A stretch of 63,692 bases of DNA, the filler included, from Acidimicrobiia bacterium (GTDB lineage Bacteria; Actinomycetota; Acidimicrobiia; Spongiisociales; JAENVV01), in NCBI GenBank assembly GCA_041577335.1. It is 4 parts of 4 records of this genome, joined end to end, with 100 filler letters (N's around TTAATTAATTAA, not from the genome) between each part and the next. Parts side by side here need not be neighbours in the genome. Positions count along the whole stretch, not along the records: positions 41,418 to 61,399 come from JBFGJH010000065.1; 3 more parts are not named here. One strand, given 5' to 3'. The notes beneath the pieces were generated by a model. It saw nothing but the letters and a program-made list of their open reading frames with translations, searched no databases and was not told the DNA's origin. Position numbers and translations under genes: made by a program. Position 1 is the first letter of the stretch, and each line of letters starts with the position of its first letter. Positions 1 to 63,692 of this stretch are shown here, one piece after another.

Positions 1-356
1 CCCACCAACTGTTCGTCCCGGGTCGGGTCGATGCGTCCGGTGGCCAGGTAGTCGGTGAATGCCAACGGCGTTGCTCCAACGGCGGCGAGGTCGTCGACAC
101 ACATAGCCACGAGATCGTGACCGAGGCCGCCGATGATCCCGGCGCGACGTGCCACCTCGATCTTGGTGCCGACCCCATCGGTGCTCATCATCAGAACGGG
201 TCGGCTGTATCCGGGAGGGATCTCGATGCCGGCGGCGAAACCCCCGAAGCCGCCAACCACAGATTCCGTCCACGTGCTCGTCACGTCGGAAGCGATTGCT
301 TTGACAAGACGGTCTCCCGCTTCGATGTCAACACCTGCCTGGCGGTAGGTCGACAT
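1..356 (-). CDS. purM: phosphoribosylformylglycinamidine cyclo-ligase, 5' part (runs off window)
   Basis: Minus strand from ATG at 356 reads MSTYRQAGVDIEAGDRLVKAI, later LMSTDGVGTKI and DLVAMCVDDL. TGATG overlap with the purF stop. Not in the ORF track because it is truncated. Confidence 0.95.
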   Translation of the reverse strand, partial: MSTYRQAGVDIEAGDRLVKAIASDVTSTWTESVVGGFGGFAAGIEIPPGYSRPVLMMSTDGVGTKIEVARRAGIIGGLGHDLVAMCVDDLAAVGATPLAFTDYLATGRIDPTRDEQLV

Positions 357-1777
357 CAGCCTTGCGGCTCGAGGGCGAACTTGGTCAGTTCGAGGGGAAC
401 CTCGGTTGGGTAGTTGCCCGAGAGGCAGGCGGTGCACAGCCCGGACTCCTCGTCACCTCCGACCGCCGTCAGCAGGCCATCGAGCGACAGGTATGCGAGG
501 GAATCGACCTCCAGGAAGTCGGCGATCTCTGCGACGCTGCGAGTGGCGGCCAGGAGAAGACTGCGGTCGGTTGTGTCCATCCCGTAGTAGCAGGGCCAGC
601 GGTAGGGAGGGGACGAGATGCGGAGGTGGACCTCCCTCGCTCCGGCATCCCTGATCATCTGCACGAGCTGGCGCGTGGTGGATCCACGCACAATGGAGTC
701 GTCCACCACCACAACGCTCCGATCGGTCAGGCTGGCCGGGATCGGGTTGAGCTTCAGGCGAATACCGCGATCACGCAGCATCTGGGTGGGCTGGATGAAG
801 GTGCGGCCGACGTAGCGATTCTTGACGAGGCCGTCGACATAGGGAGTGCCGGAGACCTCTGAGTAGCCCTGGGCGGCAGGAATGCCGGACTCGGGCACGG
901 GCACCACCACGTCGGCAGGTGCCGGAGCCTCGCGAGCCAGAGTCCTGCCCATCTCCACGCGCGAGGCGTGCACGCTACGCGAATAGAGGCGACTGTCTGG
1001 GCGGGCGAAATACACGAACTCGAAAAGGCACAGCGACGCCTCCGCCTGCTCGAAGGGATAGAAGCTCCGGACTCCCTGAGCACTGACGACGATGACTTCG
1101 CCTCTTTCGATTTCGCGAACGAACGAGGCACCGACGATATCCAGAGCGGCTGTCTCCGATGCCAGGACATGGCCACCGTCGGGAAGCGTCCCGAGGCACA
1201 GGGGCCGGAACCCGTGTGGATCGCGGACGCCGATGAGGTTGCCCTGATCCATGATGACCAATGAGAACGCTCCTCGAAAGGAAGGCAACGCCTCGAGCAC
1301 TGCCCGGGTGAGACCCTGTTGGTCGGACCGGTCGTCGTCGACATGGCGGGCGATGGCCTCGACCATGAGCTCGGTATCGGTGACCCCGTCCAGACCGAGT
1401 GATTCGGCCAGCTCGATGGTGTTGGTGAGGTTGCCGTTGTGGGCAAGGGCCACCGAGGTCTCGCCCACCTGGCGATAGGTGGGCTGGGCGTTGTCCCACG
1501 TCGTCGAGCCGGTCGTGGAGTAGCGCGTGTGTGCCACTCCGAGATGGCCGGTGAGGGGCGCCAGCGAGGATTCGTCGAATACTTGGGCAACCAGGCCCAT
1601 GTCCTTGAAGACGGTGGTTGTCTGGCCATTGGAGACGGCAATCCCAGCACTCTCCTGGCCACGATGTTGGAGGGCAAAGAGACCGAAGTAACACAATCTG
1701 GCGACGTCTTGCCCTGGGGCGTAGACGCCGAAGACGCCGCATGCCTCAGATGGTTTGGAGAGATCGTCGACGTTCAC
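356..1777 (-). CDS. purF: amidophosphoribosyltransferase
   Basis: Propeptide followed by EACGVFG (Ntn Cys), QHRGQE, HTRYST, PRPP loop VVVVDDSIVRGST, Fe-S cysteines PCYYG/CTAC. Start placed at GTG 1777. Confidence 0.96.
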   Translation of the reverse strand: MNVDDLSKPSEACGVFGVYAPGQDVARLCYFGLFALQHRGQESAGIAVSNGQTTTVFKDMGLVAQVFDESSLAPLTGHLGVAHTRYSTTGSTTWDNAQPTYRQVGETSVALAHNGNLTNTIELAESLGLDGVTDTELMVEAIARHVDDDRSDQQGLTRAVLEALPSFRGAFSLVIMDQGNLIGVRDPHGFRPLCLGTLPDGGHVLASETAALDIVGASFVREIERGEVIVVSAQGVRSFYPFEQAEASLCLFEFVYFARPDSRLYSRSVHASRVEMGRTLAREAPAPADVVVPVPESGIPAAQGYSEVSGTPYVDGLVKNRYVGRTFIQPTQMLRDRGIRLKLNPIPASLTDRSVVVVDDSIVRGSTTRQLVQMIRDAGAREVHLRISSPPYRWPCYYGMDTTDRSLLLAATRSVAEIADFLEVDSLAYLSLDGLLTAVGGDEESGLCTACLSGNYPTEVPLELTKFALEPQG

Positions 1778-1803
1778 TGGCGGGAGTGTAAACCACTCGG
1801 CTG

Positions 1804-2589
1804 CTAGGCAGGCGATCCATCGGGAACGGTCCGCCATTGGTCGAGGGTTGCCGCGATGCGATCGCGGGATTCGGCGAGAATCTCTGAAGTGCTCTCACCG
1901 ACGGTGCGAGTGATCGGCGCGCAGAAACGAACCCGAATCTTGGTTCCGAACGGGATAGGCATCATCTTGTTCTCGAGCAACCGCCATGAGCCATCGATGG
2001 CGGTAGGCACCACTGCAAGCTCCGGTGCTGACTGGAGGAGGGCACGTGTGCCAGACGACCGAAACTGCTTGAGGTTGCCGTCGCGACTGCGCGAGCCCTC
2101 AGGAAACATGACCGCCGAAACACCGCGCTCCTGGCATGCAGTTCCGAGGTCCTTGATCGCTTGAACGGCCTGCACTCGGTTGGCGCGATCGATCAATGCG
2201 TTGCCGCCTCGGCGGAGGTTATATGAGACAAGCGGAATCCATTTGCCGAGTTCGCGTTTGGCGACGTACTTGGGGTAGTTACTGAACAGCAGGCCGCCGA
2301 AGATGGGGATGTCGAACAAACTCTGATGGTTCGAGACAAAGATGTAGCCCTGACCCTTCTTCACATTCGGGTCACGGTCAACGGTGATCCTCGTGCCCGA
2401 GATGCGGAAGCACATGATGAGAACCCTTTGCGCGAACCCAGCGGTCACCTCCATCGGGTGGGGACCGAACAGCCGGGAGATGCGCATTGCGACGTCACCG
2501 ACGACGAGCGTCAGACCGAAGGCCCCCAGGGTCGGGATAGTCGTTATCCAATCGAGGGTGGTGCGGAGAAAGGAGCGAGGCGCGCTCAT
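1804..2589 (-). CDS. lysophospholipid acyltransferase (PlsC-like)
   Basis: NHQSLFD (HX4D) and FPEGSRS motifs. Confidence 0.88.
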   Translation of the reverse strand: MSAPRSFLRTTLDWITTIPTLGAFGLTLVVGDVAMRISRLFGPHPMEVTAGFAQRVLIMCFRISGTRITVDRDPNVKKGQGYIFVSNHQSLFDIPIFGGLLFSNYPKYVAKRELGKWIPLVSYNLRRGGNALIDRANRVQAVQAIKDLGTACQERGVSAVMFPEGSRSRDGNLKQFRSSGTRALLQSAPELAVVPTAIDGSWRLLENKMMPIPFGTKIRVRFCAPITRTVGESTSEILAESRDRIAATLDQWRTVPDGSPA

Positions 2590-2711
2590 ACGACAAGTGT
2601 AGGCGTTCGTCCGCGATGTTCGCCGGGCAGCGCCGGCGCAAGCTCAGGCAATCGCCTTGATCGTGGGCCATGACCGCGACGGCGCAAGCCGCCAAGGCCT
2701 GAGAAAGCGCC

Positions 2712-4907
2712 CTATGCCATCCGGCTGGGAATGGCGCCTTCCCACGCAGTTCGGGCGTCTCTGAGGAGGACACGTGCCGACCCGGGGCCGTCGGTGACAA
2801 ATTCCAGGTGCTCTCCACCAAACCGGCCCAGCTTGGAGATGGGAACCATGTGGTACGAGGCGAGCTCCTCGACGGGGCCCGCGAGGGCGGGGGGAATCGC
2901 GGCGATGAATCGGTGAGGGTTCTCGGCGAAGAGGCCGATCCAGTCGGTGAACTCGATGGTTGCACCCACCTCGCTCTGGATGCACATCTCGGCAACGGCT
3001 ACCGCAACGCCACCGTCGGAAATGTCGTGGATGGCAGGGCTCAGTTCGTCCTCGACCATGGCGATGACGAGATCGATGGCGGCTTTGGCGATGGTCGAGT
3101 CGGGGCTGTCGATGCGACCTCCAACGTGCCCTTTGATGGTCTTCTCAAAGGCCGACCCCGCCAGATTCCTCGAATGGCGAGGGCCGAACATCCATAGCTC
3201 CATGCCATTTTCGGCACCGTCGACGGTAGGCGGCCGGGCCGGCGCGGGGTCGGCCAGGCCTAGGAGGCCGATGACTGGGGTTGGGTAGATGTCCTGTTCG
3301 TCTGTTTCGTTGTAGAACGAGACGTTCCCGCCAACGACCGGGATGCCCAGTGCCTCGCAAGCCTCACTGATGCCTTCTATCGATTGGGTGAATTGCCACA
3401 TCACATCTGGCTTCTCGGGGTTGCCGAAGTTCAAGTTGTCCACCACGGCCAGAGCCCGGGCGCCGACCATCGCTACGTTGAGGGCGGCCTCGTAGACGAG
3501 TCGGGCACTGCCTCTCCGCGGGTCGAGGTAGCAATAGCGGCCATGCCCATCGGACGTCATCGCCAGAGCCTTGTCGGTGCCCTTGATGCGAAGGAGAGCA
3601 GCGTCGCTGCCCGGTCCCACCACCGTATTCAGAAAGAGCTGATGGTCGAATTGCTCGTATGCCCACGACGGGTCGGCGATGGACGGCGCCGCCAGCACCT
3701 TGAGCAGCGCGTGCCCCACGTTGGGAGGGTTGAGGTACGTGATCGTGTTGGTCCACAGGTCCTCGATCCAGTACGGCTCACCAAAAGGCCTGCGGTAGAT
3801 GGGGGCGTCATCGGTGAGGCTGCTGGCGGGAAGCTCGGCGACGGTGTGACCGTCGTGGAACACTCGGAGCGTGTTGCCGGGTTGCACTTCTCCGACGACG
3901 GACGCATCGATTTCCCACTTCGCCGCCACTGCCAGGACGTCGTCGACTTTGTCCGGATCGACGAACGCCATCATGCGCTCCTGCGATTCTGACATGAGAA
4001 GTTCGGGTGCGGACATGCCCTCCTCGCGCACGTGGACCGCGTCCAGATTGAGGTCCATGCCGGTTCCGGCGCGGGCGGCGGGCTCTGAGGCAGCGCAGCT
4101 GAGGCCGGCCGCGCCGAGGTCCTGTACCCCGAGGACGAGCTTGTTTTCGTACAGCTCCAGGCATGCCTCGATGAGCTTCTTCTCCTCGAACGGATCGCCC
4201 ACCTGCACCGAAGGTCGCTTGGCACCTGACCCCTCGTCGAAGGACGCCGAAGCGAGGACCGACGCGCCTCCGATGCCATCTCGGCCAGTAGCCGCCCCGA
4301 GAAGAACCGCAACCGCTCCCGGCGACCCGGCGGTTCCGAGCACGAGTTGGTCACGGCGCATCAGTCCAACGCACATCACGTTGACGAGCGGGTTTCCGGA
4401 ATAACAGTCCTCGAAGGCGATTTCGCCGCCGACCGTCGGCACGCCGACGGCGTTGCCGTAGCCGGCGATCCCCGACACGACGCCGCTGAAGAGATATCGA
4501 TTATGGGCGTTGGACAAGGGCCCAAACCGAATCTGGTTGAGGAGAGCGATCGGTCGGGCGCCCATCGTGAACACATCCCGCAAGATGCCTCCGACGCCGG
4601 TAGCGGCGCCTTGGTATGGCTCCACGAAGCTGGGGTGGTTGTGACTCTCGATTCGCAAGGCGGCCAGCCAGCCGTCGCCGAGATCCACGACGCCCGCATT
4701 CTCCCCGGGTCCGACCACCACCCAGGGGGCTTCGGTGGGGAATCGGCCGAGATGGGCACGTGACGACTTGTAGGAGCAATGTTCGGACCACATCACCGAG
4801 TACATGGCGAGCTCGGAGTTGAGCGGGGGACGTTCCAGGATCTCGCAGACATGTTCGAACTCGTCGTCGGTCATGCCCAGTGCTTGGTGAAGGGCGATGT
4901 CAGACAT
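2712..4907 (-). CDS. purL: phosphoribosylformylglycinamidine synthase subunit PurL
   Basis: [44 protein letters not shown] motifs. Start placed at ATG 4907 (MSDIALH). Confidence 0.97.
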
Positions 4908-5598
4908 TTGCGGCTTCCAACGATGCGGCGAATGACTCGAACATGATGCGCCCATCACTGCTTCCCAGGATGTCCTCGCAGGCTCGCTCGGGATGCGGCA
5001 TGACGGCGGCCACATTGCCGCCGGGATTCATGATGCCTGCGATGTTGCCCAACGACCCGTTGGGGTTGGCGGCCGCGTCGACGACCCCGGCCGGGTTGCA
5101 GTAGCGCAAGATCACCTGGGCGTCGGCCTCGATGGCATCGAGCGTCGCATCGGTCGCAGTGAAGTTGCCCTCGTAGGAGTTGAGAGGGATTTCGAGAACC
5201 TGACCTTCCCGGGCGGCGCGGGTGAGAATCGAGTTGGTGTGCTCCACCCGCACATGTATGGGGCGGCATATGAACTTGAGGTCGCGATTCTGCAGGAGCA
5301 CTCCGGGCAGCAATCCGGCCTCACACAAGACCTGAAATCCGTTGCAGATACCCAACACCGGCCGCCCCGCGTCGGCCATCCGCACGACTTCTGTCATGAC
5401 TGGCGAGAACCGGGCAATGGCGCCTGTGCGAAGGTAGTCGCCGTGGGCGAAGCCCCCGGGAAGCACGACCCCGTCGAAGCTGCTCAGGTCGGTGTCGCGA
5501 TGCCATACGAGCTCCGCCTCCTCGCCGATCGCCCGCAGCGCATACACAACGTCGTGCTCACAGTTCGTGCCAGGGAACACGACAACCGCCGTTGTCAC
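4900..5598 (-). CDS. purQ: FGAM synthase glutaminase subunit PurQ
   Basis: [34 protein letters not shown] start overlaps the purS stop. Confidence 0.96.
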
Positions 5599-5837
5599 GG
5601 TCCAACCTCGATGTGATAGTCCTCCATCACCGGATTGGCGAGGAGCCGCTCGCACATCTCTCGCACGCGTTCCTCGACCGCGACAGGATCTGCGCCGTCG
5701 ATCGTCAGGGTGATCGTCCGATCGATCCGAACCTTCTCGACGGCGTCGTAGCCGAGATCGCGGAGGGCCTTGGAAACAGCCGCTCCGGCCGGGTCGGCGA
5801 TGTTCGGTCGCCGGCGCACCGTGACCGTTACTTCCAT
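5595..5837 (-). CDS. purS: FGAM synthase subunit PurS
   Basis: 80 aa with DPAG and LLANPVMEDY, between purC and purQ. Confidence 0.94.
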   Translation of the reverse strand: MEVTVTVRRRPNIADPAGAAVSKALRDLGYDAVEKVRIDRTITLTIDGADPVAVEERVREMCERLLANPVMEDYHIEVGP

Positions 5838-6700
5838 GTTTCCTCCAGGTATTTGGCAAACGACCTTCCGGTCAGCAGCTCGTATGCCTCGATGTAGCGT
5901 GCTCGTGTGCCCGCGATCACGTCTGCCGGGAGGTGGGGAGCAGGAGGTGCATGGTCCCATCCAGAACCATCGAGCCAATCGCGAACGAACTGTTTGTCAA
6001 AGGACGGAACCGAATGCGGCGGTTCCCACTCGGCGGCCGGCCAATAGCGGGACGAATCTGGCGTGAGGACCTCGTCGATCAAGAGCAGCTCGCCGTCGGC
6101 GAACCCGAACTCGAATTTGGTGTCGGCGAGGATCACCCCTCGATCGGCGGCGTAGTCGGCAGCTGCGAGGTAGAGATCGATGGATACCTTCTTCAGGCGG
6201 GAGTAGAGCTCGTCGCCCAAGATTGCGCGCGCCCCGGCCTCGGTGAGGTTCTCGTCGTGACCGGAGGCCGCTTTGGTCGCCGGCGTGAAGATGGGCTCGG
6301 AGAGCTTGTCGGCCATCTGGAGGCCGGCCGGAAGATGCTCCGTGGTCGGGCCGCCTCCGTCACGGTATTCCCGCCAGCTGGAACCGTATAGGTGCCCGCG
6401 GACGACGCACTCCACCGGCACGACCTCGGCGCGACGAACGATCATCGCCCGCCCTGCCAACTCGGCACGCTGGCTGTCCTCGATCGGAAGGTCGGCGAGA
6501 TCGCTGGACAAGAAATGATTGGGCGTGTCGAACAACTCGAACCAATGCAACGACAGCCCGGTGAGCACCCTGCCTTTGTCGGGTATGAGATCCGGGAGGA
6601 TCACGTCGTAGGCCGAGATGCGATCGGTTGCCACGAACAGCAGGCGCGTTTCATCGACCTCATAGATCTCGCGTACCTTGCCCGAAGCGAGGTGTTTCAT
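5828..6700 (-). CDS. purC: SAICAR synthetase
   Basis: GKVREIY, DRISAYD, ADTKFEFG, DEVLTPDSSRYW, SFDKQFVRDWL. Start at ATG 6700. Confidence 0.96.
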   Translation of the reverse strand: MKHLASGKVREIYEVDETRLLFVATDRISAYDVILPDLIPDKGRVLTGLSLHWFELFDTPNHFLSSDLADLPIEDSQRAELAGRAMIVRRAEVVPVECVVRGHLYGSSWREYRDGGGPTTEHLPAGLQMADKLSEPIFTPATKAASGHDENLTEAGARAILGDELYSRLKKVSIDLYLAAADYAADRGVILADTKFEFGFADGELLLIDEVLTPDSSRYWPAAEWEPPHSVPSFDKQFVRDWLDGSGWDHAPPAPHLPADVIAGTRARYIEAYELLTGRSFAKYLEETWK

Positions 6701-6795
6701 TGCCGGCACGGGCGGGATGATAGGCGCGCGGGGCCGTGGCCACCGGCAACCGATCGCTCGGCGGGGTCGCGCCGAAGTCGGGTGATGTGCGTACC

Positions 6796-8220
6796 ATGGC
6801 ATCCATGGACTTAGGGGCTCGGTTACGCCAGCGATTCGACGCCGATCGCGTGCTGACTGAGCCCATCGAGCGCTACCTGTTCGGCAAGGATGCCAGCGTT
6901 GCACGAGGCGATGTGGCGGTGGTGGCATTCCCCGAGTCGACCTCTGAGGTCGCCTACGCGGTGACTGCCGCGGCCGAGGCCGGGGTTCCGGTTGTCGCAC
7001 GCGGAGCCGGCACCGGGCTCGCCGGTGGAGCGGTGCCGGTTGAGCCCTCCCTCGTCCTCGTCTTGACTCGCATGAACGACATCGAAGTGAGCGTGGCTCG
7101 CAAGGCGGCCTGGGTCGGGCCCGGCGTCATCAATCTCGATCTCTCGCGCCATGCGGAGAAATACGGCCTGCATTTTGCGCCGGATCCATCGTCGCAGTCG
7201 GCGTGCACCATTGGTGGCAATGTCGCCAACAACTCCGGGGGGCCGCATTGCCTGGCCGATGGAACGACCGTCAACCATGTGCTGGCGATCGAGATGGTCA
7301 CCGCCGGCGGCGACATCGTCCAGCTTGGCTCGGCTGCCCCCGATCCGGTCGGTTTGGATCTGCGAGGCGTCGTGGTTGGCTCGGAGGGAACTCTGGGCAT
7401 CGTGACCCGGGTGCTCGTGAAACTGTCGGACAATCCACCGGCGGTGCGCACGCTCCTGGCGACGTTCTCTTCAGTCGAAGACGCCGCTGCCACCGTGTCG
7501 GGCATCATCGCGCGTGGTGTGGTTCCCGCGGCGCTCGAGATGATGGATCAGGTGATGACCCAAGCAGTGGAGAACTTCGTCCATGCCGGCTTCGATACCG
7601 AGGCCGCGGCCGTGCTGCTGGCAGAAGTGGCCGGTCACCCCGACGCCGTTGGTGCCGAGCTGGCCATCGTGGAGGCGGTGGCCGCCGAGCAGCATGCCAT
7701 CGACATCACGGTGGCCGCGTCGGCGGAAGAGCGCGACCTGCTGTGGCTCGGCCGCAAGTCGGCGTTCGGCGCGGTAGCTCAAATGGCGCCCGACTACTAC
7801 CTCCACGACACGGTGGTTCCGAGGACGGCGCTGGTGGGCGTGATGCGAGAGGTCTATGCAATCGGCGAGCGCCATGGCGTGACGATGATGAACGTCTTCC
7901 ACGCCGGCGACGGAAACCTGCATCCCCTGATGGCCTTCGACGCCAAGGAGGCCGGAATGCTCGACCGGGTGATGAAGGCAGCCGAGGAGCTCGTCGAAGT
8001 TTGTGTCGCCCATGGTGGAGCGCTATCAGGCGAGCATGGAGTGGGCCTCGAGAAGCGCGATCTGATGCCCTTGATGTTCAACGAGCACGATCTCGATGCC
8101 CAGGCGCGGGTGCGTGAGGTCTTCGATCCCGACGGTCTGCTCAACCCTCAGAAGATCCTCCCGGAAGGCTCTCGATGTTTCGACTTCGGTCGCCCCATCC
8201 CCGAGGGCACGTGGATATGA
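6796..8220 (+). CDS. glcD: FAD-linked oxidase, glycolate oxidase GlcD-like subunit
   Basis: RGAGTGLAGG, APDPSS, GSEGTLG, HAGDGNLHP, GEHGVG motifs. First of three overlapping genes. Substrate not certain. Confidence 0.8.
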   Translation: MASMDLGARLRQRFDADRVLTEPIERYLFGKDASVARGDVAVVAFPESTSEVAYAVTAAAEAGVPVVARGAGTGLAGGAVPVEPSLVLVLTRMNDIEVSVARKAAWVGPGVINLDLSRHAEKYGLHFAPDPSSQSACTIGGNVANNSGGPHCLADGTTVNHVLAIEMVTAGGDIVQLGSAAPDPVGLDLRGVVVGSEGTLGIVTRVLVKLSDNPPAVRTLLATFSSVEDAAATVSGIIARGVVPAALEMMDQVMTQAVENFVHAGFDTEAAAVLLAEVAGHPDAVGAELAIVEAVAAEQHAIDITVAASAEERDLLWLGRKSAFGAVAQMAPDYYLHDTVVPRTALVGVMREVYAIGERHGVTMMNVFHAGDGNLHPLMAFDAKEAGMLDRVMKAAEELVEVCVAHGGALSGEHGVGLEKRDLMPLMFNEHDLDAQARVREVFDPDGLLNPQKILPEGSRCFDFGRPIPEGTWI

Positions 8221-9344
8221 CCTCCATCAAAGCTGCCTTCCCCAAGTTTGCCGAGGTCGCTCCACTTCAGCCGCCCACCGGATTTCCGGACGCCGATGTC
8301 ATCGTCCCCACGACGGTGGATGAAGTCGCCGAAGCCTTGGCGTGGGCCTCGGAGGAAGGGGCCACCGTCGTCCCGTGGGGGGCCGGGACTCATCAGGGGA
8401 TCGGTTACCGGCCTCCCGCCGACATCGTCATGGACATGAGCGCACTCAACGCCGTGGAGGCGTGGGAGCCCGATGATCTCACAGTCGTTGTTCAGGCTGG
8501 CTTGCCGATCGGACAGCTCGAAACGATGTTGGCGGATCAGAGTCAAACGGCTCTTCTACCCGAGCAGCCCGGCGCAGGAACCGTGGGAGGTGCCGTTGCG
8601 GTGGGCGCCTCTGGATATCGACGCGGCCGGTATGGGCCCACCCGTGATCGGCTGCTCGAAGTGACCCTGGTCACGGGCGACGGCAGGATCGTGCGGGGTG
8701 GCGCCCGCGTCGTCAAGAACGTGACTGGGTACGACCTCCCTCGCCTTGCAACCGGGTCGCTCGGATCGCTTGGTGTGATCGTTTCGGTGTGTTTGAAGCT
8801 CTGGCCCTCTCCGGCGCAGACGGCAACTGTGAGGGTCGATGATCCCGAGCGGGCCGGCGCGGTCGCGTGGCGGCCGCTGGCAGTTCTCGAGACTCGCGAC
8901 AGCCTCGATGTCTTCCTTGGCGGGACGCCGGCGGAGGTCGAAGCGCAAGTGACTGCGCTCGGTGGGAACGTGCAGACGGGCCTCGCCTGGCCCCTGGCGC
9001 CGGCGACAACCGCAGGTGCTCGGTGGTCGCTGCGGATTCCTTTCGATCTCACCTCCCAAGCCATCGAACGGTTCCCGGGCTCGTGGGCGTTCGTGGCCCA
9101 GCACGGCGTCGGCGAGATCACATGCGCCGATTCCTCGGGCGACATCGCCGCCGCGTCAGAGATTCGCGAGTGGGCCGAGCGCAACGGGGGAGCCTTGGTG
9201 ATGCTGTCTGGGGACGAGGCTGTTCGCGAGGCGATCGATCCTTGGGGCACCCCACCTCCTTCCATCGATCTTCAACGTCGCCTCATTGCGCGCTTCGACC
9301 CGGATCGAGTTGTGAATCGGGGTCGGCTCCCCGGCGGCATCTGA
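8217..9344 (+). CDS. glcE: FAD-binding oxidoreductase, GlcE-like
   Basis: GGARVVKNVTGYDLPRL and GSLGSLGVI. ATGA overlap with glcD. Confidence 0.78.
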   Translation: MTSIKAAFPKFAEVAPLQPPTGFPDADVIVPTTVDEVAEALAWASEEGATVVPWGAGTHQGIGYRPPADIVMDMSALNAVEAWEPDDLTVVVQAGLPIGQLETMLADQSQTALLPEQPGAGTVGGAVAVGASGYRRGRYGPTRDRLLEVTLVTGDGRIVRGGARVVKNVTGYDLPRLATGSLGSLGVIVSVCLKLWPSPAQTATVRVDDPERAGAVAWRPLAVLETRDSLDVFLGGTPAEVEAQVTALGGNVQTGLAWPLAPATTAGARWSLRIPFDLTSQAIERFPGSWAFVAQHGVGEITCADSSGDIAAASEIREWAERNGGALVMLSGDEAVREAIDPWGTPPPSIDLQRRLIARFDPDRVVNRGRLPGGI

Positions 9345-10591
9345 TGGGTTGGGTCACGGATTACGCTCCAACCGACGCCGAGCTCTCCGCCTGCGTGCAG
9401 TGCGGTCTCTGCCTTCCCCACTGCCCCACTTTCCGTCTCTCCGGAAAGGAGACGGCGTCGCCGCGCGGGAGGCTGATGGCGATGAGCGCTGTCGCCGAGG
9501 GACTTGCCGAGATTGATCCCGCCTTCGAAGAGATCATCGGAACGTGCTTGCAGTGCCGGGCCTGCGAGCCGGTGTGCCCGTCGATGGTCCCATTTGGCCG
9601 GGCGATGGAAGGCACGCGTGCCGAGATCGCCGCTCAACGCCCACAAGTCGCGAGACGGCTCCGCCATGTTGTCCTCGGCCGGTCACTGACATGGCGACGG
9701 CCGTTGCGTATGGCCGGGCGTGTGGGCCGTTGGTTGGGTTCAGGCCCGGCCCGATCCATGGTGCCTTCCACTTTTCGGCCCGGCCTCGACGGCCTGCGAC
9801 CGGACGCTGGCTCAGCTTCGTTGGCCCGGGGCGAGACCTATCCCGCTACCAGGCCGCGTGTTGGTCGTGCGGCGATACTCGCAGGGTGCGTGATGGACAG
9901 CTGGTTCACCCCTGTTCACAATGCCACCATCGCGGTGTTGCAACACGCAGGCTATGACGTGACCGTCCCGGTTCACCAGACTTGCTGCGGAGCGTTGGCC
10001 GCTCACGATGGGGCGACGGCCGAGACGGAAGAGATGGCGAAGGCCAATGTCCAGGCTTTCGCCTCGTTCGATGTGGTGGTGACCGATGCCGCAGGCTGCG
10101 GTGCTCACCTGAAAGACTACGGCCACTGGGCCGGCGCGGCCGGAGCCGAGATGGCCGGCCGAACCTTCGAGGTGACCCAACTGGTCTCACAGGCGATTGC
10201 GGACGGTCGGCTCCCTCAGGTCCCGCTGCCGCGCGGGCGAGTGGCCGTCCAGGACCCCTGCCACAACCGCCACGCGCAACGAATCTACGAGGAGCCTCGT
10301 CAGGTGCTCAGGGCGGCCGGCTACCAACCGGTCGATGTGGACCCGGCCGGGATGTGTTGTGGTGCCGCCGGGGCATATTCGGTGCAGTACCCCAACGTCT
10401 CGGCTGAGCTCGGTCGCCGCAAGGCAGCCGAGGTTGCCGCAATCGCGACGACGGTCGTGGCATCTGCCAACCCGGGTTGCGAGATGCAGCTCCGGAGCCA
10501 GTTGGGATCGACCTATGTGGTTCTGCACCCGGTTGAGTTGTACTGGGAGGCCCTCGATGCCCACCTGCGAGCTTCTGGGTCCGAGGGGTAG
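9344..10591 (+). CDS. glcF: Fe-S subunit, GlcF-like (CCG domains)
   Basis: CVQCGLCLPHCP and CLQCRACEPVCP ferredoxin motifs, two CCG motifs, ANPGC. TGATG overlap with glcE. Confidence 0.8.
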   Translation: MGWVTDYAPTDAELSACVQCGLCLPHCPTFRLSGKETASPRGRLMAMSAVAEGLAEIDPAFEEIIGTCLQCRACEPVCPSMVPFGRAMEGTRAEIAAQRPQVARRLRHVVLGRSLTWRRPLRMAGRVGRWLGSGPARSMVPSTFRPGLDGLRPDAGSASLARGETYPATRPRVGRAAILAGCVMDSWFTPVHNATIAVLQHAGYDVTVPVHQTCCGALAAHDGATAETEEMAKANVQAFASFDVVVTDAAGCGAHLKDYGHWAGAAGAEMAGRTFEVTQLVSQAIADGRLPQVPLPRGRVAVQDPCHNRHAQRIYEEPRQVLRAAGYQPVDVDPAGMCCGAAGAYSVQYPNVSAELGRRKAAEVAAIATTVVASANPGCEMQLRSQLGSTYVVLHPVELYWEALDAHLRASGSEG

Positions 10592-10600
10592 TCTGGCTCG

Positions 10601-11212
10601 GTGGACGAGGCACTCGATCTCCCGGAAAGCGACCGCGACGTCACCGTCGCCCGGCCGCGCCCGCGCGAGTACTTCTCGTTGTTCGGCCATGCAGTAGCCA
10701 ACGCGGCCGACATTGCCATGCTGGTCATCGGGACGGGTCTCGTGTCGCTCGCCATTGCCGTCCTGCTCGACGGTTTCGAGTTGGCCAGCCTTGCTTTGAC
10801 CGATGGCACCGGTGCGATGTTGGGGAGCGCACTGGTGATTGGTGTGTTCGGTGCGTTTGCCCTCGGCGTCGCAGCCGAGGGGCCCATCGGCCACAAGTCG
10901 TACGCCTGGCTCTACGCCACTACGCCTGTGATCGCACTCCGCTTGGTGGCCGTGTTCGTGGTGGGCGTCCTGGCGTTTGCGCTCGCCGGTGTCCTACCCC
11001 GCTTCCTCGTCGATCTTCCTACCGTGTTCGATTGGGTGGTGGACATCGTTCGCGCAGCCGGTCTGGCCGGCATGACCGCAGTGCCCCTCATCGGCGTGCC
11101 CGTGTCGGCCGGCCTTCGTTACTTCTACGGATCCGAAACTTGGGTCGAGGAGCTCGAACTGCCGCTGCTCTACGTCGTGTGGCTGGCAGCGTCGATGATC
11201 TATGTCTTCTGA
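10601..11212 (+). CDS. hypothetical membrane protein
   Basis: 203 aa with about five hydrophobic segments, directly after glcF. Confidence 0.7.
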   Translation: MDEALDLPESDRDVTVARPRPREYFSLFGHAVANAADIAMLVIGTGLVSLAIAVLLDGFELASLALTDGTGAMLGSALVIGVFGAFALGVAAEGPIGHKSYAWLYATTPVIALRLVAVFVVGVLAFALAGVLPRFLVDLPTVFDWVVDIVRAAGLAGMTAVPLIGVPVSAGLRYFYGSETWVEELELPLLYVVWLAASMIYVF

Positions 11213-11220
11213 CCGCACGG

Positions 11221-12099
11221 TCAGTCGACGTCGATTGCTCTCTCCCATATCGTCATGAGCTTGACCGTGCAGCCGATCCGCTCGAGCGCCGCCAGGACTT
11301 CGACCGTGGCGGGCATGTGGAAGTGCAGCTCCGCGGCTCGTTCGGAAAGGGAGTAGTCGAGCACGGCTCGAACCAGGCGGGTGACATCGTCGGGTGTGGC
11401 CATTGCCCACGCCACCTCCCTCACCCCTTCGGCTGTCCGACTCATCAGAACCCAACCGCTCGGACATTCGAAGAAGGTCCGAGATTTCGCTCCAAGAGCG
11501 AGGTCGTCGATGGTGAGCCGGCGCCACGACCATCGAAACCCGAAGAGCCCGCGTGCTGCTCGGAGCAGGTTGCTGGTTGACCACGCCAAGAAGGCGGGCT
11601 CCGCCTCGGACCGGGACGCGGCCTGGAGACGTTCAGGTCCTGGGACACGCTTGCCGCCGTTGCGCATCGGGTTCGGATCGTCGGGAGAGATCTCCCTCTT
11701 GCCAAAGGCCCACTGGGAGACCGGCCGGTAGTGGCCCTTGGCGACCTGTTTCTGAGCGGCATCGTTCCAATTCTCGATGAGCAGCCGCGCCACGCCTGCC
11801 CCCTGCTCCTTGCCCCATGCGATGAGGCCTTCGTTGAGCAGGCCGCCGACGCCCTTGCCGCGCCAGTCGGGGTGAACTCGCGCCGCGTGTAGCCAAAGTT
11901 CGGAAGGGCTCAACAGCACGCCCCGAGCCAGGCCGACCACGACGTCGTCGGCGGTGGCCACGATCATGTGACCGTTCTCTACTTCGAGCCAGCTATCGAA
12001 GCGATCGGCCACATAGTCACCCCACTCGAATGTGCCTTCGGTAAACGCGGAAATCTCCGATCGATCCGTGGCGCGTGCAGGGCGGAGCTCGAACGACAT
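11221..12099 (-). CDS. GNAT family N-acetyltransferase
   Basis: ARVHPDWRGKGVG acetyl-CoA-binding motif. Start placed at MSFELRPA, 10 nt after the argS stop. Confidence 0.82.
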   Translation of the reverse strand: MSFELRPARATDRSEISAFTEGTFEWGDYVADRFDSWLEVENGHMIVATADDVVVGLARGVLLSPSELWLHAARVHPDWRGKGVGGLLNEGLIAWGKEQGAGVARLLIENWNDAAQKQVAKGHYRPVSQWAFGKREISPDDPNPMRNGGKRVPGPERLQAASRSEAEPAFLAWSTSNLLRAARGLFGFRWSWRRLTIDDLALGAKSRTFFECPSGWVLMSRTAEGVREVAWAMATPDDVTRLVRAVLDYSLSERAAELHFHMPATVEVLAALERIGCTVKLMTIWERAIDVD

Positions 12100-12109
12100 C
12101 GATCCGGAT

Positions 12110-13876
12110 CTACATCCGGCCGGGAACATCGATCCCGATGAGGTCGAGAACCAATGTCAGCGTGGCGGCTGCCGTTGCGATCAGGGCGAGCCAGGACGCT
12201 TGTCGCTCTTGGTCCGGCTCATTGAGGACGTGGCATTCCTCGTAGAAACGGTTCAGGTCGACGGCGGTATCGAACGCATACTCGGTGAGATGGTTGGGAG
12301 CTCGCAACTCGTAGGCCCGCTGAACAACCTCTGGCAAGCGCAAGAGGCGCAGCATCAGATTACGTTCGGCATCCACGGTCGGCGGAGTCACCGCACCGGG
12401 CTCGAGACCTGCGGATGCCGCCTTGTCGAGCAAGGATCGAGCCCGCACTGCTCCGTATTGGAGGTAGGGCCCGGTTCGGCCCGAGAACTCCGTGAAGCGA
12501 CTCAGGTCGAACGAGTAGTTGGTCGTGCGGTGGTTCTGTAGGTCCCCGAACTTGAGAGCGGCGAGCCCGACTTTGGTGGCGATATCGAGGCGTTCGTCGG
12601 CGGGGTACTCCGCAGCCAGGTCATTCTCCTCGAGCCGCTCGAGTGCTCGGTCGCGTACCAGTGCGATCACGTCGGCCAGGCGCACCACACCGCCCTTTCT
12701 TGTTTGGAAAGGCTTCCCGTCAGGACCGTTCATGGTCCCGAAGCCGATGTGCTCGAGTTTCACGGACGGGGGTGCAATTCCGGCCATGCGAGCGGTTCGA
12801 AAGACTTGCTCGAAGTGCAACGCTTGGCGCCCGTCCACCACGTACCAGATCTCGTCGGCGTCGAGAGCGTCGACCCGGAGATCGACCGTGGCAACGTCCG
12901 TCGACGAGTAGAGGTAGGCGCCGGTTGTCTTGGTGAGCAGCAGGGGGGGCATCGGAGCGGCATCGCCTTCTTGCTCGACGTCCACGACGATGGCGCCTTC
13001 GCTCTCGCGGGCGAGCCCGTCGGCGAGCAGCCGATTGATGAGCTGCTCGACCCGGTTGTGTACGGTCGACTCGCCGTACCAGAGGTCGAAATCGACGCCC
13101 AAAGCAGCAAAGTCGGCCCGCTGGTTCGCCCGGGAAACATCGACGAAGTGTTCCCACAGTGCGACGTAGCCCGGCCGGCCTTGTTGAAGAGCGTAGGTCG
13201 CTTCCTGCACCCGAGCCATGAGGCCGGCGTCGTCTTTGACCTTCTGGCTGATCGACGGGTAGAGGCGTTGGAGATCGGCCAGAGTCACCGGTGACTCTTC
13301 GGGGTAGCCGTCGGACACGGACTCATCGAAATAGACGAGCCCCGGCATCTCGTCTTCCACGGCGACCAGCAGCATTCCCATCTGGGTGCCCCAGTCGCCG
13401 AAGTGAGCGTCGGTGGTGACATCGTCGCCGACGAACCGGGCCAGCCGGGCAAGCGCGTCCCCGATGATGCTCGAGCGGAGATGGCCGACGTGCATTGCCT
13501 TGGCGACGTTCGGCCCTCCGTAATCCACGATGAGGCGGGTCGATGTGCCCTTGCGGGGGACTCCCAATCGCGGGTCGTCGGCGGCGGCCTGGGCATATCG
13601 GGCAATCGCCTCGTCGGCCACGACGATGTTGATGAATCCAGGCCCTGCGATCGAAAGCTCGGCAATGATCCGGGAGCGATCGACGATTTCACTGATCTCC
13701 GCAGCGAGGTCGCGCGGGTTGGCACCGGCTGTCTTTGCGCCCGGAAGTGCCCCGTTGCACTGAAAGTGACCGAACTCGGGGCGCTGGGCGGGCACGACAT
13801 CACCGAGCGCCGGGTCGTGTCCGGCCGACTCGAACGCAGCAGAAAAACGCTGGGTGAGATCGGAGGTGAGGGACAT
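12110..13876 (-). CDS. argS: arginine--tRNA ligase
   Basis: AGPGFIN, DYGGPNVAKAMHVGHLRS (HIGH motif), GDWGTQMG, TGPYLQY, C-terminal GRM. Confidence 0.96.
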   Translation of the reverse strand: MSLTSDLTQRFSAAFESAGHDPALGDVVPAQRPEFGHFQCNGALPGAKTAGANPRDLAAEISEIVDRSRIIAELSIAGPGFINIVVADEAIARYAQAAADDPRLGVPRKGTSTRLIVDYGGPNVAKAMHVGHLRSSIIGDALARLARFVGDDVTTDAHFGDWGTQMGMLLVAVEDEMPGLVYFDESVSDGYPEESPVTLADLQRLYPSISQKVKDDAGLMARVQEATYALQQGRPGYVALWEHFVDVSRANQRADFAALGVDFDLWYGESTVHNRVEQLINRLLADGLARESEGAIVVDVEQEGDAAPMPPLLLTKTTGAYLYSSTDVATVDLRVDALDADEIWYVVDGRQALHFEQVFRTARMAGIAPPSVKLEHIGFGTMNGPDGKPFQTRKGGVVRLADVIALVRDRALERLEENDLAAEYPADERLDIATKVGLAALKFGDLQNHRTTNYSFDLSRFTEFSGRTGPYLQYGAVRARSLLDKAASAGLEPGAVTPPTVDAERNLMLRLLRLPEVVQRAYELRAPNHLTEYAFDTAVDLNRFYEECHVLNEPDQERQASWLALIATAAATLTLVLDLIGIDVPGRM

Positions 13877-13929
13877 GGATGAGAAGGGTAGTCAGGTCCC
13901 GATCCACCGAGGACAGGCCGCGTCGGCTC

Positions 13930-14115
13930 CTACCACCACCACCGGCGGCGTTCCTTGGGCGCGGGTGGTTCGACGTCGGACCCCAGCGAGCGAAGGTCAC
14001 CGAGCGCGTCATTGAGTCGGACGCCCTTCAAGAGCGACTGGACGCTCCGCGGAGGGATGGAGATGGTGGCCGCCTTGTTGTGGAGATAGGTGCGAACCTG
14101 TTGTTCGAAGGTCAT
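13930..14115 (-). CDS. small protein after the ECF sigma factor, resembles an anti-sigma N-terminal helix
   Basis: ATGA overlap with the sigma stop. Begins MTFEQQVRTYLHNKAATI and has no TM segment. Confidence 0.55.
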   Translation of the reverse strand: MTFEQQVRTYLHNKAATISIPPRSVQSLLKGVRLNDALGDLRSLGSDVEPPAPKERRRWWW

Positions 14116-14609
14116 GTGACGGCTCCGATCTCATGTTGCAGATTGGCGATGGCTCGGTGGAGTCGGCTCTTCACCGTGCCCTTGGGAACCCGTAAGGCAG
14201 TCGCGATCTCTTCGAGTGACCAGTCCATGTAGTAGCGCAAGACCACCACAGCGCGATGCTTCTCGGGGAGCTTGGCCATCGCCGCGTCCAGGCCCGGCTC
14301 GACCTCGACAAAGTGCTCGACGGCAGTTTCTAGGTAGATGCTGGGGATTTCGCGCTTGCTTCGGCGCAGTCGGGTGCGTGCCCAGTTGAGGCCGACGCGG
14401 TAGACCCATCCGGTGGGATTGTCGTAGGTCTTGACCTTGTCCCAGTTTTGGTATGCCCGGGTGAAGGCCTCGTCCGTCGCTTCGAGCCCCAGCTCACGGT
14501 TGCCGAGTGTCATCACCAGGGAACGGGCGACGTGCTCGCGTTTGTCGCGATAGAAGTCCTCGAAGGAAGCGACGCCGTCTGGGCCAGGATATGTCAGGAT
14601 TCCCTCCAT
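14112..14609 (-). CDS. ECF RNA polymerase sigma-70 factor
   Basis: Region 2 EAFTRAYQNW..GWVYRVGLN and region 4 LPEKHRAVVVLRY..EIA..GTVKSRLHRA. Start 14609 inferred from the promoter position. Confidence 0.9.
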   Translation of the reverse strand: MEGILTYPGPDGVASFEDFYRDKREHVARSLVMTLGNRELGLEATDEAFTRAYQNWDKVKTYDNPTGWVYRVGLNWARTRLRRSKREIPSIYLETAVEHFVEVEPGLDAAMAKLPEKHRAVVVLRYYMDWSLEEIATALRVPKGTVKSRLHRAIANLQHEIGAVT

Positions 14610-14617
14610 GATGGAAA

Positions 14618-14643
14618 GACGTGGCAACCGGTGCGCGGGTTCC
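14618..14643 (-). promoter_or_regulatory. ECF-type promoter GGAACC-N16-CGTC, probably autoregulatory and near-leaderless
   Basis: Minus strand reads ggaacc cgcgcaccggttgcca cgtc tttccatc ATG. Confidence 0.6.
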
Positions 14644-14657
14644 ACGGTCCCGACAGG

Positions 14658-16721
14658 CTAACCGCCGACATCGCCGGAGGTGGGCCGGCCCAGACGACCT
14701 ACGAGTACGTGGGTGCCGCTGTAGGGAAAGGCGGTTTCCTCGGCGGCAAGGATGACGATGCCGTTGCCAAAATGCAGATCAGTCATTTGGATGGGCCCGC
14801 CATCGTAGAAAGGCGGAGTCTCCACCGACCACTCGATCGTGTCAGGGGTGAACAGGAGTTGGATCGTCTCGTTGACGCTGAAGACTCTCGTCGACACCAG
14901 CTTGGAGGCCGTCTCGAAGGAGATGGTAACGATCGGTTTTTCGGTCGAAGGATCGAGGATGGTGATCGTGCGGCTGTCGAGATCGTGGATCATGAGCCGC
15001 TCATCCTGGAGGGAGATCAGGTTGGCGACCAGGTCCGGTCCTCTCGTGATGGTCAGACCGGCGCCGGCGTTGCTGGTCAGCAAGAGATCACCGGCATAGA
15101 CCTCGGTCCGATCATTGACCGACGCGTCACGGGTGAGCGTTGTGAAGGCGGCCACGAGTGCCGGGGAAGCCGTCGAGATCTCGGCCCGGCTGGGTGACGG
15201 CTCCAGAGCCTCGGCCAGATCGGGGCTGATCGTCCTCCACTCGATGAGATCAGGCGACGTCACGATCTGGATCAGGGGGAAGGCCCCGGATACCCCCGCT
15301 ACCTGGTCACCAAACGGCCGCAACGAGGTGACCAGCCGGTTGGCGCCGATCGTGGAGGCACCTTCATCGTGGTCGGCGATCACATATCGGCTGACCCCAC
15401 TGGTGGTGACCGGGACGACAACCTCGCCGCCGGGAAGTGCGGCTCCCAGTGCGGTAACGCCGACCGGCCCTTCGATCTCCGACCATGATTCGAAATCGGA
15501 CGAATGCCACACACTCTCGCGCACCCCGGGTAGCGGAGCATCTGCCGGATCGAGCCCGAGATCGGCAAGCCGGATCCGTTTGGCGATGCCAAACGTGGGG
15601 CCGCTGATCAGGAAGTCGGTACCCTGCGTCCGCGCCCCGAACTCTTCGGCAACTGCCCGATCGGCCACCTCGAGTCGTTCTATGGCCATCGCATTCCATT
15701 CGACACTGGGGTCTTGCTGGACTTTGACCACGGCCAATTCGGAGCTCGACCCGATGATTGTTGCGCTGGTGGCCTCATCCATGAGGGGAGATTCGTGTTG
15801 CGTCCAGGCGACTCCGTCTGGAGACGAGTACAGGCGGATGCTCGTAGTAGTCGCGCCGAAACTCAACGACGACCTCGCGCTCCCGGACCGGTCGGCATCA
15901 GAGACCATGGCGAGCGCTCCCGGCCCCCCTTCGGTGATCTGGGCGGTGGTCGTGGGCCCTGGGATGACGATGCCGTGGTCGGTCCAGGTGTCTCCGTTGA
16001 CCGTCGACCAGGCTCGGACTCCTTCTGGTGAATGGCTGTAGCCGATCGTCGTGGCACCGATTTGGACGAACTCGCTGGCGCTGACCCCGAGGGGTGTCGA
16101 CCATTGCAGCCGTGGCCCGGCCAGGAGACGTGCCTCTCGCGGCTCGTCGAGTGGCGCCAGTTCCTCGAGCGGTGGGAGGGTGGGGATGCTCGCCAGGGGA
16201 GCGGGGCCTCCGACGTTTGCAGCGACGACGAGGGCTGCTGTTGCTGCGGCAATCGCCACGACGATTCCGGCAATCCGGAGACCGACGCTGGTGGTGCGCG
16301 TCGAACGAGGAGGTATCGGCCCGAGCAAAGCGAGGTTGGCTGTCACGACCTCGGCGTAACGCTCCGCGTGGGCGGTCACCTGCGCGCCGGCGGCTGTTCG
16401 ATGTGAGGGCGTCCATCCGAGGTAATTCACGAGGATGGCGTCGAGACGCTCGGGAAGCGGAAGGTGCTCCATGCCCGTGGGCGGGGTGGCCTCGCCCACG
16501 GTTCGCAGTTCTTTGACACTCCGATCGATGACCCAGGCGGATGGGTCGACGTCGATTTGATCCCAGCGCCGTTCAGCGCGGAGCAGGGCGGCGTCGACTG
16601 CTGAAGCCGCCTCTGCGACCGTGCAACCGGTGAGAGCCAGGACTCGAATCAGCTCACTGCGGTGGCGGTCGACGAACTCGGCGAACGTCGTCCCCGCCAA
16701 CACTGTTATCTGCCCGTCCAC
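14658..16721 (-). CDS. membrane-anchored protein: degenerate ECF-sigma-like N-terminus, TM helix, large beta-rich extracytoplasmic region
   Basis: N-terminus FAEFVDRHRSELIRVL..AVDAALLRAERRW..PSAWV. TM IAGIVVAIAAATAALVVA. Repeats WSTVNGDTW, YSSPDGVAW, TSPDLIEW, FTPDTIEW. Confidence 0.7.
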   Translation of the reverse strand: MDGQITVLAGTTFAEFVDRHRSELIRVLALTGCTVAEAASAVDAALLRAERRWDQIDVDPSAWVIDRSVKELRTVGEATPPTGMEHLPLPERLDAILVNYLGWTPSHRTAAGAQVTAHAERYAEVVTANLALLGPIPPRSTRTTSVGLRIAGIVVAIAAATAALVVAANVGGPAPLASIPTLPPLEELAPLDEPREARLLAGPRLQWSTPLGVSASEFVQIGATTIGYSHSPEGVRAWSTVNGDTWTDHGIVIPGPTTTAQITEGGPGALAMVSDADRSGSARSSLSFGATTTSIRLYSSPDGVAWTQHESPLMDEATSATIIGSSSELAVVKVQQDPSVEWNAMAIERLEVADRAVAEEFGARTQGTDFLISGPTFGIAKRIRLADLGLDPADAPLPGVRESVWHSSDFESWSEIEGPVGVTALGAALPGGEVVVPVTTSGVSRYVIADHDEGASTIGANRLVTSLRPFGDQVAGVSGAFPLIQIVTSPDLIEWRTISPDLAEALEPSPSRAEISTASPALVAAFTTLTRDASVNDRTEVYAGDLLLTSNAGAGLTITRGPDLVANLISLQDERLMIHDLDSRTITILDPSTEKPIVTISFETASKLVSTRVFSVNETIQLLFTPDTIEWSVETPPFYDGGPIQMTDLHFGNGIVILAAEETAFPYSGTHVLVGRLGRPTSGDVGG

Positions 16722-16810
16722 AGGTCAACGGTAGTGGTGCCGGTGACCAAGCGTTCGAGCCCACCTCGCCGCCCCGCTTAGACACATGGCTGGCGCGGTG
16801 CGACCGGTTG

Positions 16811-18868
16811 CTAGTACGACACGAGCTCCGTCACCTTGGTGACGATGCCCTCGGTGGAGGGCAAGACCATGTTCTCCAGCGCTTCGGCATACGGGAACGC
16901 CGGGACCTCGGGCGCGGCATAGCGTCGCACGGGAGCATCGAGGTGGTGGAACGCCTTGTCTGCCGCCTGTGCGGCGATTTCGGCGCCAAAACCCATGAAT
17001 TCGTTGTCTTCATGGACGATGAGCAGACGGTTGGTCTTGGCAATCGAGGCCTCGATGGTGGGCCAATCGAGTGGTCGCAGCGATCGCAGGTCGATCAAAT
17101 CGACGGTGACTCCGTTGGCAGCCAGATGGTCGGCTGCTGCCTCGGCGAAGTGTGCCATGGCCCCATAGGCGACGACCGTGGCATCGTCTCCCACCCGGCG
17201 CAAGGCCGCTTTTCCGATGGGTACGACGTGGTCGCCAGGTGGAAACGGTCCGGTGCGCAGTCGATAGAGCTTCTTGGGTTCGAGGAACAGTACGGGATCG
17301 GGATCCTCCACAGAAGCCCAGAGCAGTCCCTTGGCATCTGCTGGTGTTGAGGGGACCACGACTTTGAGCCCCGGGATGTGGGTGTAGAACGCCTCGATAG
17401 ACTGAGAGTGATAGAGGGCGCCATGGATGCCGCCGCCGAACGGTGTCCGGATGACCATCGGAACGGACCAGCGCCCGTTGGAGCGATAATGCACCCGGGC
17501 GACCTCCGACACGATCTGGTCGAACGCCGGATGGATGTAATCGGCGAACTGGATCTCAGGGATCGGTCGTTGGCCGGCGGCGGCCATGCCAACGGCAGCC
17601 CCCACGATGATTGCCTCGGAAAGTGGTGAGTTGAAGCTGCGGTCGTGACCGAAACGATCGGTGAGCCCCACGGTTGCCTTGAAAACGCCGCCCTTGGGAT
17701 CAGCGACGTCCTCCCCGAAAACGAGCGTGTCCTCGTGCTCCTCCATGACCTCATGAAGGCTCATGTTGATGGCAGTGATCAAGTTGACCGATTCGCCCTC
17801 AGGCTCGACCTCGAGATCCGTGACGGCTGTCGTCGGCTCGATGTCCCGCGCATAGACGTGCGAGTAGGGGTCCGTTGCGTCGGGTGCTTCCTCGGCCTGG
17901 CGAACCGCACCGGCGATTTGCTCCAGGATCTCGGCTTCCATCGACTCTTCCAGGGCGTCAGGTAGGAGCCGCTGCTCGATGAGGTATTGCTTGACGATCT
18001 CGACCGGGTCCTTCCGTCGCCAGGTCTCTACCTCTTCACGCGACCGGTACAGCCGATCGTCGTCGTCGGACGTGTGGGCGTAGTACCGATACGTTTTGGC
18101 TTCGATGAGGGTCGGGCCGCCGCCCGACCGGGCTCGGTCTGCTGCCTCGCGGGTGGCCCGGTACACCGTCAAGGGGTCGTTGCCGTCGATCTCGACGCTG
18201 GCCATTCCGTAGCCGGCCGCCCGGGCAGCGATGGAACCTCCGACCTCCTCGGTTGACGGAACCGAGATGGCGTATTGGTTGTTCTCGATGATGATGATCA
18301 GCGGGAGCTCTTGCACCGCGGCAAAGTTCATCGTTTCGTGCCAGTCACCCTCAGATGTCGAACCTTCCCCGCCGTATACGGCCACCACAGCATCGGAGCC
18401 GCTTGATTTGAGGGTGTGGGCGATACCGCCTGCGTGAGGGTATTGGGTGGCAATGGCCGACGAATGGGTGAACATGTTGCGATCGGGATCGGACCAGTGA
18501 TTGGGCAACTGCCGTCCCCCGGAGGTCGGGTCATCCGCCTTGGAGAAGACCGCCAGGAAGATGTCGAGTGGAGATATGTCCCATGCCAACGCCACGCCCA
18601 TGTCTCGGTAGTACGGCAGAACCCAGTCTTTGTCCTTCTGAAGAGCCATGGCCGATGCGATCTGAACAGCCTCGTGGCCAGAGGCCGACACCACAAAAGG
18701 GGCGCGGCCCTGCCTGTTGAGCGCCCACATACGGTCGTCGATTCGCCGGGCGAGCAGCATGAGGCGATACATGTCGAGCATCTGCTGGTCGGTGAGGTCG
18801 AGGTCGCGGTGGTCCTCGGCCATGTCGGGAAATCGGAATTCGGTGTTGGGCTCGATCACACTCGTCAT
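16811..18868 (-). CDS. fused E1 alpha/beta 2-oxoacid dehydrogenase, probably branched-chain
   Basis: GHEA, PYYRD, TPP motif GEGSTSEGDWHETMN..ENNQYAIS, AHTSDDD, then beta motifs FGEDV, EIQFADY, HSQS, DLRSLRPLD. Confidence 0.88.
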   Translation of the reverse strand: MTSVIEPNTEFRFPDMAEDHRDLDLTDQQMLDMYRLMLLARRIDDRMWALNRQGRAPFVVSASGHEAVQIASAMALQKDKDWVLPYYRDMGVALAWDISPLDIFLAVFSKADDPTSGGRQLPNHWSDPDRNMFTHSSAIATQYPHAGGIAHTLKSSGSDAVVAVYGGEGSTSEGDWHETMNFAAVQELPLIIIIENNQYAISVPSTEEVGGSIAARAAGYGMASVEIDGNDPLTVYRATREAADRARSGGGPTLIEAKTYRYYAHTSDDDDRLYRSREEVETWRRKDPVEIVKQYLIEQRLLPDALEESMEAEILEQIAGAVRQAEEAPDATDPYSHVYARDIEPTTAVTDLEVEPEGESVNLITAINMSLHEVMEEHEDTLVFGEDVADPKGGVFKATVGLTDRFGHDRSFNSPLSEAIIVGAAVGMAAAGQRPIPEIQFADYIHPAFDQIVSEVARVHYRSNGRWSVPMVIRTPFGGGIHGALYHSQSIEAFYTHIPGLKVVVPSTPADAKGLLWASVEDPDPVLFLEPKKLYRLRTGPFPPGDHVVPIGKAALRRVGDDATVVAYGAMAHFAEAAADHLAANGVTVDLIDLRSLRPLDWPTIEASIAKTNRLLIVHEDNEFMGFGAEIAAQAADKAFHHLDAPVRRYAAPEVPAFPYAEALENMVLPSTEGIVTKVTELVSY

Positions 18869-19053
18869 CGCCCCAACCTTCGGTGCGTCACGCGGGTATG
18901 GGTGGCCCGTGCGGCGCAATCCGAGGAAATGCTGCCCATGGTGGGGCTCCTTTCCTGGCGGCTATTGGTTTCTTGTGGTTGAGGTTACTCGGAGATTCTC
19001 CGTGAGCCAGAGCGGGGCTGTCGCGATGTGGCGGCGATGCCTACGATTGCAGT

Positions 19054-19818
19054 GTGATCAAGACCGGATACTTGCGTGTGTACATCCCAGAGTCCGAGGC
19101 CACCTATTCGGTGATGCAACTGCCGGCTGCTGTGGGTCAACCGGCGCGTCCGAAAGTTGGTCGGTTCGGCTTGGTCAGCGAGTCTCTTCGCAATGATGCC
19201 CTGGTCGTCGAGCACGGGGGGGAGACGTTCATCTGCCCGCGCCGGCCGCACCTGCGCATGCTGGAAGGTGTGCTGGCCTTCCGAAACGCGTTTCTCGATG
19301 CCGGCGGCGGCCTCGTGGTCCCCGAGACGACGGCGATGCTGGCCGCCGAGGAGCTCACCCGGCTCAAGGACCGCGAGCCAGAGCAGAGGTCACACATCCT
19401 GACCTCAGCTTGGTTCATACCTTTGCGTTGGTTCGCTGCCTTCGAGCCGTCTGAACGTTCTTATGATGCCGACCCGCCGTCGGTGGTATTCCGCACGCCT
19501 GTCTTTCGAGCGATTCAACGACTGCAAGTGGCTCTGCGCATTCTCCAGTCGGTCGACATGGATGACTCTGTGATCGACGAGCTCGATGAGCTGATCGAGT
19601 GGCTCGGCGGGTTCTCCGACCATGGCTTGCTGGAACTCGATTACGGCTCATTGGTGGATATGTTCGAACCGTGGGAGCTCGCCGACGAAGATTCCGTGGA
19701 GCACGTCCACCGCTCTCTCGACGCCCTGCGCATCGGAGACTGGGAAGAAGCAGGCCGTTCCTACCAGCTAGCCGTTGAGCCCTGGGCCCACTGGATGTTC
19801 TTGACCAGCGCGAACTAG
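19054..19818 (+). CDS. conserved actinobacterial hypothetical protein
   Basis: YLRVYIP, HILTSAWFIPLRWF and LELDYG pattern, recalled from a family found near pur genes in actinomycetes. Confidence 0.72.
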   Translation: MIKTGYLRVYIPESEATYSVMQLPAAVGQPARPKVGRFGLVSESLRNDALVVEHGGETFICPRRPHLRMLEGVLAFRNAFLDAGGGLVVPETTAMLAAEELTRLKDREPEQRSHILTSAWFIPLRWFAAFEPSERSYDADPPSVVFRTPVFRAIQRLQVALRILQSVDMDDSVIDELDELIEWLGGFSDHGLLELDYGSLVDMFEPWELADEDSVEHVHRSLDALRIGDWEEAGRSYQLAVEPWAHWMFLTSAN

Positions 19819-19823
19819 TCATT

Positions 19824-19847
19824 TCGACCCGATCAGGATCGGGTCGA
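19824..19847 (+). terminator. stem-loop after the stop codon
   Basis: TCGACCCGATC-AG-GATCGGGTCGA perfect inverted repeat followed by GTTT. Confidence 0.55.
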
Positions 19848-20100
19848 GTTTCTGGACGAGCGGCCCTTCGGCCGCACGCATCCTGGGTGTCGCACCGACG
19901 CGGTCGCTGCGACAAGGGGGCGGCGGGTCTTCAATAGTCCCCCCAGCTTGGCTGGGGGGAAGGTACCGCTGACAGCTCGTAGAGCAGGCAGGGGTAGGGG
20001 GGTAGTTACGCCACCTTGGGTCACGCCACCCTCTCAAACTGATATGAAACCTGGAGGGGGGTTGGGGAGTCTATGTATCGGACGAAAGTGAAGGAATTGT

Positions 20101-20352
20101 ATGTTCTCGTTGATTTCATTCCTGGTGGTTGGCTTGATCGCTGGCGCTCTGGCTCGCTTCCTGGTGCCTGGCGAAGACAAAATGGGCATCGGTGGGACCC
20201 TTCTCTTGGGCGTGGTTGGTGCCTTCGTTGGTGGCCTGCTGGCAGTGATCTTCACGAGTGCCACCCTCGGCAGCTTTGGGCCATCAGGGCTCTTCGGCTC
20301 GGTGATCGGTGGCGTCGTCGCGTTGCTCGTCTACCGCCAGATCAAGAAGTAG
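20101..20352 (+). CDS. GlsB/YeaQ/YmgE family (transglycosylase-associated) membrane protein
   Basis: GLIAGALARFLVPG..MG..TLLLGVVGAFVGG..SVIGG pattern, with an AAGGA RBS. Confidence 0.88.
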   Translation: MFSLISFLVVGLIAGALARFLVPGEDKMGIGGTLLLGVVGAFVGGLLAVIFTSATLGSFGPSGLFGSVIGGVVALLVYRQIKK

Positions 20353-20485
20353 CCATCGGGAGAGGTATCCGGCGGAACCCGGCCATCTCGGCAGGCCTAT
20401 ACTCCTCGGCGCGTCAACGAGCGTTCAGAACGCCTTGACGGAGCACCGTGTTGGATGGGTAATCTCCCATGGTGCAGCCAAGCCT

Positions 20486-20560
20486 GGGGGCGTGGTGAAG
20501 TCTGGAGTTCACGCCGGCCTGTCAAGCCGGAGGTCGCGGGTTCAAATCCCGTCGCTCCCG
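20486..20560 (+). tRNA. tRNA-Asp(GTC)
   Basis: Acceptor GGGGGCG/CGCTCCC, anticodon arm CCGGC-CTGTCAA-GCCGG, T-loop GTTCAAATC. Confidence 0.96.
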
Positions 20561-20593
20561 CAAATAGCGGTCCTCTGGGACCGCTATTTGGTA

Positions 20594-20666
20594 GGCCAGG
20601 TAGCTCAGTTGGCAGAGCGGCGGTCTGAAAAACCGTAGGTCGGCAGTTCGATTCTGCCCCTGGCCA
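20594..20666 (+). tRNA. tRNA-Phe(GAA)
   Basis: Acceptor GGCCAGG/CCTGGCC, anticodon arm GCGGT-CTGAAAA-ACCGT, T-loop GTTCGATTC. Confidence 0.96.
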
Positions 20667-20667
20667 C

Positions 20668-20708
20668 ATCAGCTCGAAACCCGGCCGAAGGTCGGGTTTC
20701 TTGCTGAT
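20668..20708 (+). terminator. stem-loop downstream of tRNA-Phe
   Basis: ATCAGC..GAAACCCGGCC-GAA-GGTCGGGTTTC..GCTGAT. Confidence 0.6.
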
Positions 20709-20767
20709 CAGGTGTGCTGGTCGACCTGCCGACGGAGTCGGCGCCTCTCGAGCTGTGCTCGAGAGGA

Positions 20768-20790
20768 TTCGATTTCTGCCCCTGGCCACA
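20768..20790 (+). repeat. duplicate of the tRNA-Phe 3' end (att-like)
   Basis: TTCGATTTCTGCCCCTGGCCACA matches 20647-20668 except for one extra T. Confidence 0.8.
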
Positions 20791-20842
20791 ATCAGGTCCC
20801 GACCACCGGGCCAAGCTTCCAGCGCACCGGCTACGGTCTTAG

Positions 20843-20942
20843 NNNNNNNNNNNNNNNNNNNNNNNNNNNNNNNNNNNNNNNNNNNNTTAATTAATTAANN
20901 NNNNNNNNNNNNNNNNNNNNNNNNNNNNNNNNNNNNNNNNNN
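20843..20942. other. artificial contig linker
   Basis: N run + TTAATTAATTAA (stops in all frames) + N run, 100 bp. Confidence 0.98.
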
Positions 20943-21604
20943 TCCACTACCGGGCCCGAACGGCGGGAAGGCACGACGTTGAGGACACCCGCCGGCAAGC
21001 CGGCTTCTTGCATGATTTCGGCAATGGCCAGTGCGGTGAGCGGAGTATCCGATGCCGGCTTGAGGATCATTGTGCAACCGGCTGCAATCGCGGGGGCAAT
21101 CTTGCGCGTGGCCATCGCAGCCGGAAAGTTCCAGGGCGTGATGAGAAGAGACACGCCGATCGGCTGATGAATCGCGATGATACGTTTATCACCGCCTGGC
21201 GCAGTGTTGATCGATCCCAGGTTGCGAACTGCCTCTCCGGAGAACCAGCGGAAGAACTCAGCTGCGTAGTTCACTTCGGCTATTGCCTCCGGGAGCGCCT
21301 TGCCCATCTCGGCAACAATCAGCTCCGCCATTTCATCAGCGCGCCCGACCATGATCTCGAAAGCACGGCGAAGGATCTCACTCCGATCACGCGGCGCCAT
21401 CGCCGCAAACCCAGGGCCGGCCTCGGCGGCTACGCCGACTGCCGCCACGGCATCGTCGACGGAGCCACTGGAAACGTTCGTCAGGGTCTCGCCCGTGGCG
21501 GGATCCAGCACCGGGAAACCAGCTCCGTCCGACGACTCGCGCCACTGACCGTCGATAAAGAGGTGGGTGCCACCACGCGATTCGAGGCCTTGAAGGAGAG
21601 TCAT
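20943..21604 (-). CDS. gabD: NAD(P)-dependent succinate-semialdehyde dehydrogenase-like ALDH, 5' part (truncated at contig end)
   Basis: LFIDGQW, EMGKALPEA, YAAEFFRWFSGEA, ITPWNFPAAMATRKIAPAIAAGCT, KPA. Confidence 0.75.
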
Positions 21605-22008
21605 GCGCGGTAGCCCAGATTGGCGGCTTCTCTGGACCGCTCCGGTTGCGATGTAACGGCCTCTCGGCCCCAGCCGGTCGCCGGTTTGGCAGATGTCTTC
21701 ACTGAAGTACTCCTCACCTTGGCACGCCGATGTCAGGCGTCGAGCGCAATCGCTTGCATTGTGGAGGCGCAGCGCGGTCGTGTCAAAACAAATACACGTC
21801 GAGCTTCGGACCCCAGCATCCCGAGCTCGGATGCGCACCCAGCATCGCGGGATGCCTCGCCGAGCTGCGGAGGGCGACAATCAGCCTGTTTCACTGAGTA
21901 TCCGACGGTGGTCAACCTTCCATCGATCCGCCGCAGCCGTTCGTCCTCCCATCCAGGAACAGCTACTGACAACAACGCGCGGGCAAGGAGAAGAAGGAGG
22001 GAACTGGC

Positions 22009-22059
22009 TTGACAAATGATGAAGCGTTCGACCAAGATTGCAAAAGTGGCAAACGTTTG
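22009..22059 (+). promoter_or_regulatory. sigma-A-like promoter with a LacI-type palindrome
   Basis: TTGACA (22009-14)-N18-CAAGAT (22033-38), then CAAACGTTTG palindrome (22050-59). Confidence 0.5.
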
Positions 22060-22194
22060 GATTGTGGTGCGCCTTACGCCAACATCGGCCGAACCCGGTG
22101 TGACCGCCCTCGGGCGGCCGGCTGCCGTCGGCCACGCCCGGAGCACCCGCAACTGCGCCACCGCTGACTGCGCTCTCCTACACGGGCTCTCACC

Positions 22195-23742
22195 ATGAAC
22201 GGCGAAGCAACCCACAATCCGCCTCCACCCGACCCGTCCCCCATCATCGAAGCCGACGCCATTGTCAAGAGCTTCGGTGGCGAGCTTGCCGTCGACGACG
22301 TCAGCATCGCAGTCGCTCCCGGCGAGATCTATGGCTTGGTTGGCGAAAACGGAGCAGGCAAGTCCACCTTGATGCGCGTCCTCTCTGGCATCCTCATCCC
22401 CGACAAGGGCACCGTGAAGGTCGACGGCCGTCTCCTCGAGCTCGGCAGCAGCCGCTCAGCCCTCGATGCTGGTATCTCCCTCGTTCACCAGGAGCTGAGC
22501 CTCGTTCCAGAAATGACTGTGGCCGAGAACATCGTGCTCGGATCAACGCCAAGCAAAGCCGGATTCATCATGACGGGCGAGCTCAAGAAGATCGCCTCCG
22601 ACGCTCTCGAAGAGATCGGCGTGTCTGTGGACCTCGGAGAGCCTGTCGTGCGCCTGTCGGTGGCGTTGCGCCAGTTCGTCGAGATCGCCCGAGCCGTCGC
22701 CCGCAACCCGCGAGTGCTCATCCTCGACGAGCCCACCGCAACCCTGACGCCCGCCGAGACCGACTATCTACTCGACATGCTGCAGCGGCTGGCCAGCCGG
22801 GGCCTGGCCATCATCTACATCTCACACCGGATTCCTGAGATCTTTCGGATCTGCGACCGTGTCACCGTTCTCCGCGACGGCCAACTAGTCACGACCATCG
22901 ACATCGCCGACACCACGCCACAAGAAGTAGTGGACAGCATGGTCGGACGGGAGCTCAAGCTCGATCTCGAGACTCGACGCCGCTCAGAAGAAGTCGGCGA
23001 TGTGGTGTTATCGGCCCGTGGCATCGAGGCGCCGGGGGTCAACGGCATCAATCTCGACGTTCGTGCTGGAGAAATCGTGGGTCTTGGCGGGCTCGTGGGC
23101 GCAGGGCGGACCGAGTTCATCCGAGCGATGATCGGAGCCGACATCAAGTCGGCCGGTCACGTGTCGATTCGGGTGGGGGACACGAACCAACGAATCAATA
23201 GCTACCGGTCTGCCATATCTCACGGCCTTGCCTACATTCCCGAAGAGCGGCGCACCGACGGCCTGGCGCTGTCGGTCTCGGTCTCCGACAACATCGCCTT
23301 GCCCAATCGCCAGGAGTTGACCCGCTTCGGAGTGCTATTGCGGGGCAAGATCGCTCGATTCGCCCAAGTGCTGGTGGAAACCGTCGGCCTGCGCCCACCC
23401 AACATCCGACGGGACGCCGGGGACTTCAGCGGAGGCAACCAGCAGAAGATCGTGTTGGCCAAATGGCTGGGCCGCCAACCGCGGGTCATCGTCCTCGACG
23501 AACCGACACGCGGCGTCGACGTCGGCGCCAAGGTCGAGATTCACCGCCTGATCCGCGGCCTGGCCGACGAAGGCGCGGCAGTGCTGGTGGTGAGCTCCGA
23601 CCTGCCCGAGCTCCTCGAACTCTCTGACATCATCCACGTGGTTAGAGATGGTCGAGTGGTGGGAACTCTGCCGGCCGGAGTAGCCGACGAGACATCCGTG
23701 ATGACTCTGGCGTCGGGGGGAACGGGGCTGATCGGAGCATGA
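22195..23742 (+). CDS. sugar ABC transporter ATP-binding protein (RbsA/MglA type, two domains)
   Basis: GENGAGKST, ILDEPT, YISH, FSGGNQQKIVLAKW, DEPTRGVDVGAK. Confidence 0.93.
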   Translation: MNGEATHNPPPPDPSPIIEADAIVKSFGGELAVDDVSIAVAPGEIYGLVGENGAGKSTLMRVLSGILIPDKGTVKVDGRLLELGSSRSALDAGISLVHQELSLVPEMTVAENIVLGSTPSKAGFIMTGELKKIASDALEEIGVSVDLGEPVVRLSVALRQFVEIARAVARNPRVLILDEPTATLTPAETDYLLDMLQRLASRGLAIIYISHRIPEIFRICDRVTVLRDGQLVTTIDIADTTPQEVVDSMVGRELKLDLETRRRSEEVGDVVLSARGIEAPGVNGINLDVRAGEIVGLGGLVGAGRTEFIRAMIGADIKSAGHVSIRVGDTNQRINSYRSAISHGLAYIPEERRTDGLALSVSVSDNIALPNRQELTRFGVLLRGKIARFAQVLVETVGLRPPNIRRDAGDFSGGNQQKIVLAKWLGRQPRVIVLDEPTRGVDVGAKVEIHRLIRGLADEGAAVLVVSSDLPELLELSDIIHVVRDGRVVGTLPAGVADETSVMTLASGGTGLIGA

Positions 23743-24140
23743 CCACCTCGCGCCGTGACACGATCGCCGAGTACTTCCGCCGACAGTACGAGACGAAGGA
23801 AGGCTCCACCGAGGAGAACGTGAACGGGCTGTTCGCCGAAGACCTCGTGTTTCACCTCACGGGAGACCGCGTCATGGGTCGCGATGCGCTCGTCGTTCTC
23901 TGCGACCTGCTTCGGCGTATGCGCCATGGTCAGGCGACGATGGTGTCGAATTTCGAGGAGGACGACGATGTCACATCTTTCGTGCTCTATATCGTTGGCA
24001 CCGATCCCACGACCGGCCATGAGGTATCTGTGAGCACGCAGACCAAGTATCGGTTCGTCGGCGACAAGGTGGTCGAAGTCTGGCAGGAGAACCCGGCGGC
24101 CCTCGAAGCTGCCGTTCGGGCGGCAGGAGTTCGGCTGTGA
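23739..24140 (+). CDS. SnoaL/NTF2-like protein
   Basis: LFAEDLVFH..GRDAL..YRFVGDKVVEVW pattern. Four-base overlaps with both neighbours. Confidence 0.7.
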   Translation: MTTSRRDTIAEYFRRQYETKEGSTEENVNGLFAEDLVFHLTGDRVMGRDALVVLCDLLRRMRHGQATMVSNFEEDDDVTSFVLYIVGTDPTTGHEVSVSTQTKYRFVGDKVVEVWQENPAALEAAVRAAGVRL

Positions 24141-25177
24141 CCCAGGAGAAGTCGACCGACGTGACCCAGGTAGCGCCGAGTGACGCCCCGAAGACCGCGG
24201 ACGACTCCCGGGGCGAAACGGCCGCCAGCCGCCGGAATGTGAAAGCCTTGGATTGGCTTTCGCAGCGGGGCATCTTCGTCTTCACGATCCTGCTCATCGT
24301 GTTCGCGGCGATCTTCATCGACGGTTTCGCGTCCCTCGTCAACATCACGGACGTGTTCAATCGCGCGGCCCCGATCGGGATCGTTGCTGTGGGGATGACC
24401 TTCGTTGTCATCACGGGCAACTATCTCGACCTTTCCGTCGTTGCTCAGGTCGCTACCGCAGCGGTGGTGTTGATCGCCGTCAGCAACGAGTCGACCATTT
24501 TGGCTGCAATGGGCCTGGCGTTGCTGATCGCCGTGGCCTACGGCCTCGTCAATGGAGTCGCCGTGGGCGTCTTCAAGGCAAACGCGGTGATTGTCACCCT
24601 GTCGACGACCTTCATCGGTTTAGGGCTCCTACGCTGGCTCACCGGCGGCAGCATCTATTTTGGACCCCAAGATGGCGCCATCCGCTCGTTCGGCCTCGCC
24701 AAGCTCGGGCCTTTCCCACTGGCGATGCTCGTATTGATCGTGGTGACGCTGATCCTCTCCTGGGTCCTCAACCAGACCAACTTCGGGTTTCTCGTCAAGT
24801 CCTACGGCTCCAACAGAGAAGCCACCCGATTGGCTGGTGTGAACACGGCCTGGGTAGTCATTGGCGCCTTTGGCCTCTCGGCGCTGGGCGCCATGATCGG
24901 CGGATTCGTCCTCGGCGCCTTTTCCAACACGGCAGTGTCGGCAATGTCGACCGGGTTCGATTTCCGCGCATTGGCAGCGATCATCGTCGGCGGCACCAGC
25001 GTCTTCGGCGGTCGAGGCAGTGTGCTGCGAACGTTGCTCGGCGTCGTGTTTGTGAGTGTCCTGACCAACATCATGGTGCTTTCTGGGCTCACCTTTGGTG
25101 TGCAACAGATGGTGATTGGCGCCCTCATCGTTGCCGCAGTCTCGGTCGATGCCCTGGCGAGAAAGGCGGCCTCGTGA
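24137..25177 (+). CDS. sugar ABC transporter permease (RbsC type)
   Basis: AVGMTFVVITG.LDLSV, GSNREATRLAGV, AAIIVGGTSVFGGRGS. Confidence 0.92.
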   Translation: MTQEKSTDVTQVAPSDAPKTADDSRGETAASRRNVKALDWLSQRGIFVFTILLIVFAAIFIDGFASLVNITDVFNRAAPIGIVAVGMTFVVITGNYLDLSVVAQVATAAVVLIAVSNESTILAAMGLALLIAVAYGLVNGVAVGVFKANAVIVTLSTTFIGLGLLRWLTGGSIYFGPQDGAIRSFGLAKLGPFPLAMLVLIVVTLILSWVLNQTNFGFLVKSYGSNREATRLAGVNTAWVVIGAFGLSALGAMIGGFVLGAFSNTAVSAMSTGFDFRALAAIIVGGTSVFGGRGSVLRTLLGVVFVSVLTNIMVLSGLTFGVQQMVIGALIVAAVSVDALARKAAS

Positions 25178-26205
25178 CGCATCAGCAAGGCATCAGCCTG
25201 GGCGAAGCACCGGGCGGAGCCATGAATCGGCTTCGTCGCACTCTCGCTCGGCGCACCGAGGGACGAGCCCTGGCTCTGCTGATCATCGTCGTGATTGTGA
25301 CCGCGATCATGGAACCAATCGCCTTTACTGCCTATGAAGTGACACTCGGTCGCATCGCTCTCATCGGGCTGGTCGCCCTGGGCCTCACTGCAGTGATCCT
25401 CATGGGCGAACTCGACCTGGCCGTCGCCAGTACGCTCGCTGTGGCCGGCGTGGTGATGGCGAGCATCGACAACCTTGCTCTCGGCATCCTCACGGCGCTC
25501 GTCGTCGGGCTGGTGATTGGTGCTGTCAACGCCTTCTTCGTCGTCGTCGTCGGTATCAACTCGTTCATAGCCACGCTCGGCATGCTCTTCTTCCTCCGAG
25601 GCGCCGCCTTCGTTCTCTCGGGTGAGGAGCCCGTGAGGCTCTCCGACATCGACGCCGGCATCGCCTTTGGCAAGCCGTTGATTGGTGATCTGACACCGCG
25701 CATGCTGCTGTTCATCCTTGCGTTCCTCGCCCTCCACATCTTCGTGACGCGGGTGCGCGCCGGTCGCGAGTTCTATGCCGTCGGCGGCAATAGGCAGGCC
25801 GCATATGACGCCGGCATTCCGGTGCGGAGGCGAATATTCACAGGGTTCATGATCTCGGGCTTCGTGGCCGCCCTCGCCGGCATCATCAATACCCTGGAAC
25901 GGACAGCCGCGGACCCCACCGCAGGATCCACCGTCCTGCTGGCCAGTTTCGCCGCAGCCATCATCGGAGGCGTGCTCCTCACGGGCGGTCGAGGCTCCGT
26001 CTTTGGCACGCTGCTGGGAGCGGCGTCACTTGGCATCCTCCAGGTGGCACTGACCCTGTCCGGCGTCCAGGTGGACGTTCAGAACATCGTCATCGGTTCA
26101 GTGTTGTTCATCGCCGTGATCACGGACCCGAACAGCCTTCGCTCTGTGCTCGGCAGCGCCAGGTCGTTCTTCAGAGGCCGCTCTAGGGCCTCGCCAACCC
26201 AGTGA
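25174..26205 (+). CDS. sugar ABC transporter permease (RbsC type)
   Basis: ALGLTAVILMGELDLAV, SFIATLG, AVGGNRQAA, AAIIGGVLLTGGRGS. GTG start overlaps the previous stop. Confidence 0.92.
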   Translation: MTHQQGISLGEAPGGAMNRLRRTLARRTEGRALALLIIVVIVTAIMEPIAFTAYEVTLGRIALIGLVALGLTAVILMGELDLAVASTLAVAGVVMASIDNLALGILTALVVGLVIGAVNAFFVVVVGINSFIATLGMLFFLRGAAFVLSGEEPVRLSDIDAGIAFGKPLIGDLTPRMLLFILAFLALHIFVTRVRAGREFYAVGGNRQAAYDAGIPVRRRIFTGFMISGFVAALAGIINTLERTAADPTAGSTVLLASFAAAIIGGVLLTGGRGSVFGTLLGAASLGILQVALTLSGVQVDVQNIVIGSVLFIAVITDPNSLRSVLGSARSFFRGRSRASPTQ

Positions 26206-26272
26206 TTTCACGTTCCACCGAAATCGGTGGAACACTCCGACGAAACCGAAACGACGAAAGGTACTTACAGAT

Positions 26273-27304
26273 ATGAGTAAAAACTTCTTGAGATTGGCCA
26301 GTCTGCTCGCCGTGGGCATGCTGATCCTCGCTGCATGTGGCGACGGAGACTCCTCCGACACCACCACTGGCGGCGATGCCGAACCTGCGGCGACTGCCGC
26401 ACCCGCTGATGGAGGCGAGACATTCGAGATCTTTGCCCTTCTCCCCCAAGGAAACGACCAACCGTACGGCACGACCTACCTGCCTCCATTCGAGGCAAAG
26501 GCTGCTGAGCTCGGATTGAACGTGACCATCACGAATTCGCAATACGACGCCGACAAGCAGGCGAGCGAGTGCGAAGTCGCGGTGGCCGCCAATCCAGACT
26601 TGATCATCCTGTGGCCGGCGGTTGGCGACACGGTACGGCCATGCTTGGAAGCGGCCAATGCGGCCGGTATCCCGGTCACCGTGACGAACTCCGACCTGAA
26701 CCCCGAAGACCAGGAGCTTTCGGCGGCGTACTCAGGCCCGGATACCTACGGACAGGGTGTCGCTTCGGCAGAGATCTTCTGCGAACTGGCCGGTGGCGAG
26801 GACGTTGGCATCATCATGGTGAACGGTCTGACTGGGAACTCGACAGCGATCGATCGCGAAGCCGGTTTCGAAGACACAATCAATGAGCAGTGCCCGAACG
26901 TGACGATCTTGGCGAGGCAGCCGGGCAACTGGAACAAGGATGAATCTCAGATCGCAGCATCCGAGATGATCACTGCCGTCGGTGCCGAAAATATCGGCGG
27001 CGCGTACGCAGCAGACGACACGATGGTCGCCGGCGTGATCGACGCTTTCAAGGCGCAGGGCATCGACCCGGCTTCCTTGATCATCACGTCGATTGGCAAC
27101 ACGTTCCTCGGGAACCCTCTGGTGGTGTCGGGAGAGCTTGACGGAACCGTGTTCCAGTCGTCGTCGTGGGACGGCGAGAACGCCGCGGTAGTCGCTCACC
27201 AGGTCCTGACCGAGTCGCCGAGCGAGCGTATCGTGCTGTTCATGCCGTCGGTGCCGGTAACCGCCGACAACGCCGACGACCCGTCGGTCGCACCGGAGTG
27301 GTAA
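26273..27304 (+). CDS. sugar ABC substrate-binding lipoprotein (RbsB-like)
   Basis: Lipobox LAAC, periplasmic binding fold pattern AGIPV, DREAGF, GNW, AADD. Confidence 0.88.
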   Translation: MSKNFLRLASLLAVGMLILAACGDGDSSDTTTGGDAEPAATAAPADGGETFEIFALLPQGNDQPYGTTYLPPFEAKAAELGLNVTITNSQYDADKQASECEVAVAANPDLIILWPAVGDTVRPCLEAANAAGIPVTVTNSDLNPEDQELSAAYSGPDTYGQGVASAEIFCELAGGEDVGIIMVNGLTGNSTAIDREAGFEDTINEQCPNVTILARQPGNWNKDESQIAASEMITAVGAENIGGAYAADDTMVAGVIDAFKAQGIDPASLIITSIGNTFLGNPLVVSGELDGTVFQSSSWDGENAAVVAHQVLTESPSERIVLFMPSVPVTADNADDPSVAPEW

Positions 27305-27326
27305 ACCTCCACTCGAAGTAGGAACT

Positions 27327-27358
27327 CGAGACCCGGGCGGGTTGCCGCCCGGGTCTCG
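27327..27358 (+). terminator. 14-bp stem-loop after the binding-protein gene
   Basis: CGAGACCCGGGCGG-GTTG-CCGCCCGGGTCTCG. Confidence 0.65.
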
Positions 27359-27392
27359 GCATTCGATCATCAATCAACGAGGAGATGGATAC

Positions 27393-28190
27393 GTGGGAAT
27401 CATGACAGGACGCTCATGCATCGTGACAGGAGCGGCACAAGGCATCGGCCGAGCGATCGGCGAAGCGCTGCTGGACGAAGGTGCTGACGTGTGTTTCGCC
27501 GACCTCAACGGTGACAAGGCTGCCGAGGCCGCGGCGGCCAACGAGCAGCGCGCCAGCGAGAGCGGCGGAAGAGTCATGTCGGCGTTGGTTGACGTGAGCA
27601 AACGCGATCAGGTCGCGGAGATGATCGCCAAGACGGTGGAGCACTTCGGCAAGTTGGACGTCAAGTTCAACAACGCCGGAGTCAACAAGCCCATGAACTT
27701 CCTCGATGTCACCGAGGACAACTGGGATTTCATCATGCGGATCAATGGCCTCGGCGTGCTCATCGGGATTCAGGAAGCCGCCAAGCAGATGATCAAGCAA
27801 GGCTCGGGTGGCAAGATCATCAACACAGCATCGATTGCCGGCCGGCAAGGATTCGACAACGTGGCGCCGTACTGTGCTTCCAAGTTTGCGGTCGTCTCAT
27901 TGACGCAGTCAGCTGCTCGCGACCTCGCCCAGCACGACATCACGGTGACAGGATTCGCGCCCGGCGTGGTCGCCACCGAATTGTGGGAAACCCTGGACAA
28001 GGACCTCATGGAGATCGGTGCCTCCGAGCGACCAGGCCAGGCAATGGAAGAGTTCTCCCAGGGCATCTTGCGCGGACGCGTGGCGACCCCGGCCGACATC
28101 ACGGGAACGACCACCTTCCTCGCCTCGCCGGCAAGCGACTACATGACGGGCCAGATCGTCATGATCGACGGAGGAATGACGCTGGTATGA
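27393..28190 (+). CDS. SDR oxidoreductase (polyol/acetoin dehydrogenase-like)
   Basis: TGAAQGIG, NNAG, YCASK, GQIVMIDGG. GGAG RBS before GTG 27393. Confidence 0.88.
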   Translation: MGIMTGRSCIVTGAAQGIGRAIGEALLDEGADVCFADLNGDKAAEAAAANEQRASESGGRVMSALVDVSKRDQVAEMIAKTVEHFGKLDVKFNNAGVNKPMNFLDVTEDNWDFIMRINGLGVLIGIQEAAKQMIKQGSGGKIINTASIAGRQGFDNVAPYCASKFAVVSLTQSAARDLAQHDITVTGFAPGVVATELWETLDKDLMEIGASERPGQAMEEFSQGILRGRVATPADITGTTTFLASPASDYMTGQIVMIDGGMTLV

Positions 28191-28333
28191 CCCGAACATG
28201 ACGCGGGTCGGAGCCGCCGGCCCCGGGATGCTCAGCTCATGATCATGATGGGATCGATCGAAAGAAGCGCTCCGGCGGATCGAGCCCGCCATGGTCGCGC
28301 CGGGTCGGTCGTCAACTATTTGCGAGGTCTGAA

Positions 28334-29044
28334 ATGACAAGGGCAGCACTCTTCGTCGGCGGTTGGGAAGGGCACAAACCGGAGGCGTTCGGCGATTGGG
28401 CGGCGTCGCTGCTCGAAAACGAAGGCTTCGAGACGGTCACGTTCGACACCCTGGCGCCGTTGGCCGAACCGGAGCAGCTCGCAGACGTCAACCTCATCGT
28501 TCCTATCTGGTCGAGTGCCCGGTCGTCGCATCAACCAGAGTTCGGCAACATGACCAAGACTGAGGAGGATGGCCTGCTGAAGCTGATTGGGAACGGCTGC
28601 GGAATCGCCGGATGGCACGGACATATGGGCGACGCCTTTCGAGACCGGCCGACCTACCACTTCCTGATCGGTGGCCAGTTCGTCGGCCACCCACCGGGTT
28701 GGCCGGACAACCCCATTCCTGCCGATGACTTCATCGACTACGAAGTCACCATCGCCAAGCCCCACGATCCGATCGTCCGAGGCCTGCGCAGCTTCCAGAT
28801 CCACTCGGAGCAGTACTACATGCTCGTCGATCCTTCCAACGACGTGTTGGCAACGACGACGTTCTCCGGCGATCACCTTTGGTGGATCGAGGGCACCACC
28901 ATCCCGGTGGTGTGGAAGCGGCACTGGGATCAGGGTCGGGTGTTCTACTGCTCGGTCGGGCACGAACTGGACGACCTGAAACTGCCGCAGGTGACGGAGA
29001 TCATGCGGCGTGGCATGCGCTGGGCTGCATCGCTCGACGACTGA
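28334..29044 (+). CDS. ThuA-like domain protein
   Basis: GGWEGHKP, GIAGWHG, GGQFVGHP, SEQYYMLVDP, GRVFYCSVGH. Confidence 0.85.
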   Translation: MTRAALFVGGWEGHKPEAFGDWAASLLENEGFETVTFDTLAPLAEPEQLADVNLIVPIWSSARSSHQPEFGNMTKTEEDGLLKLIGNGCGIAGWHGHMGDAFRDRPTYHFLIGGQFVGHPPGWPDNPIPADDFIDYEVTIAKPHDPIVRGLRSFQIHSEQYYMLVDPSNDVLATTTFSGDHLWWIEGTTIPVVWKRHWDQGRVFYCSVGHELDDLKLPQVTEIMRRGMRWAASLDD

Positions 29045-29203
29045 CGAGCGCCGCAGCTCCCAACTTCGGGACCTTGGCCTCTGTAGCGCCTCAGCGGGCC
29101 CGGGTACGTTGACCGTGACGCGCACATCCTCGTGCGTGCAGGGGAAGGAAGCGAGACGGATGGCTCCGACGCTGCCGCCGCTCCGCTTTGGAAAGGGGAC
29201 TTG

Positions 29204-29713
29204 ATGAGACGCCGATTCGTAGTTGTCGTCGCGCTGGTTATCACGGGGTTGGTTGCCGCGCCCGCGGCGCTGGCCGACAAACCCGAGATCTCGAGGGAGG
29301 AATTCACCCCACCCGACGGCCTGTTGACTGATTGCGGCGATTTCGAAATTTGGGGGCATGAAGACTGGGACCTGACGACGAAGACATTCTTCAAGCAGGG
29401 AGAACTAGATCGAGTGCACTTTCACCTCGACATCGACGGCTTCGTCTACAACATGGAGGAGCCCGACAAGTCGCTGGATTCAATGGCCCACTACAGCTTT
29501 GTCACCTATGCCGAAGAGCTGTTCGAGGTGTGGACCCAGCACGGGCTGTTCTATCGGATTTATCTCCCCCAAGGCGGTCACGTCTTGATAGACGCCGGCC
29601 ACTTCGTGGTTCAGCTGGTGGACGGACTCCCTGTCATCCTGTGGCAGGCCGGCCCACATCCCTTCGAGTTCGTCGAGGGAGATTTCGACGCCGTATGTGA
29701 GGCATTGGCGTAG
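29204..29713 (+). CDS. secreted hypothetical protein
   Basis: Signal peptide MRRRFVVVVALVITGLVAAPAALA, AAAGGGG RBS, two Cys near the ends (C-terminal VCEALA). Confidence 0.75.
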   Translation: MRRRFVVVVALVITGLVAAPAALADKPEISREEFTPPDGLLTDCGDFEIWGHEDWDLTTKTFFKQGELDRVHFHLDIDGFVYNMEEPDKSLDSMAHYSFVTYAEELFEVWTQHGLFYRIYLPQGGHVLIDAGHFVVQLVDGLPVILWQAGPHPFEFVEGDFDAVCEALA

Positions 29714-29745
29714 CCAGAAGTCTGAGTCTTGGAACGAACGGGTGC

Positions 29746-30078
29746 CTACATCCCGGGGGCAGGCATCATTTCGTAGATGTCGATGGCATAGTTGCCGGTT
29801 TGGTCGCTGAGGTACGGGTGCCCGTTGGCCATCGCCTTGGCAGCCTCCAGGCTGTCCGCCTCAATCACTGAATAGCCCGAAGCTGCATCGGCCGCTCGCT
29901 CGGTGCCGTCATCGACTATCGACGCGCTCGGACCGAACGGCTGACCCATGTCCACCATTGCGGGACCTACGCCCTCCATCCATGCCGCCCACTTACCCAT
30001 CACTTCTTGGACCTGCTCCGGAGCCATGTCTTCCATATCCGTCGCTTCGCCTTTGTAGACGATCATGTATTTCGCCAT
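29746..30078 (-). CDS. YciI/DGPF-like dimeric alpha-beta barrel protein
   Basis: MAKYMIVY..WAAW..GYSVIEADSLEAA..HP, with a GGAGG RBS. Confidence 0.75.
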   Translation of the reverse strand: MAKYMIVYKGEATDMEDMAPEQVQEVMGKWAAWMEGVGPAMVDMGQPFGPSASIVDDGTERAADAASGYSVIEADSLEAAKAMANGHPYLSDQTGNYAIDIYEMMPAPGM

Positions 30079-30241
30079 CGAGTGCCTCCTCGTGTCGTTG
30101 GCGCGGTCGAGAATACTGCTCCCCTTGGCGCCTCACCCAAATGTGACGCCCACCCGACAGATAGGTCGAGTGGCAGGCAGCAGCCCACCAATTCGGTGCA
30201 GCGCCTAGCTAGGTGAACCCTCGGGCGGCCGTCCTTCGATC

Positions 30242-30446
30242 GTCCCCCGCCCCCCTACCCCCAACATCCGTTGGGGGGACTATTGACGCAACCTCCCATA
30301 CCCGCAGACGGCAAGACCACCCTGATCAATCGCCCACCAAAACTCGAAGGTCCCACCGCCCCCCTACCCCCAACAGCCGTTGGGCGGGACTACTCACGCA
30401 ACCCCCAAACCCGCACACGGCAAGACCACCCAGATCAACAGCCCAC
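30242..30446. repeat. two-copy tandem repeat of about 108 bp with an internal hairpin (REP-like)
   Basis: 30242-30337 and 30350-30446 share CCGCCCCCCTACCCCCAACA.CCGTTGGG.GGGACTA.T.ACGCAACC..CCCGCA.ACGGCAAGACCACCC.GATCAA..GCCCAC. Confidence 0.85.
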
Positions 30447-30472
30447 GAACTTCGCTGAGTTCACCTCGCCGG

Positions 30473-31156
30473 CTACTCGGGAACCGGGCCTCGGTCTTCT
30501 TTTGCTTCGTCGTAGTAGTCGAGGCGGTCGACCGGCATCACCAGCGCCGTCAACAGGTTCATCAGGTGCGCTGTGGTGCGCTTCAGGAATCGGAAATACA
30601 AGGCGCGGGAGACCGCCTCGGCGGCGGAGCCGTCGTAGGTATATGCGGCGCGGACGTTCTTGTCGTGCTCGTCGAGGAAACCGTCAGCTTTGGCGATCAG
30701 CTGCTCGGCTCGCTCGGTATTCCGTTCCTCGAAGACATCGGCAACGTCGTCGATCAGCTGGCCGACGGCTTCCCGGTAGCGTTCCAAGTCGGCGCGGTCG
30801 GGCGCCTCAGAGAAATCACTGCCGTAGCGGACCAGGTCGTAGATGTTTTTGGCGTAGTCGCCAATTCGCTCGGCGTCCTTGACCACACTCATGTAGGTGA
30901 GCACCAACGGGAAGTCGATGCTATCGGTTACCGAGGCATGGACTATGAGTGCTCGACGCACTTCCTGCTCGGCCTGGTTGATCTGGCGATCCGTGCCGCG
31001 CACTTCGTTCTTCGTTGCCTTCGACTTGCCCGAGTCGAAGAGTGCCTCGGTGGCACTGTCGAATACCGTTCGACCGTCGCGCAGCATCGCTACCAGCGTG
31101 GCTTCGACAGACTCGATCGTCGACCGGCCCGGGCTGCGAAAGAATTCGAATACCAT
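30473..31156 (-). CDS. PhoU domain protein
   Basis: DRQINQAEQEVRR and KDAERIGDYAKNI, directly downstream of a Na/Pi symporter. Confidence 0.85.
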   Translation of the reverse strand: MVFEFFRSPGRSTIESVEATLVAMLRDGRTVFDSATEALFDSGKSKATKNEVRGTDRQINQAEQEVRRALIVHASVTDSIDFPLVLTYMSVVKDAERIGDYAKNIYDLVRYGSDFSEAPDRADLERYREAVGQLIDDVADVFEERNTERAEQLIAKADGFLDEHDKNVRAAYTYDGSAAEAVSRALYFRFLKRTTAHLMNLLTALVMPVDRLDYYDEAKEDRGPVPE

Positions 31157-31165
31157 CGCAATCTC

Positions 31166-32302
31166 CTATCTCAAAACAACAATACCGACGAGCGGTAACA
31201 CAATGAACAAGGCGACGACATACCCGAGAGCGACCGTCTTCCGTCGGACAGCTACGCCGGCCAGCCATTCAGCCATAGCTACGGGCACGTAGCGAATCCG
31301 CTTCCAGGGATAGAGCAGCGCAATAGCGCTGACATTGAATAGCGTATGCACCAACGCGATCGTGAGACCGCTCACGGCCCCAGCACCAAGAGCTGCCAGC
31401 AGGCCCGTCACCGTCGTCCCGACATTGGCGCCGAGTGTGATCGGGTAGGCGCTGCGAACCAGGAGCACGCCGGACGCCACGAGAGGGATGAGGATCGAAG
31501 TCGTAATGCTCGACGACTGAACCGAGACCGTCACGATGACGCCCACCACCATGCCGATCATTCCTGAACGCTCCAGCACCGCGTTGATCGAACGCTCGAT
31601 GCGAGTGGCTACCAGCATCCTCATGTTCCGCGTGATAAGCGCCAGCGTCGCGAAGATCAACCCGATGCCTATCACGATGGCGATCACGGCAGCTAGCGTC
31701 GGGTTGGTGATAACGGTGTCGACGCCGTCGGTGACCTGTCCCGAAAGCCACTTCACCGCCGATTTGATGGGGCTGTCGAACTCGCCACCGAGCACCTCAC
31801 CTCCCGAGATGAGCTCGGCAAGCCACTGAGCCGCGCTCGAGAGCCAGCCGGTGAGAAGCTCAATGGGAAACAGAAGCACCACTGCCATCAGATTGAAAAA
31901 GTCGTGCATCGTGGCTCCGACGAACGCCTTGCGAAACTCGTCAGAATTGCGGACATGGGCGAGCGCCACGATGGTGTTGGTGATCGTGGTGCCGATGTTG
32001 GCGCCCATGATCATCGGAACCGCCGCCTCCACGGAGAGAACACCGCTAGCCACCAGACCGACGATGGTGGCGGTTGTCACCGACGACGACTGAACCAGCA
32101 CCGTCGCCAGCACGCCGACGAACAAGCCGGCCAATGGGTTTGAAACGCTCTCGAAGAGCGCATCCGTGTAGTCGGCGCCGAGTCCCTTGATGCCCGACTC
32201 CAGCAGCTTCACCCCGCCGAGGAATAGATAAAGGAAGACAATGACGAGGAGAGCGCGCAAGGGCGAGTTCAGCCTGGAGGCAGGAGTCGGGGCAGCCGTC
32301 AC
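31166..32302 (-). CDS. Na/Pi cotransporter (NptA/SLC34-like)
   Basis: Two QSSS repeats (VQSSSVTT, VQSSSITT) with GANIGTT and GANVGTT. Confidence 0.92.
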   Translation of the reverse strand: MTAAPTPASRLNSPLRALLVIVFLYLFLGGVKLLESGIKGLGADYTDALFESVSNPLAGLFVGVLATVLVQSSSVTTATIVGLVASGVLSVEAAVPMIMGANIGTTITNTIVALAHVRNSDEFRKAFVGATMHDFFNLMAVVLLFPIELLTGWLSSAAQWLAELISGGEVLGGEFDSPIKSAVKWLSGQVTDGVDTVITNPTLAAVIAIVIGIGLIFATLALITRNMRMLVATRIERSINAVLERSGMIGMVVGVIVTVSVQSSSITTSILIPLVASGVLLVRSAYPITLGANVGTTVTGLLAALGAGAVSGLTIALVHTLFNVSAIALLYPWKRIRYVPVAMAEWLAGVAVRRKTVALGYVVALFIVLPLVGIVVLR

Positions 32303-32462
32303 AACGGTGGTTCTACCCGCCTCCGGATACGATTACAAACCGCAGACGAAATGCGGTAGTTGTGGATTCACCACCGAGGGTTTTCGCTACCAGGATTCCG
32401 GGAGTCGCTGTTGGCTCGGCGCTGATGACTAGCTTGGCAGCATTCCTGTAGAGAGGAGTCGT

Positions 32463-32990
32463 ATGTCCGACCTGACCACGTTGTACGAACGCAACGCCGA
32501 GTTCGCCGAAGCCTTCGATCAGGGCGACCTTGGCATCAAGCCCAACATCATGACCATCGTGCTGACCTGCGTGGATGCCCGCATGAACCCGGCAGCTTTC
32601 CTTGGCCTGGGCCTCGGAGACGCTCTCATCATCCGCAACGTCGGCGGTCGGGTGACCGATGCCTCCGCCCGCGAGGTATCGATCCTGTTCGAGCTGATGA
32701 AGCTTGGCGCGGGTGGCGTTGCCCCAACGATGGGGCTCGCCGTGATCCAACACACCGACTGTGGCATGGCCAAGTTCGCAGTGCCACACATCGCCGAGGC
32801 CATCACCGAGGTCTTCGGCACCACGGACGTGGTCGACACGTACGCTATTCACGACCTGCGCGACAGCGTGACCAACGACGTGACCAAGGCGCTAGGCGCG
32901 GTCCCAGCAGGCGTGACCGTGTCGGGCCACGTCTATGACGTCACCACCGGACGGCTCGAAGAGATCGTCGCGCCGGCAGGCGCCGGCTAG
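32463..32990 (+). CDS. beta-class carbonic anhydrase
   Basis: Zn ligands CVDAR and HTDC, plus RNVGGRV and YDVTTG. Confidence 0.88.
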   Translation: MSDLTTLYERNAEFAEAFDQGDLGIKPNIMTIVLTCVDARMNPAAFLGLGLGDALIIRNVGGRVTDASAREVSILFELMKLGAGGVAPTMGLAVIQHTDCGMAKFAVPHIAEAITEVFGTTDVVDTYAIHDLRDSVTNDVTKALGAVPAGVTVSGHVYDVTTGRLEEIVAPAGAG

Positions 32991-33093
32991 CCAGGCCAGG
33001 GTGTCGGCCCGAGTGCCAACTCCAACAAGCATCTGTCGCAAAGGCCTGTGTGAGTTGGGGAGCGCCGGGACGCCAGGTCCCTGAACTTTTCAG

Positions 33094-33151
33094 TTGACGT
33101 CGCAATCTGTTTCCGATATGTTCCTGGGAGCGCTCCCAGAGAGCGCTCCCA
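33094..33151 (+). promoter_or_regulatory. promoter with tandem CelR/CebR-type operators
   Basis: TTGACG (33094)-N17-TATGTT (33117). Perfect TGGGAGCGCTCCCA at 33125-33138 and AGAGAGCGCTCCCA at 33138-33151. Confidence 0.85.
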
Positions 33152-33158
33152 GGAGGCG

Positions 33159-34211
33159 GTGGGATTGAACCTGACACTCGAAGACATCGGGCGCTTGGCA
33201 GGCGTCTCGCGGTCCACGGTTTCACGGGTGATCAACGACCAAGGCAGCGTGAGCGAAGACGTTCGAGTGCGCGTCCGAGAAGTGATTCGTAGCACTGGCT
33301 TCTCGCCCAACGCCGCGGCCCGCTCGTTGGTGTCGAACAAATCCGGAGTCATCGGCCTCGTAATCCCAAGCCGCGTCCGCGATCTCTTCGAAGACCCTTA
33401 CTTTGCCAAAGTGATCCAGGGCGTCAGCGCCGCAAGCAACAATGCCGGTACGACCCTTTCGCTCTTCTTGTTCCAGACCGAGGCGGAAGAGGAACATCTC
33501 TATCCGCGTGTCGTGACATCAGGCCTCGTGGACGGCGTCATCTTGACTGCGACCCGCATGGGAGACCCCCTCCTCAGCCGGCTCGCCAGCGGCAGCCTTC
33601 CCTTCGTGCTCATCGGCCGGCCCGAAACAGATGGCCTGAACTATGTCGACGTCGACAACTACGACGGAGCCCGCCAGGCCGCGACTCACCTCTGCGAGCT
33701 TGGCCGGCGGCGAATTGGCCTCCTCGGCGCTCCCACCTCGACCACGGCAGGCCTGGACCGACTCAGTGGTTTTGTCGACGGACTCGCCACTTGCGGCGTC
33801 ACCCTCGACCCGGTTCTCCGCGCCGACGGTGACTTCTCAGAAGAGAGCGGTTATACGGCGATGCAACGCCTCATACCCCACCTGCCGGATGCGGTTTTCG
33901 CAGGTTCCGACACCATGGCGATGGGTGCCCTTCGCGCACTCCGGGAATCCGGCCTGAAGGTCCCTCACGACGTTGCTCTCGTCGGGTTCGACGGCAGCAC
34001 CGCAGCCGAGACCTCTATACCTCCGCTGACCACCATTCGTCAGCCTGTTGATGCCACCGCCCGGAGGGCCGTGGAGATTCTGAACAGCCTCATCACTGGC
34101 GACGTCTCCGGACCGATCTCAGAAACCTTGTCGGTGGAGCTCGTCGTGCGGGAATCATGCGGAGCCCCCGAGCCGCATCATGCCGAAGGGGGGTTGACCG
34201 GCGCCCGATAG
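33159..34211 (+). CDS. LacI-family regulator (CelR/CebR-like)
   Basis: HTH TLEDIGRLAGVSRSTVSRVIN, FEDPYF, PLTTIRQP, LVVRESCG. Confidence 0.93.
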   Translation: MGLNLTLEDIGRLAGVSRSTVSRVINDQGSVSEDVRVRVREVIRSTGFSPNAAARSLVSNKSGVIGLVIPSRVRDLFEDPYFAKVIQGVSAASNNAGTTLSLFLFQTEAEEEHLYPRVVTSGLVDGVILTATRMGDPLLSRLASGSLPFVLIGRPETDGLNYVDVDNYDGARQAATHLCELGRRRIGLLGAPTSTTAGLDRLSGFVDGLATCGVTLDPVLRADGDFSEESGYTAMQRLIPHLPDAVFAGSDTMAMGALRALRESGLKVPHDVALVGFDGSTAAETSIPPLTTIRQPVDATARRAVEILNSLITGDVSGPISETLSVELVVRESCGAPEPHHAEGGLTGAR

Positions 34212-34329
34212 TGGAGATTGTGACGGCCTCGCGGCTGACCGCATGGCAAGCAAAACACGGTGTTGGCGGGAGGGCTCTCGCCGCACACCGAACCAAACAG
34301 TAGCGAAAAGAACGGGTGGCGAAGCTCAT

Positions 34330-34343
34330 TAGGAGCGCTCCCA
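34330..34343 (+). promoter_or_regulatory. CelR/CebR-type operator upstream of the ABC operon
   Basis: TAGGAGCGCTCCCA, one mismatch to the 14-bp palindrome. Confidence 0.8.
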
Positions 34344-34371
34344 TCGATTCACGAGGAGGAAATAGCAGACA

Positions 34372-35820
34372 ATGAAAAGCATGAAATGGATAGCCGTACT
34401 GGCAGCACTGATGATGGTGCTCGCCGCGTGCGGCTCCGGCACAGAGGAGACCACGACCACCGTGGCTGCCGCGCCGGAAGAAACGACTGCTGCGACGGAA
34501 GCGCCGGCAGCGACCGAAGCCCCGCCGGAGACCACGGCGCCCGAAGCATCGGGCGACGCAGTTGAGATTCGCTGGTTCGTCGGCCTCGGCACGGGTGGAA
34601 ACCCGGAGCAGATCGAGGCGCAAGAGGCAGTTGTCGAGGCGTTCAACGCGCAAAGCGACGACATCGAGCTCGTCCTCGAGATCGTGCAGAACGATGTGGC
34701 GTATGACACGCTGAGCACGCAGATTGCCTCGGGCAATGCTCCCGACATCATCGGGCCGGTCGGCATTCGGGGAGCTAATGCCTTCAACGGCCGTTGGCTC
34801 GACCTGCAACCGCTGGTCGACTCTTCTGGATTCGACCTGGGCAAATGGACCCAAGAGCAAGTCGACGTGTGGCGGACCGACGAAGGCCTCGTGGGACTCC
34901 CATTCGGCGTCTTCCCGTCGGTGATCTTCTACAACAAGGACCTGTTCGACGAGGCTGGGTTGCCCTACCCGCCCCAGGAGTTCGGAGCTGACTACGACGG
35001 TCAACCGTGGGACATGGACACAATCCGCGATATCGGCAAGTTCCTCACCGTTGACGCCAATGGCAACGACGCCACCAGTCCCGATTTCGACCCCGACAAC
35101 ATCATCCAGTTCGGCTACGTCGACCAATGGTCGGAACCGCAGCGGTTCGCCACCATGTTTGCGGCCGGAGCGATGACCAATCCCGACGGCACGCCCAACA
35201 TTCCCGACGAATGGCGCGAGGCATTCAAGTGGTTCTACGACGGAGTGTGGGAAGACAACTTCATCCCCAACGCCGAGTACGAAGGCAGCGAACTCCTCGC
35301 CGCCGGGAATCCCTTCGACTCGGGCAACGTGGCAATGGCCCACACTCACCTGTGGTACACGTGCTGCCTGGCCGGTGTAGAAGACAACTGGGACATCGCC
35401 GTGGTGCCGGAGTACAACGGCAACCAGATTGCCGCGCTGCACGCCGACGTGTTCCGACTCCTCAACACCACCGAGCATCCCGAAGAGGCGTTCGAGGTTC
35501 TGACGTACCTCATCGAGGACGCTGCGCCCGAACTGCTGGCGGCGTACGGCGCCATGCCCGCACTCGACTCGGCACAAGACGAGTTCTTTGCAGGGCTAGA
35601 CGAGACGTATCCACAGCAGGTCAACTGGCAAGTGGCCAAGGACAGTCTGGGCTACCCAGACATCCCGAGCCATGAGCAGGACATGCCCAACTTCCTGAAG
35701 TCCCAGGATCGCTGGGGTGCCTTCTGGAGCAGCCTGTTGTCGACGCCGGGCCTCGACGTCGACGCCGAAATCGACGCCTTGCTCGCCGACCTGGAGACGA
35801 TCTACGCCGAGTCGAGCTAA
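34372..35820 (+). CDS. carbohydrate ABC substrate-binding lipoprotein
   Basis: Lipobox LAAC, Thr/Ala/Glu linker, PDIIGP, IFYNKDLFDEAGLPYP, GAGGAGG RBS. Confidence 0.9.
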   Translation: MKSMKWIAVLAALMMVLAACGSGTEETTTTVAAAPEETTAATEAPAATEAPPETTAPEASGDAVEIRWFVGLGTGGNPEQIEAQEAVVEAFNAQSDDIELVLEIVQNDVAYDTLSTQIASGNAPDIIGPVGIRGANAFNGRWLDLQPLVDSSGFDLGKWTQEQVDVWRTDEGLVGLPFGVFPSVIFYNKDLFDEAGLPYPPQEFGADYDGQPWDMDTIRDIGKFLTVDANGNDATSPDFDPDNIIQFGYVDQWSEPQRFATMFAAGAMTNPDGTPNIPDEWREAFKWFYDGVWEDNFIPNAEYEGSELLAAGNPFDSGNVAMAHTHLWYTCCLAGVEDNWDIAVVPEYNGNQIAALHADVFRLLNTTEHPEEAFEVLTYLIEDAAPELLAAYGAMPALDSAQDEFFAGLDETYPQQVNWQVAKDSLGYPDIPSHEQDMPNFLKSQDRWGAFWSSLLSTPGLDVDAEIDALLADLETIYAESS

Positions 35821-35829
35821 CCGACCCAC

Positions 35830-35865
35830 GAGGTGGGGGTCCGCCAATCCGGCGGACCCCACCTC
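35830..35865 (+). terminator. intercistronic stem-loop after the binding-protein gene
   Basis: GAGGTGGGGGTCCGCC-AATCC-GGCGGACCCCACCTC (one bulge). Confidence 0.65.
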
Positions 35866-35897
35866 ACTACCCCTAGACCGCAGAAAGAGGAGACAAC

Positions 35898-36857
35898 GTG
35901 ACAACCGAGGCCACAACCGCACCCGCCCGCCCCGTCGAGGACGAGGCCACCGGGCCCGGTGCGAATGAGAAGTTCCAGCGCAAATGGGGGCTCCTCTTCA
36001 TCTCTCCGTGGCTCCTCGGATTCGTGCTGTTCTTCTTACTCCCAATGCTGGCGTCGCTCGTATTCTCGTTCATGAAGTTCGATCTGATTCGTCCGGAAGA
36101 CGCCGAGTTCGTCGGCCTCGCCAACTACCAACGGTGGTTTACCGATCCGCTCGTTGGTGAGTCGCTGCTTGTGACCGTCAAGTTCGCGGCGATCATGATC
36201 CCCTTCTCTTTGGCGTTGCCGCTCATCTTCGCTTGGTTGCTCACCTCTAAGGGCCTCTGGGGAAAGCCGCTGTTCCGCACGTTGTTCTTCATGCCGGCCA
36301 TCGTGCCTTTTGTATCGGTGGTGTTCATCTGGAACGGATTCCTCAACACTCAAACCGGGTGGCTCAACCAGTTTCTCGAGTCAGTCGGAATACCGGGTCC
36401 CGATTGGCTCAACTCGACCTTTTGGATCTACCCCGCCCTCGCCCTGATCGGCGCATGGGGTGTTGGCAACGCCATGTTGCTCTTCATCGCCGGCATCCAG
36501 GGCATACCCACAGACCTCTACGAGTCCGCCGAAGTGGACGGCGCCAACACCTGGCACAAGTTCAAGTCCATCACGGTGCCGATGATCTCGCCCATTCTGT
36601 TCTACAACCTCGTGCTGGCGATCATCTTCTTGTTCCAATACTTCCTGGTGCCGTTCGTCCTCAAGAACGGAACCGGCGACCCTGCCAACTCGACCCTCTT
36701 CTACAGCCTCTATTTCTTCAAGACCGCCTTCACGTTCAACGACATGGGCTACGGCGCCACGCTGGCGTGGATGTTGTTCATCATCATCATGATCATCACC
36801 CTCGGGATCTTCGGCACTGCCAGGTACTGGGTGTACTACGAGTTTGGAGAGGACTGA
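35898..36857 (+). CDS. carbohydrate ABC permease (MalF type)
   Basis: FVGLANY and EAA loop LYESAEVDGANTWHKFKSITVPMISP. Confidence 0.92.
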   Translation: MTTEATTAPARPVEDEATGPGANEKFQRKWGLLFISPWLLGFVLFFLLPMLASLVFSFMKFDLIRPEDAEFVGLANYQRWFTDPLVGESLLVTVKFAAIMIPFSLALPLIFAWLLTSKGLWGKPLFRTLFFMPAIVPFVSVVFIWNGFLNTQTGWLNQFLESVGIPGPDWLNSTFWIYPALALIGAWGVGNAMLLFIAGIQGIPTDLYESAEVDGANTWHKFKSITVPMISPILFYNLVLAIIFLFQYFLVPFVLKNGTGDPANSTLFYSLYFFKTAFTFNDMGYGATLAWMLFIIIMIITLGIFGTARYWVYYEFGED

Positions 36858-36860
36858 GCC

Positions 36861-37949
36861 ATGGCAGCCCCTACCCTCAAAGAGCTCAGAAACGCGACCG
36901 AGCCTCTCCCGACCAAGTCGACTCCCCAAATGCGCCGGTTCCTGGCCGGATCGATCGTGACTTTGTTCGCTTCGCTGTTGCTAATCGGCTACCTCTCGCC
37001 GCTTGGCTTCATGGCGGTGACGTCGCTCAAAGATATCGAGATGATTTCCGACCCATCGGCGCCGATCCTTCCCTCTCTCCCCGAGACCTTCGTTTACGAA
37101 GGCGAAGAAGTACCGGTGCTCCAGGTGCCCATCGACGGTGAAGTGCGCGGTTTGGCTCTCATCGAGCCAGGACGGCAGTCGAGCGTGTTCATCGATCCGG
37201 CCAACATCGAGGCCGGCCCCATCGAGTGGGAGGGCCAATGGCGCCAGCTCGACGCCAACTACACCACCGCCCCGATATGGGAGAATTACTCGACGGCCTG
37301 GGACACCCTCGACCTGACCCGCATTCTGTTCAACACCTTCGCCATCGCGGCCATCGGCGTCGTGGGAACGCTGGCTTCGTCGGTATGTGTCGCCTACGGG
37401 TTCTCGCGATTCCGGTTCCCCTTCAAGAGGACCCTCTTCATCATCCTGATCTCGACGATCGTGCTGCCGCGGTACGTGACGCTGGTGCCCACCTTCGCGT
37501 TCTTCTCGTACATCGGCTGGGTAGGAACGTGGCTGCCGCTCCTGGTGCCCCACTTCTTCGCCAATGCCTACAACATCTTCTTGTTGCGCCAGTACTTCCT
37601 GACGGTGCCGCGTGCGCTCGACGAAGCGGCCATGATCGACAGCGCCGGGCCGTTGCGGACGCTCTGGTCGGTGATCCTTCCCAATGCCAAGCCGGCCATC
37701 GTGGCTGTGTCGCTGTTCCACTTCTTCTTTGCGTGGAACGACTTCTTCGAGCCACTCATCTACCTGGCAGCCGAACCGAGCCTCCAGCCGATCTCGGTCG
37801 CCATGCAGCAGTTCAACGCTTTGTACGCCCAACAGCCACATCTCATCCAGGCGACGGCGCTACTTGGCATGATCGTGCCGGTGCTGCTTTTCTTCGCGGC
37901 ACAGAAAGTCTTCTTGCAAGGAACGAGCTTGGCGGGAGTCAGCAAGTGA
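36861..37949 (+). CDS. carbohydrate ABC permease (MalG type)
   Basis: AYGFSRFRF, FLLRQYF, LDEAAMIDSAG, WNDFFEPLIY. Confidence 0.92.
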   Translation: MAAPTLKELRNATEPLPTKSTPQMRRFLAGSIVTLFASLLLIGYLSPLGFMAVTSLKDIEMISDPSAPILPSLPETFVYEGEEVPVLQVPIDGEVRGLALIEPGRQSSVFIDPANIEAGPIEWEGQWRQLDANYTTAPIWENYSTAWDTLDLTRILFNTFAIAAIGVVGTLASSVCVAYGFSRFRFPFKRTLFIILISTIVLPRYVTLVPTFAFFSYIGWVGTWLPLLVPHFFANAYNIFLLRQYFLTVPRALDEAAMIDSAGPLRTLWSVILPNAKPAIVAVSLFHFFFAWNDFFEPLIYLAAEPSLQPISVAMQQFNALYAQQPHLIQATALLGMIVPVLLFFAAQKVFLQGTSLAGVSK

Positions 37950-37992
37950 ACGGATCGATACCGGCGGAATCGCCGGAAGGACGGGAGTGGGA

Positions 37993-40900
37993 ATGATCAA
38001 AACGAGGTCGACAAAACAACGGCGGGGCCTCCTGGCAGCACTTGCTTTGCTCATGGCGGTGTCGGTTCTGGTGGCGGCGGGTCCGGCCTCACTGGCGGTG
38101 CCGCCTGCGCCGGGCGACGTCTTCGACGACTTCGAGGACGGTGACGCCGGCGACTGGATCTTCTTCGGCGGCAACAACGCCGGCGGCGGTGGCGGCGCTT
38201 TGGCTGACCGACCCAAAGAGGGTGGGTTCTACCTCAGCACCGGCTGGGGCGGCGACGGTACCGCCAGCGGCTTCTACGGTGGCACCTTCAAGAACCTCGA
38301 CAACGCTGCCCAGCTGACACTTCCTGCAGACCCCTGGTTCAACATGTGGGTGCTCAACCAGAGCGACGCCACCGTCGACAGTTATAACCTCGAACTGACG
38401 CTGCGCGAGGACACCAACGGCGACGGCTGGACCAGCGGTTCGGAAGACTCGATCGGGCTCGACACGACCTTCGCCAGCGCCCAGTTCGACGACCAGTGGA
38501 CGATCATCAGCGCACCGTTGTCCGACTTCTTCGACCGCGGCACCGGCGGCAACGGCGTGTTCGACGGCAACGTCGACGAGATGGTCATCGTGCTCGGCGG
38601 AGTCCAGGGCGCACCCGGCTCAGTCATCGAGGTCGACTTCGACCACATCACCTTCACCTCCGGCGCGCCTGCTGTGCTCGACGAGACCGTATTCGACGAC
38701 ATGGAGCACGGCGACCCATTCGGCAACGGCTGGTTTTCGTTCAATGGCTCCGTCGGCGGCGGCGGCATAAGCGCCAACAGCGCCGACCTGCCGCCCGCCA
38801 ACGGAGGTGCATTCTCCCTCGAGAGCGGCTGGGGGTCGGGCGGCACGCCCGGCTTCTACGGCGGCTTCGGGCGCACCAACCCGTCCGACCTTTCGGGCAC
38901 GGAGTACTTCAACTTCTGGATCAACCCCGACGGCGGCCAGGACTACACCCTGGAGATCAACCTTCAGGACGACGACAACGGAGATGGCGCCGCCGTCGGG
39001 CCGCAGGGCCCCGGTGGCGATGACGACGAGTTCCAGTACAACTGCGTGGTCGGCCCGGCCGGACCGTGCGCAGTCGCCGGCGGCGGTTGGCAACTCGTGT
39101 CGATCCCCCTTGCCGACTTCTTCGACGACAACTCGTTCTTCGATGGCGGCAACGGCGTGCTCGACCCAACTCCCGCATCTCGCGGCGGCAACGGCGAACT
39201 CGTCAACGTGGTCATCGCCGTCATCGGCAACGGATCGGACGTCAACTTCCGCACCGACTACTGGGCGTTCAGCTTGTTCCCGATCGTCCCGGATGCGAGC
39301 ACGGTCATCGACGACTTCGAGAGCGGCCTGCCGTTCGGATCTGCAATCCCCGACGGAGAGCTGATCGGCTTCTTCACGTTCCAGGGTGACGGCAGCGTGG
39401 GCATCTCCACGGTTGCCACACCCCCGGCACCGGTGCTTCCCGCCGTCGGAACGCCGAACAACGTATTGCAAATGGACGTCGACGTGGCGTCGTTTGCCGG
39501 CTATATCCACGCTTTCGAGAACCCAGCGGTGGACACCTGGGTCACCCAGGACTGGTCGACCAGCGAGGGTATCTCGTTCTGGATGTCCGGCACGAACAGC
39601 GGAACACAGATGTTCATCGACATCCTCGACAACCGGAATCCCGGTTCGACGACCGACGACGCCGAGCGCTTCACCGTGCCGTTCGTCGACGACTTCGACG
39701 GCTGGCAGCTGCTCGAGTTCCCGTTCGCCTCGTTCGTCCGCAAGGAGATCGGCAACGGCGCCCCCAACGACGGCCTCGGCCTGTTCGAGATGCACGGCTA
39801 CGCCATCGGCACGCTCGGCACGGGCGGCCCCCGCACGTTCTACTTCGACGAGGTCGCCGTGTACGGCATCGCCGAGCCCCCCGCTCTGGCGGTCAACTTC
39901 TCGATGCAGAACACCTTCATCGAGGAGGGGACCACCGGTGACGTCGGCGTCAAGCTCAACCGCCCCATGGGTCCCGACGATCCGGCTCAGGTCAGCATCG
40001 ACTTCGCCACCGAACGCTCGAATGCCGTTCCCGGCGAGGACTTCACGCCGACCAGCGGCACTCTGACGTTCGTCAACGGGGGCCCGACCGAGCAGTTCTT
40101 CCCGGTCGAGACGTTCGACGACACCAAGTTCACCGGAGACCTGCAGGTTGTCATCCGGCTGACCAACCCGGTCGACGTCGAACGCGGCGCCCTGTTCCAG
40201 GGGTCGGTGCTGATCGACGACAACGATCCCTTCGACCCCAAGCTGCTCGCCGACTTCGAGCAGGGCCCGTACCTGCTGGACACCGCTGGGCCGGTCGAAC
40301 TGGAGGCGGTGCGCACCGAGAGCTCTGCCGCCGACGCCCGCCCGGGCCAGGACGCAGTGGAGAATATCGGTGAGGCGATCGTCCCACGCAGCGTCGACAT
40401 CGTGGTGAATGGCAATGTCTGCACAAAGGGCAACGGCGTGGTGCCGGTCCACCTGCTGAGCACCCCTGACTTCGACGCCACCACGGTGGACTACAGCACT
40501 GTGACCTTTGGCGACGCCGTCGAAACGCACGGCAAGGGTCACGTCGAAGACGTCAACAACGACGGTCTCGACGACCTCGTATTCCATTTCCGTGGCAAGG
40601 ACATCGGCGTCCCCTGCGGCGACCCGGTGCCGTTCAACGGCGCTACCTTCGACGGCCAGCCGATCACGGCCGGAGGCTCCGACGCGGCCATCGTCCACGA
40701 CTTCCCGCTTGGGCAGGACTGGACCGGAACCGAGAGCCTCGACTTCTGGTACTACGGCGCCGGAGGCGGCGAGGAGATCACCGTCACGCTCAAGGACAAC
40801 CGAGCCCCCGACCCGGGCCCGGCTGGGTGGACCCTGGCGTGGGCCGACGAGTTCGACGATCCGGCCGGCACCCCGCCGAACCAGGAGAACTGGGCCTACG

Positions 40901-41317
40901 AGATCGGCGACACCACCCCCGACGGCAAGAACGGCTGGGGTAACGAGGAGCTGCAGTACTACACGGACGATCCCGACAACGCAGCCACCGACGGCAACGG
41001 CAATCTGGTGATCACCCTCGACGAGGCGGACGGCACGCAGGAGTGCTACTACGGCCCGTGCGAGTTCGAATCGGCCCGACTGCTCACCCAGAACAAGGCC
41101 GAGTTCGCCTACGGGAAGATCGAGTCGAGGCTGCAGGTCCCCACCGGTGGCGACGGCCTGTGGCCGGCGTTTTGGAGCCTTGGCACCGACATCACCTACA
41201 ACCCGTGGCCGGGCGCCGGCGAGATCGACTTCATGGAGGACGTGAGCCGCCTCCCGGAGGAGATCTTCGGCACGATCCACGGCCCCGGCTCCAGCGGCGG
41301 GGCAAGCTTCAACGGCA
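37993..41317 (+). CDS. secreted multimodular GH16 beta-glucanase (CBM11-like repeats, Calx-beta, GH16), 3' truncated
   Basis: Signal peptide, repeated DDFE..DW/DL..FW modules, Calx-beta DFTPTSGTLTF, GH16 WADEFD, WGNEELQYY, WPAFWSLG, catalytic GEIDFME. Confidence 0.88.
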
Positions 41318-41417
41318 NNNNNNNNNNNNNNNNNNNNNNNNNNNNNNNNNNNNNNNNNNNNTTAATTAATTAANNNNNNNNNNNNNNNNNNNNNNNNNNN
41401 NNNNNNNNNNNNNNNNN
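41318..41417. other. artificial contig linker
   Basis: N run + TTAATTAATTAA + N run. Confidence 0.98.
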
Positions 41418-43184
41418 GCGCTCTGGTACGTGGAGCATCGTTCTCCAGGATGGTTCGATCCGACGACTCGATGGTTAAGTGATGATCTTCGTCAGATCGT
41501 CGTCGTGTCGACGACGGCCGAGCTTGCAGCCATCTATGCATCAGAGGCCCGGGCCAAAGCGAGGATCGCGGCAATGGTCGGAGCTGAACACGGACCATGG
41601 TGTGATCTCCATCGGCTTAGCCCCGGGAGTCTCAAAGCTGCGTTTATGCAAGGACCAGCACGGACGCTGTGGCTGCGTGGCATCCACCGCCGTACGGCAG
41701 CGAAGCCCGACAGCAAGATTCTGTCTGGGATCGACTTGGAGAGCGCGCTCGATCCGCTGGGCGACCAGTCCTTCTACTTCTCGGCCGCCCGCTGCGACAG
41801 TTGGATGAAACCGGACGTGGCTCCTGAGCAGTACGACCCTCGCGACAGGCACGGCAGACTGAGCGTCGGTGTCGCCCCTCACCGATCCACGGTGTGGGCG
41901 CCAGCGATCCCGGCCTGGCCGCAGTACATGGCTCGGGTGGCCGAAATCGTAGACCGCGTCGAATACGTTGGTGACGCAGAATCTGACGCACTTGCCACAC
42001 TTGCCCAGCCGGTGCCAAGAATTGCTCGCTCCGAGGTGTGGGGCGCCTACGACATGAGCGTGATCGCTCCCGAGCTGCTCACGGACAACGCAGAGCGGCC
42101 CGGCACCAATCCCAAGGCGGAGAGGTGGGCCTACGAGGCGGTCTTCTTCGGCTTCAAGCCCGATCCCAACGATGAGAAGCTCGACCCGGAAAGCGTGAAC
42201 TACGACAAGAAGCTCGCCGACCCCAACTTCACGGTGGCGGTAGCCCTCGAAGGCAACTACCTCGGGCGCCTCGCCCTCAGCTTCGACATTCGTGACGACC
42301 GGCCTATCAAGATGATCGCAACCCCCGAGGAATGGCAGGCGCCCACAACGCAGGAGTTGGGTGGCTACTCCATCCAAGTGCTGACCGACGACGAACGCAG
42401 CCAGCTCCTCGACGAGGCATGCTCCGTATGCGAGGAGCCGACATGGCTGACGGTGCGTTACGACTCCGGGCATACGATGAGCGGCCGCATGCTCTACAGC
42501 GTCCGGCTGCGCGACACGATCTTCCCGTCGAACCGCTGGTTGTGGCGCACCTTCAAGGACTACGACGTCCACAAGGAGAAGCCATCGCATCCCAGCCAAA
42601 TCGGCAAAGAGGACTCGTTGTTCTGCTGGGTGTGGAACGACTGGCCGGCAGACATGCCCGACGTCAAGCGGGGGTGGCTGGCCTGTGACGACGGCCCGGA
42701 GGAGATCGCCGACTTCATCCACTTCGACCCCATCGACAACCTGCTCACGCTGATCCACGTGAAGGCGTCGCACAGCAAGTCGCCCAACAGGCAGATCTCG
42801 ACCTCCGATTACGAGGTGGTGGTCGGCCAAGCCGTGAAGAACCTGCGGCTGCTCGACCGGGTCGACCTGGCGAACCGGCTCCAGTCGGGCGTAGGTCGTG
42901 ATCCGGAAGTGCTCAAAGCCGTGTGGCACGGGAAGCAGCAGAGCACTCGCACCGAGATGGCGAAGGCACTGCGGAACGCAGGCGAGTCCTACGAACGCAG
43001 AGTGGTGATCATCCAGCCGCGGGTGACGGCGAGTGAGCACAACCAGGTGATGGCCGACCGGGCCGAACGGAAGAACACCGGAAGGGTGCGCCGTCTGAAG
43101 CAGCTCGACACGCTGCTCCTCGAGGCGCAAGCCTCCTGCCGCCACCTGGGCGCCGACTTCTGGGTCATCGGCCACTCGATCTAG
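41418..43184 (+). CDS. hypothetical protein with putative C-terminal PD-(D/E)XK nuclease-like domain, 5' truncated
   Basis: Open from the contig edge (ALWYVEHR). C-terminal CDDGPEEIADFIH..LIHVKAS..YEVVVGQAVKNL. Confidence 0.6.
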   Translation, partial: ALWYVEHRSPGWFDPTTRWLSDDLRQIVVVSTTAELAAIYASEARAKARIAAMVGAEHGPWCDLHRLSPGSLKAAFMQGPARTLWLRGIHRRTAAKPDSKILSGIDLESALDPLGDQSFYFSAARCDSWMKPDVAPEQYDPRDRHGRLSVGVAPHRSTVWAPAIPAWPQYMARVAEIVDRVEYVGDAESDALATLAQPVPRIARSEVWGAYDMSVIAPELLTDNAERPGTNPKAERWAYEAVFFGFKPDPNDEKLDPESVNYDKKLADPNFTVAVALEGNYLGRLALSFDIRDDRPIKMIATPEEWQAPTTQELGGYSIQVLTDDERSQLLDEACSVCEEPTWLTVRYDSGHTMSGRMLYSVRLRDTIFPSNRWLWRTFKDYDVHKEKPSHPSQIGKEDSLFCWVWNDWPADMPDVKRGWLACDDGPEEIADFIHFDPIDNLLTLIHVKASHSKSPNRQISTSDYEVVVGQAVKNLRLLDRVDLANRLQSGVGRDPEVLKAVWHGKQQSTRTEMAKALRNAGESYERRVVIIQPRVTASEHNQVMADRAERKNTGRVRRLKQLDTLLLEAQASCRHLGADFWVIGHSI

Positions 43185-43440
43185 GCGGGGTGCCGTCGCG
43201 GGGCTGCGGTGGCGGAGGCCGGGCGTGAGCTTGATATCGGCCAGGCGCTCGACTGCGGCCAACGTGGCGCGACATGGGCTGGTGTCTTGCGCGGACTTAT
43301 TCAAGATTCGCAACCAGGTACCAGCTGGACAGCCATCGTTGGAATCGACGATGAATGATCAGCTTCGACGCATCGAATGCTTCAGCTCATCGAGCGAGCG
43401 CGTTGCTGCTACCACCGTTGCTGCGGATGAGCGCCAGTTT

Positions 43441-43472
43441 GCCCGGTCGGTGACGTAGGCGCCCCACATGTA
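43441..43472 (-). repeat. TM0106-family gene remnant (YMWGAYVTDR segment)
   Basis: 32/32 identical to 50740-50771. Confidence 0.9.
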
Positions 43473-43575
43473 CCTCCGTCTCGACCGTCGCCCGCCGAGT
43501 GGGATACGCCACCGACGCCGCATTCAGCAACGCCTTCAACCGCCTGATGAACATCCGGTCCGAGGCATACGGCAC
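43472..43575 (+). pseudogene. AraC-family HTH C-terminal fragment
   Basis: Translates TSVSTVARRVGYATDAAFSNAFNRLMNIRSEAYG, with no upstream coding part. Confidence 0.65.
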
Positions 43576-43718
43576 TCCTCGTAAGGCGACGTATCGCGGG
43601 CAGGCTGCTACCCAATGCGGGGCCGGGAGGGATTACAAGGCTCAACCAATCGGTCGGATCCGGGTGTACGTTTGAGGAACAGGGTTTGCTCGCCCTATCT
43701 CGACTCAAGGGGGGTCGC

Positions 43719-44207
43719 ATGAGCACCTTTGACCACTTGTCCGACGAACTCAATGAGGCGCTGGAGCGTTTGAAGGACAGAGTCACGATCCCGGCCGATC
43801 GAATTGCTTTCAGGTGGCCGATTGCCGCCTACAAGACGACGCCGGGGTTCGTCACCACCTTCAACATCTTTGGTTCGGAGACTTGTGCAGACTCGGGACT
43901 CATTGACGTTGCCGCAACCGGTCGGACAGGCCCAGACGGCACCGTGCGTCTGAGTCTGAATGATTTCCACTGCGTTGATCGCCCGCCCGCAGCGGGCCGC
44001 AACACCCTGGGCTATTCGTCACCGGTCAACGTCCAAGTAACGCCTATGTCCGATGCCCCCGTGCACGTGTCAGCGCGTGCGACGATCGACACGAACGTGC
44101 CAAACGACGTGCTCATCGAGGTCTCTGCCTGGGATGGCAACGGAGATCCAGCCGACGTGGCGTTCTACTGGCGGTGTCTCGTTCCCACCCATCAGGTGAT
44201 TGGCTGA
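43719..44207 (+). CDS. hypothetical protein
   Basis: ATG after AAGGGGGG, beta-rich ORF of about 162 aa, family not recognised. Confidence 0.6.
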   Translation: MSTFDHLSDELNEALERLKDRVTIPADRIAFRWPIAAYKTTPGFVTTFNIFGSETCADSGLIDVAATGRTGPDGTVRLSLNDFHCVDRPPAAGRNTLGYSSPVNVQVTPMSDAPVHVSARATIDTNVPNDVLIEVSAWDGNGDPADVAFYWRCLVPTHQVIG

Positions 44208-44319
44208 GTTCTAGCGGCTTGGCATACAACGTGTGGAGCCAGCGGGAGTAGTTCCAGAGGCTCGTCATCGTCGGCTTCGCTAGGGTCGGATACGTGTCCG
44301 TTCCGGGAGGGGAAATCCT

Positions 44320-46077
44320 GTGTTGCGTCGTTTGATTCTCGTGCTCGTGTTGTTGATGGTCGCGGCGGCGAGTCCGGCGGTGGCGCAGGACGTCCAACCG
44401 CCCCAGGCGGTCACGACGCAGCGGGAGATGGTCGTCACCGCTAATCCGGTAGCTACGGCTGCGGGCGTCAAAGTTCTGCAGCAAGGCGGCACAGCTGCTG
44501 ATGCAATGGTTGCCGTCCAAACCGTGCTAGGTCTCGTGGAACCGCAGTCGAGTGGCCTCGGCGGAGGAGCCTTCCTCGTCTGGTACGACGCAGCTACCGG
44601 GGACATCACGACTTACGACGCCAGGGAGAAGGCTCCTTTGGCTGCAACCGAGGATCGCTTCGCCGGTCTCGGGTTCGTCTCGGCGTGGCAATCCGGCCTG
44701 TCTGTCGGCGTCCCGGGTACGCCGATGTTGATGGAAACGGTGCACGCCGAGCACGGGAACCGGCCGTGGGCGACGCTGTTCGCCCCCGCGATTCGACTTG
44801 CGCGGGGAGGCTACGAGGTCACGGAGCGTACGGCCGACCAGGTCAACGCTTTCCTTGGGTTCAATCCGAGTTGCACCGAGCGACTCCTCTTCCGCGATCC
44901 GACTGCGTTCGAGTACTTCACCAACGGAAGCGAAACCGACTGCGCAGCCATCCCGGCGGGTACCCGGGTCCGCAATCCGGACTACGCCGAAACCTTGAAG
45001 ACCCTCCGCAAGGAGGGCGCTGCCGGCTTCTATACCGGTGAGCTGGCGGCGGCGATCGTCGACGCCGTCCAGAGCGATCTCAACATTCCCGGCGACATGA
45101 CGCTCGCCGACCTCGCCGCCTACGAGGTGGTCGAGCGGGACCCGGTCTGCCTGAACTACCGGGGTTACGAGGTGTGCGGAATGGGGCCACCGTCGTCAGG
45201 GGCGCTCGCCGTTGGTCAGATTCTCGGCATTCTCGAGAACTTCGACTTGGGCGACGATCCGCTCGGCGAAGAATTCGTGCACTTGTTCGCCCAGGCCGGC
45301 CGTCTGGCCTTCGCCGACCGCAACCAATATGTGGGCGACACCGACTTCGTCACCGTGCCGGTGGCGGGCATGCTCGACGAGGCGTATCTCGCCTCTCGGG
45401 CCGCACTCATCACCGACATGGACATGGGTACCGCATCGCCGGGCATCCCGCCGGGCGACTTCGACCCCAGCGGTCCCCAGCCGAACGACCACGAGGGCGG
45501 CACCAGCCAGGTGTCGATCGTCGACCGCTATGGCAATGCCCTCTCATTGACCACCACCATCGAGAGCTCGTTTGGTAATGGGGTCATGGTTCCCGGCGGC
45601 GGCTTCCTGCTGAACAACGAGCTCACCGACTTCTCGTTTGCCGCGGTCGGGGGAGACGGTGAGCCGATCGCAAATCGGGTTCAGCCGGGCAAACGGCCCC
45701 GGAGCTCGATGTCGCCCACGATCGTGCTGGATGGCGACGGCAACCTGGAGCTCGTCACCGGGTCGCCGGGCGGATCGGCGATTATCGGCTATACGGCGCA
45801 GTCGATCGTCAACGTGTTGGACTTCGGGCTCGACGCGCAGCAGGCGGTCAACGTGCCCCATCACCAAAACCGCAACGGCTCCACGACGATTGAGATTCCC
45901 ATTCCGGGAGTCACGCTCGACTATGACGTCGACGCTCTAGCCGCGGCGCTGGAGGCGCGGGGCCACCCGGTGGTCATCACTGGCCTCACGAGCGGCCTAT
46001 CGGTGATCCACGTGACCGACGATGGGCTGGTCGGGGGCGCCGACCACCGCCGCGACGGCACGGTCGGGGGCCGATGA
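44320..46077 (+). CDS. ggt: gamma-glutamyltransferase, secreted
   Basis: Signal peptide, EPQSSGLGGG, DAREKAP, PPSSG, nucleophile GTSQVSIVD, LNNELTDF, KRPRSSMSP, GSPGG. Confidence 0.93.
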   Translation: MLRRLILVLVLLMVAAASPAVAQDVQPPQAVTTQREMVVTANPVATAAGVKVLQQGGTAADAMVAVQTVLGLVEPQSSGLGGGAFLVWYDAATGDITTYDAREKAPLAATEDRFAGLGFVSAWQSGLSVGVPGTPMLMETVHAEHGNRPWATLFAPAIRLARGGYEVTERTADQVNAFLGFNPSCTERLLFRDPTAFEYFTNGSETDCAAIPAGTRVRNPDYAETLKTLRKEGAAGFYTGELAAAIVDAVQSDLNIPGDMTLADLAAYEVVERDPVCLNYRGYEVCGMGPPSSGALAVGQILGILENFDLGDDPLGEEFVHLFAQAGRLAFADRNQYVGDTDFVTVPVAGMLDEAYLASRAALITDMDMGTASPGIPPGDFDPSGPQPNDHEGGTSQVSIVDRYGNALSLTTTIESSFGNGVMVPGGGFLLNNELTDFSFAAVGGDGEPIANRVQPGKRPRSSMSPTIVLDGDGNLELVTGSPGGSAIIGYTAQSIVNVLDFGLDAQQAVNVPHHQNRNGSTTIEIPIPGVTLDYDVDALAAALEARGHPVVITGLTSGLSVIHVTDDGLVGGADHRRDGTVGGR

Positions 46078-46162
46078 CGGTCTGACCACGCCGGATTCTG
46101 TCGGGAACGGGCACCCTCCACAACGGACATCGCTGGCTAGCGAGAATCCTCAAACAGGGGTA

Positions 46163-46205
46163 TTGACTCGGGCGCGCAGATCCGTATTGTCGAACATATG
46201 TTCGA
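46163..46205 (+). promoter_or_regulatory. promoter with LexA (SOS) box overlapping the start codon
   Basis: TTGACT (46163)-N16-TATTGT (46185). Perfect TCGAAC-ATAT-GTTCGA at 46190-46205. Confidence 0.85.
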
Positions 46206-47412
46206 TACGACGAACCAGGTCTCGAGTGCGAGCGCCGAGGTGGCCAGGCTGCGCACAGGCATTGCCGAGATGGCCGGAGACGACCTAAATGATCGGCACA
46301 CTGATGAGGTGTCCGAGCGGCTGGTGGGGCTGCTCGAGATAGCTGAGCGGCTCGACGCGGAGGTGACGAGGGTCGCAGCCGAGTGGACGCGGCGCCGCGG
46401 CTGGGAGGCCGACGCCTCTCTATCGCCGACGGCATGGCTGGCACATCGGGCACCCGTCGCCAAGACAGAGGCGCGGCGACTGGTGAAGGCGGCCAAGGTT
46501 GTGAACGCGTCACCGCCGCTGGCCGCGGCGTTGGCGACCGGCACTACGACATCGCCACACATCTACGCGCTTGCGGCCGTGATGTCGCCGCGGCGCCAGA
46601 AGCTCCTGCCCGAACACGGCGAGCTGTTGGCGAAGCAGGCGGAGCGTCTTCCGCTCAAGGACTTCGCTTTGCTGGCGCGGCGCTGGGCATCTATCGCCGA
46701 TGATCAACTGAACGGCGACTCACACGAACCAGAGCCACCCGGCAACGAGGTCAAGGCGGCGGTGACTCTCGACGGTCGAGTCGACGGAACCTTCAGCCTC
46801 GAGCCGATCAGTGGCGCTCAACTTCTCGGCGTCCTCGATCACCTGGCACCGCCCGACCCCGTCGATGCACCGGACGGGCCACGCAGTCTTTCGGAACGTC
46901 GTGGTGACGCGCTCGCCGAGCTGGCGACCACTCTTCACGAAGGCGGCGAGCCTGGTTCCAACCCACCCAACCTCGATGTCCTTGTCGACGTTGCTACGGC
47001 GACCGGCATGCAGCCCGAGCTGGCTCTGGCCCGCCGCGACCTCGAAGGCATTGGGCCAATCACCTCAGAAGCCCTCGACCAGCTTTGCTGCGGGGCAACA
47101 GTGCGACGGGTGCTCATGGCGGGCGAGTCCATCGTGCTCGACATGGGCCGCAAGGCCCGCTTCGCAACCCCATCCCAGGCACGCGCCATTCGCATCCGTG
47201 ATGGCGGTTGCATCTTCCCCAGCTGCGACCGCCCACCCGCTTGGTGCGACATCCACCACATCGACGGCTGGCTGAACGGCGGCAACACGGACGTTGCCCG
47301 CATGTGCTGCCTGTGCCGGCGCCACCACACCCTGATCCACAGCTCACAATGGACCATCGTCGTCCAACCCGACGGCAGCTTCCGGGTGACCCACCCGATC
47401 CGAGCGCCTTAG
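46198..47412 (+). CDS. DUF222 + HNH endonuclease (13E12-repeat type)
   Basis: RRGDAL, LCCGA..RRV, RDGGCIFPSC, CDIHHI, GGNTD, LCRRHHTLIH. Confidence 0.9.
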   Translation: MFDTTNQVSSASAEVARLRTGIAEMAGDDLNDRHTDEVSERLVGLLEIAERLDAEVTRVAAEWTRRRGWEADASLSPTAWLAHRAPVAKTEARRLVKAAKVVNASPPLAAALATGTTTSPHIYALAAVMSPRRQKLLPEHGELLAKQAERLPLKDFALLARRWASIADDQLNGDSHEPEPPGNEVKAAVTLDGRVDGTFSLEPISGAQLLGVLDHLAPPDPVDAPDGPRSLSERRGDALAELATTLHEGGEPGSNPPNLDVLVDVATATGMQPELALARRDLEGIGPITSEALDQLCCGATVRRVLMAGESIVLDMGRKARFATPSQARAIRIRDGGCIFPSCDRPPAWCDIHHIDGWLNGGNTDVARMCCLCRRHHTLIHSSQWTIVVQPDGSFRVTHPIRAP

Positions 47413-47469
47413 TGCCGGCTGGCTCGGCCACCGCGGCTGTGGAAGGCGGCGCCCTGTGACCGGGTCACC

Positions 47470-48057
47470 TCAGGAGCCGGTCGTGACGGCTACGAACTCG
47501 TCGGTGAGTTGTTTCCACAGGTCGGCTGCTTCCGCTGTATACACCGGAGTGTTTCCACCGGAGCTGTAGATGCTGTTGAACTCGTCCGGGTGGTTGTCAC
47601 GAACCCAGCTACGGAATGAGCCCCAGACCGACCCAAATTGGCCGAGATTGAAGCCGTTGTGGCTGACTCGCACGATCTGCCCATCATCGATGGCGAACCG
47701 CATGTTTCCGGCAATTGGGCCGACATCGAGGGCGCGTGACCACGCGTTCTCCATGTTGTAGCTGCACGACACAGTGGCAGGCGTTCCCGAGCCGCTCTCG
47801 GTGCATTCGTCGAGGGCCCAGCGCCATTCGACGGCTTCGTACCATCGATACTGCTCGCTGTAGTCCGCGGCGCGGGGCACCTCGAGATCGTCGATAACTG
47901 CGTCCGGAGCCAGTAGAGCCTCAGTAGCCTCCGCATCCCATGTATCCCGGGCCTCCATGAAGCTCTCGGCGATCTGCTCGGGTCCCGCAATGTCGCCGCA
48001 CCCTCCGGCCACGAGAACCAGAACGATGATCCAGACGGCGCGCTTCGTCCTCTTCAC
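47470..48057 (-). CDS. lipoprotein with SnoaL/NTF2-like fold
   Basis: Lipobox AGGC, FMEARDTWD..LLAPDA..FAIDDGQIV, GGGAGG RBS. Confidence 0.72.
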   Translation of the reverse strand: MKRTKRAVWIIVLVLVAGGCGDIAGPEQIAESFMEARDTWDAEATEALLAPDAVIDDLEVPRAADYSEQYRWYEAVEWRWALDECTESGSGTPATVSCSYNMENAWSRALDVGPIAGNMRFAIDDGQIVRVSHNGFNLGQFGSVWGSFRSWVRDNHPDEFNSIYSSGGNTPVYTAEAADLWKQLTDEFVAVTTGS

Positions 48058-48084
48058 TGTCTTCCTCCCAGTGCCTTCAACACT

Positions 48085-48158
48085 TATGGCGCGCAGCGGC
48101 CGGTTCGTACGACACCCGATGCCGGCCCTGTCGTACGATCGAAGGAGTCGGCGCCATA
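48085..48158. promoter_or_regulatory. two divergent copies of TGTCGTACGA-N13-CGCCATA (putative ECF promoters)
   Basis: Plus strand 48129-48158 ahead of the sigma ATG. Minus strand 48114-48085 ahead of the lipoprotein gene. Confidence 0.65.
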
Positions 48159-48164
48159 TAGGTA

Positions 48165-48653
48165 ATGGCCAGAGGAAGTCCCTTGGTTGACCAAGATACG
48201 CTGACCGAGTCGTTCACGGAGTTCGTTCGTGAGGTAGAGCCTCGCCTCCGCCACGCCCTCTGCGCTGCGTTCGGCGCCGATGCGGGCCGGGACGCCACGG
48301 CGCAAGCGTTGGCCTATGGCTGGGAGCACTGGGAGCGGGTGTCGGCAATGGAGAACCCGGCCGGCTACCTGTGGGGCGTCGGGCGCAACCACGCCCGCCG
48401 AGCACGGAGGCATCGGCCGATCTTCCCCGAGGCGACCCCCGATCGGACGCCGCGGGTGGAGCCGGCATTGCCTGGCGGCCTCGCCAAGCTGTCGGAGCGC
48501 CAGCGCACCGTAGTGATGCTGGTCCACGGCATGGAGTGGACGCTGTCCGAGGTCTCCGAGCTGCTCGGCGTCTCCAAGAGCACCGTCCAAACCCAGCTGG
48601 AGCGGGGCATGGCCAAGCTGCGCAAGGAAGTAGGGGTGAGCGATGAGCGCTGA
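48165..48653 (+). CDS. ECF RNA polymerase sigma-70 factor
   Basis: DATAQALAYGWEHW..NPAGYL and LSERQRTVVML..EVSELLGVSKSTVQTQLERG. Confidence 0.88.
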   Translation: MARGSPLVDQDTLTESFTEFVREVEPRLRHALCAAFGADAGRDATAQALAYGWEHWERVSAMENPAGYLWGVGRNHARRARRHRPIFPEATPDRTPRVEPALPGGLAKLSERQRTVVMLVHGMEWTLSEVSELLGVSKSTVQTQLERGMAKLRKEVGVSDER

Positions 48654-50214
48654 TCTCAAGCTCCAGGTGCGCGAATACACAGAGCACTTCGTGTCGACGG
48701 TCGAGCCGGTTCAGCTCGATGAGATCGTGAGTCGGTCGTTCGCCGATACCCGGGTGCGGCCGGTCCGGTCCGATACGGCTTCGAACCTCGGTTGGGCCAT
48801 CGCCGCGGCGGTCGTGGTTGCGACCGTCGTCATCGTCGGTGGACTTCTGCTGTTGCTCCAGCCGGCCGACGTTCCTCCGGTCGCGACCACAGGCGTGCCC
48901 ACCACGACGAGTGGGGCGCCTACCACGACGACAACGACTACGTCCACGCTGCCGCCACAGCCGGGCAGTGCCTTGGAGGCAGTCTCGAACGCGTTTGGCG
49001 GGATCTACGACGTGGAATTCGATCGGTTCTACGAGTACCTCGGCCCAGACTGTGAGCTGTTCTATTCGGCGACCGGTGAGACCGTCGGGTGTTTAGACCC
49101 GGCGATATTCGAGTTGTTGGCTCCTGTCGATATCGACTTTGACGCTGACGGCATCATTTCCCACGTCGATCTCTTTGTGCAGGGCGCGCATCATCTCGCG
49201 CTGCGGCCGATCGAAATCGAGGGCTGCGCGCCCGAGGGCGATATCGACCGCTGCTTGGTGGTGGATACCGCCGTCTTCCACCGAGCCCTTGGTGTCGAGC
49301 CAGATCCCATTCCAGTGGTGGTTCGCGACCAGCGGATAATCCGGATTGAAGTCGGATCATCCGATGGTGTTCCGAACGCTCCACTCACCCTGGGCGGGTG
49401 CAGCACATGCACCGGCGATCCGGACGTCCCAATCAAGGTGTGGGAGGCGGCGGTTGACGAGTATCTGCGATTCATCGGAGTGGATCCAGGCGGCTTCGTC
49501 AGCCATGACGAGACCCCGCTCTGGATCGGCTGGGGTCTCGGCGGCCAGTTCGATGACGGCTTCGGTGAGCTCGGGTGGATCAACGACGACGCTCTGCTGC
49601 AACACCGACAGCTCGTCGCCGACTGGTTGGCGGAACGTGACGCGGGGCGTTACGAGGAGCTGCGCACGCTGGTCAACGACTACATCACTGCGATGGCGGC
49701 ACTCGAAGCGCATCCGGAGCCGCAGTTCGACACGGCGCAGCTGGGATCTGAGCAGACCTTGACCGGGGTGGCTTCGGAGGGCATAGGCGAGGCTCCTTCC
49801 AGGCCCTGGCTCGTTTCGGTCTTTCCGGCTTCGAGCTCGGCCGTTGCGAGCTACGCAATCGAGGTTGATCAGTTGGCCGACTTCTATCTACCCGGTATCA
49901 CATTGGACTACGAGGATCGGCTCCCCGAGGGGGTGGTCGAACTTGGCGGCCTCATCAACGGATTCGTCGACATCGGTCCGGCCTCGCCGGATTTCCACGC
50001 GCTCCTCGGCGGCCTGCCAACCGAAGCATCCGTCGTGGCGGTCGAGCTGAGTGACGGCACCCAGGTATGGCAGCGCCCCTTCAAGGGAGTCGCTTTCGTG
50101 AATGTGGGACGCGACACCGCCGTCACGATGCGGGTACTCGATGCCCAGGGTCAGCTTCTTCTCGAGGCGGACCTAGTTAGGGGTGAACCAGCAAGGTTGG
50201 TGACTCCAAACTGA
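48643..50214 (+). CDS. putative membrane-anchored anti-sigma/sensor protein
   Basis: Overlaps the sigma stop. Short cytoplasmic N-terminus, TM WAIAAAVVVATVVIVGGLLLLL, Thr-rich linker, Cys-containing ectodomain. Confidence 0.7.
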   Translation: MSADLKLQVREYTEHFVSTVEPVQLDEIVSRSFADTRVRPVRSDTASNLGWAIAAAVVVATVVIVGGLLLLLQPADVPPVATTGVPTTTSGAPTTTTTTTSTLPPQPGSALEAVSNAFGGIYDVEFDRFYEYLGPDCELFYSATGETVGCLDPAIFELLAPVDIDFDADGIISHVDLFVQGAHHLALRPIEIEGCAPEGDIDRCLVVDTAVFHRALGVEPDPIPVVVRDQRIIRIEVGSSDGVPNAPLTLGGCSTCTGDPDVPIKVWEAAVDEYLRFIGVDPGGFVSHDETPLWIGWGLGGQFDDGFGELGWINDDALLQHRQLVADWLAERDAGRYEELRTLVNDYITAMAALEAHPEPQFDTAQLGSEQTLTGVASEGIGEAPSRPWLVSVFPASSSAVASYAIEVDQLADFYLPGITLDYEDRLPEGVVELGGLINGFVDIGPASPDFHALLGGLPTEASVVAVELSDGTQVWQRPFKGVAFVNVGRDTAVTMRVLDAQGQLLLEADLVRGEPARLVTPN

Positions 50215-50264
50215 AGCGATGCGACGAAGCGCTGGCGTGGATGTGTCGGCGCTGCCGATTGGAT

Positions 50265-51617
50265 CTAGCGGTCTGGGATGGGTGAAGTCTCGCCACTCGC
50301 CATGTGTCGCTCCAACCACTCCCGTATCGCCACTGTCGCTTCGACGTCGCCTCGGTTGTACGCCTCAAGCCATGCCTGCGCCTCGCCCGCCTCCCACACA
50401 TGCCCCGCCAGTGGCGCAATCGCCTTCAACGACGTGCCCTCGCCGGTGATCCATCCCGCCTTGAACACCCGCTCCATGTCCACCCACTCCTCGGAACCAA
50501 TGAACGCCGCCACCTCCCCAGCCCACACCTCGTCTGCGGCGGTGATGCGGCGCATCTCACGGTTCTCGGCTCCCTCATGCCAGCAACACGCCTTCACCGT
50601 CCACCCCGCCTCGGCCGCGCGCAGCCGCACATCGGTCAGCCAGTCCCAGAACTCCCGGAACACCACCGTCTCGGTGTCCGGGGTGGGGGGCTCCCACCGC
50701 ACGAACGCCCGGTAACCCTCTCGGGTGATGCCGGTGTTGGCCCGGTCGGTGACGTAGGCGCCCCACATGTATACGCCGTCGTCGGTTGACTCCATGTCGA
50801 GGTCGATCTCGATGTCGGCCCGCGGCACGTCGGTCACCCCGCCGGCGAGCAGCTACACCGGCTCCGGTCCGGTCGCCGCTCTGGCGTTGAGGATCGCCAT
50901 CCGGGTCCAGGAACCGAACCGGGCCGTGGCCGGGTCGAGGCGCTCGGCGATGTCGCCGGCGGTGGCGATGCCGGCGGCGTGCAGGGCGGCGATCCGCTTC
51001 TTCGCCTTGGGCCACAGCTCCCCGATGGCGGTGCCCTGGCCGGCGGTGGCGGCATCTTCGAGCCAGCGGGCTACTTCGACGCCGTCGTCGATCAGCGTGG
51101 CCGTCTCGATGTCGAGGGCGGCAACGCCGTCCCGGTCGGTGATGCCGGCGCTGCGCAGCGCCCGCCATTGCTCGTAGCGGAGCTGGGGGAGCAGCGAGGC
51201 GTCGCCGCTGCCGGCGAGGAGGGTGACGTTGCACACCTCGAGCCACGGGCACGTCGGGCAATCGCTGCAGCGCATCGGCTCGACGAGGAGCTCCGGTGTG
51301 GCATCGGCCTGGTGGTGGAGGGCAACGGCGGCGATGTTACGGCGGAACTCGAACTCGAAGTCGTACGCCTCGAGCGTGGTGCGCTGCTTGACCTTCTTGC
51401 CGTCCGACTTGGCCGGCGTCCGCCACATCGGCGCGGCGAGGGGATACCACAAGATGCGGGCTTCCTTGCCGATGATGCCGCCCCACGGCTCGGTCGCCGC
51501 CACCCCCAGTGCTTACAGCATGCGCCGATAGTGGGCGAGCTGGAGGGCGTCGTCCTTGTTGCGGCGCAGCTGGTGCCGCGGATCGGCCTCGGCGGCAGTG
51601 ATTCCGACCGTCGCCAT
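50265..51617 (-). pseudogene. TM0106-family RecB-like nuclease/RNase H-like gene, 5'-truncated with two in-frame stops
   Basis: One reading frame: RRNKDDALQLAHYRRML*(TAA 51513-15)..CSDCPTCPWLEVC..GPEPV*(TAG 50853-55)LLAGGVTDVPRADIEIDLDME..YMWG..SLKAIAPLAG..YNRGDVEAT. Confidence 0.85.
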
Positions 51618-51644
51618 AGATCTCGCTGCTCAGGTCCCCTCGTC

Positions 51645-54600
51645 TTACCTCTCGCCCGCGTCCGTCGCCTTGCGACGCCGGATCCACAAGAGACCACCCG
51701 CCCCAGCGAGGAGAGTCAGCAGCGCGAAGCTCATAGCCGCGAGCCCACCCGAACCGCTTCCCTCGCCGGGCCCAACGGTCTGCGGATCGGGACCATCCTC
51801 TACGTCAGGTGCCTCTTGGGTAGGCGGAACCGTATCGGTAGAGCTTTCCGAAACCGTGAACGAGTATGCGTCAGGCTGCGTGGAAGATTGGCCATCAGAG
51901 TTGATCACGACGACGTCAACGGTACCCGCGATGTGGGCGGGAGTGACGAGGGTGACCGTCTCGGAATCAACGACCTCGATCTGGCTCGCTGGTAGATCAC
52001 CGAAGGTCACGTCCAAGTCTGCGTCGAGATTGTGTCCCTTGATCGTCACCACTTCACCGCCCACGGTTGTTCCGGATCTCGGGTCGACCGAATCAGCAAT
52101 CGGAGGTCCAGACGGGGCGGTGACTTGGATGAATCCGAACGATTCTTGCTCCAACGGTTCGATCGAGTCCGCCTCGCGATTAGCCGTAAGCGTCAACAGC
52201 GCGTTGCCCGGAGCGAGTTCATCGACAAGGACTTCGACCTCGATCGTGGCCTCCTGCCCGAACGCGATGTCGCCGAGATCGCAGATGAAGCTGTCCACTT
52301 CAATCGCACAATCTCCCTGACTTGGATCAGTCTCGATCAGTGAGAGTGCGTCACCGTGTTGTCCGCTCACAACAACGTTCTCGACGTCAGGTCCCGTAAT
52401 CCCTGGCTCGACATCAAAAGGCCGGTTCGCGACCGTGACGGTGAATCCCCCAATCGCACCAGGGTCGACTGTCGCACCGGTGTCGATTCCATTTGCTCGG
52501 GATGTCATCACGAGCGCGAGATCGGCCGCCAGCGAGACCGAGAATCTCGGTGAGAAGCACGAGGTCTTGGATGCCGCTGTCGTCCTTTTGGTGCCGTTTG
52601 GCTGGATTTCAACACGATCGGTCACGCATATTTCGCCCGTGAAATCACCCTCAGTCACAAACGCATGCTCGAAGACTGCGTTTCCCACGCCGTCCGCGCC
52701 GAGCACCAACAACGGGCCTGTGGAGTCCAAGCCCTCCGTCATAGTTCCGTCGGCCTGGAAGGGGTCGCCCGTGTAGAACACCCCGTCCCTCGTGATGTAA
52801 CCGTCCGTCTCGACCGGCGAACCGTCACCCCAGTCGACGGTCGCCATGACTTCCTCGCCTTCATCTGGATCGAATACCTCGATCGGGAGCTGGATCGTGA
52901 ATCCAAGGCCGGCACTCACCAAGGCTTCGGTCTTGACCTGCGGGGCATCTTCAACGGATGTGACTATCAACTCGACCGTCGCTGGATCCGATTGGAACAC
53001 TCCGTCATCGACGCGATAGTCGAAGCTGTCCCGTCCTACATAATCCGCATTAGGCGTATAGATGAGATTTGCGCCCTCTCCAGTGAGCGATCCATGCCTT
53101 GGCTGCTCAACGATGTCAAAGTCAAGGATGTCGAGGTCTCCATCGGGATCAGATCCGACGAGGGTCACAGCGGCGGATTCATCTTCGAGAATCTCATAGC
53201 TCGGGGGCACGCTTATGACAGGTGGCCGGTAGTTGCGTGCGACAGTGACCGTGACAGTCCCGAAGTCAGATGCGAGTCCATCCGTCGTCTCGAAAGTGAA
53301 CTGATCCACGCCTACGAAGTTGTTCATCGATTGGTAGGTGACCTTGGCGGAGGCATCATCTATTGGTGTGACGGGATTCGACTTCATAACGTGCAGAAGG
53401 TCGCGTTGGAGGATGTAGAACGAGTCGGAATTGACGGTGATCCCCTCGGGTCGGCCAAAGTCACCAAGGATGAATCCGTAGCCGACCCCGGTCGATTTTG
53501 CCTCACCGGCGAAGTCGCCGTCCTCGGTGAAGCGCTGCACCCGAGAGTTTCCATAGTCGCTTACGTAAAGGATGTCGTTCGGATCGACTGCAATCCCTCG
53601 AGCATCATTGAATTGCGCGGGACCGCTGCCGTAGTTGACGCCTTGCGTGCCGCACAAGGCATCGGTGCAGGAGAACCCAAGGCTGCGTTCGTTCTCCGTG
53701 TCGCAAGAAAATGAATTGGTGAGATTGCTATCACATTGACCCATCCAGCCAATAAAGGATCCGGGCTTGAATACACCACCGTCTAGTGAAGAGGGGCCGA
53801 ACTTCAATATACGATCTGGCATGGAAACGTATAGGTTGTTGTCGGAGTCGGTGGCGATATCGCGCATGTCGCTATCCTCGTGCAGAATGCCGAGGAAGTC
53901 GTACGACTCGTACCCGAGGAAATCGGTTGCGTCAGAGGGGCCCTCATAGGCGGCTACGCGCCCGAATCTCTCGCCGACATAAACGATGCCTTGGGAGTCG
54001 GCGGCTATGAAGGTGGGGGTGCTCAATGTTCTGTTGGAAGTGCCAGGGGTGTTTGTCTCGAAGCGACCTAGATTATTGAGTCGTTTGTCGTAGTACTCGA
54101 CGTCGCCTCGCCCTGGGTCCGTGTTGTCGGTGGCATAGATTCCCTTGGTTCTCCAATCTATGTACACATCGCTGAATGTGCCGTTCACTCGGGTGTGGTG
54201 GAGAAGTTCGCCCTCGGAGCCGAATACTGCGAGGCGACTATTCGTGGCTAGCCCTCCTCCGAGGGTGTCACACACCATGTCCCCGTCGTCGTACACGACG
54301 GTCACCCCATCGTCATCGACACTGATCCACTCGGCTTGGTAGGGATAGCTCATCTGGAAGCGATCAGGTCCTGTGGCGAGACCATCAGCCAAATCTCGGC
54401 AATATTGGACTGGGTCCTCCTGCTCAGGCTCTCCGGCAAAGCGGAGGGCGCTCGCTTCGAGCCGGTAGTCGTCAATGAAATACGGCAACAGCGGAGCAAT
54501 GAAGAACCCGTTCGCAGGTCTGTCTGCGATTGTGAACGTGAGTGGGTCGTGGCGACCTGTGTTTGGATCGGAGTCGCTGTCCAACCCGGTGAGGATTATC

Positions 54601-56333
54601 TCGACCTGCTCGTGGGAGACTGCGTCCGGCTGCTGGTCAATGGAGACTGGCGCCGTGTTGGCGCCCTCCAGCTTGACATTGATCATCTGCTCCTGCGATG
54701 CCGAGTTGCCCGAGGCGTCAGTTGCGGTCCAGGTCACGATGTTGATTCCGAGGTCGAATTCGAAATCTTCCGGAGCGTCGCTTTCGACCGTCGGCACGAG
54801 GTCGGCGAGATCGAAGACGCGGGGCGAACCGGGAGGCACAGTGGCCGTGTTCGATCTGGTCTCAATGACACGGCTCGGGGGAGCGAGCAAGATCGGCGGA
54901 AAGCTATCTCGCACTGCGAAGTTCTGCTCAACGATGTTCGAAACGTTCGAGTCACCTGCTTCATTAGCTGGCCCGCTGTCCGCGACCTGCCATTGGAGCG
55001 TTCCTGTATCGCCGGGAAGCCATTGCGCGCGCTCGGGGGAGCCAAGCCGGTAGGGGACGAGAGCCGGTCGGTCACCCTGGCACTCGTCATGAGCCGTCAG
55101 CAGGCGGGAGCCGTAACGGCCTATGGCGGCATCCGCAATTCTCGGCCGGAAAGCCTCGAGATAGTAGGTGTCGGTAACCGGGTCGTAAGTCAGGAGTGTT
55201 CGCTCTTCTTCAGAGAAGCCTGGCGGAAGAGTTCCCGACCGGTCAGTTTCCAACGTGGGCGGCGCTGTGTCATAGACCCAAACCTCCTGAACATCCTGAC
55301 TCGATGCATCGATGCCAATAAGGGTCTCCGTTCGCCAATCCCAGCCCACGGCCTTTTCGAGAATCAGTTCGACGGTCTTCTCTGGTAGGTCCTGCACTTT
55401 GTCCAAGAGCTTTCCTACGAGCCACCTGAGGAGCTTGGGGAGGCCTTTTGTCAGGCGCATGTAGAGATCGACTGCCTTCTTCTTAAGCACGGGGTTCTTG
55501 AGCACGATCTTGTCTGTGAGGCCGTTCACCACGAGCGGGATCAAAAAGAGTGGAAGAAGATCCACGATTGAAACCATGGTTGAGGCACGCCACACGGCCT
55601 TGTTTCGTCCAACGTCGAATCGCAGAATGCCGTCGCTTGTCAGCCACGCATCGTCCTCAAGACCAAGTACTTTCGAGGGGTCGAACAACGGGTCTTCGTC
55701 ATCTGTCACTTTCGACGGATCGAGCAACCGAACATCCGCCGTACTGTTGAAGTGAAACACGGAGGGTGTTCCGAGTTCCCCCCAGTTCTCCTCAAATAGT
55801 GCGCTTGTCGGTATGCCCAAGATATTCTCGTAGTCCGCTTGAGTGGTGCTCTGAAAGAAGAGGGCGTGGCACGCTGGCCCGTCTGCGGTCAAGTATGGGT
55901 TTCGCTTGACTGTGCCCGGCGCAGTGATTGCCGGAGCGCAGAGCTTGAGCTTCAGGTTCGCCTTGTAGGCGGTGTAGTCGGCGCTGGATTTCGTGCCGAA
56001 CCAGGCACTCAAAGGCCAGATCGGCGGCAAGACGGCCAGCGCGGAAGCGATGCTCCACACTGCGCCAAACGTGGACTGACATGCCAGCGCCAAGGCGTGG
56101 TCGTCCGATGCGACTCCGACGCCCGCTGCGCTCCGCAGCGCAACGGCCGCGCTATTGAGGCCATTTTCCTCGACATCTGCTGCTTGGGGCTGCGCGACAT
56201 TAGGCGACTCCAAAGTCGTACCGCTGCTCTCGTCGGCGACTGGGAGTATCGACGCAATCATCGCAAGCAACACGACGACGAGGAAGCGCCCGGCAATACG
56301 AATCGCGTTCGATATCGAGGCGCTGGCCATCAC
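51645..56333 (-). CDS. giant surface protein (HYR-like, NHL repeats, tandem Ig/cadherin-like, PKD, DUF11-like, IPT/TIG, C-terminal TM anchor)
   Basis: Signal peptide, VTWTATDASGN, FNDARGIAVD..YVSDYGNSRVQRF, YTPNADYVGRDSFDY, VDWGDGS, CDLGDI, PRSGTTVGGEVVTIKG, tail GSGSGG-hydrophobic-RRRK. Confidence 0.82.
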   Translation of the reverse strand: MMASASISNAIRIAGRFLVVVLLAMIASILPVADESSGTTLESPNVAQPQAADVEENGLNSAAVALRSAAGVGVASDDHALALACQSTFGAVWSIASALAVLPPIWPLSAWFGTKSSADYTAYKANLKLKLCAPAITAPGTVKRNPYLTADGPACHALFFQSTTQADYENILGIPTSALFEENWGELGTPSVFHFNSTADVRLLDPSKVTDDEDPLFDPSKVLGLEDDAWLTSDGILRFDVGRNKAVWRASTMVSIVDLLPLFLIPLVVNGLTDKIVLKNPVLKKKAVDLYMRLTKGLPKLLRWLVGKLLDKVQDLPEKTVELILEKAVGWDWRTETLIGIDASSQDVQEVWVYDTAPPTLETDRSGTLPPGFSEEERTLLTYDPVTDTYYLEAFRPRIADAAIGRYGSRLLTAHDECQGDRPALVPYRLGSPERAQWLPGDTGTLQWQVADSGPANEAGDSNVSNIVEQNFAVRDSFPPILLAPPSRVIETRSNTATVPPGSPRVFDLADLVPTVESDAPEDFEFDLGINIVTWTATDASGNSASQEQMINVKLEGANTAPVSIDQQPDAVSHEQVEIILTGLDSDSDPNTGRHDPLTFTIADRPANGFFIAPLLPYFIDDYRLEASALRFAGEPEQEDPVQYCRDLADGLATGPDRFQMSYPYQAEWISVDDDGVTVVYDDGDMVCDTLGGGLATNSRLAVFGSEGELLHHTRVNGTFSDVYIDWRTKGIYATDNTDPGRGDVEYYDKRLNNLGRFETNTPGTSNRTLSTPTFIAADSQGIVYVGERFGRVAAYEGPSDATDFLGYESYDFLGILHEDSDMRDIATDSDNNLYVSMPDRILKFGPSSLDGGVFKPGSFIGWMGQCDSNLTNSFSCDTENERSLGFSCTDALCGTQGVNYGSGPAQFNDARGIAVDPNDILYVSDYGNSRVQRFTEDGDFAGEAKSTGVGYGFILGDFGRPEGITVNSDSFYILQRDLLHVMKSNPVTPIDDASAKVTYQSMNNFVGVDQFTFETTDGLASDFGTVTVTVARNYRPPVISVPPSYEILEDESAAVTLVGSDPDGDLDILDFDIVEQPRHGSLTGEGANLIYTPNADYVGRDSFDYRVDDGVFQSDPATVELIVTSVEDAPQVKTEALVSAGLGFTIQLPIEVFDPDEGEEVMATVDWGDGSPVETDGYITRDGVFYTGDPFQADGTMTEGLDSTGPLLVLGADGVGNAVFEHAFVTEGDFTGEICVTDRVEIQPNGTKRTTAASKTSCFSPRFSVSLAADLALVMTSRANGIDTGATVDPGAIGGFTVTVANRPFDVEPGITGPDVENVVVSGQHGDALSLIETDPSQGDCAIEVDSFICDLGDIAFGQEATIEVEVLVDELAPGNALLTLTANREADSIEPLEQESFGFIQVTAPSGPPIADSVDPRSGTTVGGEVVTIKGHNLDADLDVTFGDLPASQIEVVDSETVTLVTPAHIAGTVDVVVINSDGQSSTQPDAYSFTVSESSTDTVPPTQEAPDVEDGPDPQTVGPGEGSGSGGLAAMSFALLTLLAGAGGLLWIRRRKATDAGER

Positions 56334-56644
56334 GGACTCCTCCCATCTGAGAGGAGCGATCAGCCAGCGGCGATTTCCGCTGACCCGAGAAACGCCTCAT
56401 AGTTAGCACCGTGCGACATCTCGAGACCGCAGTGGCGCCTTGACTATAGCGAATCTAGGGGATGGTTGGCCTGGAAACAAACATGTCGGCGCCGGTTCCA
56501 ACAATCGGGCCTGCTGCCCACGACAACTCGGCACGTCAAGCGCAGCAGAGGAGTTGGTGTGAGAAGTGCCGAAATATCCAGGAGGGAACAGCAACAGAAA
56601 TTCTGGTGCGGCTCGGGCGGCATAGGCCCAACAGGTGCCCGCAT

Positions 56645-56737
56645 CCTCATGCCAGCAATACCCGGCCACCGTGTACCCCGCGTCGGCCGCCCGCAGCTAC
56701 AACGTCGGTCACCCTGCCGGGAAGCAGGTACAGGCTC
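56645..56737 (-). pseudogene. TM0106-family gene remnant (two segments fused by deletion)
   Basis: 56645-56711 aligns to 50573-50638 (LRAADAGYTVAGYCWHE vs LRAAEAGWTVKACCWHE). 56702-56737 aligns to 50827-50864 (YLLPGRVTDV vs *LLAGGVTDV). Confidence 0.8.
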
Positions 56738-56938
56738 GAGGCGCTCCCGCACCTTCTACGCACTGCGATGGCGGCGCGACGGGGGTCGCACAGTCTTTTG
56801 CCTCTGTTGCGACTGGTCCCCGCCGCATAAGCTGAATCGACCACCGCAGGAAGAGGTATGCGCGGGTTCTAGTCCGCGTCGGAAGGGGGATGCCGTTTCC
56901 GTCGATGCCTCTGCTGCCCGGCGCGATTGGGGGCCCAG

Positions 56939-57835
56939 ATGGCTAGCAAGAAGCGCGCGCTACTCAAGTCACCTACCAGCTCGAAGAGGCCAGGCGTACT
57001 CATGGTCCTGTCAATGATGCTGGTGTTCGTATGGATTGTCGCACTTCCCACGGCGGCCGCAGATACGGGTCCGGTGCAGTGGAGTCCAGCCGACGGAGGC
57101 AACGGACATTGGTACCAGCTTTCGCCGCGACCGGTGGAAGGAATGGACGACGCTATTCAACTTGCGGCCGAGACCACGTTCTTAGGTCAGCCGGGCTATG
57201 TCGTCAGCATCCTGAGTGCGGCCGAGAAGGACTTTCTCGTCGAGGCCTTCGGCAGCGAAGAGCAGTACGTGATCGGCATCACCGATGAGGCTGAGGAGGG
57301 CGTCTGGCTGTGGGTGAGTGGAGAGCCCACAGACTTCACCTTCTGGGCAAGCGGTGAGCCGAACGACTATATGGGTGAAGACTTTGCCGTCATGAACTGG
57401 CAGCACGAGCCGCATCCCGAGGTGCCGGAGCCACCAGGTGCGTGGAATGATCTCGGTGGAGCTAACGGAATCGCGATATTTGAGTACGACGCGATGGAGG
57501 TCTCGATTGACATCAAACCGGGTAGCGAGAGCAACCCGGTCAACCCGGATGGCGACGGCGTGATCCCCGTGGCCATTCTCACCACCGACACGTTCGACGC
57601 GTTGACGGTCGACGCGGCCACAGTCGTATTCGGACCGGGTGAGGCGGCCAAAGCACACAAGAAGGCACACACCGAAGATGTCGACTCCGACGGCGACTTA
57701 GATTTGTTGCTCCACTTCAAGACGCAGGACTCAGCTCTCGTCCCGGGTGACGTCGCGGCGTGCATCCATGGCTACACCTATGACGGCATATACATCACTG
57801 GTTGCGATGACTTGACGACGGTGCCAGGTAGCTAA
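56939..57835 (+). CDS. secreted C-type lectin domain protein with C-terminal IDIKPG-type module
   Basis: Signal peptide, NGHWY, IGITDEAEEGVWLWVSGE, FWASGEPND, WND, then IDIKPGS..GVIPVAIL..EDVDSDGDLDLLLHF. Start codon uncertain. Confidence 0.8.
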   Translation: MASKKRALLKSPTSSKRPGVLMVLSMMLVFVWIVALPTAAADTGPVQWSPADGGNGHWYQLSPRPVEGMDDAIQLAAETTFLGQPGYVVSILSAAEKDFLVEAFGSEEQYVIGITDEAEEGVWLWVSGEPTDFTFWASGEPNDYMGEDFAVMNWQHEPHPEVPEPPGAWNDLGGANGIAIFEYDAMEVSIDIKPGSESNPVNPDGDGVIPVAILTTDTFDALTVDAATVVFGPGEAAKAHKKAHTEDVDSDGDLDLLLHFKTQDSALVPGDVAACIHGYTYDGIYITGCDDLTTVPGS

Positions 57836-57862
57836 GCGAGCGAACGACGTCATAGGAGCTAG

Positions 57863-57895
57863 TGGAGAACGTCATCCTTGTTGCGGCGCAGCTGG
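57863..57895 (-). repeat. TM0106-family gene remnant (QLRRNKDD segment)
   Basis: 30/33 identical to 51541-51573. Confidence 0.85.
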
Positions 57896-58017
57896 AAGGT
57901 GTCGGCGGCGGCCGTGGCGGCCCGCTGGTGGGGACCGAACCCGTTACCGAGTCGCCTCCCACCTTGGTGGCCATTCGCCTCTGGCGCGGAGGTCCCTCCC
58001 GCTGGCACGGTGGGTTC

Positions 58018-59769
58018 ATGGCAGCGATCAGTCGATCGTGGGTCAATCGACCGAGCTTGGCAGGGCGGTTCAAGTCCACATGGCGCCTCGCGCGCTGGCC
58101 GTTGTTTGGCCTACTTGTGGCGGCAGCTCTCGTGCTTGGGTTCGTTGGCTTCGATCGCTACTTCGTGGAGCAAGATGATCCTCGAGGCATGACTGATCTC
58201 GTCTACTTGACACTGCAGCTGTTCGTTCTCGAGTCGGGGAGTGTGCCCCAATCTGCTGCTCCGTGGCAGCTCGAGGTGAGCCGATTGCTTGCGCCGGCCA
58301 CCACGGGCCTGGCGATCGCTGTCGCTCTCGCCGCGGTATTTCGCGAGGAGCTCTCCGAGCTTCGGCTCCGCTTCCAGAAGGGGCATGTTGTCGTGTGCGG
58401 GTTGGGTGACATGGGCGCCCGCCTCGCCGGGGCGCTGCTCGAGGCTGGCCACAGAGTGGTGGGCGTGGAGCGTGACCCCTCCAATCCTGCGATCGCGCGG
58501 TTGCGTCGACAAGGCGCTCTCGTGCTCGAAGGGGATGCGAGGGACACTGAAGTGCTGCGACGCGCTCGCATCGATCGCGCAGGGTATGTCGTTGCTTTGA
58601 CCGGCGCCGATGACGCCAACGCCGAACTTGCCATCCGGGCCGGCGAACTGGCCCCGCGCCAAGGCCGAGCATTGACGTGCCTGGCGCACGTTCGTGATCC
58701 TGGGCTCTGCGCCCTGCTGCGCTCTGAAGAGTTAGCGGCCGCGCACACCGCGAGCTATCGGCTCGACTTCTTCAACGTTTTCGAACAAGCCGCTCGCGCA
58801 CTCCTCAGCGACTACCCGCCGGCCGGGAGTTTCACTCAAGAGCATGCGCTGGCCATCATCGGGGCTACTCCCGTGGGTCAGGCGATCGTTGTCGAGGCCG
58901 TCCGGCGATGGCGAGTGCAACCCGCTGCGCGCGAACGACGCATCGTTATGGCGGTAATCGATCCGGAGGCGAAGCGGGTGGTGGATGCTCTAAAAGATCG
59001 CTACCCGCAGCTCGAGCACACCGCCGAGTTGCGACCGATTGGGGAACCTTTTGAACACGTCGATCGCGCTTTCCTACGTGCGACCAGCTGGGATGCGGTG
59101 TTTGTTTGCGTCGACGACGATTCCGGAGCGCTCGATATCGGCCTTCAGGTGCGTCGTCTGCTCGGTGACGACGCCACGCCGGTGGTGATCGAGCTGACCA
59201 GGTCCTCGGGCCTGGCCGAGCTGCTGCGGCGTCCCGACGTATATGACGGGCTCAGCGCGTTCGATCTGTTCGAGCTGACGCTCCAGCCCGAGCTTCTGCT
59301 CGGCGGAACGTACGAGGTCCTCGCCCGCGCCATCCACAGTGAGTACGCCGCCGAGCAGCGTCGTCAGGGCGCAACCGCAGCCAGCAACCCATCGCTGGTT
59401 CCGTGGGAAGAACTGCCCGAGTCGCTACGGGAGTCAAACCGGGACCAAGCGGCTCACATCGGAGCGAAGCTCGCTGCTATCGGATGCGCGATCGCCCCCC
59501 TGACCGACTGGGATGCCGATCGTCAAACCTTTGATGAAGCCGACGTCGAGCGGCTTGCCGAGCTCGAGCACGAGCGTTGGGTCGACCAACGTGTCCGCGA
59601 CGGATGGACCGCGGGGCCGAAAGATGTCGAGAAGAAGGTCAGTCCGTACCTCATCCCGTGGGCACAGCTCAGTGACGATGTCAAAGAGTGGGATCGGCGG
59701 GCAGTCAGGGGGATTCCCGGGTTCCTGGCCAGGGCCGGATATCAGGTCGTTGGTTCGGGCATCACCTGA
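58018..59769 (+). CDS. channel-like protein: 2 TM + TrkA-N/RCK domains + RyR repeats
   Basis: TM-loop-TM N-terminus, HVVVCGLGDMG Rossmann motif, ARAIHSEY..PSLVPWEELPESLRESNRDQA, LAELEHERW..GW..PYLIPWAQLSDDVKEWDR. Confidence 0.82.
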   Translation: MAAISRSWVNRPSLAGRFKSTWRLARWPLFGLLVAAALVLGFVGFDRYFVEQDDPRGMTDLVYLTLQLFVLESGSVPQSAAPWQLEVSRLLAPATTGLAIAVALAAVFREELSELRLRFQKGHVVVCGLGDMGARLAGALLEAGHRVVGVERDPSNPAIARLRRQGALVLEGDARDTEVLRRARIDRAGYVVALTGADDANAELAIRAGELAPRQGRALTCLAHVRDPGLCALLRSEELAAAHTASYRLDFFNVFEQAARALLSDYPPAGSFTQEHALAIIGATPVGQAIVVEAVRRWRVQPAARERRIVMAVIDPEAKRVVDALKDRYPQLEHTAELRPIGEPFEHVDRAFLRATSWDAVFVCVDDDSGALDIGLQVRRLLGDDATPVVIELTRSSGLAELLRRPDVYDGLSAFDLFELTLQPELLLGGTYEVLARAIHSEYAAEQRRQGATAASNPSLVPWEELPESLRESNRDQAAHIGAKLAAIGCAIAPLTDWDADRQTFDEADVERLAELEHERWVDQRVRDGWTAGPKDVEKKVSPYLIPWAQLSDDVKEWDRRAVRGIPGFLARAGYQVVGSGIT

Positions 59770-59772
59770 CCG

Positions 59773-61399
59773 TCAGTCTTGGAGCTGGATGACGAAGACG
59801 TCGCGCACGCTGTTACCGTCGCCGGGGACGAGATCGGACGATCCGGAGGCGAACGTGGCCCACAGTCCCTCGTGATCGATGTTGAACCCGGTGATGCCCT
59901 GCTCTCTTGAGCCGACTCGCACCAGGTTCCCGTCGCACAGCGCTCCACCCCACTCGCCCTCGACGTACATGAAGCCGAGGCAGGCGCCATCCGCGCTGAC
60001 CGACGTCGCTAGCGGCGCCGACTCCGGCTCGGGATCCTCTAAGAGCATTCGGACCGTACCCTCGGTGCGGTCATACACGAACAGATCGGTGGACTCGTTC
60101 AGATCATCCGGCACTAGTGAATCGCTCCACGAGTCAAAGAAGAGTCGGTTCCCGTCGGCGCTCAAGATCAGGCTGTTCCCATTGGCGCGCAGCTCACTTA
60201 TCTCAGCCACCTTGCCAGACGCCGTCTCGAACACGCGGGGGCCGCCGTCTCCTCCTTTGGCGACCACGGTTGACCCGTCGGCGGAAACTGCGGGTGGCAT
60301 CACATGACCTCCATCGAATTCTGCAACCAGATTGGTTCCCTCCGGGCCGACTTCGAATACCCAGATGGAGTACGGGCCGACCTGGTCATCGAAAGTCGGA
60401 GTGCGATGCCCGGCGTACGTGGCATACGCGATAAGCGACCCGTCGGCGCTGATTCGGGGGTCGATGCTGTTGAGGGAGTGTTGACTGCCGTCCGGGGTGC
60501 GACTGACACGAGTGATCGAGAAGTCGGCACGGTTCCAGAGGAAGATGTCGGAGGCTTCGTTCGTATCGTCTCCGCCGTACACGATGTTGGGCGCGTCGGA
60601 TACGAACACGACGAATTCGCCATCGGCCGAGATGCGTGCATCGCGACTCGATCCGAAAGTCTCCTCGACGAATCGGTCCTGTGGCGTCCGGATTTCGCTG
60701 ATCCGGATGGTCTCGCCGGTCTCGCGGTCGTGGCGGAACACGTCGCGCCACCGTCCGCTGTCGTCCTCTACGAGGTTGTCTCCGAGTGAATCGAACACGA
60801 CGTAGCGTCCGTCCGCAGAGATGACTGGGTTGACGCTGTGGCCGTTGCTTTCGGAACCGTCGCTGGCGACGCTGATGCGACTGATCGTGCCCTTACCGGA
60901 GCCCACCGGGGCCGGCTGGCCGCTGCCTTCTTCTGCGGTGGCTTCGGCGCCGGTGCCGCCGAACGGTTCCTCGGTGAGGATGTCGGCAGGCGTGTTGTCC
61001 CCACTCAGGATCAGACCGATTCCGATGCCTGCGGCGACAAGGGCGACTGCGCCGATGACCGCCAGCACCTTGCGTGGTATCCGAAATCGCAGCCGTTTGT
61101 GCTTCTGAGGGATTGGGGCTGGGGCTGAGATGCCGCGTTCTGCCAGCATTGAGCCGACCATGGTTTGCAGGGCGCCGGCATGGTCGGCGATCGCTCCGGG
61201 GAACAGGTCGATCCACTGCGACAGTCGCAGCAAGTAGTTGAGGGTTCCGGTGGGGACCACGTCCTCGATCCGGACCGGGAGCAGCGGCTTGGCGCGTTCA
61301 ACGGCGAGGTCGACCTCGCGAGAGACGTGATGCGAGCTGCCGGAGTTGGCTGACACTACGACCAGCATCACGTCGCAGGACGCTATGGCTTGTTCTACC
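59773..61399 (-). CDS. TIR domain - TM - TolB/PD40-like beta-propeller protein, 5' truncated
   Basis: Open to the contig edge: VEQAIASCDVMLVVVSANS..HVSREVDLA..PLLPVRIE..LSQWIDL. TM VLAVIGAVALVAAGIGIGLIL. Repeated ISADGRYVVF / DVF motifs. Confidence 0.85.
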
Positions 61400-61499
61400 N
61401 NNNNNNNNNNNNNNNNNNNNNNNNNNNNNNNNNNNNNNNNNNNTTAATTAATTAANNNNNNNNNNNNNNNNNNNNNNNNNNNNNNNNNNNNNNNNNNNN
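61400..61499. other. artificial contig linker
   Basis: N run + TTAATTAATTAA + N run. Confidence 0.98.
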
Positions 61500-61581
61500 A
61501 CGTCGTCTTCCCATGATCAATATGACCCATAGTCCCAACATTCACATGCGGCTTCGTACGCTCAAACCTTGCCTTTGCCAT
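61500..61581 (-). CDS. tuf: elongation factor Tu, N-terminal fragment at contig end
   Basis: [27 protein letters not shown] with AAAGGA RBS. Confidence 0.95.
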
Positions 61582-61642
61582 CTGGGTGTTGTTCCTTTCC
61601 TATTTCATTTCCGCCGACGCAGGCTACGCGTCGGTACCTATG

Positions 61643-61716
61643 TAGCGGCGGGCAGACTCGAACTGCCGACCTCTCGATTATGAGTCGAGCGCTCTCACCA
61701 ACTGAGCTACGCCGCC
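61643..61716 (-). tRNA. tRNA-Met(CAT), probably elongator
   Basis: GGCGGCG/CGCCGCT acceptor, anticodon arm CTCGA-CTCATAA-TCGAG, no initiator triple G-C stem. Confidence 0.92.
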
Positions 61717-61794
61717 TCAGTTACGCAACCGTGTGACCGGTCGCGTGCACCGGGTCAGGACCCAGTACAGCATGTGGACGAGCCGCATGCTCCG

Positions 61795-61867
61795 AGCCCC
61801 GTTCCGGATTCGAACCGAAGACCTCTTCCTTACCATGGAAGCGCTCTACCGACTGAGCTAACGGGGC
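61795..61867 (-). tRNA. tRNA-Thr(GGT)
   Basis: GCCCCGT/ACGGGGC acceptor, anticodon arm CTTCC-ATGGTAA-GGAAG. Confidence 0.95.
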
Positions 61868-61987
61868 GTGAACGTGGTTCACGTCGGAGAGCCGCCTCCT
61901 CGCTGCTTCGCAGCAGTTCAGCGGATCTCCCGCGCTCTGTAGATTGTCACACGGAGCCAAGCTCCCGTGCGGAGCCTTGGGCGCCGG

Positions 61988-62070
61988 TGCCGGGAGAAGG
62001 ATTCGAACCTCCGTAGGCGTAAGCCGGCAGATTTACAGTCTGCTTCCTTTGGCCGCTCGGACATCCCGGC
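61988..62070 (-). tRNA. tRNA-Tyr(GTA)
   Basis: GCCGGGA/TCCCGGC acceptor, GCAGA-CTGTAAA-TCTGC, long variable arm. Confidence 0.95.
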
Positions 62071-62155
62071 GCACACCTAAACGGCGCGTGTCAAACACGC
62101 ACCGTTTGAGGAAGCCAAATCTTAATCAGGGCGCTCGACAGTGCCCAATGGGCTT

Positions 62156-62998
62156 TCAGCTGATCCCCATAGCCATATTGGTTAGCCGCTCGATGCGCTC
62201 CTCTGCGGGCGGGTGGGTGCTGAACCACCGGCTGATGCCTCGGCCCTTGAGAGCTTTGAGAGGGTTGTCGATGAACAGCTGGCTGGTCGACTCGTTGACC
62301 CTCATCGGGATCCTGGCGGTGCCCCGTGAGATCTTGTCCAGTGCGCTGGCGAGCTTCAGCGGCTGCCCGGTGATCTCGGCTCCCGATCTGTCTGCCTGGA
62401 ACTCACGGGTCCTCGAGATGGCGAACCTGATCAACATCGCGGCGAGGGGGGCCACTACCAGCGAGATGAGAACCCCGATGATGCCAAGGGGGTTGTTTCG
62501 GCTGTCACCGCGACCGAACCAAAAGGCCATACGGGCGAGGATGGCGATGGCGGCACCGATCATGGCGGCGATCGAGCTGATCAGGATGTCCCGGTTGCGG
62601 ACGTGGGCCAGCTCATGGCCGATGACCCCCTCGAGCTCCTCGTGGTCGAGGATCTCCATGATCCCGGTGGTCACTGCAACTGCCGCCTTCCTCGGGCTCC
62701 GTCCCGTGGCGAATGCGTTCGGTTGTGGCGAATCGATCACATGGATCGACGGCATCGGCATGTCCATCTGGGTCGTGAGGCGTCGAACGGTGCCATACAG
62801 ACGCGGCATTTCGGCTTCTGTCACAGGTCTCGCCCGGGTGGACGCCAAAGCCAGCTTGTCGGAGAAGAAGTAGGCAAAGAAGTTGAAGGCAACGGCCAGC
62901 CCGATCGCCCACACGAGGTTGCCGCCAAGCGCGTAAACGACCGTGAACAGCAGAACTGCCATGAAGGCGAGCAGACCGGCTGTCTTGAGAGTGTTCAT
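62156..62998 (-). CDS. htpX: zinc metalloprotease HtpX
   Basis: PNAFATG, GHELAH, SRTREFQAD, FSTHP. Confidence 0.93.
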   Translation of the reverse strand: MNTLKTAGLLAFMAVLLFTVVYALGGNLVWAIGLAVAFNFFAYFFSDKLALASTRARPVTEAEMPRLYGTVRRLTTQMDMPMPSIHVIDSPQPNAFATGRSPRKAAVAVTTGIMEILDHEELEGVIGHELAHVRNRDILISSIAAMIGAAIAILARMAFWFGRGDSRNNPLGIIGVLISLVVAPLAAMLIRFAISRTREFQADRSGAEITGQPLKLASALDKISRGTARIPMRVNESTSQLFIDNPLKALKGRGISRWFSTHPPAEERIERLTNMAMGIS

Positions 62999-63151
62999 GG
63001 ACCGGATTTTACCCGGGGTGGGCGCAAACTACTCCGTGCTCAATCCTCGTCACGTTCGGGAGTGCAGTTTCACTCGACGTGGCGTAGCATCGATCTACTA
63101 AGGTCGCATCGGCCCTGCTGGGCCTTCGCAATCCCACAAGGAGGGGAAAGT

Positions 63152-63692
63152 ATGAATAAAAGACGGCACCGTCTCTGGGCGCTGGTAATGGCACTGGCGC
63201 TCGCTATGGCGGTTATGCCGGCGGCCGGTGCGGACGATCACGATCCACCCGATCTGACCGATCCGGATACCGGAGCAGCCCATTTCACCGATGACCACCA
63301 CGTCGCCGCCATGAACAGCAATGGCGCACGAGGGGATCGCAGCCGGAATCTCACGGAGATCGGCAACCTGGCGTTCGCCGATGGAGCCAACACCGATGTG
63401 TGGGCACACGGCAACTACGCCTACGTCGGCACGTTCAGCACTCCAGGTTGCCCGGAGACCGGGGTGAAGATCGTCGATATCTCCGACCCGGCCAACCCGT
63501 CACTCGTGGGGAATCTGGCTTCCCCGCCGTTGACGAGAGCCAACGATGTCAAGGTCGCCAAGGTGAACACCAAGTACTTCAATGGCGATCTGCTGGTCCA
63601 CACCAATGAGCCATGCGTCGGGGGTGGTGACGGCGGCGTCGTCCTCTGGGACGTCACCGACCCGACCAGCCCGGAGCTGCTGGGTGCGGCCT
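63152..63692 (+). CDS. secreted LVIVD-repeat protein, 3' truncated by window end
   Basis: AAGGAGG RBS, MNKRRHRLWALVMALALA signal peptide, DVWAHGNYAYVG, VKIVDISDPANP, LWDVTDPTSP. Not in the ORF track. Confidence 0.85.
   Translation, partial: MNKRRHRLWALVMALALAMAVMPAAGADDHDPPDLTDPDTGAAHFTDDHHVAAMNSNGARGDRSRNLTEIGNLAFADGANTDVWAHGNYAYVGTFSTPGCPETGVKIVDISDPANPSLVGNLASPPLTRANDVKVAKVNTKYFNGDLLVHTNEPCVGGGDGGVVLWDVTDPTSPELLGAA

Follow-up and report, generated by a model that had tools for sequence, protein, structure and literature searches.

Why do scraps of a single nuclease gene lie among unrelated genes, all on one strand? The original prediction, made for a window of 63,692 nucleotides (the whole stretch of DNA analyzed, four contigs joined end to end), read the arrangement as an integron-like array whose spacers are fragments of a TM0106-family gene. 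The finding is confined to one contig, C65 (JBFGJH010000065.1, positions 41418-61399; source genome G000), on which a broken TM0106 gene is accompanied by three short pieces on the same strand. The features of C65 are given below; positions within TM0106 refer to L042, a locus with an intact gene.

43437..43472, minus strand: TM0106 remnant E (L042 4022-4057; also in G133); the left copy of a direct repeat around an inserted block occupies its last 15 bp
43473..43573, plus strand: AraC-family regulator gene reduced to a 3' remnant that joins remnant E directly (81% over 103 bp when aligned with an intact AraC gene on C26 of G133; Pfam HTH_18, E = 0.0025)
43686..44207, plus strand: cargo ORF of 173 aa, family unassigned
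44320..46077, plus strand: gamma-glutamyltransferase (ggt), cargo (TIGR00066, above cut-off)
46198..47412, plus strand: DUF222 protein, cargo (PF02720)
47448..47454, minus strand: 7-bp trace where G133 has TM0106 remnant D
47470..48057, minus strand: SnoaL-like exported protein, cargo
48165..48653, plus strand: ECF sigma factor, cargo (family match)
48643..50214, plus strand: probable anti-sigma membrane protein, cargo (judged from position; no family match)
50265..51596, minus strand: long TM0106 pseudogene, copy C (L042 3197-4549)
51645..56333, minus strand: surface protein of 1562 aa, cargo (Big_9, TIG, NHL, HYR, and DUF11 domains)
56645..56737, minus strand: TM0106 remnant B (L042 3929-3966 joined to 4168-4220)
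56927..57835, plus strand: C-type lectin protein, cargo (PF00059)
57852..57925, minus strand: TM0106 remnant A (core 57863-57895, outer ends approximate; a weaker match extends over L042 3187-3265)

Family matches bore out ggt, the ECF sigma factor, the giant Ig/NHL surface protein, and the C-type lectin as cargo; the supposed HNH gene matches DUF222, with an HNH-like C-terminal motif seen by eye and no Pfam HNH match. The SnoaL-like gene, the 173-aa ORF, and the AraC remnant had been overlooked. Four spacers (43185-43440, 56334-56644, 56738-56965, and 57896-58081) gave no noteworthy Pfam match, and three of them gave no convincing DNA match in 133 genomes. Rfam matches numbered zero, and promoter and terminator counts were no higher than in shuffled sequence.

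All four pieces were located on the minus strand, as predicted. The piece at 43441-43472 is identical to 50740-50771 at 32/32 positions, and 57863-57895 matches 51541-51573 at 30/33; the diverged piece at 56645-56737 is present but resolves into two sub-pieces around an internal deletion of ~200 bp, namely, 56645-56697 (44/53 to 50573-50625) and 56702-56732 (27/31 to 50827-50857). The three short pieces had BLAST E-values of 3e-8, 3e-8, and 7e-4 in the 3.38-Mb assembly, and when an intact, 91%-identical TM0106 relative was used as the query, all six assembly matches at E ≤ 2e-4 fell on C65. The pieces are restricted to one contig and one orientation rather than scattered genome-wide, and the assembly search found no further copies outside C65. 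Remnants A and B are colinear parts of one copy with the lectin gene between them, and at least three copies are represented, two of which start near the RRNKDD segment (L042 positions 3187 and 3197). Copy C is one reading frame with two internal stops; it is 5'-truncated, with ~155 N-terminal codons missing, and compared with L042 has an in-frame deletion of ~57 bp near the 3' end. Remnant B is nearer to the intact relative (48/53) than to copy C (44/53). Of its informative sites, five agree with the intact relative and one with copy C, so several TM0106 alleles contributed to the locus. Single contigs from metagenome runs span 44276-48121, 51475-52318, and 55213-58817 in X1 and 46350-47870 in X5, from a second study. 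The repeats are confirmed as real, with no misassembly.

G133, a bin of another family, shares 41650-47454 with C65 at 99.55% identity (5.8 kb) and diverges after 47454. It carries a fifth TM0106 piece at 47448, remnant D (123 bp, L042 3913-4036), whose overlap with the 43441 piece forms a 15-bp exact direct repeat on either side of a block of 3,975 bp containing the AraC remnant, the ORF, ggt, and the DUF222 gene. The 15-bp repeat fits a target-site duplication; overlap of two eroded copies could also give it. Since this TM0106 repeat brackets the block and the lectin gene splits colinear pieces, cargo has split TM0106 copies twice. The idea of repeated insertion into TM0106 survives in that cargo landed inside copies; a single site at which every insertion pushed the 3' part away is not supported. 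The scraps are genuine marks left by genes that were repeatedly inserted and deleted.

At the SnoaL gene site, G133 has only a 169-bp remnant, 80% identical, and 7-bp microhomologies with TM0106 flank the window junction at 47448. Both junction forms were seen in independent runs (the G133 form in X6 and X7), and the runs also contain additional TM0106 alleles at about 90%. As the original prediction anticipated for related genomes, cargo varies between populations, here between G133 and C65 and in separate runs. Wide sharing between G000 and G133 was rejected, as sampling of 0.66 of 4.2 Mb revealed just this one block. We read C65 as a stretch of an accessory island, and its composition is foreign to its bin: compared against two g62 samples, it ranked first and second of 94 contigs as the one least like the bin. 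The composition also suggests possible misbinning, which would alter the host but not the structure.

What process left these scars? We favor, as a somewhat probable explanation, ordinary island turnover in which dead TM0106 copies were neutral landing pads for homologous and microhomology recombination. Duplication, or recombination with variants of the island that bore different alleles, would have brought at least three same-direction copies there. With about 89% of the genome coding, broken copies would be dispensable DNA, and incoming genes would therefore be tolerated there. The lectin gene replaced the middle of one copy, as colinearity shows, and the 4-kb block split another, as the direct repeat in G133 shows. 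The copies have been eroded to 30-120 bp; we infer that later deletions and allele swaps at short microhomologies were responsible. A dedicated recombinase or attachment site would not be involved, with host homologous and illegitimate recombination being enough and TM0106 probably acting as a substrate, not an engine. Homology-facilitated capture, the alternative offered in the original prediction, is plausible. Turnover is supported by the AraC remnant and, in G133, by the SnoaL remnant, both found among TM0106 pieces, as well as by the mixture of alleles, the microhomologies at 47448, the foreign composition of C65, and the presence of ComEC in G133, G385, G263, and G001. Counting against this explanation, the order of events was not observed, and ComEC was not found in G000 (91% complete).

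A census of gene pieces in intergenic DNA of G000 places the locus in context. Seven of 11 matches lay on the source gene's own contig, all seven in direct orientation, and four of the seven are not TM0106; on C54, 7007-7449 holds four pieces of two genes situated 7-9 kb off, and G133 has one more local-remnant locus in the 0.66 Mb sampled. Local same-direction remnants occur for other genes in both genomes, and TM0106 is the extreme case. Two observations count against ordinary turnover. Of the 1168 genes that are ≥1 kb long, none but TM0106 left remnants in as many as three separate places. In addition, 5 of 7 TM0106 5' ends, drawn from three genomes, cluster within two zones of ≤17 bp although their flanks are unrelated (P = 0.0008-0.002, post hoc), which neutral landing does not predict. 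Seven pieces showed no clear trend toward the most conserved gene blocks (percentiles 0.26-0.92).

A purely local history, with tandem duplications of the TM0106 segment followed by deletions, cargo gained independently, and foreign alleles playing no part, is unlikely. Every remnant, of TM0106 and of other genes, is local and direct, as such a history would have it, and a Dietzia record has TM0106 within a 6.3-kb tandem unit. However, neighboring genes were not duplicated along with TM0106, the SnoaL allele differs by 20% between loci otherwise 99.55% identical, and remnant B resembles the intact allele from another family more than it does copy C. The multi-copy Dietzia records were rejected as a parallel system because they represent a same-cargo tandem unit.

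Could TM0106 itself be the agent? The intact protein is predicted to be a Cas4-like and DEDD exonuclease. PD-(D/E)XK and RNase_H_2, the two domains of TM0106/COG2251 nucleases, both match the intact relative weakly (RNase_H_2 scores above cut-off on P0005 and P0025), and D115, D128, K130, QLAHY, D420, D422, E424, and YNxxD are invariant in 64 sequences. Foldseek ranked Cas4 and RNase T highest, with no match reaching E ≤ 0.001. The broken copy C scores 52-59 bits against TIGR03491, below the cut-off of 97.45; the names that close homologs carry in their sources are TM0106 or RecB family. The intact gene is 91% identical across families and appears to have spread horizontally, and each of the three genomes in which the ~90%-identity clade was found has broken or multiple copies, a further point against ordinary turnover. 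We doubt that this clade is a self-mobile or capture gene whose domains trim incoming DNA and favor microhomology joins at hot spots in the gene itself, even though 5' breakpoints cluster in three genomes, G385 contains a remnant pair as well as two ~87% copies whose flanks are unrelated, and the cross-family identity and the fold resemblance point the same way. No intact TM0106 was found in the assemblies of G000 and G133 (91% and 95% complete), contigs bearing intact close copies have no remnants, and searches of G263 and G243 gave only matches at E ≥ 0.002, taken as chance. Furthermore, no strand-transfer domain or terminal repeats were found (the ends of the 4-kb block match at just 3/20 positions as inverted repeats), the cargo includes no transposase, and G000, G133, and G385 lack Cas1. 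The broader proposal is equally improbable: that one clade is a recombinase-free capture site whose intragenic hot spots repeatedly acquire foreign genes and travel with them from one family of the order to another, building fragment-spaced arrays, possibly with processing by its own nucleases.

Other homologs were surveyed as well. No convincing TM0106 self-repeat was seen in 3- to 5-kb loci around them or in 20-kb stretches of G006, G026, G037, and G046, and the often-truncated P0046 clade has no close genome among 401. An extra match in G371 lies within a 1163-codon ORF and is probably a paralog; two in G255 were judged chance. A viral origin was rejected, with no relative in IMG/VR and a chance 22-mer as the sole pattern match.

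Very unlikely, and largely refuted already, is an integron-like or additive island in which a site-specific recombinase encoded off the contig uses TM0106 as its attachment site. The 15-bp direct repeat around one block and the shared direction of the remnants would suit it, and since the ends of C65 cut through genes, an integrase could be encoded farther out. However, the remnants come from different parts of TM0106 (L042 3187-3265, 3929-3966/4168-4220, 3913-4036, and 4022-4057), with no segment common to all. No tyrosine recombinase was found on C65, in line with the original prediction, and the two PF00589 matches in G000 are on C30 and C41. attC sites are RYYYAAC...GTTRRRY palindromes; neither strand of C65 contains such a motif at 40- to 130-bp spacing, nor does any other repeat recur on the contig. 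Cargo lies on both strands, its homologs occur in relatives without TM0106 pieces (for example, ggt at 84% in G263), and the TM0106 gene is never restored. An assembly chimera, suspected from the metagenomic origin and from the hint of misbinning, is scarcely credible when G133 repeats 5.8 kb including remnant E, single run contigs from two studies span stretches of the locus, and the sequences of the remnants are not those of copy C.

Thus, we conclude that the scraps most likely record ordinary island turnover, not a new integron-like system: a fossil record of accessory-island turnover without a dedicated recombinase, useful but modest, that preserves two natural variants along with a 5.8-kb block shared at 99.55% by bins from two families. 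If the clustering reflects real hot spots tied to the nuclease, the uncharacterized TM0106 family would gain a gene-capture role, and the process so defined would be integron-like while needing neither integrase nor attC sites.

Integron cassette arrays consist of unrelated accessory genes, mostly single and in one orientation, with repeated sequence between them, and depend on IntI and attC. C65 resembles them in its unrelated accessory genes separated by repeated sequence. It is not integron-like, because its pieces differ in gene part and it has no recombinase or attC-like site; its cargo, unlike cassettes, occupies both strands and includes several multi-gene blocks. TM0106/COG2251 RecB-like nucleases, as outlined in PMC3985635, pair a PD-(D/E)XK-like domain with a PF13482 RNase H-like domain, a presumed 3'-5' exonuclease; the pair is matched here, with all C65 copies broken, and no published mobility role for these nucleases was found in the literature. 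Homology-facilitated illegitimate recombination, described in bioRxiv 2020.05.13.090589 for laboratory transformation of Streptococcus and Acinetobacter, joins DNA through one homologous anchor and a microhomology of <10 nt, deleting host DNA. That pattern fits the 47448 junction, here read from end products alone, and does not by itself make extra copies. In the Methylophilaceae additive flexible genomic island fGI-2, as PMC10872708 presents it, mobile elements insert at a constant repeat, the 20-bp 3' end of a tRNA gene; on C65, several alleles supplied the pieces, which cover different stretches of a protein gene, and the contig has no tRNA. What C65 has in common with such additive islands is variable cargo at one locus, held between direct-repeat pieces of a resident gene.

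All TM0106 pieces are confined to C65, the contig at 41418-61399 (the window comprises four contigs with N spacers). The whole-assembly search proposed in the original prediction was run on the source genome (G000; 3.38 Mb, 128 contigs, 91% complete), and HMM, tblastn, blastn, and nhmmer found no further copies elsewhere. The predicted short-piece identities (32/32 and 30/33) hold on recomputation, and the 56645 piece consists of two sub-pieces (44/53 and 27/31 identity) flanking an internal deletion. Positions are given on an intact relative, a 646-codon ORF in locus L042 of G385, a genome of another family (91.1% identity over 1214 bp):

L042 3187-3265: piece A
L042 3929-3966 joined to 4168-4220: piece B
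L042 3197-4549: long pseudogene copy C
L042 4022-4057: piece E

Of 404 codons, 34 differ synonymously between copy C and the intact gene, and another 53 carry a non-synonymous change or a stop; P0124, a protein of another assembly, is 96% identical to copy C, with the same deletion and tail. At least three copies had been predicted; the sequence shows three, from more than one allele, because piece B has five informative sites in common with the intact relative versus one with the local copy. Two of the three are split by cargo, the copies are eroded by deletion, and an allele swap with 7-bp microhomologies has occurred at the SnoaL position. We consider it reasonably likely that dead TM0106 copies served as neutral landing pads for incoming genes, joined by host homologous and microhomology recombination, as in homology-facilitated illegitimate recombination (bioRxiv 2020.05.13.090589).

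Comparison with related genomes bore out the expected variable content. Window 41650-47454, piece E included, is 99.55% identical (26 differences in 5805) to L107 (G133:C121), so that this 5.8-kb block sits in bins of two families; the G133 form (genus g62) differs after 47454, with an additional piece D (L042 3913-4036) and then a SnoaL remnant at 80% identity. Piece D is colinear with piece E and overlaps it by exactly 15 bp, hence a direct repeat on both sides of a 3,975-bp block that has no terminal inverted repeats; the chance of a 0- to 20-bp overlap between two random fragments is ∼1%.

The TM0106 gene was not found in G001, of the same genus, and just 1 of the 21 family members has it; across the order, some homolog is present in 75 of 401 genomes. 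By composition, bin-likeness of C65 among 94 contigs was lowest against the G133 sample and second lowest against the G385 sample; Either C65 was transferred recently between families or it is a g62 contig placed in the wrong bin. ComEC (PF03772) is present in G001 and was not found in G000, which has two tyrosine recombinases versus 5 to 15 matches in four g62 genomes. Also on C65 are a 584-aa ORF (41430-43184) that weakly matches PDC-S71, a candidate defence system in PADLOC (E 7e-10), and has no Pfam match, a gene with TrkA_N and RyR domains (57862-59769), and a TIR_2 and PD40 propeller gene interrupted by the contig end (59773-61371).

Local duplication alone is a rather unlikely origin. 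A census of G000 remnants, made with a custom gene caller and with filters that removed tRNAs and multi-copy repeats, gave 11 intergenic gene pieces. Of these, 7 share a contig with their source gene, and every one of the 7 is in direct orientation (3 TM0106, 4 other genes). One intergenic stretch of C54 has four pieces from two genes 7-9 kb distant, C71 and C112 have similar remnant pairs, and a 0.66-Mb G133 sample has one such locus; a 0.49-Mb G385 sample has no local remnant apart from the TM0106 pieces on C34. Given these similar remnants of other genes, local remnants are background in these genomes. TM0106 is partly special: it alone among 1168 large genes has remnants at three separate sites. 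G385 carries two TM0106 copies and a pair of remnants with other debris in between, and the more distant carriers G263 and G243 have no TM0106 remnants.

Other repeats and arrays were also seen. G000:C54:7007-7449 and 13674-13808 are crowded with remnants of three genes of that contig, presumably (by sequence look) peptidase-like, LLM-type, and repeat-protein genes. Scattered through the intergenic DNA of G000 are palindromic repeats, 45-140 bp long and REP- or MITE-like, that fall into several families (for example window 19931-19963 and 30244-30449; contigs C4, C37, C50, and C76). A ggt homolog in G263:C140 has a 69-bp palindromic repeat on each side (L188:4023-4090 and 5990-6058, 88% alike), giving it a cassette-like appearance. 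A second TM0106 clade (P0135-P0145 and P0148-P0155, ENA) comprises many truncated variants, ∼70-95% alike with common truncation points, reflecting either multi-copy decay or long-read errors; none of the 401 genomes searched is close to it. In Dietzia lutea, two "plasmids" (L238/L239; NZ_CP015451.1, NZ_CP015452.1) are 5-6 tandem copies of a 6.3-kb unit with TM0106, CopC, and SDR, either an amplification or an assembly artefact.

That TM0106 is itself a mobile capture gene seems improbable; the protein is not of a known recombinase type. The predicted structure of the intact relative (pLDDT 95) resembles Cas4 (7mi4_A, E 6e-3) and DEDD exonucleases of the RNase T type; no match reached E≤0.001, and catalytic-type residues are invariant across 64 sequences. 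This reading fits the COG2251 description in PMC3985635. Searches of G000, G133, and G385 found no Cas1. At two distant loci (L044:11079-14570 and L049:11453-14965), a long ORF whose start we take to be RecC-like directly follows TM0106, suggesting a repair operon context.

A site-specific system is very improbable. The 5' ends form two clusters (L042 3187/3197 and 3913/3922/3929; P 0.0008-0.002 under a uniform model, in a post hoc test with imprecise ends) with unrelated flanks (most pairwise comparisons scored no better than shuffles, with 2 of 10 pairs at 0.025-0.045); their 10- to 16-bp spread speaks against a site-specific recombination event. The two zones are rich in GC, and GC-rich stretches may favour illegitimate joins, on which our literature search found no publication. 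Flanks of three close TM0106 copies are unrelated directly after the last conserved motif. C65 has no tRNA or Rfam match and, as originally noted of integrases, no tyrosine recombinase.

An artefact is scarcely credible. Four runs (X1, X5, X6, and X7) among 17 listed were compared. Contigs of X1, which may be the source sample, cover 55213-58817 (0 differences), 44276-48121 (7), and 51475-52318 (0); one from X5, a separate study, crosses the junction at 47448 and has the form seen in the window, and the G133 junction form is present in X6 and X7. Misassembly, raised at the outset as a chimeric assembly, is very unlikely because G133 and the run contigs repeat the locus structure.

A limited literature search found no publications on such loci under TM0106, TIGR03491, or COG2251, and a concept-level search brought up nothing relevant. 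The proposed integron-like array is not supported: the locus fails integron tests, with neither an attC-like motif nor a tyrosine recombinase on C65. Additive islands, as described in PMC10872708, have somewhat similar workings, but the repeated fragment here is not a constant one. The locus is real and is most likely a variant of ordinary island turnover.
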